Origin: Plasmodiophora brassicae
Taxonomy: Eukaryota
DNA: 64,000 nucleotides
NCBI GenBank assembly: GCA_036867785.1
Contig: CP145419.1
Location: forward strand, 124,001-188,000
Reading direction: 5' to 3'
Part shown: in pieces, positions 1 to 64,000 of the stretch
Numbering within the stretch: the stretch's first letter is position 1
Layout of the letters: the number at the start of each line of letters is the position of its first letter
Made by a program: the position numbers and the translations under genes
Notes under the pieces: model-generated
Seen by the model: only the letters and a program-made list of their open reading frames with translations
What the model was told of the DNA's origin: nothing
The model's database searches: none

Positions 1-626
1 CGACAACCCAGAACTGAAGCCGGGCGTCCGACGTGCTGATCCAGAATCCGTCCGACGAGGCCGCCACCGACGTCACCGTTGGCGGGCCGCCGGATGCCGA
101 CAGGAGATTGCCGCCCAGACCGACGGCGTCGTCAATGTCGGTCACCAGCGACGATGGATGCTCGTTGACGTTCCACTCGTGGGACTCGGCGATTGCCACT
201 GCATGGCGCTCAGGGGAGTCGACGGCGGTGCCCCGCCCCCCGACCTACCTAGATCCGATGGAGGCAACGCGTCCGCGCGGGCGCATCGCTGCCTGGTTCG
301 CGGGTCGAAGACCTGGATCTGGCCGGTCGCAGTGACGGCCACGACGTGCTGTTGTGCACCGCATCGGAACACGCACATGGGCACATGCTGGGCGTCGGCG
401 CCGTCCACGTCCAACCGTTCGCCAATGGGATCCATTCGTTCGGCAGGGTCGGTCGATGACGATCCCGGTCTCTCTCTGTCTCGTTGATCGATCCCGGGTA
501 CGCCTGGTAATGGCGTTCGCCTGCCGGGACGTGCGCGCCACGGTTCCTGCGTCTGGCATGTCGAGCGGCACGCGTGGTCGAGCTCTCAGGGGAGCGACAG
601 AGGACCGGTGATTCGACGGGCGTCAT
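1..626 (-). CDS. Partial gene running off the left edge; possible beta-propeller/WD40-like protein
   Basis: Exon '...HVVAVTATGQIQVFDPRT...' joins in phase through a GTAGGT...ATGCAG intron (~199-248) to an open exon 'VAIAESHEW...VTSVAASSDGFWISTSDARLQFWVV' that reaches base 1. The 5' end is uncertain. Confidence 0.4.
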
Positions 627-1140
627 TCCAAGACGACGACCTTGACGTGTGGGTTCCTAATCCGGCGCCACCATCGGCGGACGATGCGCGATGGCGGGCG
701 GCGACCGTTGCACTAGGACGATGACGATGATGATGATGACGGTGGTCCCATTGGTGGTCCATGCAGCGATGGCAATGGCGACGGCACCGAATCGTGCATC
801 CGTCCATGGGCAGGCACTATCGTTCCCGTATGGCTCTGTGGGGCCCTATGTTCTTCCTGTGTCGGTGCCCGCCGCCTTCCGCACGGCCTCGGTGCGCGTG
901 TCGGCCGGCAACGAGTTCCACGTCGCCATCTACCCGTACCGATCCGCTCAACCGATTCTGGCCCAGTGCTGCGACCACGGCGCGTACGTGTCGCCAGGCG
1001 ATCGTCTACCGGGCGCGTGCCTGGCTCTGCTCAACGGCATCACTCCATGGACATCGACCGCGTTTCCAGACAGGGTATTCGAGCTGAAACGGTTCTCCCT
1101 GCTGCTCAGCAACAGCCTGAACGACTACGAAGCGCATTCG

Positions 1141-1309
1141 AATCGGGACACTGGTGCGACCTCGAGTCCGCAGAGTGCCTTAGATCAGCAATCATAGGGC
1201 GCCTCCCACATATACCGCGCAACACTGCCGTACGGCGTCCGTGGCGCACCAATCATACATTTCTGCTATCTGGCCTTGTCTGGTCTTGTCCGTGTCCTGC
1301 GTGCTAATT
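1141..1309 (+). repeat. 5' LTR (AATCGG...GCTAATT)
   Basis: Direct repeat of 6007-6175, preceded by TSD ATTCG and followed immediately by the PBS. Confidence 0.95.
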
Positions 1310-1322
1310 GGTTATGGGCCCA
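1310..1322 (+). promoter_or_regulatory. Primer-binding site GGTTATGGGCCCA
   Basis: Abuts the 5' LTR. Matches the copia/hemivirus-type PBS complementary to an internal part of initiator tRNA-Met (half-tRNA priming). Confidence 0.85.
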
Positions 1323-1335
1323 TCCCAAGCCTTAC

Positions 1336-1430
1336 CCCTGTCCCTGTTCCTGTCCCCGTCCCTGTCCCCGTCCCTGTCCCTGTTCCTGCCCCAGCCCCAG
1401 TTCCCGTACTGTCCCGTGTCCCAGCCCGTG
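1336..1430 (+). repeat. Hexamer microsatellite (CCTGTC/CCCGTC variants) in the element's 5' leader
   Basis: Visible tandem CCTGTC/CCTGTT/CCCGTC units, which give spurious PVPVPV/CPCP ORFs. Confidence 0.8.
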
Positions 1431-1513
1431 TCGTGATCCAGTTCGCGTTGTGACCGCCCGCGCCCCACGCTCGGTTTGTACCCGTCCCTGTCCCCCTGCT
1501 CCCGCCGCCCGCA

Positions 1514-2461
1514 ATGGCGGAGGACTGGAACCAGATCGTCACAAACCTGAACTCTCAGATCCAGCACCTGCAACAGCAACAACAACAACAGCAGCAGCTT
1601 CTACAACAACAGCACGATCAACTGCTACAACAGCAACAACTACTGCAGCAGCAACCGTCCCCACAACAGCGAACGGTCTCACAGCATCATGTTTCCGAGC
1701 CCAAGGTCAAGCTTCCCCCCATCTACAACGGCGGCCGTGGAGAACTTCGCGGCTTCCTGAACCAAGTCAAGCTGGTTATCACCCAGCGGCCTGCCACCTA
1801 TGCGACCGACGCTCAGAAGGTCGCGCTGGTGGGACAGCTGCTGGGTGGTGATGCTCTTCGGTGGTTTAATCCGTTGTTCGAAAAGGACGACGCGGTGCTG
1901 ACGGAGTTCGTCGCCTTTATCAAGGCCTTCAAGACAAGGTTCGGTGACCCTCATCTAGCCGAGACTGCGGCACGGAAGCTACAGCATCTTCGTCAGGGCC
2001 GAGGCACCGTCGCCCGCTTCGCGACAGAGTTCCAAAACCTGGTGGCGGACGCCGGGTTCAACGACTCAGCCTGCCGACACATGTTCCGCGCCGGCCTGTC
2101 CAGGGACGTGCAGTTCCTGCTGCTGTCCCTGCCCGTCGCCGAGACGCTTGACGAGCTTGTCATACAGGCAATCCGGTGTGACAACCGCCTGGCCGAGCAC
2201 CGATCGACCACCGCCCTCGTTCCTGTCCCTGCTGCCTCCGCCGCCGCAGTGCCGTCCGCTCCTCCCCCAGCCCCGGCCGCCGCGGTTGGGGATCCCATGG
2301 TTATCGACGCCGCGATCGGCGGTGGGCCCCGCGCGCCCTTAACCCAAGACGAGAAAGATCGCCGTCGTCGCGAAGGCCTATGCCTTTACTGCGGGGTGGC
2401 TGGCCATGTCGCAGTGTCCTGTCCCGTGCGTCCGCAGGGAAACGCCTCCCGGCGTGGCTGA
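1514..2461 (+). CDS. gag: Gag, Ty3/gypsy (Sushi/PEG10-like) type, with N-terminal polyQ and a CCHC knuckle
   Basis: Motifs 'EPKVKLPPIYNG...RGFLNQV', 'LLGGDALRWF', 'LRQGRGTVARFATEF', 'DPMVID' and 'EKDRRRREGLCLYCGVAGHVAVSC'. Confidence 0.92.
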   Translation: MAEDWNQIVTNLNSQIQHLQQQQQQQQQLLQQQHDQLLQQQQLLQQQPSPQQRTVSQHHVSEPKVKLPPIYNGGRGELRGFLNQVKLVITQRPATYATDAQKVALVGQLLGGDALRWFNPLFEKDDAVLTEFVAFIKAFKTRFGDPHLAETAARKLQHLRQGRGTVARFATEFQNLVADAGFNDSACRHMFRAGLSRDVQFLLLSLPVAETLDELVIQAIRCDNRLAEHRSTTALVPVPAASAAAVPSAPPPAPAAAVGDPMVIDAAIGGGPRAPLTQDEKDRRRREGLCLYCGVAGHVAVSCPVRPQGNASRRG

Positions 2462-2483
2462 AATCCCGGTCGGTCGCCACGCC
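2437..2483 (+). promoter_or_regulatory. -1 programmed ribosomal frameshift signal
   Basis: G GGA AAC heptamer (2437-2443) in the gag frame, 7-nt spacer, then an 8-bp stem GGCGTGGC (2451-2458)/GCCACGCC (2476-2483). pol lies in the -1 frame. Confidence 0.85.
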
Positions 2484-5400
2484 TACCAATACACCTGTTC
2501 CATCATGCAACCCCGACCACTTCTTTCCCGAGCCAAGTATGATTTCCGCGTCCACCAACCTCGTCGAGCACTTGGACCGTGTCCTAAGCATAGACGTGTC
2601 CCTTCAACTCGACAATGGCAAGACTGTACAGACGACGGCACTTATCGACTCAGGAGCAACCAACGACTTCATACACTCCGACTTCGCCCGCGCTCACAAC
2701 GTTCCGCTCACCAAGAAACCCGCACCGGTAGATCTGGAGGTAATTGACGGGCGGCGGCTACCGAAGGTGGCGCTGGAAACGGCCCCTGTCCGCCTCAGCA
2801 TCGGCAACCACTCCGAATCGATCGTGCTGAACGTAATCGACTCCCCGCGATTCCCGATTATCCTCGGCATGACCTGGCTCTCAAGGCACAACCCGAGCAT
2901 TAACTGGACACACCGAACGATGGAGATTACTCGTGTCGCTCAGGACGCCGCGCGCGAACAGAGCGAACCCAAGGAAGCCATCACAGCCCTAACCTTGCAC
3001 GACAATGGCGTATTCTCTCAGCAACCAGACCCACCACCTCAAGACCTCTCGCCACCCACACGACACGAACGGCGGTCGAGGGCCCGTGTTGACAGCGGCA
3101 AGGTGCCCTACGCCGTTCCGCTTCCCGGGGATTGGAACCAAGCCCAGAGTCTCAAGCGTTGGCACCACCGCCTCGGCCACCGTAACCTGCGTGACGTCAT
3201 CCTGATGGCAAATCATGACCTTACCGAATCCATGGAGATCCTGGCACAGAAGGTTGACAGGTTCTGCGAAGGGTGCGCTATCGCGAAAGCCAAGGAACGT
3301 CCTTTCCCCTCGGAGTCCAAAGAAAAACAGTGGAACGTGCTCGAGAGAATCGACGTCGACGAATGCGGACCGCTTCCCGTCGCCTCACTCAAAGGGGAGC
3401 GATACTTTATCACGTTCACGGAATTTGCAACCAGGATGAAATTTACCTTCCTGTTGCACCACAAGAACCAGGCGCTGACCAAGTTCAAGGAGCTCAAGAC
3501 TCGAATTGAGAATCGCCTGGAGAAATCCATTAAGATCCTCTTCGGCGACAACGATGGGGTATTCATCAACAACGAGTTCAAGGCGTTCTTGCAGGACAAC
3601 GGGATCGAGTGGAGATCAACGGTGGAGTATTCCTCCAAGCAGAACGGTGTCTCCGAACGGGGACACCTGACGCTCATGGACTCCGGTCGCGCAATGCTCG
3701 TACACGCAAGGCTCCCCAAGCAGTTCTGGGGACCCGCAATTCTGACTGCCAGCCACGTCCATAATCTCTGCCCCCACCCACGCGATCCCTCGACCACGCC
3801 CCATGAAATGCTGTCGCGCTCGAAACCTGATATCCGCTACCTTAGAACGTTCGGGTGCGACGCATATGGCTACGTCCCGTCCAGCCAGAGAACGAAGCTG
3901 GACCCACGCGCCGTGAAAGGCATCTTCATCGGATATGCAGACCACCAGAAAGGGTACGTCCTCTATCACCCTTCGTCCGGCCTGATCAAGGTGTACCGCA
4001 GCGTGACGTTCAGCGAAGACAGCTTCGGCGGCCGCAGTGCGGACGACGCCCTCGCCGATCCCGAGGAACCTGAGTCTGGATACGACAGCGACTACGTTCC
4101 CTCCGGTGACGAACCCGCTGTCGAGGGGGCGCAGTCCGCCGCAGGCCCCAATGAGGATCCGCGACCTCCCACCGAACGAGCCCGGCGTCTCTCCCGCAAG
4201 CCAGACCGTTTAGGAGATCCCGTCCACCACGCCTGGATCGCGTCCCTGCAACCTACCAACGACGATCCTATTCACCACATGTGGATAGGTTCCACACATC
4301 AATGCGACGACGACGATGACGCCGCGCTCATTGCAGATGACCCCGACACTCCAAACACATATGAAGACGCCATGGCAAGTCCCGAGGCAGAGTTCTGGAC
4401 TAAGGCGATGGCCGATGAATTGAAGAGCCTGAAACAGCACAAGACATGGGAAGCTGTGGAGCGACTACCCGTCGGGGCACGCCCCATCGGATGCCGCTGG
4501 GTCTACAAGCGCAAGATCACCAAGTCAAGTCAGATCCCGCCGGACACCACCTGGGTTCTCCGCCATGACCCCGACGGTGTCACCTCCTACCGGTACAAGG
4601 CTCGACTATGCATACTCGGCTACAGACAGCGCCAGGGGATCGACTACACGAACACCTATGCGCCAGTCGTCCGGAGCGACATCCTCCGTCTAGTACTAGC
4701 CCTGTCCGTCCAAGACAAGGAGATCATCGCCGAGCAGATGGATGTGATGACCGCATTCCTCAACGCCCACCTCACCGAAGAGATCTACATGGACTCCCCG
4801 AAAGGGATGAAGGCCAGAACCCGTTTCGTCAAGCTCCTACGATCGATCTATGGCCTGAAACAGGCCCCAAGAGAATGGTTCAAGGTCATCGACGCCTTCC
4901 TCGTTAACGAATGCGGGTTCCAACGAGCCAAGTCCGCATCGTGCTTGTACTTCAAACGTGGTCCAACTGGACGGCTCGTCATTGTTGGGGTCTACGTCGA
5001 TGATATTCCCATCGTCGGACATCCCGAACTCGTACAGGAAACCAAGTCAGCCCTCTCGAAGAGATTCAAGATGTCGGACATGGGAGAGCTTCAATCAGTC
5101 ATTGGCTTCGACGTCGATAGACAAGGTGGATCGGTGTTCCTGTCGCAAGAACGCTACACGAAAACTATCCTCGACACCTACGGCATGGCCGAATCGCGCC
5201 CCGTCTCGACACCGGCAGATGCGAACTTGAAGTTATCCACATCACTGTGCCCGCAGAACCAGGCCGATCGCGAACTTGCCGCCTTAGAAGGCCAGCGCAT
5301 CAACTATCGAGCAGCGGTAGGTCACCTAATGTGGCTGCTGCACACCCGGCCAGACATCGCCTATGCGGTGAACGAGGTCTCCCGATACGTGCAAGACCCA

Positions 5401-6063
5401 GGGCCAGCGCACTTCGTCGCGCTGAAGCGAGTCTTCAGGTACCTCAACGGCACTCGCAACTACGGCCTCCTGTTCGAAGGAGGTGGGGAAACGGCCACAC
5501 CGCTCCTGGTCGGCTACTCCGATTCTGATTGGGGTGGAGACCTCGACACACGACGATCGACTTCGGGGTGCGTGTTCCTTCTGAATGGCTGCCCGGTTTC
5601 ATTTCGCTCTAAGAAGCAGACCACGGTCGCGTTATCGTCGTGCGAGGCGGAGACGGTGGCGTCAACACTCGCGGCAACAGAAGGCGTCTGGTTGCGCAAT
5701 GTGCTGGACGAACTAGGTTTTCCACAAGCTCAGCCTACACCTCTACACGTAGACAATCAGGGGGCGATCGCGTTCGCCAACAGCGAAATCAACCACAGCA
5801 AGATGAAACATCTCGCGCTCAAGGACCACTTCGTCAGAGAACTGGTGGCATCCAACCAGATCAAGGTGCACTACGTCCGCTCGTGCGAGAACCTCGCCGA
5901 CATCTTCACGAAACCGCTCGGAAAGCACAAGTTCGTAGAATTCCGTGCGGCCCTCAAGTGCGTACCGCATCCCCACATGAACTTGGACTCTCAGGTCGAG
6001 GGGGGGAATCGGGACACTGGTGCGACCTCGAGTCCGCAGAGTGCCTTAGATCAGCAATCATAG
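2437..6063 (+). CDS. pol: Pol: aspartic protease, HHCC/DDE integrase, copia RT and copia RNase H
   Basis: PR 'LIDSGAT...IILGMTWLSRHNPSINW'. IN 'WHHRLGH..CEGC', 'DECGP', 'DNDG', 'QNGVSER', 'KLDPRA...FIGY'. RT 'YKARL', 'QMDVMTAFLN', 'IYGLKQAPREW', 'YVDD'. RH 'YSDSDWGG..RRSTSG', 'ADIFTKPL'. The stop lies inside the 3' LTR. Confidence 0.96.
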   Translation, partial: GKRLPAWLKSRSVATPTNTPVPSCNPDHFFPEPSMISASTNLVEHLDRVLSIDVSLQLDNGKTVQTTALIDSGATNDFIHSDFARAHNVPLTKKPAPVDLEVIDGRRLPKVALETAPVRLSIGNHSESIVLNVIDSPRFPIILGMTWLSRHNPSINWTHRTMEITRVAQDAAREQSEPKEAITALTLHDNGVFSQQPDPPPQDLSPPTRHERRSRARVDSGKVPYAVPLPGDWNQAQSLKRWHHRLGHRNLRDVILMANHDLTESMEILAQKVDRFCEGCAIAKAKERPFPSESKEKQWNVLERIDVDECGPLPVASLKGERYFITFTEFATRMKFTFLLHHKNQALTKFKELKTRIENRLEKSIKILFGDNDGVFINNEFKAFLQDNGIEWRSTVEYSSKQNGVSERGHLTLMDSGRAMLVHARLPKQFWGPAILTASHVHNLCPHPRDPSTTPHEMLSRSKPDIRYLRTFGCDAYGYVPSSQRTKLDPRAVKGIFIGYADHQKGYVLYHPSSGLIKVYRSVTFSEDSFGGRSADDALADPEEPESGYDSDYVPSGDEPAVEGAQSAAGPNEDPRPPTERARRLSRKPDRLGDPVHHAWIASLQPTNDDPIHHMWIGSTHQCDDDDDAALIADDPDTPNTYEDAMASPEAEFWTKAMADELKSLKQHKTWEAVERLPVGARPIGCRWVYKRKITKSSQIPPDTTWVLRHDPDGVTSYRYKARLCILGYRQRQGIDYTNTYAPVVRSDILRLVLALSVQDKEIIAEQMDVMTAFLNAHLTEEIYMDSPKGMKARTRFVKLLRSIYGLKQAPREWFKVIDAFLVNECGFQRAKSASCLYFKRGPTGRLVIVGVYVDDIPIVGHPELVQETKSALSKRFKMSDMGELQSVIGFDVDRQGGSVFLSQERYTKTILDTYGMAESRPVSTPADANLKLSTSLCPQNQADRELAALEGQRINYRAAVGHLMWLLHTRPDIAYAVNEVSRYVQDPGPAHFVALKRVFRYLNGTRNYGLLFEGGGETATPLLVGYSDSDWGGDLDTRRSTSGCVFLLNGCPVSFRSKKQTTVALSSCEAETVASTLAATEGVWLRNVLDELGFPQAQPTPLHVDNQGAIAFANSEINHSKMKHLALKDHFVRELVASNQIKVHYVRSCENLADIFTKPLGKHKFVEFRAALKCVPHPHMNLDSQVEGGNRDTGATSSPQSALDQQS
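5998..6006 (+). promoter_or_regulatory. Polypurine tract GAGGGGGGG
   Basis: Directly abuts the 3' LTR. Confidence 0.85.
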
Positions 6064-6175
6064 GGCGCCTCCCACATATACCGCGCAACACTGCCGTACG
6101 GCGTCCGTGGCGCACCAATCATACATTTCTGCTATCTGGCCTTGTCTGGTCTTGTCCGTGTCCTGCGTGCTAATT
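6007..6175 (+). repeat. 3' LTR
   Basis: Matches 1141-1309 and is followed by TSD ATTCG. Confidence 0.95.
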
Positions 6176-6702
6176 ATTCGGGCGGCTTGCTGGTTCTCAT
6201 CCGGTTCCGCCGGACGGCGAGGCCCGTCAACGCGGTCATGCGCCACTCGCCGGGCCTGGGGATCTGTAAGTTCCGCTTCAACGCGAGCAGCGGTTATCAT
6301 CTACCGGATCGGCTCGACTAGCGGGCATTACAGTGCCGTACAATGAAACCGGGAGGCCCTTTGCAGGGACCGCTCGTTGTCGTCTTGCGATACACGAAAC
6401 GCATGAGCGTTGCTGGTCAACCACGCCATTCACCTATTCGGACCTTTCCCTGCTGATATACCCGAGAACGAGAGCGAACGTAGTCATGCGGCCCAGGAAC
6501 CGTTCGACTCGGACCATGGACTGTCAAACGGCGTACTGCCGCTAAACAGGTGCCAGGTGGTCAGCGCTTGCAGGACTTGGACGTGCGCGTTGGCAAGCGG
6601 GGCCAAATCGGGCGCCAAGACGCGCACCACGACGCTGGTGCGGCAGGCCGCCCGTCGGGACCTCCGACTGGTGCGCCCCAATCCCATATCGCAACTGGGC
6701 GG

Positions 6703-7263
6703 ATGACGACACTGACGGCGATATTCGTACTATTGGGGCAACTCTTGATTGCCGCGGGGGCAGAATCGGATGGTCAGGCGCCGCCCCGTCTGGTTGGGCA
6801 ATCAGCATCGTTCCCATACGTTTCCGCCGGGCCGTACATTGTCCCGTTGCCAGCAGCCGCCGATCTCCGCACAGCATCGTTCTCCGTCGCGGCCGCCAAT
6901 GCGTTCCATGTCGACATTTACGCGTACAACTCGGTGCACCCGATCCTGCTTCAGTGCTTCGGCGATGGCACGCAGATCTGGCAAGGCGATCGCCTTCCGA
7001 GCAGGTGCTTGGCGTCGCTCAAACGCATTCGCCCATGGGTATCCAGTCCGTCCCTGAGCAAGACGTTCGCTGTGAGGCCGATATCCCTGCTGCAGATGGG
7101 CCCCTATATGCATTCCGGTGGTTTGCTGGCAGTCGTCCGTTTCCCCCTCGCGGTCAGACTCGTCAATGCTCTGCGCAGGACGTCGTCGGCTATGGGTTCC
7201 AGGGACTGCGAGTTCAAGTTCGGTGCGACCACCGACGACCATCTCCCGGATTGGTTCGCCTGA
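6703..7263 (+). CDS. Small secreted protein of unknown function; intact tandem paralog of the disrupted gene
   Basis: Signal-peptide-like 'MTTLTAIFVLLGQLLIAAGA'. Shares 'GQ..SFPY..GPY..P', 'FHV.IY.Y', 'GDRLP..CLA' and 'HSGGLL' with the 721-6321 gene. Confidence 0.8.
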   Translation: MTTLTAIFVLLGQLLIAAGAESDGQAPPRLVGQSASFPYVSAGPYIVPLPAAADLRTASFSVAAANAFHVDIYAYNSVHPILLQCFGDGTQIWQGDRLPSRCLASLKRIRPWVSSPSLSKTFAVRPISLLQMGPYMHSGGLLAVVRFPLAVRLVNALRRTSSAMGSRDCEFKFGATTDDHLPDWFA

Positions 7264-7436
7264 TGCGTGTGCACCCGCTATACCAATGTGGCAGTCAATA
7301 CACTGTCAGGCTTGGCTCGTGCTGAACGGCCACTGCAATTGCCATTGTTCGGATTCCACTCTGCGTTTCTGCATTGCACGTCAATCTAAGCCGGGGAGGG
7401 TGGTCGGGCGCCGTTCCACGTTTATCGTCACATCCG

Positions 7437-8529
7437 TCATTCGTTCGCGAACGTGATGGACGTGCTGCTTTGCGCGCGTTGGCGATTGTCGACGGCCTCC
7501 TGTGCCGCGACGGGCGTGTTCGCCTGCCGCAGCTGCTGCTCCAGCAGCGCCCGGCTCGGCCTCGGGTCGCGCAGTTTCCGGTCGGCCGGGCAGATCCCGC
7601 CCGAGAAGCGGTAGTTGATGACGTCAGCGCCCAGCGACCTGTTCCTGTCGACGGTGAATCGCGTCCGGACCGGCTCGTCGACCGGCACGCCGTAATGCAT
7701 CGTGCGCGACGCTGTGTCCTCCAGATCAGATCGTCGTAACAGGCGTCGGCTCGGTCGGGGCGCTTCCGAGCTATGGCGCGAGCGACGAAGGTGCGGGAAC
7801 GTGCGAATGCTGTGCGATTCCAGCGAGGCCTCGAACTCGGGATCGAACTGCGTGATGATGTCACGAGATCGGCTCAACGGTGAACGAGGCGGCCCGCGCC
7901 GGCGCGACTCGGCCGGTACGTCGTCGACGTCAAGCGGCGACTTCTTCGGCAGCGGGATCTGGCGCAGACATGGACGGAAGTCGCGCTCGTAATCAGTTCG
8001 CCGGCCGGCGCGCGTCGAATCAAACGGCAGGCGGCCTGCTTTGCCATGTCTGCGTTCCTCCTGTAGGATGACGTCGAGTTAATGCCCGGATGCGACACGA
8101 AGGAACAAATGATACCGGTGCTGGTTGCGATGTCTCCAGGTCGTAGGGCGCCGGGCGAGCCTGGGCGCCGTTGGGATGAGGTCGATGACGAGGGGCAGGT
8201 TCAGCCATCGGGTCGCCTTCCAGGATGGGGTCGCGTTCATATCCTCGTTGCAGCGTGTTCGGCAGGCCTTCGTCGGTTGGGGCGCGAGCATGAACGAGAA
8301 CGGACCCGCCATGGAACGAGGACGGCTGGTGCCGGCGTGCCGTCTTCGGCGAATCCCAATCCCAGGTGCGATCCGCAGATGGCAGGTGGTCGACGAGACC
8401 GCTGGGGCTACCTTCGTCAGACGCGGATGGCGCCGCCTCGGCTGTCTGACGTTCGCATGCCAGCGCCAGGTCACGTGCCGACTCGCTGAATATGTCCCAG
8501 ACGTGGTTGGAAAGCTTCCAGGGCGCCAC
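7437..8529 (-). CDS. Hypothetical protein, probably multi-exon
   Basis: Consecutive minus-strand ORFs (8020-8529 and 7437-7877) with protein-like composition. No domain recognised. Confidence 0.3.
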
Positions 8530-8853
8530 ACGTCGACATTCCCTGGCAAACGCAGCCGGACGTTAGACGGCAACTGTAACCGGAATGGCGCATGTGCACC
8601 TGGGCATGACAGGAGCCGACTCCTGGTCGGCGCCATGAGCGAACTCGGGCCCGTTCACCATAACGACAGTATTCAACGACGAAGCCACCCGACTGGCGTA
8701 CCTGTACAGTGCCCGACGATCCCATCACTGTATCCCGACCACATACAATCGGTCACATGGCGACGTCGGCAAGAGTGGGCCACTGACAGCACCAGACGGT
8801 ACTTCAACGCAGCCTATTGTGTATCGGATTGTTCCCATGCCTCACTTGGCGGA

Positions 8854-10746
8854 TCACTGCCACGTGCTAGGGCCTCCAGTCGCGAAACGGCTAGGGACCT
8901 GGAAAGAGCGCACACCATTCACATAGGGTCGGCGAAACCTGGACCAGCAGGACCAACCTTCTGTCGCCGGCAGACAGAGATGAAGATGAACGGCGACGAA
9001 CGGCGGGTGGGGCGGTGTCATGCGATACCGGTTCGGATTCAGACGATGGCGGTTCCTGGGGCGCCACGTTATCATTACCCGGCTGACCTTCCGCTACTGG
9101 CTCGCGTTGTGGCCCTTGCGCTGCGACGTCGACAGGGCCGTTATTGAAGATGTCATCGATCGCACCGGCTAGATGGCCTCGTGCGCGTTGGAGGTGCACG
9201 CGCAGGGACTGCCGCGGCACGCCTGGAAACATCTCCGCTAGGCGGTTCAGGTCGCCTTCAGTGTCCCTGGACGGCCAAGGGCCTTGTGCGGCGAACCCTG
9301 CAGGACCGATGGGCACGCCGCGTACGACCTCGAACGACAGGGTCGGCATCCAGGTGGCCCACTGGCCCGTATTGAAATGGATCAAGCGTCGAAGGCTCCA
9401 TCCCTGGCGTCCGTTACGGGCCGCAGGCATCCCGTCGGCGGCAGCATCAGCAGCCGTAGCAGCAGGCGGGTTGTTGAGCAGGTCAGCCCTGCAGATCGGG
9501 CACGTGCGACGATACTTCATCCACTGCCGCAGACAGGTCAGGTGGAAGAAATGTGCACACGGCAACTTCTTCGTGCGTCCGAACTGGAGAACATCCCGGC
9601 AAATTGCACAGTGGTCGTTGAGTTCGCGAAGTTCTTCTTCGGAAGCGTCCAGGAACCGCGTGTTAATGTCATGAAGGACTCTCCTGTACGCGACCAGCGA
9701 CGAAATCCGGGTCGCTACCCGCAGGTACACGCTGCGGACGATCATGAAGAAGAACACGTCTTGTACTGCACACCACACGATTAGGTCCAACCAGGCCAGC
9801 CTGCTCACAATGGGCGTTACTCGAGAGCGACAGGCCGTGCATTGCCCAGGCATGGCCCAGGTGCGCCAGCGTTAACGAGTTGACGATGATATCAACAGCA
9901 CAGTCGACGTAGAACGCCTTCTGCGATTGGTCGTACAACGGGGCGGCTTCGGCGGATTGCATCATGAACGTGGCCATCTGCGGTATCCCAATCAGCACAC
10001 ACGGGTGTAAATCATGGCGATAAGCACCCGGACCCCATGAACGCAGGATATGCACGTCAGGACGGGCTCGATGAGCAGCATGAGAAGCGGCCGCCAGCCG
10101 ACGCTCTTGAATATCGTGTAGATAGCGCCCGCCCCTGCGTTGTTCACAGCGCACAGCGTTACAATTAGCGCAAGGATTCGCCATCGCTGTTCGTCGTGAG
10201 ACTCGAGACGAGCCAGCCGATGATTTGAAAGGTTGACGAGAAGCCGAATCTGACAGCGCGCGCAAGCTGGTCAGCCGAACCTTTTCCGACAGGGACACAC
10301 GATGAACGGACCGCTCCGAATATGGTGAAGACGATGAACCAGACGGTCAGGTCGGTGTACTGCGCACTGTACAGTGCTGTGAACAGGTACATGGCCTTGA
10401 ACATGACGAATGATCGAGTCAGGTCTTTACAGAACGATACTTCATCATCCGACAATGCTCGAAACACTGACAGCAGCACACGGCGTCAGATGGATGCGGC
10501 AAACACGTATCGACAAAGGAGGGCAGGCGGACCCGACTGATGTACCGTCCGAACAGAAAGCATCACGACCATGAGAATAAAGTTGAAGAGCGACAACGCG
10601 GCGACGGGCGACCCGAACGCCAGGACAAACAGCCGGGCGGGGGATAACGTTGGCGCCGGGGCGATCACGGCCATGATGGCGGCTGTGCTGACGGCGCTGT
10701 ACACCCATATCGGCGACGGCAATACCCGGTGTAGGATCGCACTCAT
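8854..10746 (-). CDS. ER-membrane RING-H2 E3 ubiquitin ligase with CUE domain (AMFR/gp78/HRD1 family), multi-exon
   Basis: N-terminal TM exons, RING-H2 'CAICRD...KKLPCAHFFHLTCLRQW...CPICR', CUE-like 'LAEMFPGVPRQSLRVHL'. The 3' end is approximate. Confidence 0.88.
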
Positions 10747-11750
10747 GACGACTGCCTGCCACTGCCCAGGGCAGCCCTTGGCTCGGATTTTTGTGACGCG
10801 GTGGTGCCGCCACACTGTTTTGCCCGCATTTTTTGCGGGGCGGCAGTCATTTCCGTTTTGGCCGACGACTCGAGTATCTTTTGACACTGAACTTTTGTAC
10901 TGCTATCTGCTGACCGAAGTTATATGTGATATCTGCTTGACGTCACGAGCTACGACCGCGCATCGTGCCCGCTGGCCGTTGCTTGCCACGAACTCATTTC
11001 GGTAGCCGGCCATTTTAACAACTTCCTGGAACAGCAGACGCCCCGTGCGTCCACAAGGAGTTTGGCCTTCTGTTCTTTCAGAGCCTCGTCAGCAGGTTTG
11101 GGCGGAGCGCCGATTCGTGACGCTTAGTTTCTCGAACTGGCCGCTTGGCACGAAGACCCCAAGTGGTACGTCGACCATAAGAACTGGGCCCTGATCGACA
11201 ACACTCTGAACGGCTACCTCTGCTGACGTACCACCCTTAGGTCCGTCCGTACGACGTTGAGCTCGAGTACGGTACCACCAAATTTCCTCGTTTCTGACGA
11301 AATCGGTTTGGGAAAGTCGTTCGAACGGGCGCGCCAGATGCATTTCGACCACCCCAGCCTGCCATCAGTAACGTTGAACCGGATGCGGGCGACCTGATCG
11401 CCTCGGTCCTGCTCGTTGGTGCGAATGATGACGACACCATTGATGGCGTTGCATTGCCGGTCACCTCAAATCAGCACGGGCAGGCCATCGTCGATCATGA
11501 TTCATTGGAGCTCTGTGGGAAACCGAGTTGCGTTTATCCTTGCAGCAACGCGCTCACAAATGTCGAACAGTGGCATGCTAGCTACGTCATCGCCAGTCTG
11601 GCGACCGACCCATCAGCAGTGCGGCAACACGGGCCGTGAGGTGATCGCCTAGAAGTCATTGATGCAATAATTATCGCAACATGTGCCTGATGCCAACTAG
11701 CCATCGGTTCGGGTACGTATATGGGTTGGCGGACACGTTGTAATAATAGT

Positions 11751-13108
11751 TTAGCTTCGAGGAAGGCACGAGCTCGAAGCACGGTTGCGGGTCCCCGTGA
11801 GGCAACGGCTGGTCTGGCCAATGATGATGGGTTCAAGAAGTTCGCCGCCGCCGAGACAGTCGAACCGCGTCCGCATTGTCGTTAAGAACGTATTTCGTGT
11901 TGACGAGCGGCGCCGACTCATACGGCTGCTGTGCGTGTCCACATCATCCTGGAGCTCGGTCCCAATATCGGCAACCGCTGCCAGTCGCCTCTCTCTATGA
12001 TCGTTCCGTTCCCTGGCCTGCCCTGGCGTCAGTGCCCATCCAGTCGCACAATCGCAACATGACGCCACCGTTGCTGGGGCAGATCGAGGCGTTCGTTGAC
12101 CCGAGCCCGGCGTCGGTAACGCCCTTTGCCTTGCATGTGGTTTCTGCTTGTCGTCAATGCACGGCGTCGCGTCCGGCCTTGGCGTGTGTGCGAACCGAAC
12201 AATGGAATGGACGGCAGGTGGTCCATGCGTCAACGTCGTGCAGATCCCGTCCACCACCGTCGGAATCGGGTTCATCTTCTGTCTGTATGAACGCACCACG
12301 AATGTGGGCCCCATCTGACGGTGATCGACCTGCATCCGACGACGTCGTTTTCGTCGCGCCGTCCGCTCTCGGCAGATCGCTTGGACCTTTCAGCCGCTCT
12401 TAGGCCTTTCACACACGCCAGACAGGCGCCTGCCATTTACCTTTTGATCCAGCTTGTCGCGCGCCTCATCATTAGCGCGAAGCTGTTCGAGGGTATGTCG
12501 AACCTTGTCGCGCACCGTCCGGAAGGCCACAGGCGGTCGGAGGCCTCGAAACTCGACACGATTGGCAACCACAACGAACTGCGATGGACGGCGCCCGACA
12601 ACGCCTGGACACACTCTGGTCAGCTCTCAGGGTAGTGCATAGGCACGACACGTATCACGCCGACCAATGTAAAAGAAGCCTTTGCCGGTGCCCGGGTCAT
12701 CAGGCGAGACGACCACGACCTTCCCGTTGCCCCTCCAGGTGGCCGTGTCGGCTGTCGGGCGGCAGTTGTCCCGAGAGACGAACAAGTCGACGTCGCCGGT
12801 TATGCAGCGAACCGTGACGGACAGGGAATGGTGCCATGATGCAGGCCAGAGCACGCGAAAGAACGCGTACGCTAACGCATTGACATGGGCGGAATGTGGG
12901 ATCCCCAACTCCAACAGCCGGGCTACACAGAGTCACGTAAGGCACAGAGGATTGTCTAACACGTGATGACACGGGACGAACTCGTTCGTGTGGCACTGGA
13001 TGCACCCGTGACATCCATGGCTTCAGCGCGGGCGCGTTTGTTCCCGAGTTGTGCAGCAATGGCGCGCTCCAGGTCGTGCAGCGTGACCGCGGCGCCTAGG
13101 TGGGACAT
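11751..13108 (-). CDS. Hypothetical multi-exon protein with a possible PPC-like beta domain
   Basis: Start 'MSHLGAAVTLHDLERAIAAQL'. The motif 'TGDVDLFVSRDNCRPT...FYIG' resembles pre-peptidase C-terminal domains. Boundaries are uncertain. Confidence 0.4.
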
Positions 13109-13610
13109 AAGGTTCACGCAGGCTCACGACACCAAACTGGCCTTGTGGGCGACCTTCTACCGGCGTCGCCATTGCCGACAGGGCTGTCGTCTATTATTAT
13201 AGAGCGTACAGTGCAATGATCTGGGGCGAATTGCACAATATATATGAACGTGCTATGCCCGGGAACACATTTAGGATGGTGGTGGAAGGTACGGGGCACT
13301 CTGGAGGGCCGACGCTGTGCCAGGGGATCGCGCCTGGAGCACTTGCAGCGCGGTGGCGCTCGCAGGCCCCAGCGACGAACGGGTCGGTGCTGTCAACGCG
13401 TTGAAGACGACGAGTGAGACCGGTGTGGACCGCATGCCCACATAAACGCGCTTGCGCGAAACCATCCTAACGTGCGCTCTGTTGTCCTCCGCTTGGATGA
13501 TGGCAGTGCCTCGTACTGCAGACGGCCGATCGCGTCTGCTCCCGAACCTATCCCCTCCGAACAGATTGATCCCACCTGGAACGAATGACGTCACGCGTAT
13601 GCCTGTATGT

Positions 13611-14891
13611 CTACGGTTTCGCCAGGTACGCCTTGATCTGGTCACCGCCGAACACCATGACGACGGTCAGGTAAACGGACAGGGCAATGCGGGGCGTGAC
13701 GCCCCGGAAGAACCCAGCGATGCCGTTGTTAGCATAGATATACTGGGCCGTCGATGTGATGGTCAGGCGTCTCGGTCGGTGCGGATGCCCCGCCATCGAC
13801 TGCATCTCCACGCGAATCACCTGCCCTCGACGTCAGGTGACGCTTACCGCCACACGTTATTTGCTACTACCTCGATCGGGTGGTTCCAGCAGGCAAGGGC
13901 GCCGCCGATCACGGACGCAGCGACCTTCTGCGTTGGCGTCGCTGTCGATGCCTCGTTACCACTTCGTCCTGTGATGATGCGTTCGGAGACACGAGCGATC
14001 CCGAGCCGAGATCCCCTGGAACGGCGCATTTCAGCTTGATGAAAGCCAATAGGCCAGGAAGCCTCACCAGTTCGTCATTTGCCGCAAGGCGACGGCGCTG
14101 ACGCCTTTGTACATGCCCGCGATTCCTTGCTGGCGGTAGATGTCAGCGGCCACTGCCCAGGTGGTCGTGGTCTGCCCCGTGCGCGTCTTATGCCGTGTTA
14201 CCTCCACCGTCTTCATGAATGTACAGAACCCCTATCGAACCATCACGTTGTACGTTTGCGACAGATCGCGCGCGTGCCGAACGAGGTGTACCATGGTGGT
14301 ATAGGCCTGGGCGAGGCCGCCGGCCATGCCACCGAGAAGGCCAGCCATACCAGGGGATGCCTAGCGGACGACGCATTCCCGTTAGACGGCCACACGCTGT
14401 ACGTATGCGGTTCACGCTCCAACGCTGAATCGGCGCTGCGCTTGATAGTCGACCTCCGATGCAACCAGCAACAGGACAGCTCCTTTAGTGGACGCTTCGA
14501 TCCAGGCCCACTGCCCTCAATATTGTTGACAACGTCAGAAGCGAACAGCGCGCCGGTCTATCGTCGTGGTTACGCACGGGAACCAGGCCTTGCCAGAATC
14601 CGCCCACGCCTCCGCGTTCGTAAATTTTACTGACGGCCGCCTTGAGGCCATCGCCCCGATTCGCCGCCATGTGCGTCTTGATGACTTCGAACGGCTGCCC
14701 TGGGTCGAGAGAATCACCATCGCGTCAGCGCCCCGCCACGCATGTCGCCGCCTCCGACCTAACGTCGACACCTCCCACGTCTGCAACGCCGCCCCAATCG
14801 CGACATTCTGCCAGGACACCGGCTTCTTATCGATGACAACACACGCTGCATTGTTTGCCGCCGCCGCCGCCGCCGCCGCCGCCGTCGTCAT
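13611..14891 (-). CDS. YHM2: Mitochondrial citrate/oxoglutarate carrier (Yhm2-type SLC25), multi-exon
   Basis: '[33 protein letters not shown]', '[14 protein letters not shown]', '[10 protein letters not shown]', 'WNHPIEV', 'FRGVTPRI' match the Yhm2 pattern. Confidence 0.92.
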
Positions 14892-15085
14892 CGTTGACGC
14901 CGCCCAACGAATATTCCAAATGACGCGGCGGTTTTGCGCGTCTGCAGTTTTGCAGACGACCCATCATGACTGCATCTGCGACTGCCGTCAACTGCCTAAA
15001 CTCCATGTCCTGACAGCACGGAGCTACAGCTAACAATTGAATATCGGAGGGCTTCCACTGTGCCCAACTATAGGGGCAACGGTAG

Positions 15086-18004
15086 ATGCATCGTGGCCAT
15101 TCTCTCGCGTGCACTATACTCGCCATCGAGCTCGCATCCGTACTCGTTGATATCGTTCGATTTCCACAACGAGTGCAAACGTTTACTCACAAGTCACGAG
15201 CCAATGCGGGCGATGGCGTGGTGCCACTCTGGGTGCGTGCGCGCCCAAATGACGGGATTTTCCGCGTCTGCAGTTCTGAGTGCCAGTTGTCATTTGTATG
15301 GAATTGTTGTAATAAAGGGGTGTTTTTTACAAGCCTGTTTTTTACATGTAAAATACACCTCTCAGGAACCAACTTTACACTGTAAAATACAGGTAACGTA
15401 AGGGTTTCCCGATCCATCCCAGAGCCTTCGTTGTGCGTGCGTGTCGTCGTCGTCGGGGGCGAGCGGAATCACAAGTCCTGCAACCGCGTGCACTCCCGGC
15501 TACGCGCTCGACTATCGGGATGCAACGTTGAGCAAGGAACTGGGATCGCATTCAAGTGCCCAGATGAATCGCCGTACAAAGATACGCGAGATGACCCCCT
15601 TCACACGTTGAACCGGGTCGCTTGGTTCGGAAGTACGTGACTTTGACGAAGAGCCAGACGATGATTCCGATGACGAAGACGTAACTTCGACTGGAGTTCG
15701 CAGGGTTCGTTGGCATTGCCGAGCCAGGCACACTTGCCGAGGCGATTTCGGGCACACATTTGTACCCAGTTGGTGACGAAGAGATCATCAAATCTGGTCA
15801 GGTTGTCGGGACCGTGACCATGGTATGAAGGCGTACTGCGAGGGGGGCGCAACCCCCTGCTGTTTTAAACATGTTTTTTACGTGTAAAATACATGTATTT
15901 TACACTCCACCAGCCATTCTCTGTTTTTAACAATTCCATAGTCATTTGTCAATCTGGGTGCGCCGGTGCAAACGGATACCGTCGAGGCGGTCCTGGACCG
16001 TCACTGCGACCCCGGACGGTACCTGAGGAACATCTACGGCAGCCAGCCGATCCCGACGTTTGACGATGCGTACGAATGTCGACGGTTCACATCCGCATGC
16101 TACGATGGGTGGCGGTCGAACCCGGACTACGGCGACATGCGACAGGTCATCTCCATCCTCACCGAACAGCAAATTGACAAGGTGCCATTTGTGTGCAACC
16201 CATCTGAGCCTCTCTCATAACATCGTTCAGTACCTGCTAAATCCGCGTCGCGACCTGCTGAAGTTGGCAGTGCGCTGCGATATTCATCCGACAATGCGAC
16301 CGTCCTCGCGCTTATTTGAGCAGACACCAATTGCTGAGAATCTACGTCGACGCCTTCGGCTTCCGTTCTTTATGCGACGATCTGAAAGCGATGCCATGGA
16401 GAACACGTTGCGCTACCTGCTACACCACATGCGCTGTGGCGTCTACGTGCGGATTCAGTGCAACCGCTTGGCCATGTTTGTCCCGTTTGTAAATACTGAG
16501 TATCGGTATGGCCTCATGCTGCATCGCTTTTGTGTTGGTAACTGTTTGCACCAGGAACCCATGGAGTTCGCAGCTCAAATGGGACCCACGATTTAGGACG
16601 CTTGACGAGTACCTCGACGAGTGGCAACGTTTATACCATAAGATCGACATTATTGGAGACCCCTCGCGCTGGTGGGCAAACGGTAACTTGGTCTGCAATG
16701 TGGTGCCACCCGGGTTCTGGAATGGCCACGGTTCGCGCTCGTGACACGCGGTTCACGTTAGGCTGAGTCTGAAACCCATTTGGGCAGGAACGGTGGCTCT
16801 TCGTGATATGCTGGTGGAAACGTGCGCACGTTTCGACGTGGATGATTGTGAGTTCTTCGTCAACGTGCGTGATCACCCACAACTCAAGGCGGACCTTACC
16901 GACCCTTTTGACGCGTTCTGGGGATCATGTCCCCCGCCTGCGTTACCAGATGAGGTTCGCCGTGATAGGTACGTTATCGTGGCTGTCGTATCGCGCTCGT
17001 GTCTGATTACATTCAACAGTTATTGCCCAATCGTTTCGTCGTTCGTCGCCGACGATTTTGCTGATCTGCCGTTCCCGTCTGTCGACGACTGGGAGCTGGC
17101 TTCGCGTAAAGTCTTCCCGGGGGATTGCCGCGATCTGTACACACGTGTGATTCCGGATGTGCCCTGGAATGAACGCGTGTCGACGGCGTTCTTTCGAGGC
17201 AGCGCTACGGGTGCCGGTGTCACGGCTGCAACCAATCAGCGCTTGCAGGCCGCGTTGCTCTCCAAGCAATGGACGATGGACGACAGGTAGGTTCATGTTT
17301 ATTTCTGGTACGTTTCGCGAAACCGATTAAGGCCAAGGTACAATGGCCGCAATCCGATCGACGGGGTCGCGTTCCTCGATGCAGGCGTTACGTCGTGGAA
17401 TCCTCGGCACAAGAAAATGCCAGGGACTCCTCTGCAGTTTCTCGATCGCGAAAGCATTGAGGTTGCCCTGGTAAACCGCGTCCACATGCGGGATCAGATT
17501 CGCTTCAAGTTCGGAGAGCTCGCTCTGGACCGTCGATCGGTTGTGACGTTCGTCTTTTCCAGATACCAGCTGTACATTGCTGGCCATTGCGCCGCCGCCC
17601 GGTACTCGTTCTTGATGCAGAGCGGCTCCGTCATCATGCGTTGTGCGTCTCCTTCACGAAACGAATCTTCGCTCTGGTTCTTCCCATTGCTGGAACCATG
17701 GGTCGATCATGTCCCGGTCGCAGTACGCAGACAGTCATCGCGAACTTCACACGACGCACTCACCGGTCGACTGTCGAACAGGCCGACCTGTCTGATCTCG
17801 CCGAGCGCATCGCATGGTGCAAGCAACACGACCTGGAATGCGAACGCATCGTCGAGAATTGCAGGCGCCTGTACGACCGCTTCATCTCCAGGAATGGTTT
17901 GGGCCACCTGCCACCTCACCGCCCCTGGCTGCCCACTGACCGGCTTCTCCGCAGCACTCATGGAATACTGTTGCCTCGTCATAAACACGATAGCACAGCG
18001 TTAG
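15086..18004 (+). CDS. Glycosyltransferase family 90 (CAP10-like) protein, multi-exon, with the hAT-like element in its first coding region
   Basis: 'EFFVNVRDHP', 'AFFRGSATG', 'YQLYIAGHCAAARYSFLM', 'LEPWVDHVPV..DLSDL.ERIAWC'. The start codon is uncertain. Confidence 0.8.
15297..15940. mobile_element. Non-autonomous DNA transposon (hAT-like MITE, 644 bp); candidate introner
   Basis: 12-bp TIR TATGGAATTGTT/AACAATTCCATA, 8-bp TSD GTCATTTG (15289-15296 and 15941-15948), and AT-rich subterminal repeats TGTTTTTTAC.TGTAAAATACA near both ends. Confidence 0.9.
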
Positions 18005-18102
18005 AACGCCCATCTCGAGGAATGATGAGGGCGCCGTTCGAGTCGCCCGCCAATCCCGTCCATTCGTAACGCGCAGTCCGTGTGGTGCCGTTGCAGTTCC
18101 CA

Positions 18103-20825
18103 ATGGGCGACGCGCTGCCCGACGACGTCGACGAGTTCCTGGCCTCCGTCGTCCAGCCCAGCGATGCGGGCGCCGCCGAGGTCGATCCGCTCGATGCATT
18201 CATGGCGTCCGTCAATGCCGAGCTGACATCCGCCCCGGCGCCTGGCAACCGTGGCGCGGAGCGCCTCGATCTGGAGGCCGATGAGCGGTCGTATCCCGAC
18301 AGCGGACCGAACCTAGGTGCCAGGACGATAGACGCCATCGTATATCGATAGCATTCGTTTCGATCCCTTTCCATATGTGATGAAACTGCGATGCAGGACG
18401 AACATGACGAGGAGGCGGCAATGGATGATCGTGACATTGCTTTGCTGCCACTGGTGGACCATTCGGGCGTGAAGTACCGACAGTTTCGAAAGAACATCCT
18501 CAAGGTATGTTGTTTATGGACGCGTGGACCACGTCTCTGGTGACTTGCTTTGCAGGTCCATCCGGATGTGGCCAAGATGACTGCAGCTCAGGTGAAAGCG
18601 GCACGCGAATCATTAGGCGTACAGGTACATGGTCTTGGCGATGTCGCCAAACCAGGGCTGTCATTCGGGCACCTTGGCCTGTCGGATCGCATGGTCGAAG
18701 CTGCCGCCTCATGGGGATTCGAAAAACCAACACCGATCCAGAGCCAAGCCGTTCCTGTCGCGCTTTCTGGTTCGCTGCGACTCAAACCGACTATGTGGCG
18801 TGCTTACGCTTGAAATGCAGGTCGAGATGTGATTGGAGTCGCCAGCACGGGCAGTGGCAAGACGGCGTCGTTTCTGTGGCCGCTGATTCTGCACCTCCAG
18901 GTAGGCCGAGGCTCGCTTCGATATGAGCGCTTTGTGACGCGGCCATCAGGCTCAGCCGATGGGTCCGATGCGGGCTGGAGAAGGACCGGCGGCACTTGTG
19001 CTGGCTCCGACTCGGGAGCTTGCCACACAGATCTATATCGAGGCGCGCAAGTACCTCAAGACCGTTAACAAGCGACTCCCCGCCCACATGCATTTCAAGG
19101 CTGCTGGCGTATTTGGCGGCATGCAAATGTACCAGCAGTCGAAGGAACTTGCTGCTGGGGTGGACCTTGTTGTGGCTACACCCGGTCGCCTTCTGTACGC
19201 TTATGTTCAGCTTACTGCCAATCGACATTGAGATGCTAACCCGTCCCGCCGTCAGAGATCATTTGCGAAAGAAACAGGCGCAGCTAACTGACTGCACCTT
19301 TGTCGTCATCGACGAGGCCGATCGCCTTCTTCAGATGGGGTTCGAAGCTCAAGCTCGTGCTATCCTGTCACAGATCAGGCCCGACCGGCAAACCCTGCTC
19401 TTTTGTGAGACGCAATCTCTCGATGGGCGCCGCCTTGACTAACCCTTCTGTTCCCACTCAGCGGCTACCTTCAAGAGACGCGTCGAGAGTCTGGCTCGGT
19501 CGCTGCTCCGCGATCCTGTTCGAATAGCCGTCGGAAAGATTGGCGCTGCCAACGAAGACGTTATCCAGCGCGTCGAGGTATCTGTTTATGGTGCCCTCCA
19601 CTGTACAATGCATTAATCAAGTGGCTCCGAAAGATCCTGAACCGAGAACCGGACAAGTTCGTCTGGCTGCAGCAGCATCTGCCGAGCTTTTTGAAACTGG
19701 GCCAGGTCCTTATATTCGCCGGAACGCGAGCCGCGTGTGATCTTCTTGCACGGAACCTAGCTCCTACTCGCTGTGGAGTCCTTCATGGCGACAAGTCGCA
19801 GGTATCGACGCCTATGCCGCGCGTTAGCCCTGACAGCTGATGCCACGTGATCTAGGCCGAAAGAATGGAGGTCTTGCAGCAACTCAAGAAGAACCTTGTC
19901 CAAGTTGTGGTCGCTACTGACGTCGCCGCGCGGGGCCTAGACATTGGCTCCCTGCATACGGTCATCAATTTCGAACTGGCTCGTGATGTCGATTCTCATG
20001 TGCACCGGATCGGACGAGTCGGTCGCCAAGGCCAGGAAGGTGAAGGCACCGCGATCACTCTCCTTTCCCGAGATCTGGAACGGAAGACGTCAAGAGCGCT
20101 GCCCGGCATTCTGGCCTCCATGCGCCAGGTACCAGTATCGGTAGACGAGCTTCGCATCCCCAGTTTGACATTGGTGTCTATAGGCGAAGCAGACCATTCC
20201 AGACGAGGCGTGGGACATCGCAGGGCGAGTGGCACCTGATGAACTCGCTAAAGTTTCCAGAGGCGGCGTTGGCAGCAGCGGTGGTGGTTCTGGCAGAAGT
20301 ACTGGTAGCCGTGGTGGCGGAGGCGGTCTCACCCGGATCACTCCTGTTACGTCAGGGTTGGGATCCAGTCAGGAATCGAGCAGGTCAGCTCTGGCTTACG
20401 TTCATATCTGTGTGGGGCTTAAATGCCACTTTGGCAGGATGTCGAAGCGGTTCGTTGCGTCAGGCATCAAGAGCGCTGAGGAGCTCAGGAGCCAGTTTCG
20501 AACCGCATTCACCAAGTCGTCACAAACACTCGGTTCAGCTGTTCCCTCGAACGTTCCAATTGCTTCCAACGATGCGTCTACTGCATCAGCGGATAACAAA
20601 CAGGCGACACGATGGGGCTCGCCTGCTCTTGTGTCACCTGCCTCGACACCTGCCTCGCGTTGGGATTCGCCAGCGCCCGCCCCTATGGCAACAGCAACAA
20701 GTGGAGTTGAACCTGGGTCACGATGGGATTCACCGGCAGCGTCAGTTCCTGTTTCCACCGCATCAGTTGCCACCGGACAGCCCCCTTCTTCATCAAGGAA
20801 ACGATCCAGATGGGATGTCACATGA
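18103..20825 (+). CDS. DDX42: DEAD-box RNA helicase, DDX42-like, multi-exon
   Basis: 'EVDPLDAFM', 'GFEKPTPIQ', 'ASTGSGKT', 'PTRELA', 'DEADR', '[10 protein letters not shown]', 'HRIGRVGR', C-terminal 'SRWD' repeats. Confidence 0.88.
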
Positions 20826-20878
20826 ACCATATTTAATTTACTTTATCTCTCGGCAGCCTGCATAGTTATGCACCTGTC

Positions 20879-22721
20879 CTATTGCAACTGGAGCATGACC
20901 GTCTCGAGTCGGTTCCGGAGGGTTTCGATCGTGGCGATCTGTGCATCGGCGCGCTCTTTACGACGCGAGGCAACCTCGGCTTTTACTTTGGACTGTACAG
21001 GACATAGTCAGGAACGCATACCAGAAACGCACAGTAACGGTCCTGCTAACCTGGTCACTGACGAGTGTAGCATTCATATCGCGTGTCAGCTTGATCTCTT
21101 CGTCGAGCTTCTGCACACGGGCGTGACACTTTGCGATTCGCTTCTGTTGTGCAGCGACCGCCTTCTGCTTCGCTGCTTCTGACACCACTAGCTCGGCAAG
21201 CTCGTCCTTGGCTGCCTGTAGCTTCTGCTGCCAGTTTGACAGCACGGTTGCCTGGCTGAGCTCTTCCTCGGCGACCAGACCTGCCACGACATCCTGAGCG
21301 CCGATCGGACTGCATCAGTGCCAGCTCGGAGGTACCGCGAAAATGTTCGTTCTGTTTGTGGAGCTGGTCGACGAGCATCTCGTTGTAGTACATGACGAGA
21401 CTGTCCAGCTTGGCGCGCTCAATGGCGTCATCGGATACGCTCCCGGGCGGGCGCTTGAAAACCTCCTGGTGACGATGGTGCGACATCATGCCTGGGTCTA
21501 AGCCTGATGACGACGACGAGTCGTGTAGAATACGATGGATATAGCCGTCGCCCTTGTAGTCCCAGACATACTGGTGCCTGAGCTCAATGGAGTACCGATG
21601 CTGCGGCAACGACGAGTCAGGGGATTCCATATGGACCCGCGCAACGTGTGCCTGTGTACCCCTTGCGAACGGAAATGCTCAACCGCGTGGCTCTTGTGGA
21701 ACCGATTGCACCCAATGTGGCAACAGATCAGGCACACCCTGTGACAGTACAGGACAGTCAAACACACACACACCTGCAAGCAGGACAGCTCCGCTTGGTC
21801 GATACCAAAGGTTTTCTTGCAGCGTGCAGTTGGCGCATTGGTACGTTTGGCCGCTAGGCGGAACCGGTCAGTTGGACGACGGGATGACAGGGGGAGGGGC
21901 GAACCGACGACACGTTACACGGAGCGGTCGATAATGGCACAGAGTCGGCACAGAATGCCCGGCCAGTTGGAGACGCACCCGCACGACTCCCAGGCTTGCA
22001 TGCCGAACTGCGTATGGGCGCACAACGACATTGGCAGGCCGCTGACCGACATGTCCATCTTGTCCAGGCACATGGGGCACTTTGGTATCTGGCAGGACGC
22101 ACCCTCAGCCGCAGGGATGGGCAGGTGGTTGCAGCGGGCACGCCCATACCTGCATGTGCGGTTGAAGATGTCCATCGGGTGGAGGCGTCCCATCGGGGAA
22201 CACTCCCCAGGCGGCCACGATGGGAAGCGCATAGCAAATCTCTACCGGTCCTGTCAGATCGGGACGGCCCGATCCTGCTGCCGTAACGTGCACTACCTGT
22301 CGCCCGGTTCATATCGAACGGGTGGCCGTTGGCGTTCGTCATAAACTGTCGGGCGTGTTGCGCGGAATCAAATCGAACGATCATCGTGCACTGCCGCGTA
22401 TCGTCGTCCACAAGCGCGTCGGCCTGCACGACCTATGATGGAAGCGGAAACCAAGCTGAGCCTGCAAGCCAGCCGTATATTCATTGTACTGACCGATGCG
22501 ATATCGACGCGCGCGAATCTGACCAACTGCCCGGGGGTCATGCCGGGCGGCGCGGCGAGAACGCCGACTAGCGTGACGTCGTTGGGATCGAGGTTGGCCC
22601 CCGCGATGTACAGGTCTACGGTCCCATTTCGTGTGCGCTGACCGCCGGTGGCGGGCTCGGATCGATTCCCGTCAGCACGTCGCGGTGTACCGCTGGCCTG
22701 GAATGCGACCTCGTACAGCAT
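20879..22721 (-). CDS. BRAP: BRAP2/IMP-type E3 ligase (BRAP2 domain, RING, zf-UBP, coiled coil), multi-exon
   Basis: RING 'CPMCLDKMD..LCAH..C..W..C..C', zf-UBP 'CLICCHIGCNR...HA..H...VWDYKGDGYIHRI', coiled-coil tail. Confidence 0.88.
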
Positions 22722-22856
22722 TGGCGGGCGGCGGCGCAGTGTCGTTCGGGCCCAACCCCGCGCACTGCAACTGCAAGGACGCACGCACGAAAACCCCCGA
22801 ACGCCGTGCAGACTACTTGTAGGACGCCGTAGGTACTCTGTACGAGGTCTGCGGCT

Positions 22857-23336
22857 TCAGCGACACAGACGCGCTGGTGCTGGTTGCCATTTCGGTTCGC
22901 CGAAAGTCCATTCAACACCGCCCTTGACCATGGTCATCATCTCGGTGTATGTCTCGAGACGCGCAACAAGAGAGGCTCACTCTGGAGTTCGGTGGTCGTC
23001 GAATAACTTCCCTTGGGGCACAAGTACGCACTCGTTAGGACCCAGGGTGGGGATGTTGGTGTACAGCAGCAGTGCAATCGTTGCTCTGCCGCTGCGGTAT
23101 GCAAACGACAATGATCCGTCGTTCCGTTTCGCCACATACAAGCTCTTTTCGTCAGTCTCTGACACGACGCGACCCGCCTCGATATAATCTGGGGACTCCG
23201 ATCGCCCACTGAGCCGGCAGCCCCTGAACTATTCCGGAGAGGAGACAGATGAAGCCGGTCGCCAGTGGCCCGAAGGTCCTCTCTGGGTTGTTCACCCGGG
23301 CAAAATCGAGGTCTTCGACCAGCGATAACTCTTCAT
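22857..23336 (-). CDS. Small hypothetical protein, multi-exon
   Basis: Plausible spliced ORF containing 'PDYIEAGRVVSETDEKSLYVAKR...'. No domain recognised. Confidence 0.3.
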
Positions 23337-23458
23337 GACGGCTCACGAGTCACGAGTCACGACGGAACAGTACGCCGTCTCCGCTGCGGAGAGTCTCGGA
23401 CTCCGTATCGGGATCTCGAGACGCAGGTGCACGGTGCCTCGGTGCCGGTTCGAGCGAC

Positions 23459-24254
23459 ATGTCTGGCGAGCCAGACGAGCGCGGCAATGTTGCCCTGGAG
23501 ACATCCATGGGCGACATAGAGGTCGAACTCTACTGGAACGTATGCGCTTTCGTGTTTGCGTGACTGTGCCGCCGTCTGAACTGGACCTGACGCCCCGTTC
23601 GCCAGGAGGCGCCGTTGGCGTGCCAGAACTTTTACGGCCTCGCCAAGCGACAGTTCTACGACAACGTTCCGTTCCATCGCATCTGCAAAGTAACGTCTGC
23701 ACTGGCAACGTTGCGCACTCGTAAACTAACGACTTGCTTGCACAGGAGTTCGTCATTCAAGGTCCGTTTCACCCCGCGTGTGGCCTGTGGGGATCGTACT
23801 GACCAACGGGCAGGTGGTGACCCGACCGGTACCGGGCGTGGTGGCTCATCAATTTGGGATGCGCCGTTCCAGGACGAGCTGACCCCTGCCCTGAGACATA
23901 CTGGCGCCGGCATCGTCTCCATGGCGAACAGCGGCCCGAACACTAACAAGAGGTACGTTATGCCTTTTCGTCCATCATCCAGTGGGCTATGTTTGTGACA
24001 TGGACGACAGCCAGTTCTTCATCACTCTCGCGCCCACACCATGGCTTGACGGTTAGTGGGCGGCCTCAGCACCAGGCGTTCCGAATGACAATTGGCGTTG
24101 GGTAGGAAAGCACACGATATTTGGGCGTGTGTCCAGTGGCATGAAAGTGGTCCGGCGCATGAGCCTGGTCCAGGTCGACGGTAACGACCGGCCCGTCGAG
24201 GACATTCGCATCCATCGCGCTCGCTGCCTGCCAGTGTCCGATAGAGACCAGTAA
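23459..24254 (+). CDS. PPIL1: Spliceosomal cyclophilin, PPIL1-like, multi-exon
   Basis: '[14 protein letters not shown]', '[19 protein letters not shown]', '[42 protein letters not shown]'. Confidence 0.92.
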
Positions 24255-24314
24255 ACATCGTGTGGGCATTGCTGGCGCGGCTGTATTCGTCATGGGCTCC
24301 GTCTTTCCCTCTCT

Positions 24315-24815
24315 TTACAACTCGCCAGTCGGGATGCGACGGTGCGTCTGTTGTGTCGGCGGCTGCTTGCTCTTCTCGGACGGGTAGTTGCCGGTCTCCT
24401 GTTTCGTGTGCTGATGGTAGGAGCAGAAACCCGACTTGGACGTCGGGCTGCTTTTGTTCTGGCAGTCCTTTGTCGCGCATCGCTTCGTGGGCGCCTTCGT
24501 GTTCGTCTGCGGCGCCGTCTCCGTCGTTTCCGGTTCGCGTAGGAACGTTCGCGTGATCTGCGACAGGTCCTTGATGGCCCCGCCCGTGTAGGGTGTTGAC
24601 GTCGTCCCTGATCCCTTGGCTACGCGGTCACGACCCGCAAGGCCAAGCCCCTTCCTGTAACGGCGGTTAGGTCAAGGTTCCCGTGTGCTTGCTTCCCACA
24701 TGACATACCCGGTGTCGGCATCGAATCGGTGCTGGTGCGAGCCCGTGTAATTCTTTGGGTTCGTGTTTCGCTCAAGGAACGACGACGCCGTGCTCTTCTT
24801 GTTGCTGGACGACAT
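24315..24815 (-). CDS. Small protein with a partial p25alpha (TPPP-type) domain and a C-terminal Cys/His motif
   Basis: Two exons: 'YTGSHQHRFDADTG|KGLGLAGRD...IKDLSQITR', then 'CATKDC...FCSYH'. Confidence 0.8.
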
Positions 24816-24985
24816 GGCCTGCTTTCGACTGTTCTGTTTCAGTGGCGAACTGGTGAATGGCGGCGGCGGAGGGCGCGTGCCACTCTCTCTGCATGACACA
24901 ACGCCATGGGCCATAGGAAAGCAACACCACCATCCGTTTAATACAGGGACGTGACGATGATGAGCCAGCATTGGGCTTGGGACGG

Positions 24986-25792
24986 TCAATGAGAGCCGCG
25001 TCGCTTCCGGCCCTTGTTGCCTTTCGGCTTCTTGCCCGACGTGCTGCCAGTCGACCACCGCCGGGACACCGTGCCTTCGTGACCCATCCTGTTCAGCTTG
25101 CTCAGCGTCATCGGTTCTGCCCGTGCCGCCTTCTCTTCGGCAAGCTTGCGTTGCGCTTTCCTCTGCCATCGCTTGCGATGGTATCCGGGGTCGCTGCCTT
25201 CCGCGCTCGCTGCCTCATCGAAGGCTTCCACAAAGGGGCTGCGTGAAAGTTCCTTGGCGGCGACTGACGCGTCATCAGTGCTGCTACCGGCATACGCTTC
25301 ATCAACACGGGCTTGATTGCCTTGGGGATCTCGACCGTGTCCTGGCAGGCCGGGGTCGTAGGTGCCCGTCAACGGGGGCGCATCGGAACCCGATGATGAC
25401 GATGATGCGTGCCCGAGAGCCAACAGGTTCTGGAGAACGTGCGATACAATACCGATAACGTCGAGGTCTTGGTCGTAATAGATGTCCTTCGGCGACGCAT
25501 AGGAGCTGTTCCCCTGGGCTCCAAGCGGCGCGCTTGGAGCCCAGACCGTACTGTACTCCATGACCGGCGCACGGCTACGGATGGCGGGTGCTTCGGACGA
25601 AGCAGATACAGAATAGAACGCGGTCTGCAGGCTCGGCAACGAACACACGACGCTGTCGGCAGGGCGGCGTTTGACGCCCGGGTCCGCCGCACGGGGATAG
25701 AACGCCTCGGCATGCGGGTTCAGCTTCACGGTGACAGCGGCGCCGACCGCCGACAGCAGAACGAGGACGGATACCGGGAGGAACGTGGCCAT
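24986..25792 (-). CDS. Secreted protein with a PAM2 motif and a basic C-terminus (candidate effector)
   Basis: Signal peptide 'MATFLPVSVLVLLSAVGA', then 'KLNPHAEAFYP'. Tail 'KRWQRKAQRK...KKPKGNKGRKRRGSH'. Confidence 0.7.
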   Translation of the reverse strand: MATFLPVSVLVLLSAVGAAVTVKLNPHAEAFYPRAADPGVKRRPADSVVCSLPSLQTAFYSVSASSEAPAIRSRAPVMEYSTVWAPSAPLGAQGNSSYASPKDIYYDQDLDVIGIVSHVLQNLLALGHASSSSSGSDAPPLTGTYDPGLPGHGRDPQGNQARVDEAYAGSSTDDASVAAKELSRSPFVEAFDEAASAEGSDPGYHRKRWQRKAQRKLAEEKAARAEPMTLSKLNRMGHEGTVSRRWSTGSTSGKKPKGNKGRKRRGSH

Positions 25793-26211
25793 GGTCGCGC
25801 AGCAGCAGTTCAGACTCTCACACCCGCGTCTGACTCGCGTGTGACGCAAACGGACGGAACTGCGCGCGGGATTCTGCGCTTGCGGGACCACGTGGACAAT
25901 GCGGGCGGCGGAGTTACAGTATGTCCGCGGTGCGGCGCTCGGCACCACCTGGCCAATGGCAGACCTGGAGCCACCAGCACGCGCCTGGCCCGAGAGACGC
26001 TTCTCCCGCCCGCCTGCCGCGGTCGACAAACTAAACTCAACATAGCAATATCGGTGCTGGCAGTCTTGTGTGTTAAACATATCACCCTGGCAACCATAGG
26101 GCGCCCACTCATATATCACCCCCGGACCCCGCCCACGGTGTCCGTGGCGCACCAACCTCAATACATTACATTGCTTTACTTTAGGCATCACAGCGAACAC
26201 GCGCTAGCAGT

Positions 26212-29200
26212 TTAGGCAACCTGGTTTCGCGGATTCGAACGTCCAGATTCATGTGAAGACTGCCCGTTACTGGACGTGCGCTCAATTCGGCAAGCCGATT
26301 CGAAGATATCCTCCGATGCCAGGTCGACGTCTAGGTCGGATGAGGGTGCCTCGTGCAGTGGTCCAGCGCGGACCGTTGCAGGTTCAGTCGACATCGCGGT
26401 GCCTGAAGGTGCAGATCTAGACGCCAAACGCACTGACCTGTGTGAGACGGACGACACCAAGTGCTCTGCTGGCAACGCCTCGGCAACGAACAGTTCGACC
26501 CGTTGCCCTGCCGAGTGAGGTTCGTTCCAGATTACAGCTAACCCATTACTGGACGTGCAGATTTGCCACGCCATCTCGAGGATTTCCTCTGTGGCAAGGT
26601 CTACTTCTGCCCAGGAAGATGCAACCTTCGCCTCCTGGATTGGCCCGGCCGGAATCGACGCAGGTTCAACCAATATCGTATTGGCGGATGGTACAGGGCC
26701 CGAGTACAGGTAACCAGGGGCACTGGCTTCTCTCCGTCCGTCGTCATTCTGCCACTGGGCAGACGCTGTGATCCCAAACATAGCAAGCTTGTCCAATGAC
26801 GACGAGTGTTTCGCACTCACACTTAACCTCTCGGAAACGATGTTGTTCCCGACAGTGCGAACGCAGAACACAAGAACAAGGATGATGGAGAGAACTTCGC
26901 ACGCCAAGAACAGGGTGTAATACATTGTATACCCAGCGAGATAAGCATCTGGATCCACAATGGAAAACACCCACAGAGCGCTCTGGCATGATAGCGCCAG
27001 ACAGAACATGGTGCATACCGAGCATATGAACCGGCCGATGCTCGTGTACGTCCTGACCTGGGTGCTGCCCGCCTTGCGCAGGATGTTGAACAAGGCGCGT
27101 CCGCAGTACAGGAAGTACAGACTGCATGCCAGGCAGACCATTCCGACCAGCAACGACGCAGCATCAATGAGGGCAACAGCGAGCGGCACGGATCCGAACA
27201 CGGTTACGCTCGTCTGGAAGAAAACACCACCGATAACCAGGCCGGGTACGCCAACCGCGACGGCGAGGTTGCCAAACAGATACGGGCGGACGAAACCTTC
27301 CAGAGGGGAGCGATGATGACTCGTCGACAGCTTCTGGATGCGGTCGCCGGTGGACCAAATCATTACGATGAAGAACGTCAGCAGGAGGGACATAACGCAG
27401 GCGGGGAGGACTGACAGGGCCGCCACCGCCACCAGTGCGGAACCCGCGTACTGAATGTTCACTGCGCAGATCGCCGTCCGAACGCCGCATACCACAAGGG
27501 ACAGCACCAGAAGCGTGCACAGGGAGCGCCGCGCCTGCACTTTATCGACATGTCGATAGGTGCTGGCGAGCAGTACCAACGTGGCGCACATTGCCGCCAC
27601 ATACATCCAGAGGAACGTTCGATGGACGTGGGAAGCATCGTCGATCATGACGGCGACGCCGGGCCCTTGATCCGATGGGGAATTCCCGCTACCGACAACG
27701 GTCGCGATGATAGCGAAGTCGGTTAAATGTGTACAGGAGCAGGTCACCGAACCGTTTCCGTTGGCAGTGGTTGTGCATCCGGCATCGTTCCACACGCCAC
27801 GAGTCTCGTTGAACGTAACGCATAGCGGGCGCATCGAACCGTTGACAGGCACGAGCGGCGTCATGGTGACGTTAATCGGTGACGATAAATTACGTATCGA
27901 CAGTGGGATCCGGGCGCTGCCAGGGTCACTCATTCCGACATGGTAGGCGCGAAGAGTTAGGACGTTGGAGATGGCGTCGCTCGGTAGCGGGACGTTCTGC
28001 GGCAGATGGGACCAGGTCGTGGCCTGAATGCCAACGTAGCCGGAGGCATTGGCAACGCTCCAGAACGCGTCCGGGATGCTGATTCGGTTGATAGGGCCGG
28101 CACAGTGGTTGCTGGTTGCATGCCGCATCTCGTCAACCATCCAGACGTCGGTCGCGAAGCTGGACGTTGCCAGTGGCAATGCCGGCTGGCAAGGCACAAC
28201 GAGCGCCAGCTGCGCCGATGCAATCATGTCAACGGCCGAATGCTCAGCGAGCGTCGCACCGGTGACATTCGCCAGGCGGTTCGCCGTTATCACCGCCGAC
28301 ACTGAGTTCGCCAGCGCGTCAAGGCCCCGCAAGGACAGGGCTTGCTGCCGCTCCATCGACTGCTGCATGAGATCCATGACGAACGACAGGATCGGCTGCG
28401 TGGCGTTCGCCATGAGCTGCTCGGGGCGTGCCGTCAACGTGCTCAGCAGACGGGCGCAATCGTCGGCGTTCACCGGCACAGGTTGGGCACACGTCGACAT
28501 CAGAGCCGATAGATACGCCGACCGGGCCGCCCTCACATCGGACGTAGCTGTCGCGTCCGACATTGCGTTCAGCACGAGCGATGCCATCTGCAGGCTGCTG
28601 ATGGCGGCACGCGTCGACGCGGTTACCTTCGTGACCATGACGTTCCGCGGAAGCGTGCCAGGCGGCCCGGGATGGACCTGCACGATTGCCCAGGCCGGAG
28701 CGGACGGCACCGATTCCATATCAGGGATCGCTCTGACAATGACCTTCAGGGCGTCGTTACGATCGCGGTCGCCTCGTGGCAACGTTGTACGAACCGTCGA
28801 CGAATTTGCATTCGCGATCGGGTATTCGGTTCCGGATGGGTCGTCCAGGAAACTGTACGTGAACATGTAGGTGAATGGCGTTCGGGTACCATGCCAGCCC
28901 GAGGTCGTGATGTCAAAGAGAGTGGACAACTCCACCTGTGCGGCATCGGACCAGGTGACGTTGACGAAGCCTCCAGTCGGAACGGAGGGGATGGCGAGCG
29001 CGATGGAGCCATTAGCGGATGCGGTGCCGCCATACTGTGCCCATAGAGCGAACTGATACGAGCGCCCGTAGGCAAGCGCGTTCGGGGCCAGAGTCAGGGC
29101 GAGAGTGTTGGTCGAGGGTGTGAGGATGTATGGCGATGTCACCGAAACGTCCAGCGCGTCGCAGCTCCATTGTGTTGTTAGCTGGCGCAAGTCGACGCCG

Positions 29201-30508
29201 TTGGGGACGGATCCATACAGCGTCAACGGGGTGGTTGGATCTCGGACGGCAGGGCCTCGAATCGACACCCGAAACGATGCCTGGCATGGTGCCGTTGAAC
29301 GTCTCTGCGTTGTCAGTCGACGTCGTCGCGTGGTGGCGGTCGGTGAGTAGCTCGTCAGGTTCTGGAGGACGTACAGGTTGAGCGTCGTGATCCTCAGATT
29401 CCCGTACAAGCTCCTGGTTGGACGGTCGGGTTTGCATCCTGATATCAATGGGCAAATATGCAATCGTACAGGGACTGGAGGCGCGTCAATGTAGATCTTG
29501 CGTTCAGGGCGGTCAACCGATTCCCCGCTATCGTCCTGACAAGCGACCGGTACATCACTATGAGCGGCGCCAAAGAGCACCCACGACGAGGGATAAGTAC
29601 AGCGTTCGTAGTTGGGTAAGAGTCGCGAACGTGCCCTCAGGAAAGCTGGTGACCGAATCGTAGCCAAGACCCAGTGTCTGCAGGTTCGTCAAATGCCTGA
29701 ACGCGCCCACTGGAATGGCAGAGAGCCGGTTATTGCCGCCGATTTGCCTACGCCCGAGCAGCAGTGACCATCTGAAGACCTGGACGGAATCACCGGGGCC
29801 CTTACAATGTAACCAGTTCCGTCATGGTGTCGAAACTTCCAGCGATCAGGTACGGAATATCGTTGTTCGACAGCATCCTGGCAGCACTGTGTGAGTCCCA
29901 GCGGGCGTAGTTTGATTGCCCACTCCCGGCAAACAGTTGCTGAAGATGGGTACTGAAGGTGCCAGGCGGAATCATCGCCTGGGAGACCTTGTTGTTGTTC
30001 AGGTTCCTGTCACGTAACTTAGCTTGCTAGTTTTAGCACTGGCAGCAGGCCATCGACGGAGATACAGTTGCAGTAACTGGGCCATGTTCGTGAAGGCCCC
30101 TGTGGGAATCATTGTGATCCCGTTACCCTGTAGGTTTCTGGACCCGTACAAGTCAGTTCAAGGGACGTCGTGCGAATGGCCGCCCATGGTCCGACATGTC
30201 GGTACACGATGTCAGCAAGTCGAACGCGCCGGGTGCCAGGCCGACAACGCCCGGGCTGCCGCTGATACGGACGCTCTGAATCTGGCCGACATTGGACAGC
30301 GTCGAGAACCAGGTCGAGTTGATGGTCCCCGCAACTGTCGATACGGACGACGTGTCACTGAACCGACAACGTCAGCATTGCAATATGGTCTGCCTGACTG
30401 CCACCCGCCCTACATGGTAGTCGCAGTGCATGTTATCGCATACCAGCAGCATATGTTCGCGTCCGCGACGCCGACGATCGCTAGCGCGGTCGCCACGACG
30501 GGCCACAT
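26212..30508 (-). CDS. LRR + REJ-like + GAIN/GPS + 7TM receptor (adhesion-GPCR/polycystin-1-like)
   Basis: Signal peptide 'MWPVVATALAIVGVADA' and short LRR exons at ~29400-30370. Large last exon with REJ-like 'P.GG...LSTLFDITTSGW...PFTYMF.Y', GPS 'CVTFNETRGVWNDAGC...TCSCTHLTDFAI' and about seven hydrophobic helices. Confidence 0.88.
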
Positions 30509-30806
30509 GGACCCGCCGACCCGTTGTCGTGGACGGGTGTTCCCGACCCGAGCCCACCGGACCGTACGGTGCCGACCGCCTGTGATATCCACCCCCTCTT
30601 CGCGCGCTGCTGGCTCCCCGCCTAGTCCCTCCTGACCAGGATTCCATCGACGAGGATGTACCTTGGTCAGATCGACGTACTGTATTGATCGCGCACGGGC
30701 GGCATCGCCAAAAATATCGTCGGGGCCCGTCTGTGTCCGGTTGGGGGCAACGGCGACGCCCGACGGCCACCCGGGGACGGTGCCCAACGGGCGGGGACCG
30801 CTGATA

Positions 30807-32884
30807 ATGACGGCCGAGATCAAGGCGGCGCTGTCCCGCCTGGATATCACAGCGCACCAGCAGCTGCCGTTCCTGTTCAACATGATCCGGGAGCAGCCGC
30901 GCGCGCACTGGTCTCTGCTGCTCTCCGACTACGTGGTGTTCCCGCTGGCCAACAACCCCGATTCCAGCGACATCTTCAGGCAGGTCCATGGGCGTTCGCA
31001 CGTGAAAACCGTGTCGCTTACATGGGGCGGGCATCTGCACAGGAGCTTTCTCGACCACGAGTGGAGGAACTGGGTTTGGCCGTTCTTTGAGCGAGACTCG
31101 GTCGGGGATCTGCTCAGCCGCCAGGACGAGCGCACGCTGTTCACCGTGGCGATGAACATGTTGGTATCCCCGCCTGCTGCGGTTCGACGGCCAGCCGTGA
31201 ACATGATTCCAGTTTTGCGCTCGTCCACCATTTCGTCTTCATGCATCAGGCGGACGCGTTCGGCCAAGTCGTTGGCGATACGTTCTCCCAGCTTCAGCAG
31301 TTTGCAGGATGGGTACTGCCCCGCGCTCGACGCACACCGTTCGGTGCCCTTTCGTAGCGGCTCTCTGCTGATGGCCGCTGTGGTCGCAGGATGATGAGGC
31401 AATTATGCTGGCGAGATTGATCCTGTATGCCAGTGCGAACAAGATCACGATGAGCGCGCCGGTGCTCAGACGGGACGTGTTCCACGCTGGATGGTCGAAC
31501 CTCGTTCAGTTTTGCATGACGGTGGAGAATTTCGTCTTCTTCTCGCCGAACGTCGTCACGAGGCCGAAAGCGAAGCTCGAGGCTGGGTTTCACATCGACT
31601 CCGATGGCGTGTTCCTGGACCTGCTGTTGTATGTGATCATACTATCATTTACACGCCGGCTGTCTTATACGTGTCCGTCGACCAGAGTCGAAACGACGAT
31701 GAAGATCCTACGCGATTCGCTCAAGATTGAAACGCTTGCCAGTCAAGCCGAGACTGACAAGCGCGTCTCCTCTAGGCAGAAGCAGCTTCAAAAGCAAGGC
31801 ATGGAAAACCTGAATTACTTCGTGCTGCTGTACAACTTCTTCCAGGCGTTTGAGGACGGTACGGCGACCGATGAGCACAAGGTGCCGAACGGCTATTAGT
31901 TGCTGGACAGCGTGTTCTGGCGTCACTGACAGGCCTCTAGAACGAAATCGTCAAGGCCACTTCGAACCGCCACAAGAACAGCAGCAAAACCAAGCTGAAG
32001 GAATGCATTGACTCGTTCTCAGAAGCCCTGGACCAGCAGAAGCGAAATCAACAGGTTGCTGTGCCGTATCGTTGCAATGCCGACTCGCAGCCGTCTGACG
32101 CGGTTGTAGCTCGCAGGAGCGGCTTCGCTGGCACGAAGGGTCTACTTCAAGGTCGTCATCCTGCTCCGTTGTTGCCTATAACGTTGGCCACTGATACGTC
32201 TGGCAGGTTAACGACACAATCCAGGTGCGGACAGAGTCGCCGTCGCCAAACAAGGCCGGCGGGAAGCTGGGCGCTCCCAAGACCAAGCGGGAAATGACGA
32301 TAAGCGACAGAGAGAACCAGTACGAGAACACAATTCCGATCTTGAACATGAATTCTGGCAAGCGCGCCCCAGCATCAGGCGCTGTTGCTGTTCCGCATTC
32401 ACCGGCCCCTGCTCGAGGTCAGTGTTTCCGTTGTTCGTCGCCTCGCTGATCCGCCTCATGTCATGCGCGCGCAGACGTTAACCGTGCAATCAAGGACATC
32501 CATTCGGAACTCGAGAAGACGGCCGTGAAGGCGGACACCAAGTCTGACAGCGCGGGCGGCACCGCATCCGAACAGTTCGCCAATCACTGGGCCAAACTTC
32601 AGGGCGCATTCGACGACTATCAGCGCATTCTGCGCCTCGAGGAGCGCGCCGTGCTGGAGATTATCGACAGCAGCGGTGGCGATAAGATGTCGGCAGCGGC
32701 CACAACGGCTATGCAACGCGAGAAGGCAATCGTCGATCAGATGACGGCCCTGGAGAAGCAGCTTCGTGGCAGAGCCGACGAGTTGCGGACGATTGGTCTG
32801 AAGGCGATCCACAAACGCGAAGCATCCGCCGAGTCGGATAACGAGCACCGGCAATCGGGCGAAGGCGTATGCTCGATCCAGTAG
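30807..32884 (+). CDS. Hypothetical multi-exon helical/coiled-coil protein
   Basis: Chain of + strand exons ('MTAEIKAALSRL...', 'MLARLILYASANK...', 'WAKLQGAFDDYQRIL...') with GT-AG gaps. The 3' end is uncertain. Confidence 0.6.
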
Positions 32885-33857
32885 CAGAGCGACGGGCCAA
32901 GCCGGCACTGCCGAACGTTGAATCCCACGGTAAGATGGTTTCTTTTAAACAGGACGAACTTCAGCGAACGATATGGAGTACGCAAGCCTGGACCGATGCA
33001 GGATGTCGCTCCACGCCGCCACATCGGCAGCATCCTGGCAAACAGCCGTTAGACGACGATGAACGCGGGATGGACAGCGGGGCAAATCGAGTTACTTTGT
33101 GCAGGACGACAAGGCACATGAATCGGCGGCCGTGCTCGGGATCGGGGCCATACTCAGCCAGCGTTACGTGTCGAACGTGGTTCGCGTCCGGCAGACGTCT
33201 GATCATGTCGTCGATGACGTGGCTGGCGTTGGCACCTGACTCGCACGAGAACGATATGTAACGATGCACGAACTTGACGTGCGGTGACACCATCACCGCC
33301 GACAGGTCGTGCGTGTCCATCGGACGTGCCTGCGCGGACGTCATCGCCGCCCTGGCGCCGTTTGCTACTACGCCGTCGAGTCCGTGTAATGGGCCGAACA
33401 CTGCCGTCAACCCAGCGTCACTCGGGGCGTCGAAGCTCGCTGCGCGCCTGACCATGAGTTGTGGGCCGATCCCGCTGGCGATGCGCCGCGCCTACCTGTT
33501 TGCTGATGCTCCCAGTCGCCCGCTGAGCACATTGACGATGAGTTCGACTCCGATTCGCTGCCGTCGACAACGGCCGCCATGGACGCTGTTACGTTTGCGG
33601 GCGTCACCGGGCGGCGGCCTTTGTGGGGAAGACCACCGGACCGGGGACTTCGACCGCGGGTGCGCACTGCAGGTGCAACGGGCCGGCCGCGCAAATCGCG
33701 CTGTCCGCCACGGGGCTGCCGCCGCCACCGTTCCATTTTCTCGTCCCTGACACTGGTTTCGTTGCAGCCCCGCTGCGCCACAGGTCACGGACTTTCCCTC
33801 CATGGCAGACGAAGGTTCGCTCGCGGAAGGCACCCGGTTTCCGTTTTGCGAATAAGT

Positions 33858-34730
33858 TTATGCCTGTTCTGGCGGGCAGTACTTGTTCGACGACGTGATG
33901 CTGACCGTGCCGACGACGGCGTGGTGCTCGGACAGGTCCTCGAGTGGGCCGACGTACCCGCTTTCGACGGCCACGGTCCGATTCGCGACCTGGACGCCGG
34001 CGTCGTCGTCGTCTAGAGCGACCACGTAATCAATCAGGGCCGCTCGTCGGTCCGGATGCCGACGTTGCGCGTGCAGGTTCGTGGTCGGGTCCCAGGACCG
34101 CCAGTCGCCCTGGCGCTCGACGAGCGGCGGCCGCGCGCGCAACGCCTTCAGCATGTCGTCATACTCGTGATTCTCCATATCGACATTCATGTCGCCGGCG
34201 ACGACCACCGGGACGAGGCCGCCGCCCCGCTCGTTGCGCCGCCGATCCAGAAACCGACGTATCTGTCGCAATTGCCGCTGGCGCACGAACCTCGCCAGGC
34301 AACCCGATCCCGACTGCAGGTGCGCGCCCAGGACGGCAACGGCCTGGCCCCGGACGACGGTCTCGACGTAGACGAACCCTTTGGTGGCGAACAGGTCGAC
34401 GCCGCATGACGCGTGGAAGACGCGCGACGCCTCGTATTTGAACGGCGTCCGGGCGCTGATAAAGACGCCGCCAGTGAGGGGCGCCCACGACCGGGACGGC
34501 TGCGCCGTGTAGTGCAGGCGGTGGTCGCCGGCGAGCGCACGCTTCGCCGCTGACGAGAACGCCGCCGTGAACACGACAATGTCGCTGTAGGCGATCGGGT
34601 AGGCGCCCGGGATCATCTCCATCCGGGGATGGTTGGGCGGCAGGCGCATCAGCGTCTGGATCGGGGCCGGGAACGACTGCACGCTGTACGTCGCGATCTG
34701 GATCGGGTCGGGCGGGTCGGCGTCCCCCAT
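33858..34730 (-). CDS. Sphingomyelinase C-like EEP-fold phosphohydrolase, intronless, with a divergent active site
   Basis: 'IATYSV', 'DIVVFTAAF', 'GGVFISAR', 'KGFVYV', 'AHLQS', 'VAGDMNVD', 'IDYV', 'LSEHHAV'. Confidence 0.82.
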   Translation of the reverse strand: MGDADPPDPIQIATYSVQSFPAPIQTLMRLPPNHPRMEMIPGAYPIAYSDIVVFTAAFSSAAKRALAGDHRLHYTAQPSRSWAPLTGGVFISARTPFKYEASRVFHASCGVDLFATKGFVYVETVVRGQAVAVLGAHLQSGSGCLARFVRQRQLRQIRRFLDRRRNERGGGLVPVVVAGDMNVDMENHEYDDMLKALRARPPLVERQGDWRSWDPTTNLHAQRRHPDRRAALIDYVVALDDDDAGVQVANRTVAVESGYVGPLEDLSEHHAVVGTVSITSSNKYCPPEQA

Positions 34731-35580
34731 GTCCGACCAGCCCCGCAGCGGTCGTCGTCGACGCGAATCGTCGCTGCCTAAGGAAGGGGAACAGCCAGCG
34801 CGCGCGCGCTTCTGTGCCCGTCCACGCCGCGTCACAGGGCAGTGCCGCACGGGAGTTGCCGGCCCGGGTGGTCGACCGCGCGCGCCGCCCCGAGCAAACC
34901 GCCGCTTAGGTATCCGCGAAGCCGTGCGCTGCGGGCCGCGTTCTAGAATGATGGCCGAGAGTCGTCCGACGCGTGCACGGTACGCGGCCGACTCGACCGT
35001 TGTGGCCAGTGTGCCGCTCGGGTCGGCGTTCGATCGCCGCCCAACCGATGCACCTGGACGAACCCGGATATGTACCGCACCCTGCCGCTCGACGTCTGCC
35101 GGCAATGGTCGACCGCCGCACGATGCATAAACGCCCACTGTGCGCGCCAAAGATGGCCTATCTTCATTCTGTCTGCGCATCGCCGTTCCGATTCGCGTCG
35201 ACGTTGCACCGTTCCAGGGACTGCTACGGGCACCCGTCGAACGTATCGCGGCAGATTGAGGGGTGGGCGCGGACTGACGTGCGCCTGAATCAGTTCCAGC
35301 GGCCTGCGGGTCGCAGGTGTGCGGACGCACCTCTGGGCGTTCTCGAGCGGCCTCGGATCGGATCGGCGCCTAGGGCGGCAGTGATCTCGGGCGTCTCGCC
35401 AGCAGGTCCGAGTTGCACCAGTGACCATCCGCCACGACTGTGTGGTCCAGTACTCTGGGCATTCTCCAACGGTCTGGAATCGGATGTTGCCGGCCATGTT
35501 CTCGAGCGTTAGCGCGATGTGAGACCGTCGTCTCGACGCCTGCCGTCGTCCTCATTCTGAAATTTGGGCAGCTGGACAAC

Positions 35581-36337
35581 ATGTCGTTTCGCCAGAGCTG
35601 GTCTGTGTGTGTGATTGCGCTGGCGTTGGTGTCTGTCGCGTCGGCGTTCACGAACGGTACCCTGTTGCCGCCGTACCTGTGCGACCTGAACCTGCAGGCG
35701 ATTGGAGCGCCGACTTCCCTGGCCGGCGTCCTGCCCCACCTTGTCGAACGCAACGGTATGTGCACCTAGAGCCATGACTGACAGCGGGAATCGTGACGCC
35801 GTGTCGTGTCTCAGCGACCCAGACTATAGCAGGGTACCATCGTCTGACCGTGCCACCGTACACGCAAGCCCAGAATCTGTGTACGATCGCGACGGTCCCC
35901 GGTGCCGCCAACGCGTCGAACCAGAAAACGTTCGTTGTCCACGCTATCAACGCGAAGCAGGCCTTGCGTTAGTCAGCGAGCGAACGTCTCCACGTCCAGA
36001 ACTGATTTTGTCCCCAGTTGGCCTAATCGTCTGGGTCCAGAAGAAGGACGCCATGGGCAACGTGAGGCAGATCGGGCACTTCACAGACCCGGGGCTGAAC
36101 ATGATGCCATACCCATACGGGTGCGGTGGCAGCATGAACCAAACCATTGTGCACAAGACTGCCCTGGACGACGGCGCTGCGGATCCGAACCAGTCGGCGC
36201 CCATCACGTGGCAGATGGGATGCGATCAGATTGCTGCTGGTGAGAAGGCCCAGGTCGCAGGCATTTGCGTCACCGAGGCCATGGACGATATGCCCGGAGG
36301 AGGATTCGGCAGGTTCGCGGTCGATCTGCCCGTCTAG
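35581..36337 (+). CDS. Small secreted Cys-containing protein, reeler-like
   Basis: Signal peptide 'MSFRQSWSVCVIALALVSVASA-FTNG', 'GLIVWVQ...IGHF', 'C...TIVHK', 'ITW'. Two introns. Confidence 0.7.
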
Positions 36338-37137
36338 GTTCCAACAGAACATGCCCACATAACGTCAGGATGCGGGCTCGTGAAATCAGTAAAAGTTATG
36401 TGACGACGGTGTCGGATGGCCATTGGAACTTTTCGATGGAAAGTAAATGAGGTTGTATAAAACATTCGGCAAGGTCGCTTGGGGAATGAGGGCCATGCAT
36501 GGCCCATGGGAGACAATGAGTCCACTGTCGGCCGACGTGGCCGTCAACGACACTTCGAGTTCGGCACTGAAGGGAACGCTAAAAGGGGTGCCGACTAAGA
36601 TGTGGTTGCGGTGCCTATAGTCGACAGCATAAAGCAGTTTCTGACACCTGCGTATCGGTCGATCGCTATTCCTTATCACCAGGGAAGCAGTGGTCAGAAA
36701 TCTGTAGCGGTCGCGTCACTGCCGGGCACGAGCTGGTGATCGCCCGCAGCAGCCTCGATATCTACATAGATATTTAACCCGTATTAAAAGTGATCGGCCG
36801 CCAGGTCAAATATCTTCACAGCATGTGGATGGGGGTGCTTGGTCCCACCTATTCAACATCGCCCATACACCTAAAATGCCCCGCGTGATATGCGCTCCTG
36901 CGATGACCTGACTTCGTCAGCAGGCATTCCGAGTTCAACGGCTTCTGAATGCACGTTCCGACGTTCTACCTAGCACATCCGCCGCAATCACTGGCGTATA
37001 GAAACGCCAAGCGGCGCTCGGCATGGATCTTTCAGCAGGATATTCCAGTCAGATATCTGGCGGTGCAATTGGTGTCAGATATTTCACAGAGATATGCCCA
37101 AATTACCGCAAACCGCGGGTGATTGGCCGACCCTACG

Positions 37138-37161
37138 CCCCCCCCCCCCCCCCCCCCCCCC
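37138..37161. repeat. C24 homopolymer (G24 on the minus strand)
   Basis: Directly visible, about 60 bp upstream of the GH114 start. Confidence 0.95.
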
Positions 37162-37223
37162 GAGGTATCCACGAGGCGCTAACGGTCATTTCGTATCTTG
37201 CTGGTTTTCCAAAGGTTGGCGTT

Positions 37224-38230
37224 ATGGGCATCACGAGCACACTCGCATTCGCAGCCACAGCAGCGGTCCTGTATGGGGTCGTTGACGTCGATGCAGCCTG
37301 GCCTCGACCTGCGATCGGCATGGGCTGGCAGGTACGTTCCTCGTGTTTGCGTCCACAAGTAACGCGGTGCTCACATTCGAATGCGGTTCTCTAGTGGGAG
37401 CTGACGATGGACGCGGTTCCGGATGTGACGACCCCGAACGTTCCCGTCTGGGACGTCGACCCTGAACAGCTCGATTCGACTGATATTCCGACACTGATGA
37501 ACGACCTGCACGCCAACAACCGCTACATCATCTGCTACGTCAACGGTTTGATTTCGTCATCCATCGACGACAATGTCACCGCGTGCTGACCTGGGCATCA
37601 GTGGGTTCGCTGGACACGACCGCATCGGACGCGTCACGTTTCAAGGCCGTCACGCCCACGATCATTGGCAAGGCGTATCCAGATTGGCCCGGAGAGTACT
37701 TCCTGGACATTCGCCGGAACGAGACCCGATCGCTGATCAAGGCCCGGTTCAAGCGCATGGCCTCGTACGGGTGCCATGCCATCGAGCCCGACAACCTGGA
37801 CACGTACACGTACGACACGTTCCCGCTGAGCAAGCCAGATCTGACGCTGAACGACGCGTTGAACTACCTGGACTGGATCTCGACAACGGTGCATGGTCTG
37901 GGCATGGCTGTTGGTCTGAAGAACTCGGCCGATCTGATCACGCCGTACAACCTGGTCCCCAAGTTCGACTTCGCCATCGTCGAGTCCTGTGCCGAGTTCC
38001 CGGGCGACTGTGCCAAGTACGGCCCGTTCATCCAGGCGGGCAAGCCCGTGTTCGCCGCCGAGTACACCGACATCGGGTCGGGCGGCTGCACGCTCGCCTC
38101 ATCGGTGGCGTCAGCATGCTCTGTCACAAACGCGGCGAATTTCGAGGGCATCATCAAGTCGTGTGATCTGGGGCCGGAGTACCATGCCTGCCAGGCGTAC
38201 GACAATAACGGATACCGCACGGCACCCTGA
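37224..38230 (+). CDS. Secreted glycoside hydrolase family 114 (endo-alpha-1,4-polygalactosaminidase-like)
   Basis: Signal peptide, 'WQ|WEL', 'ICYVN|VGS', 'WPGEYFLDIR', 'GCHAIEPDNLD', 'GLKN', 'FDFAIVESC'. Confidence 0.9.
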
Positions 38231-38650
38231 GCGACTCTCCCAACAGCGCTGAACGTGACCCTTGCTCCTATTGTTATGTATTTGTATTGTATTGTTGAAC
38301 GAATAAACTGCTATTGCTAATCGGCCAGTTGCTTATAGCGGTTTACGTCTCAAGGCACCCCTCAGTGGACAACGCCGTTCAACACATCGTAGGTCCAGTT
38401 CAATCAGCTACCACCGGTTCCTACTATACCATGTGTCGAAGAGCAAACAGGGTCGCTGGCGCTGCCTACTCGGTCCATGGCAGTCCAGATGCCAGTGCGC
38501 CACCAAACCCGACAAGCTGTATCGTCGGATGAACCACGTCGAAGGCGTACGGACAGCTCGATCTACCACTGGTCGTGACGAGCTGTGCTGTACTAGATGA
38601 GGGCACTGATATGGTACGGTCGACATACTCGAAATCCTCGACGGAGCGCC

Positions 38651-40808
38651 ATGTGCGCTGTTTGCTATGCTGTGGTCGCCGTTCTGGTGCTGGCCAACAC
38701 ACAGGCCGACCTGTGTTCTTGGTACGGGAAAGGATGTTCGGGGACCACCATGTACGTATACCCATCTCTCATGACCTTGCGCAGTGTAATAATTAATCGA
38801 GGCTCTCAGCGATGTTTCACCTTTGAATAACTTGACGGGGACGATCGATTCGACGTGGTTTGCTACGCTGCCAACCGCTGATAAAGCCAAAGTCCTGTAT
38901 GTAGTGATTGCCATAAACGTTATTTACACTCTACTCAGTTTACCCCTACGCCTAGACGCATCTCAAACAACCCAGGCATTACTGGAATTGCTCCAGGAGC
39001 ATTCAGTTCGTTGACGTCGTGCACGTCGATGTATTGTTTCCGTATCTGTCCCATGTATTGCGTAACGTTGTGCACCAACATTTGATGTGTCCACAGCGAT
39101 GTGAGTCAGAACGGCGTCACAATGGTCGCTTCAGGCGTGTTTGACCCCCTACCCGGACTTCAGGAACTGTTAGATTACTGCCTCGCATTCGCACACGACA
39201 CCACTGTGTGACCCGTGGGCCATGTCAGGACGCTAACGAAGAACTCAATCAATCAACCTCTGCCAGTCCTCGGATTTCCTTCGACGCTCATATACCTGTC
39301 CGAGCCGTGTCGACGACAGGGCGTGCTGACACATTCACTAACAGCATTCGTCCACAGATGGGCTGGCTTGAATCACATCCCTTCGATCACTCCAGGGACG
39401 TTTGACAACCTGACACGACTGGACACACTGTACGTTATGTAGCAACACGTTGGGGAAGCTGATCACTGACAGTTGCTGCGAAGCTGGTTGGGGGGTAACC
39501 GGTTGTCGACGCTGCCGGCCCACATTTTCGATCAGCTGACCGTCATGACGGCTCTCGACCTGGGCGATAATCAACTTCAACTGCTCCCCACTGGAGTATT
39601 CGATTCTCTTACAAGCCTGGCTACCCTGTAGGAACGCTGCTTTACGTTGGCAACGCGCTGAACGGACAACGCAGGCGGCTCATGAACAACATTCTAACCT
39701 ATATCGCGCCTGGCACGTTTCGCACACTAACGCATTTGCACACTCTGTCGGTTACTCGTTCACGATGAAGCACGTATATTATGACGGGAGTGACTCGCAT
39801 GGCAGGACGTTGAGTGACAACTCCCTACTGGTGACTCTGGACTTGTACCTCTTCAGGAACCTGACAAGTTATAGCCCGACGAAAACTCTGTACGTCTCCG
39901 GGGACCACGCGCTGGAATCTGGCCTTATTCAGTGCTTATGTAGTGATTTATCCGATACAATGACGGCGCTGACCTGTGTGCCATACCCACCGCCAATCAC
40001 GTTTGTCCCGCCAGGCGGATACCTAACCGGCGGTCTACCGTACTGTCCTGCACCAGCACCAGCGGCAGCTCCCCACACCACGTCCCATCAACGTCAGCTG
40101 GTTCTAAGGCCTAGGACAACGTCGGAGCAACCAGCCAAGCTTGCGTATCGACGACGGTCAACAGCGAAAGCAGCCCAGTCTTGGAGCATTATCACCGTCA
40201 CCAGCAGCCTACGTACCGCTATAACGATTGCACGATCCTCAAGCCGCCAGACAGGGACGCGTCCAGCGCCAACGGGGACATCTGCGAGGAATGGTACGCA
40301 AACGGCCAGCACACGCCCTCCGACGAATGCGGAAGGAGGCACAAAGTCGGGCCAGGGTGATCAGCCGCTCCCGGAATCCGTTGCCGGAATCGCCATCATC
40401 GTCATGTCTGCTGTGGTCACTATCCTCATGTGCACTTGCTGTTGGTGGGCGGTGATGATGCGACAGTCGCGTATCGACCACCCGGGAGAATATGCCCGGC
40501 CTACACACGCCAGCGTTCTACCGACAACACCGGCGAGGGTGCCCATGCCTGCCTTGAATATCGTACCGCCGACGACTGAGTCGGCACAAGTTATCCCACT
40601 GTGGCCAACATCACACGACACAGGTATGGTACCGCAAACGATGTCGCGCCAGCTGTCACCTGCGATGCAATACTTCAACGGGTCGCCGCCGCCAATATCT
40701 GGTTCCGTACCATTCAAGGCGTCGTTCCGGCATCAAAGGCGACAAGTGGCCAGAGATAAATTCAATCAGGGCGCCATGACGGCCAGCATGTCATCGGATG
40801 AGGATTAA
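38651..40808 (+). CDS. Type I membrane LRR protein A (LRRs, Thr/Ser-rich stalk, TM, cytoplasmic tail)
   Basis: Signal peptide, LRR exons of 75/72/69/72/144/72 nt, TM 'IAIIVMSAVVTILMCTCCWW', tail 'FRHQRRQVARDKFNQGAMT'. Confidence 0.88.
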
Positions 40809-40940
40809 ACTCGCCTTGATTACGATTTCAAGTGTTAGTGGGCCGACTAACTCTCAACTACTGGTCACGTTAGGCAGATCTACGACGGTTCAGTGGGTAC
40901 GATCGATGAGCCCGAGCCTGTCGAATCTGCAGGAGGCGCT

Positions 40941-43433
40941 ATGCATGTCGCTGGTTACGTGCTGGTTGGTGTCCTTTCGTTAGCCGCCTGCGAGGCCGAC
41001 CTTTGCTCCTGGTACGGGAAAGGGTGCCCGGGCTCGGGAACCACCATGTGGGTTCGGTACGCTTGGCCATGAGTGATCGCCACTCCTCACGATTGCACCG
41101 GACGCAGCGATGTGTCCCCTTTGACGAGCCTGACTGGGACTATTGATTCCACCTGGTTCGCTACGCTGTCAACGGCTGGGCAAGCGACCCTATTGTACGA
41201 TGCCAACAGTAGGCTATAGCAGGTTTTCGTTGACGGCAGCTGCCTATAGACGAATTTCGAAGAATGCATGCGTTACGGCCATATCTCCAGGAGCGTTTAA
41301 CGCATTGACATCCTGCACGACGATGTGTGTACGCGTTCGGTTGCTGTCGTGATGTCGAAACGATGACGTATTGCCACAGAGACTTGTCCGAGAACGGCAT
41401 CACCGCGATTGCTTCAGGCGTGTTCGACCCCCTTTCCAAGTTACAGACCTTGTACACCAGCTTTGCTGCAAGTCGTCTCAGCACATGTTTGAAGCCCGCG
41501 TTCTCGCAGGTACCTAACGACAAACAGAATCGCTCAACCGCTGCCGGTTTCTGGACTACCGTCGAACCTCGTTTACTTGTAATTCCAGTTTTGATTCGTT
41601 TGCACACGTTGATCATACGGTTTACCGGAACGCTGATCGCACAGGTGGTGCGGCGTGAACCAAATCCCGTCTATCACGCCGGGAACGTTTGATTCTCTCT
41701 CGCAACTGCGAACTCTGTACGTTCGCCCGCATTGGGGAAACGAAATGGTCGGCCATTGACGGCCCCGATGAAGATGGCTGGGGGCGAACCAGCTGACCGC
41801 GCTGCCGGCGCATATCTTCGATCGTTTAACCGTTCTGAAGGCACTCGATCTCGGTCAAAACCAACTTCAGCGACTGCCTGTCGGCGTGTTTGATTACCTG
41901 ACGAGCCTGAACACCTTGTAGGGAAATAAGTTCTGTTTGGTGGACCTGCACTGTTGAACGTGCGCCTTCACAGGTTACTATGGGTCAACCTGCTGACCAC
42001 TGTTGCTCCTGGCACGTTCCGCGCCCTAACGCAACTCCAATCGCTGTCGGTCCATCAGTGCAACAACCCTGTGCACCGAGTACTGATTCTGCCAGAAGGA
42101 CGGTCAGCTCCAACCCGCTGCTGGTGACGTTGGACGCGTACCTGTTCCAGAGTCTGACGAATTACGACCCGACAGCAACTCTGTACGGCACGTTCAGCGC
42201 TGTGCCTTATTCTGAGGGTTTCCAACGCATTATGCCAGCGACGTGTCGTACTCGATGACGGACCTGGTCTGCGTACCGTACCCGCCGCCAATCACCTTCG
42301 TGGCGCCTGCCGCATACATTACCGGCGGGCGACCATATTGCCCGGCACCCTCAACAACCACATCACGTCGTCCCGCAACGAAGCCGGCCCCGACTCTGGC
42401 CAAACCGACCCCATCGCCACGTGTGGCGAGAACAACAAGAATCACTGCCAGACGCGCAATGTCGACATTAACTCGAATCCGTCCGACAACCAAAGCCAGG
42501 ACGAAGACGTCCAAGATCACTGTCCAGCATAGACGCACAACGACGTCGAAACCCGGAAGGATCACAGGCCTACCAACGTCCCGGCACCCTCTTCCAGCAA
42601 CGCCAGCCGGCACAAGTCCCACAGCAAGAATCAATTTCACAACGCAGGCGCATTATGGTCATGCAGGTATGGCGTCGTCGGTGAGAGCGCCCGCTAGGAC
42701 CAGCACAGGTCCATGGCAACCCAGCTCCCCATTTCTTCGCACAGGAACGCAGGTAATGGTAACAGCACCGCGCCGACACATTGTTAAGGTGACCAGCAAG
42801 GGTTCGTCAACAACGGGGGCCTCTACACCAGAACGAACGTTATCTTTTGTGGAAACGACAGCTGGGATCGCCACGATCGGTCTTATTGCTGGGTCCATTC
42901 TCGTGCTCTGCATGTACTGCTGCTGGGCGTTATGGAGACGCTCGATGAGTGCTCCACCGGCAACGTACCTCTCGTCGCCAGCGTTCATCTCGACAGCGCC
43001 GACAGCAACACAATCTAGCATTGCGTCTCAAGACCCGCTATGGCAATATCCCTTGGGTGCCCCAATGTCGCCAGTGCAGGTGTCACAAGCACCGCCAACT
43101 TCGGGCGCGCAGGTCAACCCACAGTACTGGTCGTGGTCAAGTACTACCAGCGGTTCGTCGTCTCAAGGCACGCTGCTCCACAAGACATCGCCCGTGATAC
43201 AACACTTCGACATGCCAGCAACGACACCTGCAATGCATTACTTCAACGTGCCCGCAACGACACCGGCGGCTTCTTCAATGCAAAACTTCGACGTCCCCGA
43301 ATCAGCAACGTCGCCGCAGACGCCCGGTTCCAAGCCCGGCAAACCGTCCTTGCGTCACCAGCGACGACAAGTGGCCAGGGACAAATTCGACCAAGGTGCC
43401 ATGACGTCGACGGTGTCGTCGGATGCCGAGTAA
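40941..43433 (+). CDS. Type I membrane LRR protein B; tandem paralog of A
   Basis: Same exon pattern, 'ADLCSWYGKGC', 'CVPYPPPITFV', TM 'IATIGLIAGSILVLCMYCCW', tail 'LRHQRRQVARDKFDQGAMT'. Confidence 0.88.
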
Positions 43434-43860
43434 GTCACGGCCGCCTCGAGCGTTCACCTAAATAACGACTTTCGAGATGCGAATGCATACGATTCGCTGC
43501 ATGCTACAGTGACGTCGTTTGACAAGATGGCGGCCTGTGCGAATGGGATTGAATCAGCCCATCTGCAGGCAGTGAGCCGTTTGCGTTGCGATTCACATCG
43601 CGACAGGTACGATTTCTGATGTCGACTTGGATATCGATGTCGCCGTTACACGCCTGAACCGTATCTCCAAGAACAACGATCAACAGAAGAAAATTGCTTG
43701 GCACGTGCGGGACAGACGGGAGACCCAGGGGTACAGGTCGGAGGCTCTACAATTAGGGCACGCTCCATATATGCTCCATGCGTCTGTTCACGGTGTCCGT
43801 ACGGTGTCTGTACCTAGACGCGTTTGGTGTGCTCCGGTAGGGCAAGTCTTCTAGTTCTAC

Positions 43861-44078
43861 TGCCTGATCAGGCGCTCGAAACTTCGGCGTCAACTCGTTC
43901 GACGGGACTATTCCACATGGCTGTCGATCCTGCACGGCGTCCACCTTGATGTCGACGATTTCTTCGGCCCTCAAGAACAGGTGGACGCCGAGCAGGATCG
44001 ACACCCATATATATGGAGTAGTCCCTAAGGATCCGGTCGAAACGAGTTGACGCCGAATTTCGAGCACCTGACCAGGCA
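43861..44078. repeat. Imperfect inverted repeat with ~60-bp arms (43861-43918 and 44011-44078)
   Basis: TGCCTGATCAGGCGCTCGAAACTTCGGCGTCAACTCGTT versus AACGAGTTGACGCCGAATTTCGAGCACCTGACCAGGCA. Confidence 0.85.
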
Positions 44079-44231
44079 CTCGAGCGAAGGTACCCTTGGG
44101 GTTCCCGTCTCACCCACTGCTTCGTGTCAACCATGACTTGGATCAACACCGGGTGTCCGCACCGCCATAGGCGGGGCTGTCCGACATGATGGAACCAGCC
44201 GAGCGATTAATTCGATCTGGAGAACGTCACT

Positions 44232-44289
44232 CAGCACGTGTCGCAAGAATCGTCATGCTGCAGCATGACGATTCTTGCGACACGTGCTG
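44232..44289. repeat. Perfect 58-bp palindrome with no loop
   Basis: CAGCACGTGTCGCAAGAATCGTCATGCTG|CAGCATGACGATTCTTGCGACACGTGCTG. Confidence 0.95.
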
Positions 44290-44590
44290 CCCAACAGACA
44301 CTCAATTGACGCGCCCCATGGTAACGTCAGCATTGTCAACAACTGCCTGTATTCCACTGCAAGGTTTTGTTACTGGACGTCGAAGGGATCAATATCAATT
44401 TGACGAACAACTGCCGCAGAACGCCCTATAACAAGGAAGCAGCTATGTTTGATGTAACGTGCGAGTGCTTCAGTTTACTGATGCGCGGGCCCAGGGCCCA
44501 TTGCAATACCGAGAAGGACTCGCGCAAGGGGGCCCAGCATGCAGAGCCGGCGTCCCCATCATCCACGTGGGGATGCCTCTGCATCTCTGC

Positions 44591-44650
44591 ATCTTCTTTG
44601 CCATACCGTCAATGCCGGGATCCCGGCATAGACGGTATGGCACAGAAGAT
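44591..44650. repeat. 60-bp palindrome with no loop and 2 mismatches
   Basis: ATCTTCTTTGCCATACCGTCAATGCCGGGA|TCCCGGCATAGACGGTATGGCACAGAAGAT. Confidence 0.92.
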
Positions 44651-45040
44651 CAACAAACGTGCTCTCGACAAGTCCAAGCGAACCTCGTCCAGTTCTGAAA
44701 TCGTCCAGGCGCGATGAGCCCAGCGCAAAGGTGACGGGCCGACACTGCCAAGCCGGAGGATGTCGGCGTTCTGCTGGCTGAACTTTCGGTCGTCGGACCC
44801 GAGACGAAGGCGCCTGCGTGAAGAAGCGCGAAACAACGAGTAAACTAAATTGAACTAAACGACCCTTCCTCTAAATGCTGCTCAGGCCACCCTCTTTATT
44901 CAATGAAAGGATTCCTGACAAAATGCACGACGGTCGTGCGACACGAAGGCGTCGCGAAGAGACGTCATTCCCGCCATGTCGCAGGATGGGAGCAAAACCT
45001 GCCGTGGCATGACAACAAGGGGTTCTCACCAATAATCGCC

Positions 45041-47467
45041 TCATGAGCACTGGCCCTCGCGGAAACAGTGTTGACGATGCGGGTCGCGAACGTAGACATC
45101 GCGCCTGTACACGACGGCTGCGCGTTTGACGGCATCGTGGACGCCAGGGGGCATGACCGCGGATGTTACCAACCGTATAGCGTCGTATGGAGCCAGAACG
45201 TTCACAGCATAGGCGAATGCGATCAGTTCGCTGCGAAGCCAGTTCGGGTCCCCCGGGTCATGGTCAAGGTCCTGCACAAGACGCCGATGCTGATTTCGTA
45301 GGTTACAGTCCGTCCGATACCTGTCATCGTCAGACTGAAACTCCAGCGTTTCGCTCGGCGCCAACAGCAGGGTTCGACTAGTCCGGTCTGGTATGCCCCT
45401 GGCCGCCATCTCGTCGCGAACTCGAACGCAGTCTGACATCCGACCAGCGTGCTCGTACACGCTGGACATCAAATGGCACGCAGCAGATTGAAGACGACGA
45501 CTGGACGCTGACGACAGATCGCCACTGAGGATGAGGTCGAAGATACGCTCTGCTCTGCTCACATCGTCATGCTTGCGACATGCGCTGAGGATGGTGAGCA
45601 AGGAGTCATTGCCCACGTTCGTGGACGATAACGCAAGCTGTTCCGCGTCATCTAACATGCCAAGTCGCCCGTAAAGAACGATCAGGCAATTGACAATGAC
45701 ACGGGAATCACGCCCCAGGCGGATGCCCCACCGGTGCTCGAACTCGCTGGACAACGCGTTGAAGCGGTCCAAATCCCCAGCAAGACTGCTGGCAGTCAGC
45801 AGTGCCACAAGCATGCCCTGGTCAGGACGCACCACCATCCCCGTCGCCTTGAACTGTTCGTACATCGCAAGAGCGTTCGACAACATGCCATGCGACCCGT
45901 AAGCCGATATGATCGCGGCGAATGCCTCGACGCTGGGAGCCGGGTCCTCGAAGAACAATTGCTCAGCGGCGCCAATCACACCACATCGAGCGTACGCTTC
46001 GATGAGGGACACGCGCACGTCCTCATTGGTCAACCGCCGCTCCCCAGTATATCGGTGCAATGCCTGGACGGCCGCCAGTTGGTATCGGCTGCCAAGGGCG
46101 GTAACCAGGACAGCAACCACGCCGGCGTCAGGAGCGTCATCAATCCGCTCGAGCATGGTCTGGAACAGAGAGTACGCCCGGGCGTCCTGGCCAGCCTTGG
46201 CAAGCGCTGCAATGGTGCTGTTGTAGATCGCAGCATCGACCCGCGTTCCGGGAGGCGACCGTGCACGTTCGAACAACTCCAACGCCTTGTCAAGCTGGCC
46301 GTGCCGCCCATACGCCCGGATCATTGCAGAGGCGGCCTGTGGGTCGAGAAACAGGACAGCATCGTAGCGGCCGCGGAAAACCTCTTCGGCAGCGTCGATG
46401 TCGTTCACCTGATCGTAGGCAGTAACGAACGCGCATACAACGCTGTCGTTGTCCAGCATGCCGCTGCCAATGGCGTACTCGTGCAGCGTCTTGACGGCCA
46501 GCGCATTGGAGCGGCGACCGCATGCCGCGATCAGATCAATGAGAACGTGATAGCTGACGCTCAAGTCTCGTCGGACCATATTCTGAAACACAGACATCGC
46601 CTGATCAATGCGATCGGCAATGGCCAGAGCAGAGACGACGCTCGAGAAGATTTGCTCGCTCGGCGGCAGGCCAACGTCGTCCATTAGCGACAGAGCGCTG
46701 ACTGCCGACTGGAACCGCCCCTGGCCTAGAAGCGCCTCGATGAGGTTGCCGAAGATCAGACGGTTCCGTGGGGGCGTAACGCGCTTCAAACGAATACGGT
46801 GGAGGATTCGTTCGGCGATGTCAGCTCCAGACGGCGATTCCGCGTCCGCACAGCAACCAGCAAACAGGAACAAGGCGTCCTCACTGGCATCCGCTTTCCG
46901 TCGAAGTGCATCCGATATGATATGCAGAGCGGCGATGCGGTCTTCGGCCGCTATGCAGACCTGGGCGACGTGACAGATCGTGCCATAGTCGTGCGGGCCG
47001 TACTTCTTGTAGCGGTCCAGAAGCTGGACCAGAAGAGGCGGGTACGTCTTCGAGCAAGCACTGACGAACGTTCTGAACAATACTTTGCTGGGGATGCCAC
47101 GGGCCATGGCAATGTCCAGGACTTTGGGCGCCCAGTACGGCAACAGCTCCTGGCAGAACTTCATCATCGCCTTGAAGAACGTGTCATCGGGCTGCAGACG
47201 ATTCGATTTGACGACGTGCTCAAACACGATCCAGACGGCGTCCGCATCGCCCTCGTGCTTCATCACGCGGCACGCGTTCTCGATCGACGGCGCCCGCATG
47301 AACTCGTCGAAGTAGTGCGTTGCCGACGGCCTACTGCCCGGTCGCGTCTTCCCGTCAACCACGTCCACCTTCGGCCTCGTCGCCAGCGCCATCCCATACT
47401 GTCCACGCCTGGGCAGGAGTACCCGCCTGGTAGTCAGCAAGGCGGCACATCGCGCACGCGGCAGCAT
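45041..47467 (-). CDS. Pentatricopeptide-repeat protein with E and degenerate DYW domains, intronless, probable mitochondrial presequence
   Basis: PPR motifs such as 'AMIRAYGRHGQLDKALELFE'. E domain 'ILSACRKHDDVSRAE..LMSSVYEHAGRMSDCVRVRDEM'. DYW-like 'RSELIAFAY...RDVYVRDPHRQHCFREGQCS'. Arg-rich N-terminus. Confidence 0.9.
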   Translation of the reverse strand: MLPRARCAALLTTRRVLLPRRGQYGMALATRPKVDVVDGKTRPGSRPSATHYFDEFMRAPSIENACRVMKHEGDADAVWIVFEHVVKSNRLQPDDTFFKAMMKFCQELLPYWAPKVLDIAMARGIPSKVLFRTFVSACSKTYPPLLVQLLDRYKKYGPHDYGTICHVAQVCIAAEDRIAALHIISDALRRKADASEDALFLFAGCCADAESPSGADIAERILHRIRLKRVTPPRNRLIFGNLIEALLGQGRFQSAVSALSLMDDVGLPPSEQIFSSVVSALAIADRIDQAMSVFQNMVRRDLSVSYHVLIDLIAACGRRSNALAVKTLHEYAIGSGMLDNDSVVCAFVTAYDQVNDIDAAEEVFRGRYDAVLFLDPQAASAMIRAYGRHGQLDKALELFERARSPPGTRVDAAIYNSTIAALAKAGQDARAYSLFQTMLERIDDAPDAGVVAVLVTALGSRYQLAAVQALHRYTGERRLTNEDVRVSLIEAYARCGVIGAAEQLFFEDPAPSVEAFAAIISAYGSHGMLSNALAMYEQFKATGMVVRPDQGMLVALLTASSLAGDLDRFNALSSEFEHRWGIRLGRDSRVIVNCLIVLYGRLGMLDDAEQLALSSTNVGNDSLLTILSACRKHDDVSRAERIFDLILSGDLSSASSRRLQSAACHLMSSVYEHAGRMSDCVRVRDEMAARGIPDRTSRTLLLAPSETLEFQSDDDRYRTDCNLRNQHRRLVQDLDHDPGDPNWLRSELIAFAYAVNVLAPYDAIRLVTSAVMPPGVHDAVKRAAVVYRRDVYVRDPHRQHCFREGQCS

Positions 47468-47723
47468 CTGCGCGCGCGCGCGCTTATTACGTTACCCCTG
47501 CGTTACGCAGACCGCAGTGCCCCGTCGGGACGCGGGTCACGCCGTGGAAGACAGGCCAGGCCCGCATGAGCCTGGAAGAGGTACCTAAGGGGGTCTGATT
47601 GGTCCTCCCGGTTGAGTCAACGCTAGTTGGCCTCCGAGAGCAGTGACGCAACACGAGCAGGGCAGACACACGAGTCGACGAACGGTCACCACTATCCTAT
47701 TCAGTTAGCGTATCGCAAACGCA

Positions 47724-48995
47724 ATGTCGAGGGCCATTCACCTCGCAGTCGTGCTGTCCCTGGTGCTCCTGGGGGCATTCGCCCAGACGCCGCTATTCCA
47801 ATCGAGGAAGCTGGAGCGGCCAGCGCCGCGTGTCTCCGAGAACGCGCTAACCGCCGAACCGCAGGACGACGAGCAGCTGGATGATTTCGAGGACGACGCA
47901 CCAGAAGAGATGTGTCCAGTGTAGGTGGTCCGTTGTGACACCTGCCTGATAACCATCGTGGCCTGAGCGCTTCCTCTATAGGGCTCTTTCTGATTCATAC
48001 GCGATGATTCGCGGCATCAACAACTACCGTATCTCGCACGGGCTCCCATCCATCAACATCTCCCGGTCGCTCATGTCCACCGCCTGCGCCCACATGCGCG
48101 ACGTAACCGCCTCGAAGAAGGCGATCAACCTGCAATGCGGCTTGCACTCCTGGGCATCGTGCTGTTATCCGGGCGATCATTCGAACGTGAGTGCCCATAT
48201 CGTGCTGGCGAACGCATTCGTCGTGCGGCTGACGTGGTCGGTTGGTCGTAGCCCGACTGCATGCACCGGAAGGCGCTGCAGGTGACGACCGCGCTGAAGT
48301 GGAACATCTACAACGTGGCCGCCTACGAGCTGGCGTACGAATGGACAGGCGGGCAGTTCTCGGCGGTTCGCGCCCTGGACATGTTCGTCGAGAACGCCGA
48401 GCACCGCAGCTTCATTCTGCAGGAGGACACCTGGGCAGACTTCAAATGGCGCGCCATTGGCGCTGCCGTTGGCCACAAGTACGCGTACATCTGGTTCGGA
48501 ACGTTCGCCGATCCCAACGGCGATTTCGACCAGTTCCACGTCGACGAGCACACGATGGAGCTTCCGGGTTGCTCATGCACGGGCAGGCCGGTCACGTGGC
48601 GACCACCGCCGACGCTTTCCCCTGAGGAGAAGGCCGCCCGGGAGCAGGAGCAACGGCAGGCTGCGATGCCAATGTGGTACTCGGTCCAACAAGGCCCGGT
48701 CGAAGACCTCGAGACGAAACTTTCGACGCCACACAATGCGACGTCAGTGGCACCGAATGCAACGTCGGCGCCACCGACGGCAACCACAATGCCTGCTCTG
48801 ACGGCGACGATCACGAACGTGTCAATAACGCCGGTCGTGGACGAGGCGTCGAAGGAGAAGACGAGCGAGAGCGGCGAGGAGGAGATAGCCGCATCATCGT
48901 CGGGTGGCGAGGAAACGTCGTCGGCATCCGGTCCGATTGATATTGGCAAAAGCATCTCGATTGCCGACTTCCTCAAGGGCCTGACTCAGACATAA
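47724..48995 (+). CDS. Secreted CAP/SCP-domain protein with a Thr/Ser-rich tail
   Basis: Signal peptide, 'INNYRISHGLPSI..SRSL..AC.H', 'EH..FIL...W.AIG...AYIWFG'. Two introns. Confidence 0.8.
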
Positions 48996-49067
48996 AACGC
49001 GCGTACATCTCTATGCCTAAGAAGATCATTCAGCGGACCGTTTAACAGTGTAGTGAGTTACAATGCG

Positions 49068-49948
49068 TCATGGCACGGCACCGACGGCCTTCAGTTTGGC
49101 CACGAGCTCATCGACAGACTCTACGATCACGCCGGCCTTTCGTTCGGGCGGTGGCGCAACCGACACGGTTTGCAGGCGCGGCTCCAGGTCCACACCCAGG
49201 TCAGACGCCGCCAATGTCTCCAGCGGCTTCTTCCGTGCCTTCATGATGTTCGGCAGCGACCTGCCCTCAGCACACGAATAAGCATGTCGTCCAGCGTGGC
49301 TACAAACACATGCACCGACGAATATCGAGGTTCATTCAGGCGCAGATCACATGTGACCACGGCGGGAAGGACGCATGATATCGTCTGGAGACCGCCATCG
49401 ATCTCCCGGACGACGGTGGCATTCTGCGACACAGACCTTGAGTGACCGCAAGGCACAGCGACACCGAATTACCCCACCTTCTTGTCATCGGCGATCGTCA
49501 GTTTCGATGCGAACGTGGCTTGCGGCCACGACAGCAGACCGGCAAGCATCTGTCCAGTCTGGTTGCAGTCGTCGTCGATGCTTTGCTTCCCGAGGATGAC
49601 GAGGTCGGCTTTCTCCTTGCCGACGACGTTTGCGAGCAGCTTTGCAACGGCAAGCGGCTGCAGGTCGCGATCGGTGCGCAAATCGGACAGAATGTGAATG
49701 GCGCGATCGGCGCCCATGGCCAGCGCCGTCCGCAGCGTCTCCTGGCACTGCTTCGGGCCGATCGACACGGCAACGACATCGCTGGCGATCTTCGCCTCCT
49801 TCAGGCGGACGGCCTCCTCGACGGCGATCTCGCAGAACGGGTTCATCGACATCTTCACGTTCGCCAGGTCCACGCCCATCTTGTCGGCGCCAATGCGCAC
49901 CCTGACGGCGAAGTCCACGACCCGCTTCACGCCCACCAGGACTCGCAT
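49068..49948 (-). CDS. ETFB: Electron transfer flavoprotein beta subunit, multi-exon
   Basis: '[12 protein letters not shown]', '[13 protein letters not shown]', '[15 protein letters not shown]', 'REIDGG', 'DLRLNEPRY'. Confidence 0.96.
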
Positions 49949-50158
49949 CGTGGCGCGCGCCCCCCTCAGCCGAGCCCCTGATCGAAAAACGACAATTTGG
50001 TTCAGGACAGGCGTCACCAACAGCGGGTGTCATTTTTGGACAGGTCGGGACTTGGCGGCAGTCACTCTGCTGTGCGTAACGGTACGTCCTGTTCCGGATG
50101 GGAACTGCGGGCGGCGACACATCGAACATCTTCCGGCCATAAAACAATGGGGCAGGGT

Positions 50159-51361
50159 TTATGGAGGCGGGCGGTTGGCAGGTGGCGGTGGGGCAGCATG
50201 GCGCCTGGGCGGGCCGGAGCGCGGTGCATGTGGTCCTTGGCGGTACGGCGGTGGGTACGGATATCCAGCGCCGCGGCCGAAGTCGGGCACCGGGTAGAAC
50301 ACGGGCGGCGGCTGCCCGTACGGGACGGGCATCGGGCCGTAGAACGCGGGCATCGGGTACGGGGGCACCATCGGGGCGTATGCCATTTGCGGCGGGCCAT
50401 ATGGCGCGCCGGACATGTTGACCGGCATCGGCGGCATACCAGCACCGCTCGGGACAAACTCCTTCGCCGCAGCACTCATCGTGAACGTCTTCGCGTTCGC
50501 GTTCAACTTCGGCTTGGCCGTCGAGGCGGTGTCATCCGTCGCCGGCGTTGTCGCTTCATTCGCCGGCGGTGACTTCGAACGCGCAGGCGACTTTGAACGT
50601 GGCGGCGACTTCGACAGGGCCGGCGGCTTCGAACGGGCCGCAGGCGGCCGATACACGTTCGGGCGATCATCGCCACCGAGAACCGTGCTGAACCGTGCTT
50701 CCTCGTCCGCGTCGCCGCCGACGGTATGGCCACGTTCCTCGGCCACGTGCGCGTTGTTGCCGGCCGACTGCGACATGATCTCCTTAGCGACGCGTTGAGC
50801 ACGCTCTTCGTGACGCTTGTAGAACTGTGAGTTCCGGTCGACCTTTGTCGTGTAATGCTCTTCGACGTACGAGCTCTCGTACCCGAAGAGCTGCCTGTTG
50901 ACCTCGAACTGGTTCCACCCCCGGCTATCAGGACGCTGCTTCGCCTCGGCGTCGAGGCAAACGTCGGTGCCTTCGTGCGCGTCGCCGTCCGTCCACTTCT
51001 GCAACTGCCTGGCACCTGATCCAGCCGTGCTCGCGCTGATCTCCGTGTCCGTCCTGAACGTCGTCGTCTCCTCGCGCTCTCGCAGGTCACGCTGAACAAT
51101 CACGCAGGCGACATGCGCGGCATCGAATGAACGTTCCTTCTCGAACGGGTTCGTGTTGCGCGCGCCGCCGTTGGACGCCGACACGAGCTGGACCTGGCCG
51201 AGGACGTACGTCGCCGGCGTCGACTTGTCGAGCAGGACGCCCTGGTACTGGCGCCCATTGTCCAACTCGACCGTGGCGACCTGCCCCGCCAGGCCGCCCA
51301 GCACCCGGGACGCCGACGACGGCGCCGAGTCGGCGCCGCGGACGCGCGACGCGTAGCTCAT
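50159..51361 (-). CDS. ATXN2: Ataxin-2/Pbp1 homolog (LSm, LsmAD, PAM2 motifs, Pro-rich tail)
   Basis: 'FRTDTEIS', 'RQLQKW', 'WNQFEVNRQLFG..S.Y.E..YTT', 'HVAEERG..DEEARFS', PAM2 'KLNANAKTF' and 'SAAAKEFVP'. Confidence 0.92.
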   Translation of the reverse strand: MSYASRVRGADSAPSSASRVLGGLAGQVATVELDNGRQYQGVLLDKSTPATYVLGQVQLVSASNGGARNTNPFEKERSFDAAHVACVIVQRDLREREETTTFRTDTEISASTAGSGARQLQKWTDGDAHEGTDVCLDAEAKQRPDSRGWNQFEVNRQLFGYESSYVEEHYTTKVDRNSQFYKRHEERAQRVAKEIMSQSAGNNAHVAEERGHTVGGDADEEARFSTVLGGDDRPNVYRPPAARSKPPALSKSPPRSKSPARSKSPPANEATTPATDDTASTAKPKLNANAKTFTMSAAAKEFVPSGAGMPPMPVNMSGAPYGPPQMAYAPMVPPYPMPAFYGPMPVPYGQPPPVFYPVPDFGRGAGYPYPPPYRQGPHAPRSGPPRRHAAPPPPANRPPP

Positions 51362-51939
51362 TGCGTCCGGCGGCCACCAACCAGACTGAGACTCGGCCGA
51401 ACAAACAAACCCGGACCCCGCCGGCGCACTGCGCGCGTGCGCGCGTCTCCGTGGGCCACAACCTGGCGGGGACGTTCCACTGCCCGGCGGTACCTGACCG
51501 TGCCACCTACAGCAAAGGCGCCGACGATACACAGTAGGGAACTACTGCATCGTGCGCAATGGGGGACGGCCGGCCCCAGAGCGGCTATGTTCTGAAATCT
51601 GTGTTGGGCGGACCAGTCCAGAACACGGGCACACCGGCAACCTGCGTGATTGAGCCGACATAGGTACGCCATACTCGCTGCACCGTGGAGATGCAAGCCC
51701 AGACCTGCACTGTGGACAGCAGTTTTGCGGGGCGCTCCCCGGAGCGATGGTGTGACACCTCGTCGGCTGTCCCGCGTTGGCCGGTGACGCCAGTGGTGCA
51801 CGTGTTTTTTTTTGCACCGAAATGGGAGGTGCGCCGGACGTGACAACTGACAAGTGCCGTACGGTCAAGTGCCGGTTCGCCCTTTCGGCTGCCCTCGTCA
51901 CTTGCTGATTTTGTCGTGCCGGTTTCGGGGAGGAGTTCG

Positions 51940-52995
51940 ATGCAGCACCTTGTCGTCGTCGTGGTCGCCCTCGTGGTTGCCGTCGCGGGCATTGGCAAGC
52001 TGTCCGTGTCGCTGTCCCGTTTCTCGAATCTGATACCGGGTTGCCGGTAGGCGTCGGCGACACCGTGCCGTACCAGTATTGCTCGACGCGCAGCGCCGAC
52101 CTGGTGCCCGACCTGCAGGTGTCCGCGAAGCCGTTTCCGCCGCGCAGAGGGCACCCGCTGACTGTCACAGCGACGGGGACCCTGAACGTGCCGCTTCGTG
52201 ATGGCGAATACGACATACTCGTGCATCTCGACGGGGCGCCGGTTCTCACGAAACGCGGTCACGTCTGCTCTTTGTTCCCTGACGGCAAGTGCCCAGCCAA
52301 CGGAGGGCCGATGACGGTCTCAAAGGCCATCGATATTCCGTCCTACACGCCACCCGGTTCGCAACTCTGCTCTGCCGTCGCAAACGTGACGACCTGACCC
52401 GGCGGTGACAGGTCGATACGACGTCATGGTCAAGCTGTTCGACCCGCAGTCCACGGTTGTATTCTGTGTCAAGTTCGAGTACCACATGCGGTTCCTGTCG
52501 AAAGACATCCCCTTCGGAATCTGCGACGGCAAGGCCGTGTCGCCCTACGTCAACACGGACGACCTCGACATCCGCCAGGAACCGGATGTGCCGCACCCGG
52601 GGAGCGATGTCCGCTTCAGCGTCCACGCCCCTCTGCTGAAGCCGGTGGCCGGCGGCCAACTCGCGCTGAAAGTCACCTATGCCGACATGGAAGTGCTACA
52701 CGAAACCGACGACATTTGCACACTGGTCCGGTTCGAGTGGTGGTGCCATCTGTGGCGTCATGCTAACAGGTGGTGTCAGGTCGCCGAGGACGCGTCCTGC
52801 CCGCTGACCGATCACCTGTCGCTGTCGAAAACCATCACCATGCCCCGCTACGCGCCGAGGGGCACCTACACGGCAACCATCAAGGCGATCGACGTCGACG
52901 GTGTCGAAGTGGCATGCGTCGTCGTTGACGTCCGCCTGAAAGACGCCCCGATCGTCCTGGTAGAGGTCTCCGAGGGATCTGCGCCGGTGGCATGA
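51940..52995 (+). CDS. Secreted protein with two ML (MD-2/NPC2-like lipid-binding) domains
   Basis: Signal peptide and two 'C...P.PP..G....C....CP....IP...P.G.Y...C' units. The first intron appears to have a GC donor. Confidence 0.85.
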
Positions 52996-53097
52996 ACGTT
53001 ATCACGGCGTCGTCGTCGTCGTCGTCTGCTCCCCCAGGCCTTGCCGCGTCACCCGAATACAGGCATAGGTTTACGATTTCGAACAGGGGTGCGCTGC

Positions 53098-54097
53098 TCA
53101 CCATTCGACCTTGTGGAAGTCGAAGTTCCTCAGGATGACGTCGATGCTGACCGTGATGACGCCGACCGACATGGTCGTGATCTTGCACCGTTCGTCCTGC
53201 GCCGTGTCGAACAGGATCTCGGTCGTTCGCAATTGCGGGTTCAGGCCCAGGAAGAATGCTACACGGGCCTGATCGTCAGCCAACGCCACCAACGGGGCGG
53301 CCATCGCTCCCACGAACAGGCGACTTCCTCGGATACGGTCCCCAAGGGCCTCCATACGCTGCATTCCATCACATGGTGCCCTGGCGTCGTTGGCACGTTG
53401 CACACCGAGTACCCATCTGGACGGGCGGCGCGTCGACCCCGTTAGCCACAGGAGTGGACACGGGCCGCTCGACCTTACGGTGGTGGCGCCCGCCGATGTC
53501 GTCGAGCGAGAACAGCTGGAAGTGGATGCGCGGCCAGCCCTGCAACGTGGTCGTGAAGAAATGCGCCTCGATCGGATGGTTCCAGACGAGCGGGTCGTCG
53601 TCGCCGTCGCCGCTGCCGTAGTCGACCTGCGTCTGCGACTCGGCGTAGCTCGGTTCGGCGACGTTGTCCCATGTGGGCCCGGCCACGACCTTGAACGCGC
53701 AGAACGCGTTGCCCAGCGTGCCCCGGAACCCGGCGATCTGCCCGATGACGTGCAACTCGGGCTCGAGACGATCCAGGTTCGCCGGGGGCATCGCCGATTT
53801 CACTAGCGACGCCGGCGGGCGTGCCGTTAGGCTTCGTCCCGGCTGAGACGACGCCGACGCGTCCGACGATCGGCGACGCGAGCTGACCTGCATGGCGTCG
53901 CCGGGCGCGTTCGCCTGCGCGCGTGGCGCCGACGGGGCATCCTGTGGTGGAGGAGCGGGCGCAGGCGGCACCGAACCGGCCCTAACCGCGAATACGCTCC
54001 CGACGCTGGCGCGCAGGCGGTCGCCCAGCGATGGGCGATGACGACGTGGGCCCAGAAGCTCTTCCTTGGCGGTCGCGTTCTCGGCCGCTGACGTCAT
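53098..54097 (-). CDS. B9D2: B9-C2 domain ciliary transition-zone protein (B9D2-like) with an N-terminal extension
   Basis: 'ELHVIGQIAG', 'QTQVD', 'VWNHPIEAHF...LQGWPR', 'PTTPGHH...WRP', 'VILRNF'. The start is uncertain. Confidence 0.82.
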
Positions 54098-54269
54098 CGT
54101 GGTCGCGCCCCGTGCACACAGCACTGGAGCGCAGCCTGTAGAGCACAGAGACACGTTCTCCTGAGCCCTATCACCAGCCCTGATCGTAGGTTTATTCATC
54201 GCGTCGTGGCTGGTGCTGAGGTTGCCGAGGCAGGGACCTGTGCCCCCGATGGGTGCGCAACGAGTACGG

Positions 54270-55001
54270 TCAACGCTTCCGAATCGGTGTCGGGGCGGGC
54301 GCGCGTCGCGATCGACTTCGCAGGCGCTTTGCGATCGGAGGCGGGCTCGGATCAGCGATTGCGATTGCCCGACGTTTGGCGGTGGGCTTCCTGGGCGGCG
54401 CCGGAACCGCCTCGGGTTCACTGTCGAAAGGCGTTGGGTTCGCGGGCAGTAGAAGAGCACCGACACGGTCGGACGTATCCAGGTTCGTGGATAACGACGA
54501 CATTTCGTCGAATACCGACGACGGTTCGTCGACAATGGCCTTCGGTTGCCTGGGAATGTGCCGCCCCTCGACGTGCCGAGCGTCGTCGGCGTCGGGAACA
54601 TTTTGGATCCACGACGTGGTCGTCGTCCAGTGGCGCGTCTCTTGACGCACGGTCACACGTCGGGAACCCTCCGAACTGGCGTTGGGCAGCCAGGGCTTAG
54701 GTGCCCCGCTTCGAAGAGCGATCGCGACAGGCCGGGCAGGCGGAGGAGGCTGTGAGGTCCGACAATGGCGAACCTGTGCCAGTGCGCGTTTCGTCAGTGC
54801 TCGCGAAGGTGCCCGCTGCAGAGCTGGGGGCCGGAACGCGACCGGCTGGGGTGGCTGGTGGCGTACAGGCCGTCGCGAACGACAGCAGCAGAAGAATAAG
54901 GAGCTGAAGACGCCCTGCAGAATGCGGGCAATGCGGCCATGAATGACATCGATAACAAGATGCAGGGCGACGGCGACCGCTACCCAGATGAACCAGAGCA
55001 T
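54270..55001 (-). CDS. Hypothetical protein with a hydrophobic N-terminus and basic disordered tail
   Basis: ORF 'MLWFIWVAVAVALHLVI...FFCCC...'. No domain recognised. Confidence 0.35.
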   Translation of the reverse strand: MLWFIWVAVAVALHLVIDVIHGRIARILQGVFSSLFFCCCRSRRPVRHQPPQPVAFRPPALQRAPSRALTKRALAQVRHCRTSQPPPPARPVAIALRSGAPKPWLPNASSEGSRRVTVRQETRHWTTTTSWIQNVPDADDARHVEGRHIPRQPKAIVDEPSSVFDEMSSLSTNLDTSDRVGALLLPANPTPFDSEPEAVPAPPRKPTAKRRAIAIADPSPPPIAKRLRSRSRRAPAPTPIRKR

Positions 55002-55647
55002 TGTCAACGCTGTCTGTAGACGAGCTAGACGGTCCGAATTTGGATCTGGGCCCCTGGGTGGCGCTGTTGGCTGGACCGGGCTGGACGGATGAGTCAAGGC
55101 ACATCAGGGGAAGGCGGGACCCGACGCCGCCCTCAGGTCACAGTCGCGCTCTGATCCAGAGCATGGCCGGATGGAGGTACCGAGGCCGGACGCCGGTTGA
55201 ACCGGCCCGGCCTGAGCGAGGCGATGACCCCATGCAGCACCGATGGCTGGCGCGTTCTGTGGCACGAAGGCTGGCCTGCTCAGGCAGGACGCCCGCTGTC
55301 TTGCGCCGTGCGGGACCGCACAAGGACGGCGGCGAGCGCAGCAGGACGGCGACGTTGGAGAGCGACCTGTTGTCCCAAGCGCTGCTTTGCGAAGCAGTTG
55401 GCGCCCTACGCGACTGTCACACGAAGATGTTAGCAGGCATCCTGGCTGGCACGTGCTACCGAGAATCACGAAGGATCCCGCCTACCTTCGCACCGTTCGC
55501 CACGGCTGTCTTCGCGTTCGTCGTCGTGGCTGGCCTGCTTAACAGCATCGGGGCGCATTGCACAATTTACGTAGCACCCTGCATCGCATGGTAACCATAC
55601 TACCGTCATGGGCGGGTCGAACCAGAATATAGAACATGTGACAAGGT

Positions 55648-57195
55648 TTAGAGACTCGCCCCCATCAGCGCCCGGCCGGGTTGAAGGATGTTCACGTGCC
55701 GGATGAGCCAGGCGACCGCGTTGATATCATCGTGGAACGACGTCGACATCCAGGATTCGGGCTCAACCAGGTTGTTCACGAAGACGATCGCCAGGTTCTT
55801 CTCCGACATCTGGGTGACATCTTGCTTTGCTTGCAGCCTGTCATGTGCAATGCCCTGGGGTCAACAACGCCAGAGATCCAGCGAGCGCCCGTATGCGAAC
55901 TCTGACCGGTGAAGGTGCGACAGTATGGCGATGAGCATTGGGCGGGCGTCTTCGTCGACCTGGGGCGCGAAGAAGGCACGGGCACAGTACGCCGAGTCGA
56001 AATTGGCCATGCCCGTACAGGTCTTCAGTTGGGCGAGGCCCACCCTTGAAATGAACGGTTTCAAATCGTTGACTTCACCGACGATGCGTTTCGTGGCGCA
56101 GGCGAGCGCATGGACGTCGACGTGCCTCAGATCACCAGCATGAGCGCGTCCTACGATGCAGGTTAGGATCACTGCAATATCGCGAACCGTCAGTGAAGGC
56201 GACCTTCACGAAGAACGACAGACATGCGGTCTGTGTCGTGTTTCATGGCACTGGTCCGGTACAGCCCAAGTTGGGGACGCTCTTTGAATCAATACACATC
56301 AGTCGAGGGAACGCGGTGCTCTCGGGCGTCGACCTTCGATCTCCCGTAGGAACGCGTCGAACAGGGTCGTCGATGGTGACCCGTGCGGCACAAAGTCCAG
56401 CGCCGCCTTTGGGCGAATCCGGAACGGCTTGGATTCGGCCAGGAGCGTTAACGCCGACGCGCCCGACTCGCGTTCGCCCACGTGGAACCTCTCCATCATC
56501 TTCCGGAACCGATTCGGCGTCTTCTCCGCTAGCGCCTGGACGCATAGGCCATTGCCGACCTGTCAAATGCAGCACTGAGCAGTGCCGTCATTCGTGATGG
56601 GGCGGATCTCTTACCGGGAGGGCGCCTGGCAGGCTATCGACACTGACGACACCGACGGCCCCACAGGTCCATACGCCAAGCGAACTCGAAACGCTTGGCA
56701 CGAACGTCTTCAAGGTTACCTGCGGCGTGATGTCCAGGAGCGATTGTGACGACGACGATCCGCATTGGGATATCCGGATGGCGAGTTTCCAGCGCGCGCA
56801 TCGCGCCGTGCACTGCTCGTACACGTTCTGTGCGATGACCAGGACCAGGACGAACGGGTCGCCCCAGGTGAATACGTCGCCGGCTTCGTGCTGGGCGGCA
56901 AACGACGCCATCGGGTCGCCAACATCCGGGATGCCGGTCGGCCCGTGCACCTGCCGCAACGATCCTGCCCAAGACGCATGCATAAGCAACAGCACTTCGG
57001 AAAGGCATCCCGTGTCTCTCATGCACCGGTGTACGATGGAGGAACGCGTGGCCGTGCGGGGTCCACGTCGTAGATGTTCGGTTGAGCGGCAACGTCCGGC
57101 GTGCGGCACGGGGCGCCGACGTCTTCGGTGCCTGTCGGCGCGCCGACCACGGCACGCACGACGACAACGGCGGACAGAAGAAAGCGAAGCGGCAT
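55648..57195 (-). CDS. Signal-peptide-bearing RhoGAP-domain protein (6 exons, ~418 aa)
   Basis: Exons 57195-57027, 56964-56615, 56559-56334, 56281-56204, 56150-55907 and 55837-55648 join in phase through GT-AG introns. Motifs 'GLYRTSA', 'DVHALACATK', 'HLHRL...MSEKNLAIVF'. N-terminus 'MPLRFLLSAVVVVRAVVG'. Confidence 0.8.
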
Positions 57196-59235
57196 GGCCG
57201 TCCACTGTCCAATGGCGGCCGCAGATGACGCAGATGGACGGGCACGTGCGCCTGGTGGTCTAGCAGCGCGAGCCTCGGCGACCACCGGCAGCGCTATAAT
57301 TGGTCGACCTGTCGTTCGGGCCGCGAGTCACTGAACGGTCATCATGCCGCTGATTTGGACAGCTCCGCCAGGCGGCTCCATGTCAGAGATGCTGGTGGCC
57401 ACCGTCGACGTGGCTGTGCCCAGCAAGCTCGCCTGCCGGCATTAACGATGTTTCGTGGTCGAACCCGCCGAGGCCGTCGTCCTGTTCCGCACCTGAAGCG
57501 TTTGGCGTGTGCGATGCCTGGACAACTTCGACCGAGACGCCGGCAATGACATGTCCCATTTGGGTGCTGGTTGCTCAGCATGTTCGCACCCCTGTTCAGG
57601 GCCGACAGGCGGCCACGTTGCGCGCGCTGCCACAACACGCCCGACGATGACGGGCTCACGCGCATCGTCAACGTGCTGGTGTATGCGGTAATGATGGGCG
57701 ACGAATTGGTCGACGGCCGAGTTGCTGACGCAAGTGCCTGGAATCGACGTCGAGCGAATCCATTCCGGATGGGCGAGCCTAGCATCGTCAGGAAGCTAAA
57801 GGCCCGGCGTCGAGAGGGACCGTTGCTCATCGTCCTGCTTGTCCTGGTCGGCGACCCTGACCGGCGGCGCCAGTGACGACCTCAGCAGGACGCCTACCAA
57901 ACCAATACATGTACACATGTTCGATGTCATGCCCCGTCTAGCAGCACACGGTCCCGAGCTAGTATCGCAGATGCCAGCGACAGGAGCATAGATTATCGTG
58001 TGCGACGGTGTGCTGGTCGCCGGCTTGGTTGATAGGTAGTAGTCGGCGTCTATCGCGTGGGCAAACTGGCAACGCTTCGGGCGGGCTTCAACGGCTTCCC
58101 GTGTGTAATGAAACTGGGCTTCGATGTCCTTGGACCGACCGTCCATGCGTCGGTACCCAGACCAGGCCTTGGCAATTTGGCTGCCTTCGTAAACGATCGA
58201 CGGGCGGAAAAGGATAGCGGCGCGAAACGATTCGATTCTCTCGACAGACGTTGGCCCGAGCCTGATCACTTTAACAGCTCCCAGGTCCTGGCGACACGAC
58301 TGCCAGTACACGGGACGTCCACCTACCAGCAGAATGCGGTTCCCGGAGCGGGAGCGGCGCGCGTCGGGATCGGAGGCACAGTCGACATCGGCGTACGCGA
58401 CTAGCAGACCTTCGGGTCGCCGTTCGCAACGAATGACTTACGCCGTGGCGTCCGCCAGGGACGTCAGGATCTGTGCACGTCGCGCGCTCTTGCTGGATGC
58501 TCGAAATCGACGAGAACTGGATCGCGCGGGAAGGGGCTTAGCTTAGTAGAGATCATCGCGGCAGCGCCGTCGAAGGCGATCGGAAGACCGGATCGGATAC
58601 GCTAGCCAACGGAGACGAAGTCCTCGTTGTCTCCTCCTCTGGCGGCGTGCTGGCCACCATCACGACGCTGCCGTTGAAGGCGTGCGAGTTGACGGACATG
58701 TCGGGAGGAACGAAAGCGTGGACAGGACGTGGGCAGTGCTGTGCAAACGGGTGGCACGACAACGCCACCGTGTCCGCGGCTGACGACGACCATCGCTGCG
58801 ATCGGCACCCACGTCGAGGTCGCCTCCTGCGTCCCGTCAGACGTTCGAGGTGCGGCAGGGCGGTGCGGCAGAGGCGTTGGCGATGACGTGGCGAGTGCAG
58901 TCCGAAAGGGATTCCCGAGCGGAAAACCGGCGCCGCGACGATGCGCTGTGCCTACCGCTCGCTACGCAGTTTGTGATGACATTGCAGGGCACAGCTCATC
59001 GAACTTTACGGTAGGCACTTGGGCGGCCGACAGGAATAGCACCGCCGCAGCCCGCAGGCCGCAGCTGCAGCAGTCGTGCCAGCTGGGCCGCCCAATGTCC
59101 GCGTGAATATTTGCCGTACGGACTCCGCCCTGGCTCGTGCCCGGCCTGCGCCGTCCTGGTCATTGCGATTTCCGTTCGCGTCGTGTGACAACGAGGGTGC
59201 CGTCCTGTCATCGTCAGAGTGAGAGCCTGTCCGCA

Positions 59236-59690
59236 ATGTCCATCGGTGATCGAATCCGCCGGGGCGCCCCGTCGCTTGTTGTCGTCCTGGCCGTCGTCGT
59301 CCTCTGCGGTACGGAAGATCCGCACTGGCGATGCCGTTTGCGTTTACGTTGCGATTTACACCACGACAGGTACGACATTTGGTGACGACATCTTCGATGT
59401 GGAAGCCGCCCTTGCGCACCTGGCTCGAATCTCCGGGAAGGACCAGACAATGTCGGTGATTGCTTCGCACGTACAGTGTCTTATTCGTGGCCAAGCCGGC
59501 GGTAACATCGAATTTGTCAACGACGGCATCTATTCCCATGCAAAGTTTGACGGAACAATAAACTTAAAGGCGGTGCAATTACGCCAGGGCAATTGCAGCT
59601 TTACTGCTTGTACTCGAGGTAGAACTCGGCGCCTCATGATGTCCATGCACGACGACTTGAACGTTACCGGAAGGCTCCTGGCAAGCTGGC
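59236..59690 (+). pseudogene. Frameshifted fragment of a secreted-protein family also represented at 43560-43710
   Basis: Signal-like 'MSIGDRIRRGAPSLVVVLAVVVLC' shifts frame into 'GDAVCVYVAIYTTTGTTFGDDIFDVEAALAHLARIS'. Confidence 0.55.
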
Positions 59691-60251
59691 AAGCGCTTAG
59701 CCGTCCGATTGGCGCGGTTCTGCCAAGACTCTCGTCTCGAAAGGCTTGCCAGGAAACGCCGAAGTCGCCCAGGGCATGATGGCATTGGTCGCGATGGATC
59801 GCAGACGAGCGGTGTAGGTTGGATCGCAAAGACTGTTGTACAGGTACACCAACCCCAACGCAGCGTCGACGACGACCAGACACAAGTGCACATTGGACAA
59901 CTACGTACCATCGAACCAGCAGTGAGCAAAACTCGTAAGTCAACAACAGAATGGATTGGACTTACGTTGACTGGACAAAGGAACGTCGTTGCCCTCGAGT
60001 CATGTTTAACGATGACTCCCCACCCGCCTTGGTTGTTCATCTCGGCCTTGCTAGGCACCTAGTGCATATTGTCCTTTGATATCAGCGCCATTGCCTCGTG
60101 AACGACGGACGAGTTAAGCCACGATCTGTGACCCAGGTGAAAGATCAAGTCGTGGACTGACAGCTTGATGACTTTTGACATGTCCGAAACGCTCATCGGC
60201 GGAGCTCGTACAGGACAAATTGCGCCATTCCCTGGGCGTCCAAGCCATCGA

Positions 60252-60534
60252 GTGGAATGGGCGGCTGGCGTCACCTCTTCTCTCGACCCTCTAACGTCAA
60301 AAGCCAACCAAAGGCTTGGCGTACACGTGGCCAATCATAACGGCTTCGTGCGCAGTCGCACCGGGATGCCGGTGATCGGCCTGTGCACCTGCCGCAACGA
60401 CCTGCCCAAGACACATCCATAAGCAACAGCACTTCGGAAGGCATCCCGTCTCTCTCCTGCACCGGTGTACGACTTTGATTTGCTTTTGACGTTCGAGGGT
60501 CGAGAGAAGAGGCAACGCCAGCCGCCCATTCCAC
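60252..60534. repeat. Inverted repeat (~62-bp arms at 60252-60313 and 60473-60534) enclosing a copy of part of the RhoGAP gene
   Basis: Arms GTGGAATGGGCGGCTGGCGT... and ...ACGCCAGCCGCCCATTCCAC. Segment 60361-60472 matches 56926-57036. Confidence 0.88.
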
Positions 60535-61039
60535 CGTACGACTTTGTGTTCCTTCCGGCCACCGTTATCGATTGCCTTGGTGCGTTTGCCATGCTGTGAT
60601 CAGTATCTTTGCGTGACCGCAATGGGTAATAGGCAAGTCGTATGTGGTTGGCGCGATGGCTGGGCCCTCCGCTGAAAACAAAGATGACGTCGTGAAGGCG
60701 CTGGAATACAGACGCTGGAATACTTCAGGGTGGGACGAAGCGGATCTGTTCTGATCGCCGGCGATGCTCTAGCATTTAGGGCAGCTGCCACCGAATGCTA
60801 CAGCATCGCTGGCGATCAGAACAGATCCGCTTCGTCTCACCCTGAAGTATTCCAGCGTCTGTATTCCAGCGCCTTCACGACGTCATCTTTGTTTTCAGCG
60901 GAGGGCCCAACCATAGTGCGCGTCAACCACATACGACTTGCCTATTACCCATTGCGGTCACGTAAAGTAACTGATCACAGCATGGCGAACGCACCAAGGC
61001 AATCGATAACGATGGCCGGAAGGAACACAAAGCCGTACG
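60535..61039. repeat. Long fold-back with ~245-bp arms (60535-60776 and 60794-61039) and a 17-nt loop
   Basis: The arms are near-identical reverse complements and derive from MULE transposase sequence. Confidence 0.93.
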
Positions 61040-63102
61040 CGTTCATCTTTGCGCCTCCGTCTAATTGTACAACGTCATTGTACACAGACGCGAATGGAAG
61101 CCCTTCAGCGCGCGCTAGCCAGATTTTTTCCAATCGACAATCGACATCGATGTCGATTTCGAAGAAACCTCCGTGTTCTTCGTAGCTTCGTCCCAGTTTG
61201 ACAAGGGAATTCATAGCATCACGATCGCCGCCGAACGCCTGCAGTTTCCCCTTCGGCAGAAGACGGTGCAATAATGGCTTCTGAATTCTGCAGTCAGGGA
61301 ATTGATCCGTCAGCATGTGTGTGACCTGTAACATAGTTATAAACGAAAAGGAGCTCGTAATCCCCATTTACCATTGGAAATGGAAGGAATACTTCCCCAG
61401 GTTCAGTATGCACGACAACTGTTCGGGCGTCAAATCCCCTTGGTCGTTCACAATTGCTGTCGTAGGAGATGGGGATCTCCACAAGGTGGTTGTGTGGCAG
61501 ACAAAATATGTCCCCCTTGATGACGTATCTACATCATACGTGAACGGTATGTTCAACGTACTCGACGCCTTCACTGACCGATCAGCCTTTTGTGACTTTG
61601 TCTTAAAGTTGCAGTATCCGTCACCTGACGATGGCTTATGAGTAGGAACCAACGAAGCAATTAAGGAACTAAATAACCAACCACGCGCCCAGGCTCCTTC
61701 GTGTACGAACAGCTCTACAGAGCGAGATGCGTTGGCGAACGTCTCGAACTTTATGATGATCTGTGAAGAATGTCAATACATTGGTACTTGAATTCACGGT
61801 TGGATAGACTTACACGGCACCCAGTCCTCTTGGCGAACCCTGCGATGAAATTCTTCAGTTCGAGTTGGGTTTCAAACTCCATCCCCGGAGCAGGGACCCA
61901 CAGACAGCATCTTGACCGGTGTCGCCGTCATCAACGTCAATCTCAATCCCCGGTAGATCCGGAAAGCTTGGGCGGCCTCGTCAATGCTCGCCATCTCGAT
62001 CACAACCAGATCAATGCTCGCCATCTCAACTGCCCGCACACAGCTGCTCAGAAATGCGCAGACCCGCAGACTGGCCGCAGTCCTGCAGGCGGCCTGCGGA
62101 AAGCAGCAACTCGCGGGGCAATTTTCGTCCCGCGGGATCAATCGGGGTGTCATCCCGCGGGACGAGAAACAGTTTCCCATCGCTGTGGCCAGGAACGCGC
62201 CCCAATCGGTGCCCCGGCGCCGCACCGTTATAATGAGCACGTGCAGCCAGCAACGTCCCGATGACGAGAACGTCGACGTGGCTCATGCAGCGACATGGCC
62301 AGCGAAAGCAGTGTGCCTGCATCATGGACAAACTTACGTTGCGCCAAGGACCAGCGGACCATCAGATCGGCATGCCAGGATCGCCCATGTAACGTGCAAC
62401 GTGTGTGCCCTACCGGCTCGACGACATTGTCACCCTGACAGATGCCGACAGATTCACCGTGTGCGAGGTCGGAGGACAGGCAGTTGCAGTCGACCCATCT
62501 GACCTTCGCATTATGCATGGATCCTGACGGCTGACGGGATCCCTGTCGCGTCATCGACAACGGTAATTGCTATTTGACCTGAACATCAAAACATGGTACG
62601 CAAAAGAGTACGAAAGTTACGACGACGTTGTCGGGCCGCGGGCAGATGATCAGGAACCGGACGTTGATGCTAACCGCATGTGATAGGAACCGCATACGTG
62701 CACGAACTTGACAAAGCCGGCGCTGGAGTGGTGACCAGCGAGAACGCGGAAATCGTCGCCCTGCATGCCCCGGTCATGTTCTGTCCGAACGGTCCCAATG
62801 GCCAATGGGGAGGTCATTCATACGCGTTTTATTCAAACGACCCGACGGGAACTCAAAGTCTTCAACGGCCTGGGCTCCCGTCTCTTTCATACGTGAAGCA
62901 AAGCGAGCGCGGCCAGCCGCTGGTACTAATAACCGGCCTATCTTGGGAATCGTCATCCAACAAATGAACCCCGTACTTCAGAGCTGGGATGGCTGTTGAC
63001 GAATGCGACGCCCCCGTTTTATCTCTACGTACTTATGGAGGCAACTGTTCCTGGGGTAGGTAGTGTGTTCTGGGCTTCGGAATTGTGCAGAGGTGATGGT
63101 GA

Positions 63103-64000
63103 CGTCATGGTGTATCCGGCACGATTCGCTATTTTGGGACACAAACTGCGGTCGGCAGCTTCGGCATTGCCATTGGACGGCCGATCGAACAGGACGACTC
63201 TGCTATGGACGACGATCCGAACCGATACATCGTGGCCGTCACCGATTTCCGGCGCGTTCCTAGATGGCAGGGCGACGCGCTCTGCGGAACGCCCAATCCA
63301 TCGGACGGCATCCAGGCACAGCTGACGACGCTCCTGGGTGGTTGGGCCAGTGGGAAGCGCTTTGATGACATGCCGGACGGCGACATTGGCAAGAATTTCC
63401 TGCTGTCCTTGCCGTTCTTTAAGCAGAAACAGCACGCTGACGCGACCGACGACCCGGTGAGCGCGATCACGTATCTGATCGAGCACCGCAACGACGATGA
63501 CGTGCAGTCGTTGCTCTCGCGAGCGACTTTGACCAAAGCGGTTAAGCACGGGCAGCTTGAACGATTCCCGGGGCTGATGCCGTTCCTGACGAAACTCGCT
63601 CAGGCGGGCCTGGCGTCTGATCGCAATTTACGCGCGTTGTTTGGCGACGAAAGTCGTGTTCGCGGCGTCATGCTTGAAGTCGGGTCGATGCTTGCCCAGC
63701 CACCGCCCGCTGGATCGCCAGCCGAGATAATGATGCGGGCCTACACCGACGGGACGCTTCGTGCAAGGCCGCTACCATGTGCCCAATGTGGATACCTGCC
63801 TGACGACACCAAGAACCTCATCTGCGCAGGCTGTAAGTCAGTCGCGTACTGCTGCCGAGATTGCCAGAAGGAGAACTGGCCTCTGCATCGTCCCGACTGC
63901 CTTCGTAAGCAGGGCCGCCCTGTTCCCGAGCAGGCTGAACGGGTCGCGGAGCGAATTCGGCAGGCCAAGTACGACGAGATCGCGGAGAGGACGAGGGCGG
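63103..64000 (+). CDS. MYND zinc-finger protein, partial (runs off the window); 5' part unclear or disrupted
   Basis: Open frame to the window end with 'CAQCG...CAGCKSVAYCCRDCQKENWPLHRPDC' (63778-63900). Upstream ORFs at 62680-63100 are in other frames. Confidence 0.75.

Follow-up and report, generated by a model that had tools for sequence, protein, structure and literature searches.

An LTR retrotransposon of Plasmodiophora brassicae joins a Ty3/gypsy-type gag-protease module to a Ty1/copia-type integrase and reverse transcriptase

The stretch of 64,000 nucleotides of Plasmodiophora brassicae DNA analysed here (contig CP145419.1, positions 124,001 to 188,000; in the following "the window", with all features lying on its forward strand) contains at 1141-6175 an intact LTR retrotransposon of 5,035 bp, in which Gag and protease (PR) of the Ty3/gypsy type stand before integrase (IN), reverse transcriptase (RT) and RNase H (RH) of the Ty1/copia type. 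This layout and the affinity of each module are established by the comparisons given below. The reading that we prefer, with a probability of about 80%, is that the element is autonomous and recently active and belongs to an old, unnamed Ty1/copia (Pseudoviridae) lineage, whose capsid, nucleocapsid and protease would have been replaced by a module resembling that of Ty3/gypsy chromoviruses, and which would have retained the copia-type primer site, integrase, RT and RNase H through the swap. An exchange of a gag-pro module between Metaviridae and Pseudoviridae had already been proposed in a preliminary description of this DNA, and the affinities of Gag and PR on the one hand and of IN-RT-RH on the other are in line with it.

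Within the window the direct repeats 1140-1309 and 6006-6175 are 100% identical, and read together with their flanks they resolve into two LTRs of 169 bp at 1141-1309 (5′ LTR) and 6007-6175 (3′ LTR) and a 5-bp target-site duplication, ATTCG, at 1136-1140 and 6176-6180. The LTRs end with AAT...ATT and not with TG...CA, and these ends are uninformative on the direction of any transfer. There is a single LTR pair and a single copy of the element in the window. Once the element and one copy of the duplication are removed, a host ORF reappears that shares 43% identity with the neighbouring paralog across the insertion point, and the empty site itself is present in contigs of the runs X3 and X4, in which 1135 is joined to 6176 with five letters fitting both sides. 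In the runs X2 and X15 an occupied site is only suggested, by flank contigs that reach 29 letters into the LTR, below the threshold of 31 letters. The insertion is recent and polymorphic among the sequenced isolates, and the identical LTRs, the ATTCG duplication, the open ORFs and the empty site bear out the earlier claim that the chimera transposed recently as one unit and is not nested. Furthermore, the 3′ edge of the LTR is followed by at least six different sequences in other contigs, and therefore other copies or solo LTRs exist.

Gag and pol are separate ORFs with pol in the -1 frame, as noted before, and all motifs quoted at that time are found in the two translations. The gag frame extends over 1454-2461, and the 315 codons beginning with the ATG at 1514 (1514-2461) encode a glutamine-rich N-terminal stretch, a Ty3/gypsy-type capsid and a CCHC zinc knuckle, whereas pol (2182-6063) has 1,293 codons without a stop and enters the 3′ LTR. 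A candidate -1 slippery heptamer, G_GGA_AAC (2437-2443), is read in the gag frame and precedes the gag stop codon by 15 nt, and a relative encoded in a metagenome locus, L001, has GGGAAAT at the equivalent place before its gag stop; the conserved GGGAAAY site supports -1 frameshifting as the probable route to Pol. A hairpin with a lower stem of 8 bp, predicted at 2451-2483 and beginning 7 nt past the slippery site, may stimulate this step. Its MFE of -23.9 kcal/mol (z-score -1.1 versus shuffles) is by itself not significant, and the downstream structure of L001 (z +0.2) is no better than shuffles.

Gag can be assigned to Ty3/gypsy, as had been expected. It matches the Pfam models Retrotrans_gag (5e-15), DUF4939 and Ty3_capsid, and no match to a copia-type Gag (PF14223/PF14244/UBN2) was obtained at E≤0.1. 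Using hhalign, Gag was aligned to a profile of 11 gypsy Gag sequences with a probability of 100% over 239 columns (E 1e-50), whereas a profile of 25 copia Gag sequences gave a probability of 54% over 31 columns, which comprise the zinc knuckle only. The closest gypsy Gag is that of the chromovirus P0003 (38% identity over 306 aa, E 1e-59), and the atlas clusters closest to Gag are all Retrotrans_gag/Ty3_capsid or unnamed. The complete Gag is known from the window copy alone, and the relatives P0174 and L001 show the C-terminal zinc-knuckle part only.

The protease (2614-2937; DSGA ... IILGMTWL) is a retropepsin of the Ty3/gypsy type. Pfam detects RVP_2 (pol aa 150-252, 1.6e-7), Asp_protease_2 and gag-asp_proteas, and the copia-type protease Pol_BBD (PF22936) has no match in pol at E≤0.1. 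All 15 matches found with the protease region among 467 candidates are gypsy polyproteins with RVT_1, none of them carries RVT_2, and a chromodomain is also present in 11; the closest gypsy protease is that of P0003 with 50% identity. In a protease tree of 39 rows, 15 copia proteases, set apart by a long branch, are split from 16 gypsy and eight family proteases with a support of 100/100, which confirms the predicted grouping of the protease with Ty3/gypsy. The gypsy-type similarity stops at about nt 2937 and the copia-type similarity begins at about nt 3139-3145 (the first query residue aligned in copia matches is 201-217 or a later one, corresponding to pol aa 310-326), in agreement with a junction placed earlier near 2950-3150. 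In between lies a linker (2938-3144) that aligns with neither gypsy-type protease nor copia-type integrase and varies in length among relatives. The junction stretch was found in 20 runs of nine studies with 0.97-0.99 of its words, and the linker is spanned by single contigs in X3 (2123-3977) and X4 (2062-4142). Among the contigs listed for X2 and X15 none runs from the protease to the integrase core, and two of them share a stretch of about 30 nt within the linker. The contigs from these four independent public runs and the exact empty site show that the junction is real, and a mis-assembly is very unlikely.

The integrase (3145-4026) consists of the zinc-binding gag_pre-integrs part (pol aa 322-369), the catalytic core rve (aa 392-484) and SH3_retrovirus (aa 547-615), and lies upstream of the reverse transcriptase RVT_2 (4543-5217; pol aa 788-1012, 3e-59), so that the domain order is PR-IN-RT-RH. 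The RNase H region (5218-5991) was delimited by full-length alignment with copia polyproteins; no Pfam model matched it, and the motifs YSDSDWGG and ADIFTKPL are present in the pol translation. Copia relatives span 96-99% of pol aa 300-1270, and Pfam detected no RVT_1, no remnant of a gypsy RNase H or integrase and no chromodomain in pol. RVT_2, the set of integrase domains and the position inside copia in the RT-RH tree described below identify IN-RT-RH as Ty1/copia, as the preliminary description had it. Priming by an internal part of the initiator tRNA-Met is typical of copia and Ty5, and such elements are placed in the genus Hemivirus. The candidate primer-binding site at 1310-1322 resembles copia and Ty5 in matching the anticodon stem-loop of this tRNA, a match scored on the human initiator tRNA-Met, from which the host tRNA may differ. 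The same 13 nt are contained in antisense oligonucleotides against human tRNA-iMet (PMC5648532, PMC1797187).

From these sequence features we infer how the element would replicate. RNA running from LTR to LTR would be translated into Gag and, when ribosomes slip into the -1 frame at G_GGA_AAC shortly upstream of the gag stop, into Gag-Pol, and the polyprotein would be cut by the gypsy-type retropepsin. The cDNA would be primed at 1310-1322 by an internal stretch of initiator tRNA-Met, and also within the G-rich sequence that precedes the 3′ LTR, where a putative polypurine tract, GAGGGGGGG (5998-6006), adjoins the repeat, and the copia-type integrase would insert the copy with a duplication of 5 bp.

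A family with this mixed layout exists beyond the window copy. Among 282 proteins compared, eight database proteins have a gypsy-like protease directly before a copia integrase, namely P0018, P0019, P0021, and P0022 (four of 120 listed matches), which are full-length and 51-58% identical over IN-RT-RH, and P0141, P0142, P0153, and P0174 (four of 150 listed matches); overall, the identity of these relatives to the window element is about 40-58%. Six of the eight have retropepsin matches in Pfam and none has Pol_BBD. One of them is encoded by L001 (one of 43 metagenome loci), in which a gag zinc knuckle is followed by GGGAAAT, a protease in the -1 frame and a copia integrase. The active-site motifs of P0021, P0022, and P0141 are atypical (DGA or DNG), and thus not every family member need be active. 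In an RT-RH tree of 38 rows, five full members group with two proteins truncated at the N-terminus in one clade (SH-aLRT 90, an unstarred value from a quick tree search), which lies inside starred sets (98, 99) with P0028 and P0098, and then with P0027 and P0159. These neighbours have copia-type domains, Pol_BBD in P0028 and PF14223 and PF22936 in P0027. Since the family is one clade inside copia that adjoins lineages with a normal protease, and since relatives only 51-58% identical in pol have the layout in common, the exchange of gag-PR can be assumed to be old and probably happened once, so that only the insertion in the window is recent. As the sequences used for comparison, both gypsy and copia, were chosen by similarity search and are not curated references, they allow the superfamily of each module to be read, but not the exact donor clade. 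The family is apparently small and undescribed. The statement that no described family has this layout holds for the open-access literature, in which we found no description of a gypsy gag-PR module in a copia layout, but the element is not unique, as its diverged relatives share it.

The same chimera would be expected if the exchange had gone the other way and a gypsy backbone had captured a copia IN-RT-RH block, and the 5-bp duplication is compatible with both superfamilies. This direction is unlikely, since copia makes up roughly two thirds of the coding region, a chromodomain or a remnant of a gypsy integrase is absent from pol, and the candidate primer site matches the internal tRNA-iMet type, which is associated with copia and Ty5. 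It is quite unlikely that there was no exchange at all and that a deep copia lineage still carries an ancestral, gypsy-like Gag and protease. A distant homology does link Gag and the retropepsins across all LTR elements, and the gypsy-Gag and copia-Gag profiles match each other with a probability of 94.5% over 149 columns. However, the family clade lies within copia, where neighbouring lineages have Pol_BBD and PF14223. Its Gag and protease share 38-50% identity with proteins of chromoviruses, the likeness of its Gag to copia Gag is confined to the zinc knuckle, and the copia proteases stand apart on their long branch with full support (100/100).

A recent one-off chimera without a wider family, such as template switching between a chromovirus and a copia element resident in the host genome might have produced, would go along with the identical LTRs, the polymorphic insertion and the single copy in the window. 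A contig depth that is higher for gag-PR than for RT-RH in three of four runs could also hint at a shared module, although depth is not rankable and the position of the step changes from run to run. The eight database proteins with the same fusion at about 40-58% identity, one of them also found in a metagenome locus, and the low identity to the nearest gypsy Gag (38%) and protease (50%) make such an origin decidedly unlikely. The least probable reading is an artefact, either a mis-assembly or nested copia and gypsy elements that are bounded by two LTRs by chance; Muszewska (2011; PMC3248453) does describe complex nested LTR elements in fungal genomes. This is very unlikely here, as the ORF of 1,293 codons runs unbroken across the junction, only one LTR pair is present, the duplication and the empty site are exact, the junction recurs in 20 runs of nine studies, and the layout is kept in diverged relatives.

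As a presumed copia lineage with a replaced gag-protease module, the window element has the PR-IN-RT-RH order, RVT_2, the integrase with gag_pre-integrs and SH3_retrovirus and the 5-bp duplication in common with Ty1/copia, but differs in its Gag (Retrotrans_gag/Ty3_capsid instead of PF14223/UBN2), its protease (RVP_2 instead of Pol_BBD), its separate gag and pol with a candidate -1 site and its AAT...ATT ends. It resembles the Ty3/gypsy chromoviruses, presumably the Tf1/sushi-like branch, in Gag and protease (38% and 50% identity to P0003, respectively), whereas RVT_1, a gypsy RNase H or integrase and a chromodomain are lacking and IN precedes RT. Gmr1-like elements, reportedly described by Goodwin and Poulter in 2002, likewise combine gypsy features with an IN placed ahead of RT; their domains are all regarded as gypsy-type, in a rearranged order. 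A Gmr1-like gypsy element was ruled out, since RT and IN of the window element are copia-type (RVT_2). Another mosaic between the superfamilies is PyRE1G1 of Porphyra yezoensis, reportedly (Peddigari, 2008) a copia-like retrotransposon with a gypsy-like integrase; there the foreign module is the integrase, whereas here it is Gag and protease. Closer in kind is P0072 (JGI source), an RVT_2 copia polyprotein with a Retrotrans_gag/Ty3_capsid Gag, which however has kept the copia protease Pol_BBD, forms a single ORF and carries a chromodomain after the integrase. It is placed elsewhere than the family clade in the RT-RH tree and is probably an independent event.

We give about even odds to the wider interpretation that this is an unrecognised, old and still active Pseudoviridae-like lineage that obtained its whole particle-forming and maturation module from Metaviridae. 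If this is true, capsid and protease of the gypsy type are able to package and process a replication machinery of the copia type with internal tRNA-iMet priming, module flow from gypsy to copia would, together with P0072, have occurred more than once, and superfamily assignment by RT only would hide such mosaics. In the superfamilies of LTR retrotransposons, and in the virus families Pseudoviridae and Metaviridae, gag and pol are commonly assumed to evolve together as one unit. The well-known gains of LTR elements are additions, for example of env, of a chromodomain or of a further RNase H (Kojima, 2025; PMC12440569). Here, a core structural and maturation module would have been exchanged between superfamilies, and the product appears viable because of its intact ORFs, identical LTRs, polymorphic insertion and diverged relatives. 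The element may therefore serve as a test case for the question of which interactions between Gag and RNA, Gag and RT/IN, and protease and substrate are generic across Ortervirales, for how a frameshift-controlled Gag:Pol stoichiometry moves with the module, and for how classifiers that use only Gag, protease or RT would label such elements.

The element lies at 1141-6175 of the window, in which a single pair of long direct repeats was found (1140-1309 and 6006-6175, identity 100%). Repeat comparison together with reading of the flanks places the 5' LTR at 1141-1309 and the 3' LTR at 6007-6175, each of 169 bp, and the flanks contain the 5-bp target duplication ATTCG at 1136-1140 and 6176-6180. 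The LTR termini are AAT...ATT (1141-1143 and 6173-6175) and not the canonical TG...CA, the insertion being nonetheless precise with its 5-bp duplication. The putative primer site GGTTATGGGCCCA (1310-1322) follows directly 3' of the 5' LTR, a purine run GAGGGGGGG (5998-6006) adjoins the 3' LTR, and the interior is occupied by two long ORFs, gag (1454-2461, first ATG at 1514) and pol (2182-6063, 1,293 codons), the latter in the -1 frame relative to gag. With identical LTRs, the duplication and two long open ORFs the element is intact, as the preliminary description had stated, and every motif quoted there is found in the gag and pol translations. The N-terminal part of Gag (window 1547-1670) is glutamine-rich, encoded by imperfect CAG/CAA repeats, whereas the chromovirus protein P0003 has a non-repetitive stretch at this place. 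A segment of 79 nt at 26090-26167, with 76% identity to LTR positions 48-121 (E 4e-7), may be the remnant of a related LTR.

Gag matched the Pfam models Retrotrans_gag (5e-15), DUF4939 and Ty3_capsid, and pol residues 145-252 matched RVP_2, Asp_protease_2 and gag-asp_proteas, while neither the copia Gag models nor the copia protease model Pol_BBD matched any of the element proteins. Gag shares 38% identity with its P0003 counterpart over 306 aa (E 1e-59). In profile comparisons it matched 11 gypsy Gags with a probability of 100% over 239 columns (E 1e-50); the match to 25 copia Gags was confined to 31 zinc-knuckle columns. Feature-based look-alikes of Gag were all Retrotrans_gag/Ty3_capsid clusters or unnamed, and among longer proteins a Gag search gave one match, the fish chromovirus protein P0138, which is weak evidence with candidates crowded out. 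Of 467 candidates in a word search with the protease region, 15 proteins matched (best identity 50%, P0003), a number that does not measure family size since the search overlooked family members found later. All 15 carry the gypsy-type reverse transcriptase (RVT_1) together with gypsy RNase H or integrase domains, 11 a chromodomain and none the copia-type reverse transcriptase (RVT_2).

Downstream of the protease, pol matched gag_pre-integrs (322-369), rve (392-484), SH3_retrovirus (547-615) and RVT_2 (788-1012, 3e-59). A search with residues 300-1270 gave 2,930 matches among 8,000 scored candidates, and RVT_2 was present in all 120 relatives listed, so that the earlier assignment of this part to Ty1/copia holds. 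The element resembles copia in its integration and reverse transcription machinery but has neither the Gag nor the protease typical of copia, whereas it resembles chromoviruses in the module for particle formation and maturation but lacks their reverse transcriptase, domain order and chromodomain. A Gmr1-like identity was rejected because reverse transcriptase and integrase are of the copia type.

This combination is not restricted to the window. The top four copia matches among those listed, P0018 and P0019 (both 58% identity) and P0021 and P0022 (both 51%), contain neither the copia Gag PF14223 nor Pol_BBD, and their N-termini consist of a gypsy-type protease directly before the copia integrase. 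An exhaustive search with pol residues 110-620 gave 61,331 matches at E<=1e-3, and four further fusions, P0141, P0142, P0153 and P0174, were identified among the best 150 of these by local phmmer over all 282 stored proteins; the remaining protease matches among the 282 were 16 gypsy polyproteins only. A retropepsin Pfam model is found in six of the eight relatives and Pol_BBD in none. P0142 has just about 40 protease residues, and P0174, too diverged for Pfam, matches the window protease at 2e-17 and carries zinc knuckle, protease and integrase within one ORF. In a five-sequence alignment the protease end NPxIDW and the integrase start HxRLGHRN are conserved, and the linker between them varies in length and sequence. 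A metagenome scan with this alignment gave 43 loci, of which 42 were ordinary copia and the sole family member was L001, the contig encoding P0142; a scan of viral contigs found no relative. Judged from these sequences, the element belongs to a family whose members have diverged. The proposed chimera of gypsy Gag and protease with copia Pol is supported, but not as a unique recent one, since eight diverged relatives share the protease-integrase fusion.

The gag-pol overlap contains one in-frame X_XXY_YYZ heptamer, G_GGA_AAC (2437-2443), 15 nt 5' of the gag stop codon, and a -1 shift there yields ...GKRLPAWLKS..., which is the pol frame. L001 has GGGAAAT at the equivalent place just 5' of its gag stop (...SGNAS... 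vs. ...QGNAS... in the window), followed by the protease in the -1 frame, with proteins only about 44% identical; an additional frame break lies within its protease. A hairpin starts 7 nt 3' of the window heptamer, and neither this hairpin nor L001 folds better than shuffled sequence as a frameshift-stimulating structure. Of the earlier claim, the separate ORFs and the -1 frame stand, and the predicted expression of pol by -1 frameshifting is well motivated by the conserved heptamer yet unproven, because the downstream fold is not significant. The 12-mer 1310-1321 of the putative primer site occurs in six open-access articles, and in two of these (PMC5648532, PMC1797187) it is part of antisense oligonucleotides to human initiator tRNA-Met. 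The match to these oligonucleotides extends to 13 nt and lies at the anticodon stem-loop, not at the 3' end of the tRNA. Internal priming of this tRNA-iMet kind is used by copia and Ty5. Scans of the window and of 27 loci for tRNA genes were negative, and Rfam gave no match in the window.

The junction stretch 2400-3900 was present with 0.97-0.99 of sampled words in 20 runs from 9 studies, which cover five organism codes and 'plant metagenome' and in which four rows may be the source itself. Window positions 600-6800 were compared with the contigs of four public runs (X2, X3, X4 and X15) from four studies with four organism codes. The linker between protease and integrase is spanned by one contig each in X3 (2123-3977) and X4 (2062-4142), and in X2 (2062-3138 and 3109-5841) and X15 (2062-3131 and 3099-5914) a pair of contigs shares about 30 nt within it. 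A contig of X3 and of X4 joins 1135 to 6176; it leaves out 5,040 nt, has 5 letters common to both sides and is the exact empty site. Flank contigs of X2 and X15 reach 29 letters into the LTR, below the 31-letter rule, and suggest that the site is occupied there. Loose contig ends show at least six different sequences after the 3' edge of the LTR, several of them common to more than one run, and therefore other copies or solo LTRs exist. Removal of the element and one duplication copy in silico restored a 207-codon host ORF, which aligns with a paralog (43% identity) without a break where the element had been. The insertion is therefore recent and segregating, as the preliminary description had it for the element as a unit, but the architecture itself is old.

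The interrupted host gene (661-1140 and 6181-6321) is small and without Pfam match, knocked out in the window isolate and intact in X3 and X4. Its intact paralog (6484-7263) lies 300 bp downstream, and the two therefore form a tandem pair of genes, of which only one is disrupted. In X15 one contig joins 2913 to 3099, skipping 185 nt of the linker, and in X3, X4 and X15 the 5' contigs along 1600-5900 are 3-6 times as deep as the 3' contigs; both may reflect deleted or truncated copies. A gag-protease module shared with other elements, as a reading of this depth difference, was set aside since the position of the step differs per run and depth is not rankable. The host DNA has about 60% GC and several long uninterrupted ORFs, all of the following on the minus strand: a REJ and GPS (polycystin-like) protein (26212-29688), a PPR protein with a C-terminal DYW deaminase domain (45041-47491), an LsmAD/ataxin-2-like protein (50159-51541) and a B9-C2 ciliary basal-body protein (53369-54652). 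By this gene content the host is a eukaryote with flagella and does not belong to the dikaryan fungi. DYW-type PPR proteins are uncommon outside land plants.

The nearest reported analogue is a copia-like element of Porphyra that reportedly has a gypsy-like integrase. No description of a gypsy Gag-protease with a copia Pol was found in the accessible text of the open literature, with supplements, Repbase, Dfam and GyDB outside this scope. The accessible parts of PMC5445492, which surveys fungal copia in 27 clades built from reverse transcriptase sequences, of PMC12440569, a 2025 overview of module acquisitions, and of PMC2774666, PMC3248453, PMC8321522 and PMC6875170 contain no copia element with gypsy Gag and protease. 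The layout of the family is thus provisionally undescribed, and the earlier claim of novelty is kept to this extent, but diverged relatives do exist in the databases. P0072 (JGI source), a copia polyprotein in one ORF, combines a Gag of the Retrotrans_gag/Ty3_capsid type with the usual copia protease (Pol_BBD), and its chromodomain (aa 712-758) follows the integrase SH3 domain and precedes RVT_2. It probably stems from another transfer of a module from gypsy to copia, separate from that in the window family.

Two trees, with comparison sets gathered by similarity and not from curated references, bear on the origin of the exchange. The protease tree (39 rows, careful search) places a long branch with support 100/100 between the 15 copia proteases on one side and the 16 gypsy and 8 family proteases on the other, the order within the gypsy side being without resolution; together with the Pfam matches, the gypsy Gag profile and the 15 gypsy protease matches, this split confirms the Ty3/gypsy type first proposed for Gag and protease. 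In the RT-RH tree (38 rows, quick search, proteins >2,000 aa holding two elements left out) the element forms a clade with P0018, P0019, P0021 and P0022 (SH-aLRT 90), which also includes P0029 and P0166, both N-terminally truncated so that their protease type is not visible. This clade is nested in two successive starred groups, the inner one (98) adding P0028 and P0098 and the outer one (99) P0027 and P0159, of which P0028 has a copia-type Pol_BBD protease and P0027 has PF14223 and PF22936. One recombination point would lie between primer site and gag and the other between nt ~2938 and ~3144. In the simplest reading of these sequences, gag and protease would have been replaced once, long ago, in one copia lineage.
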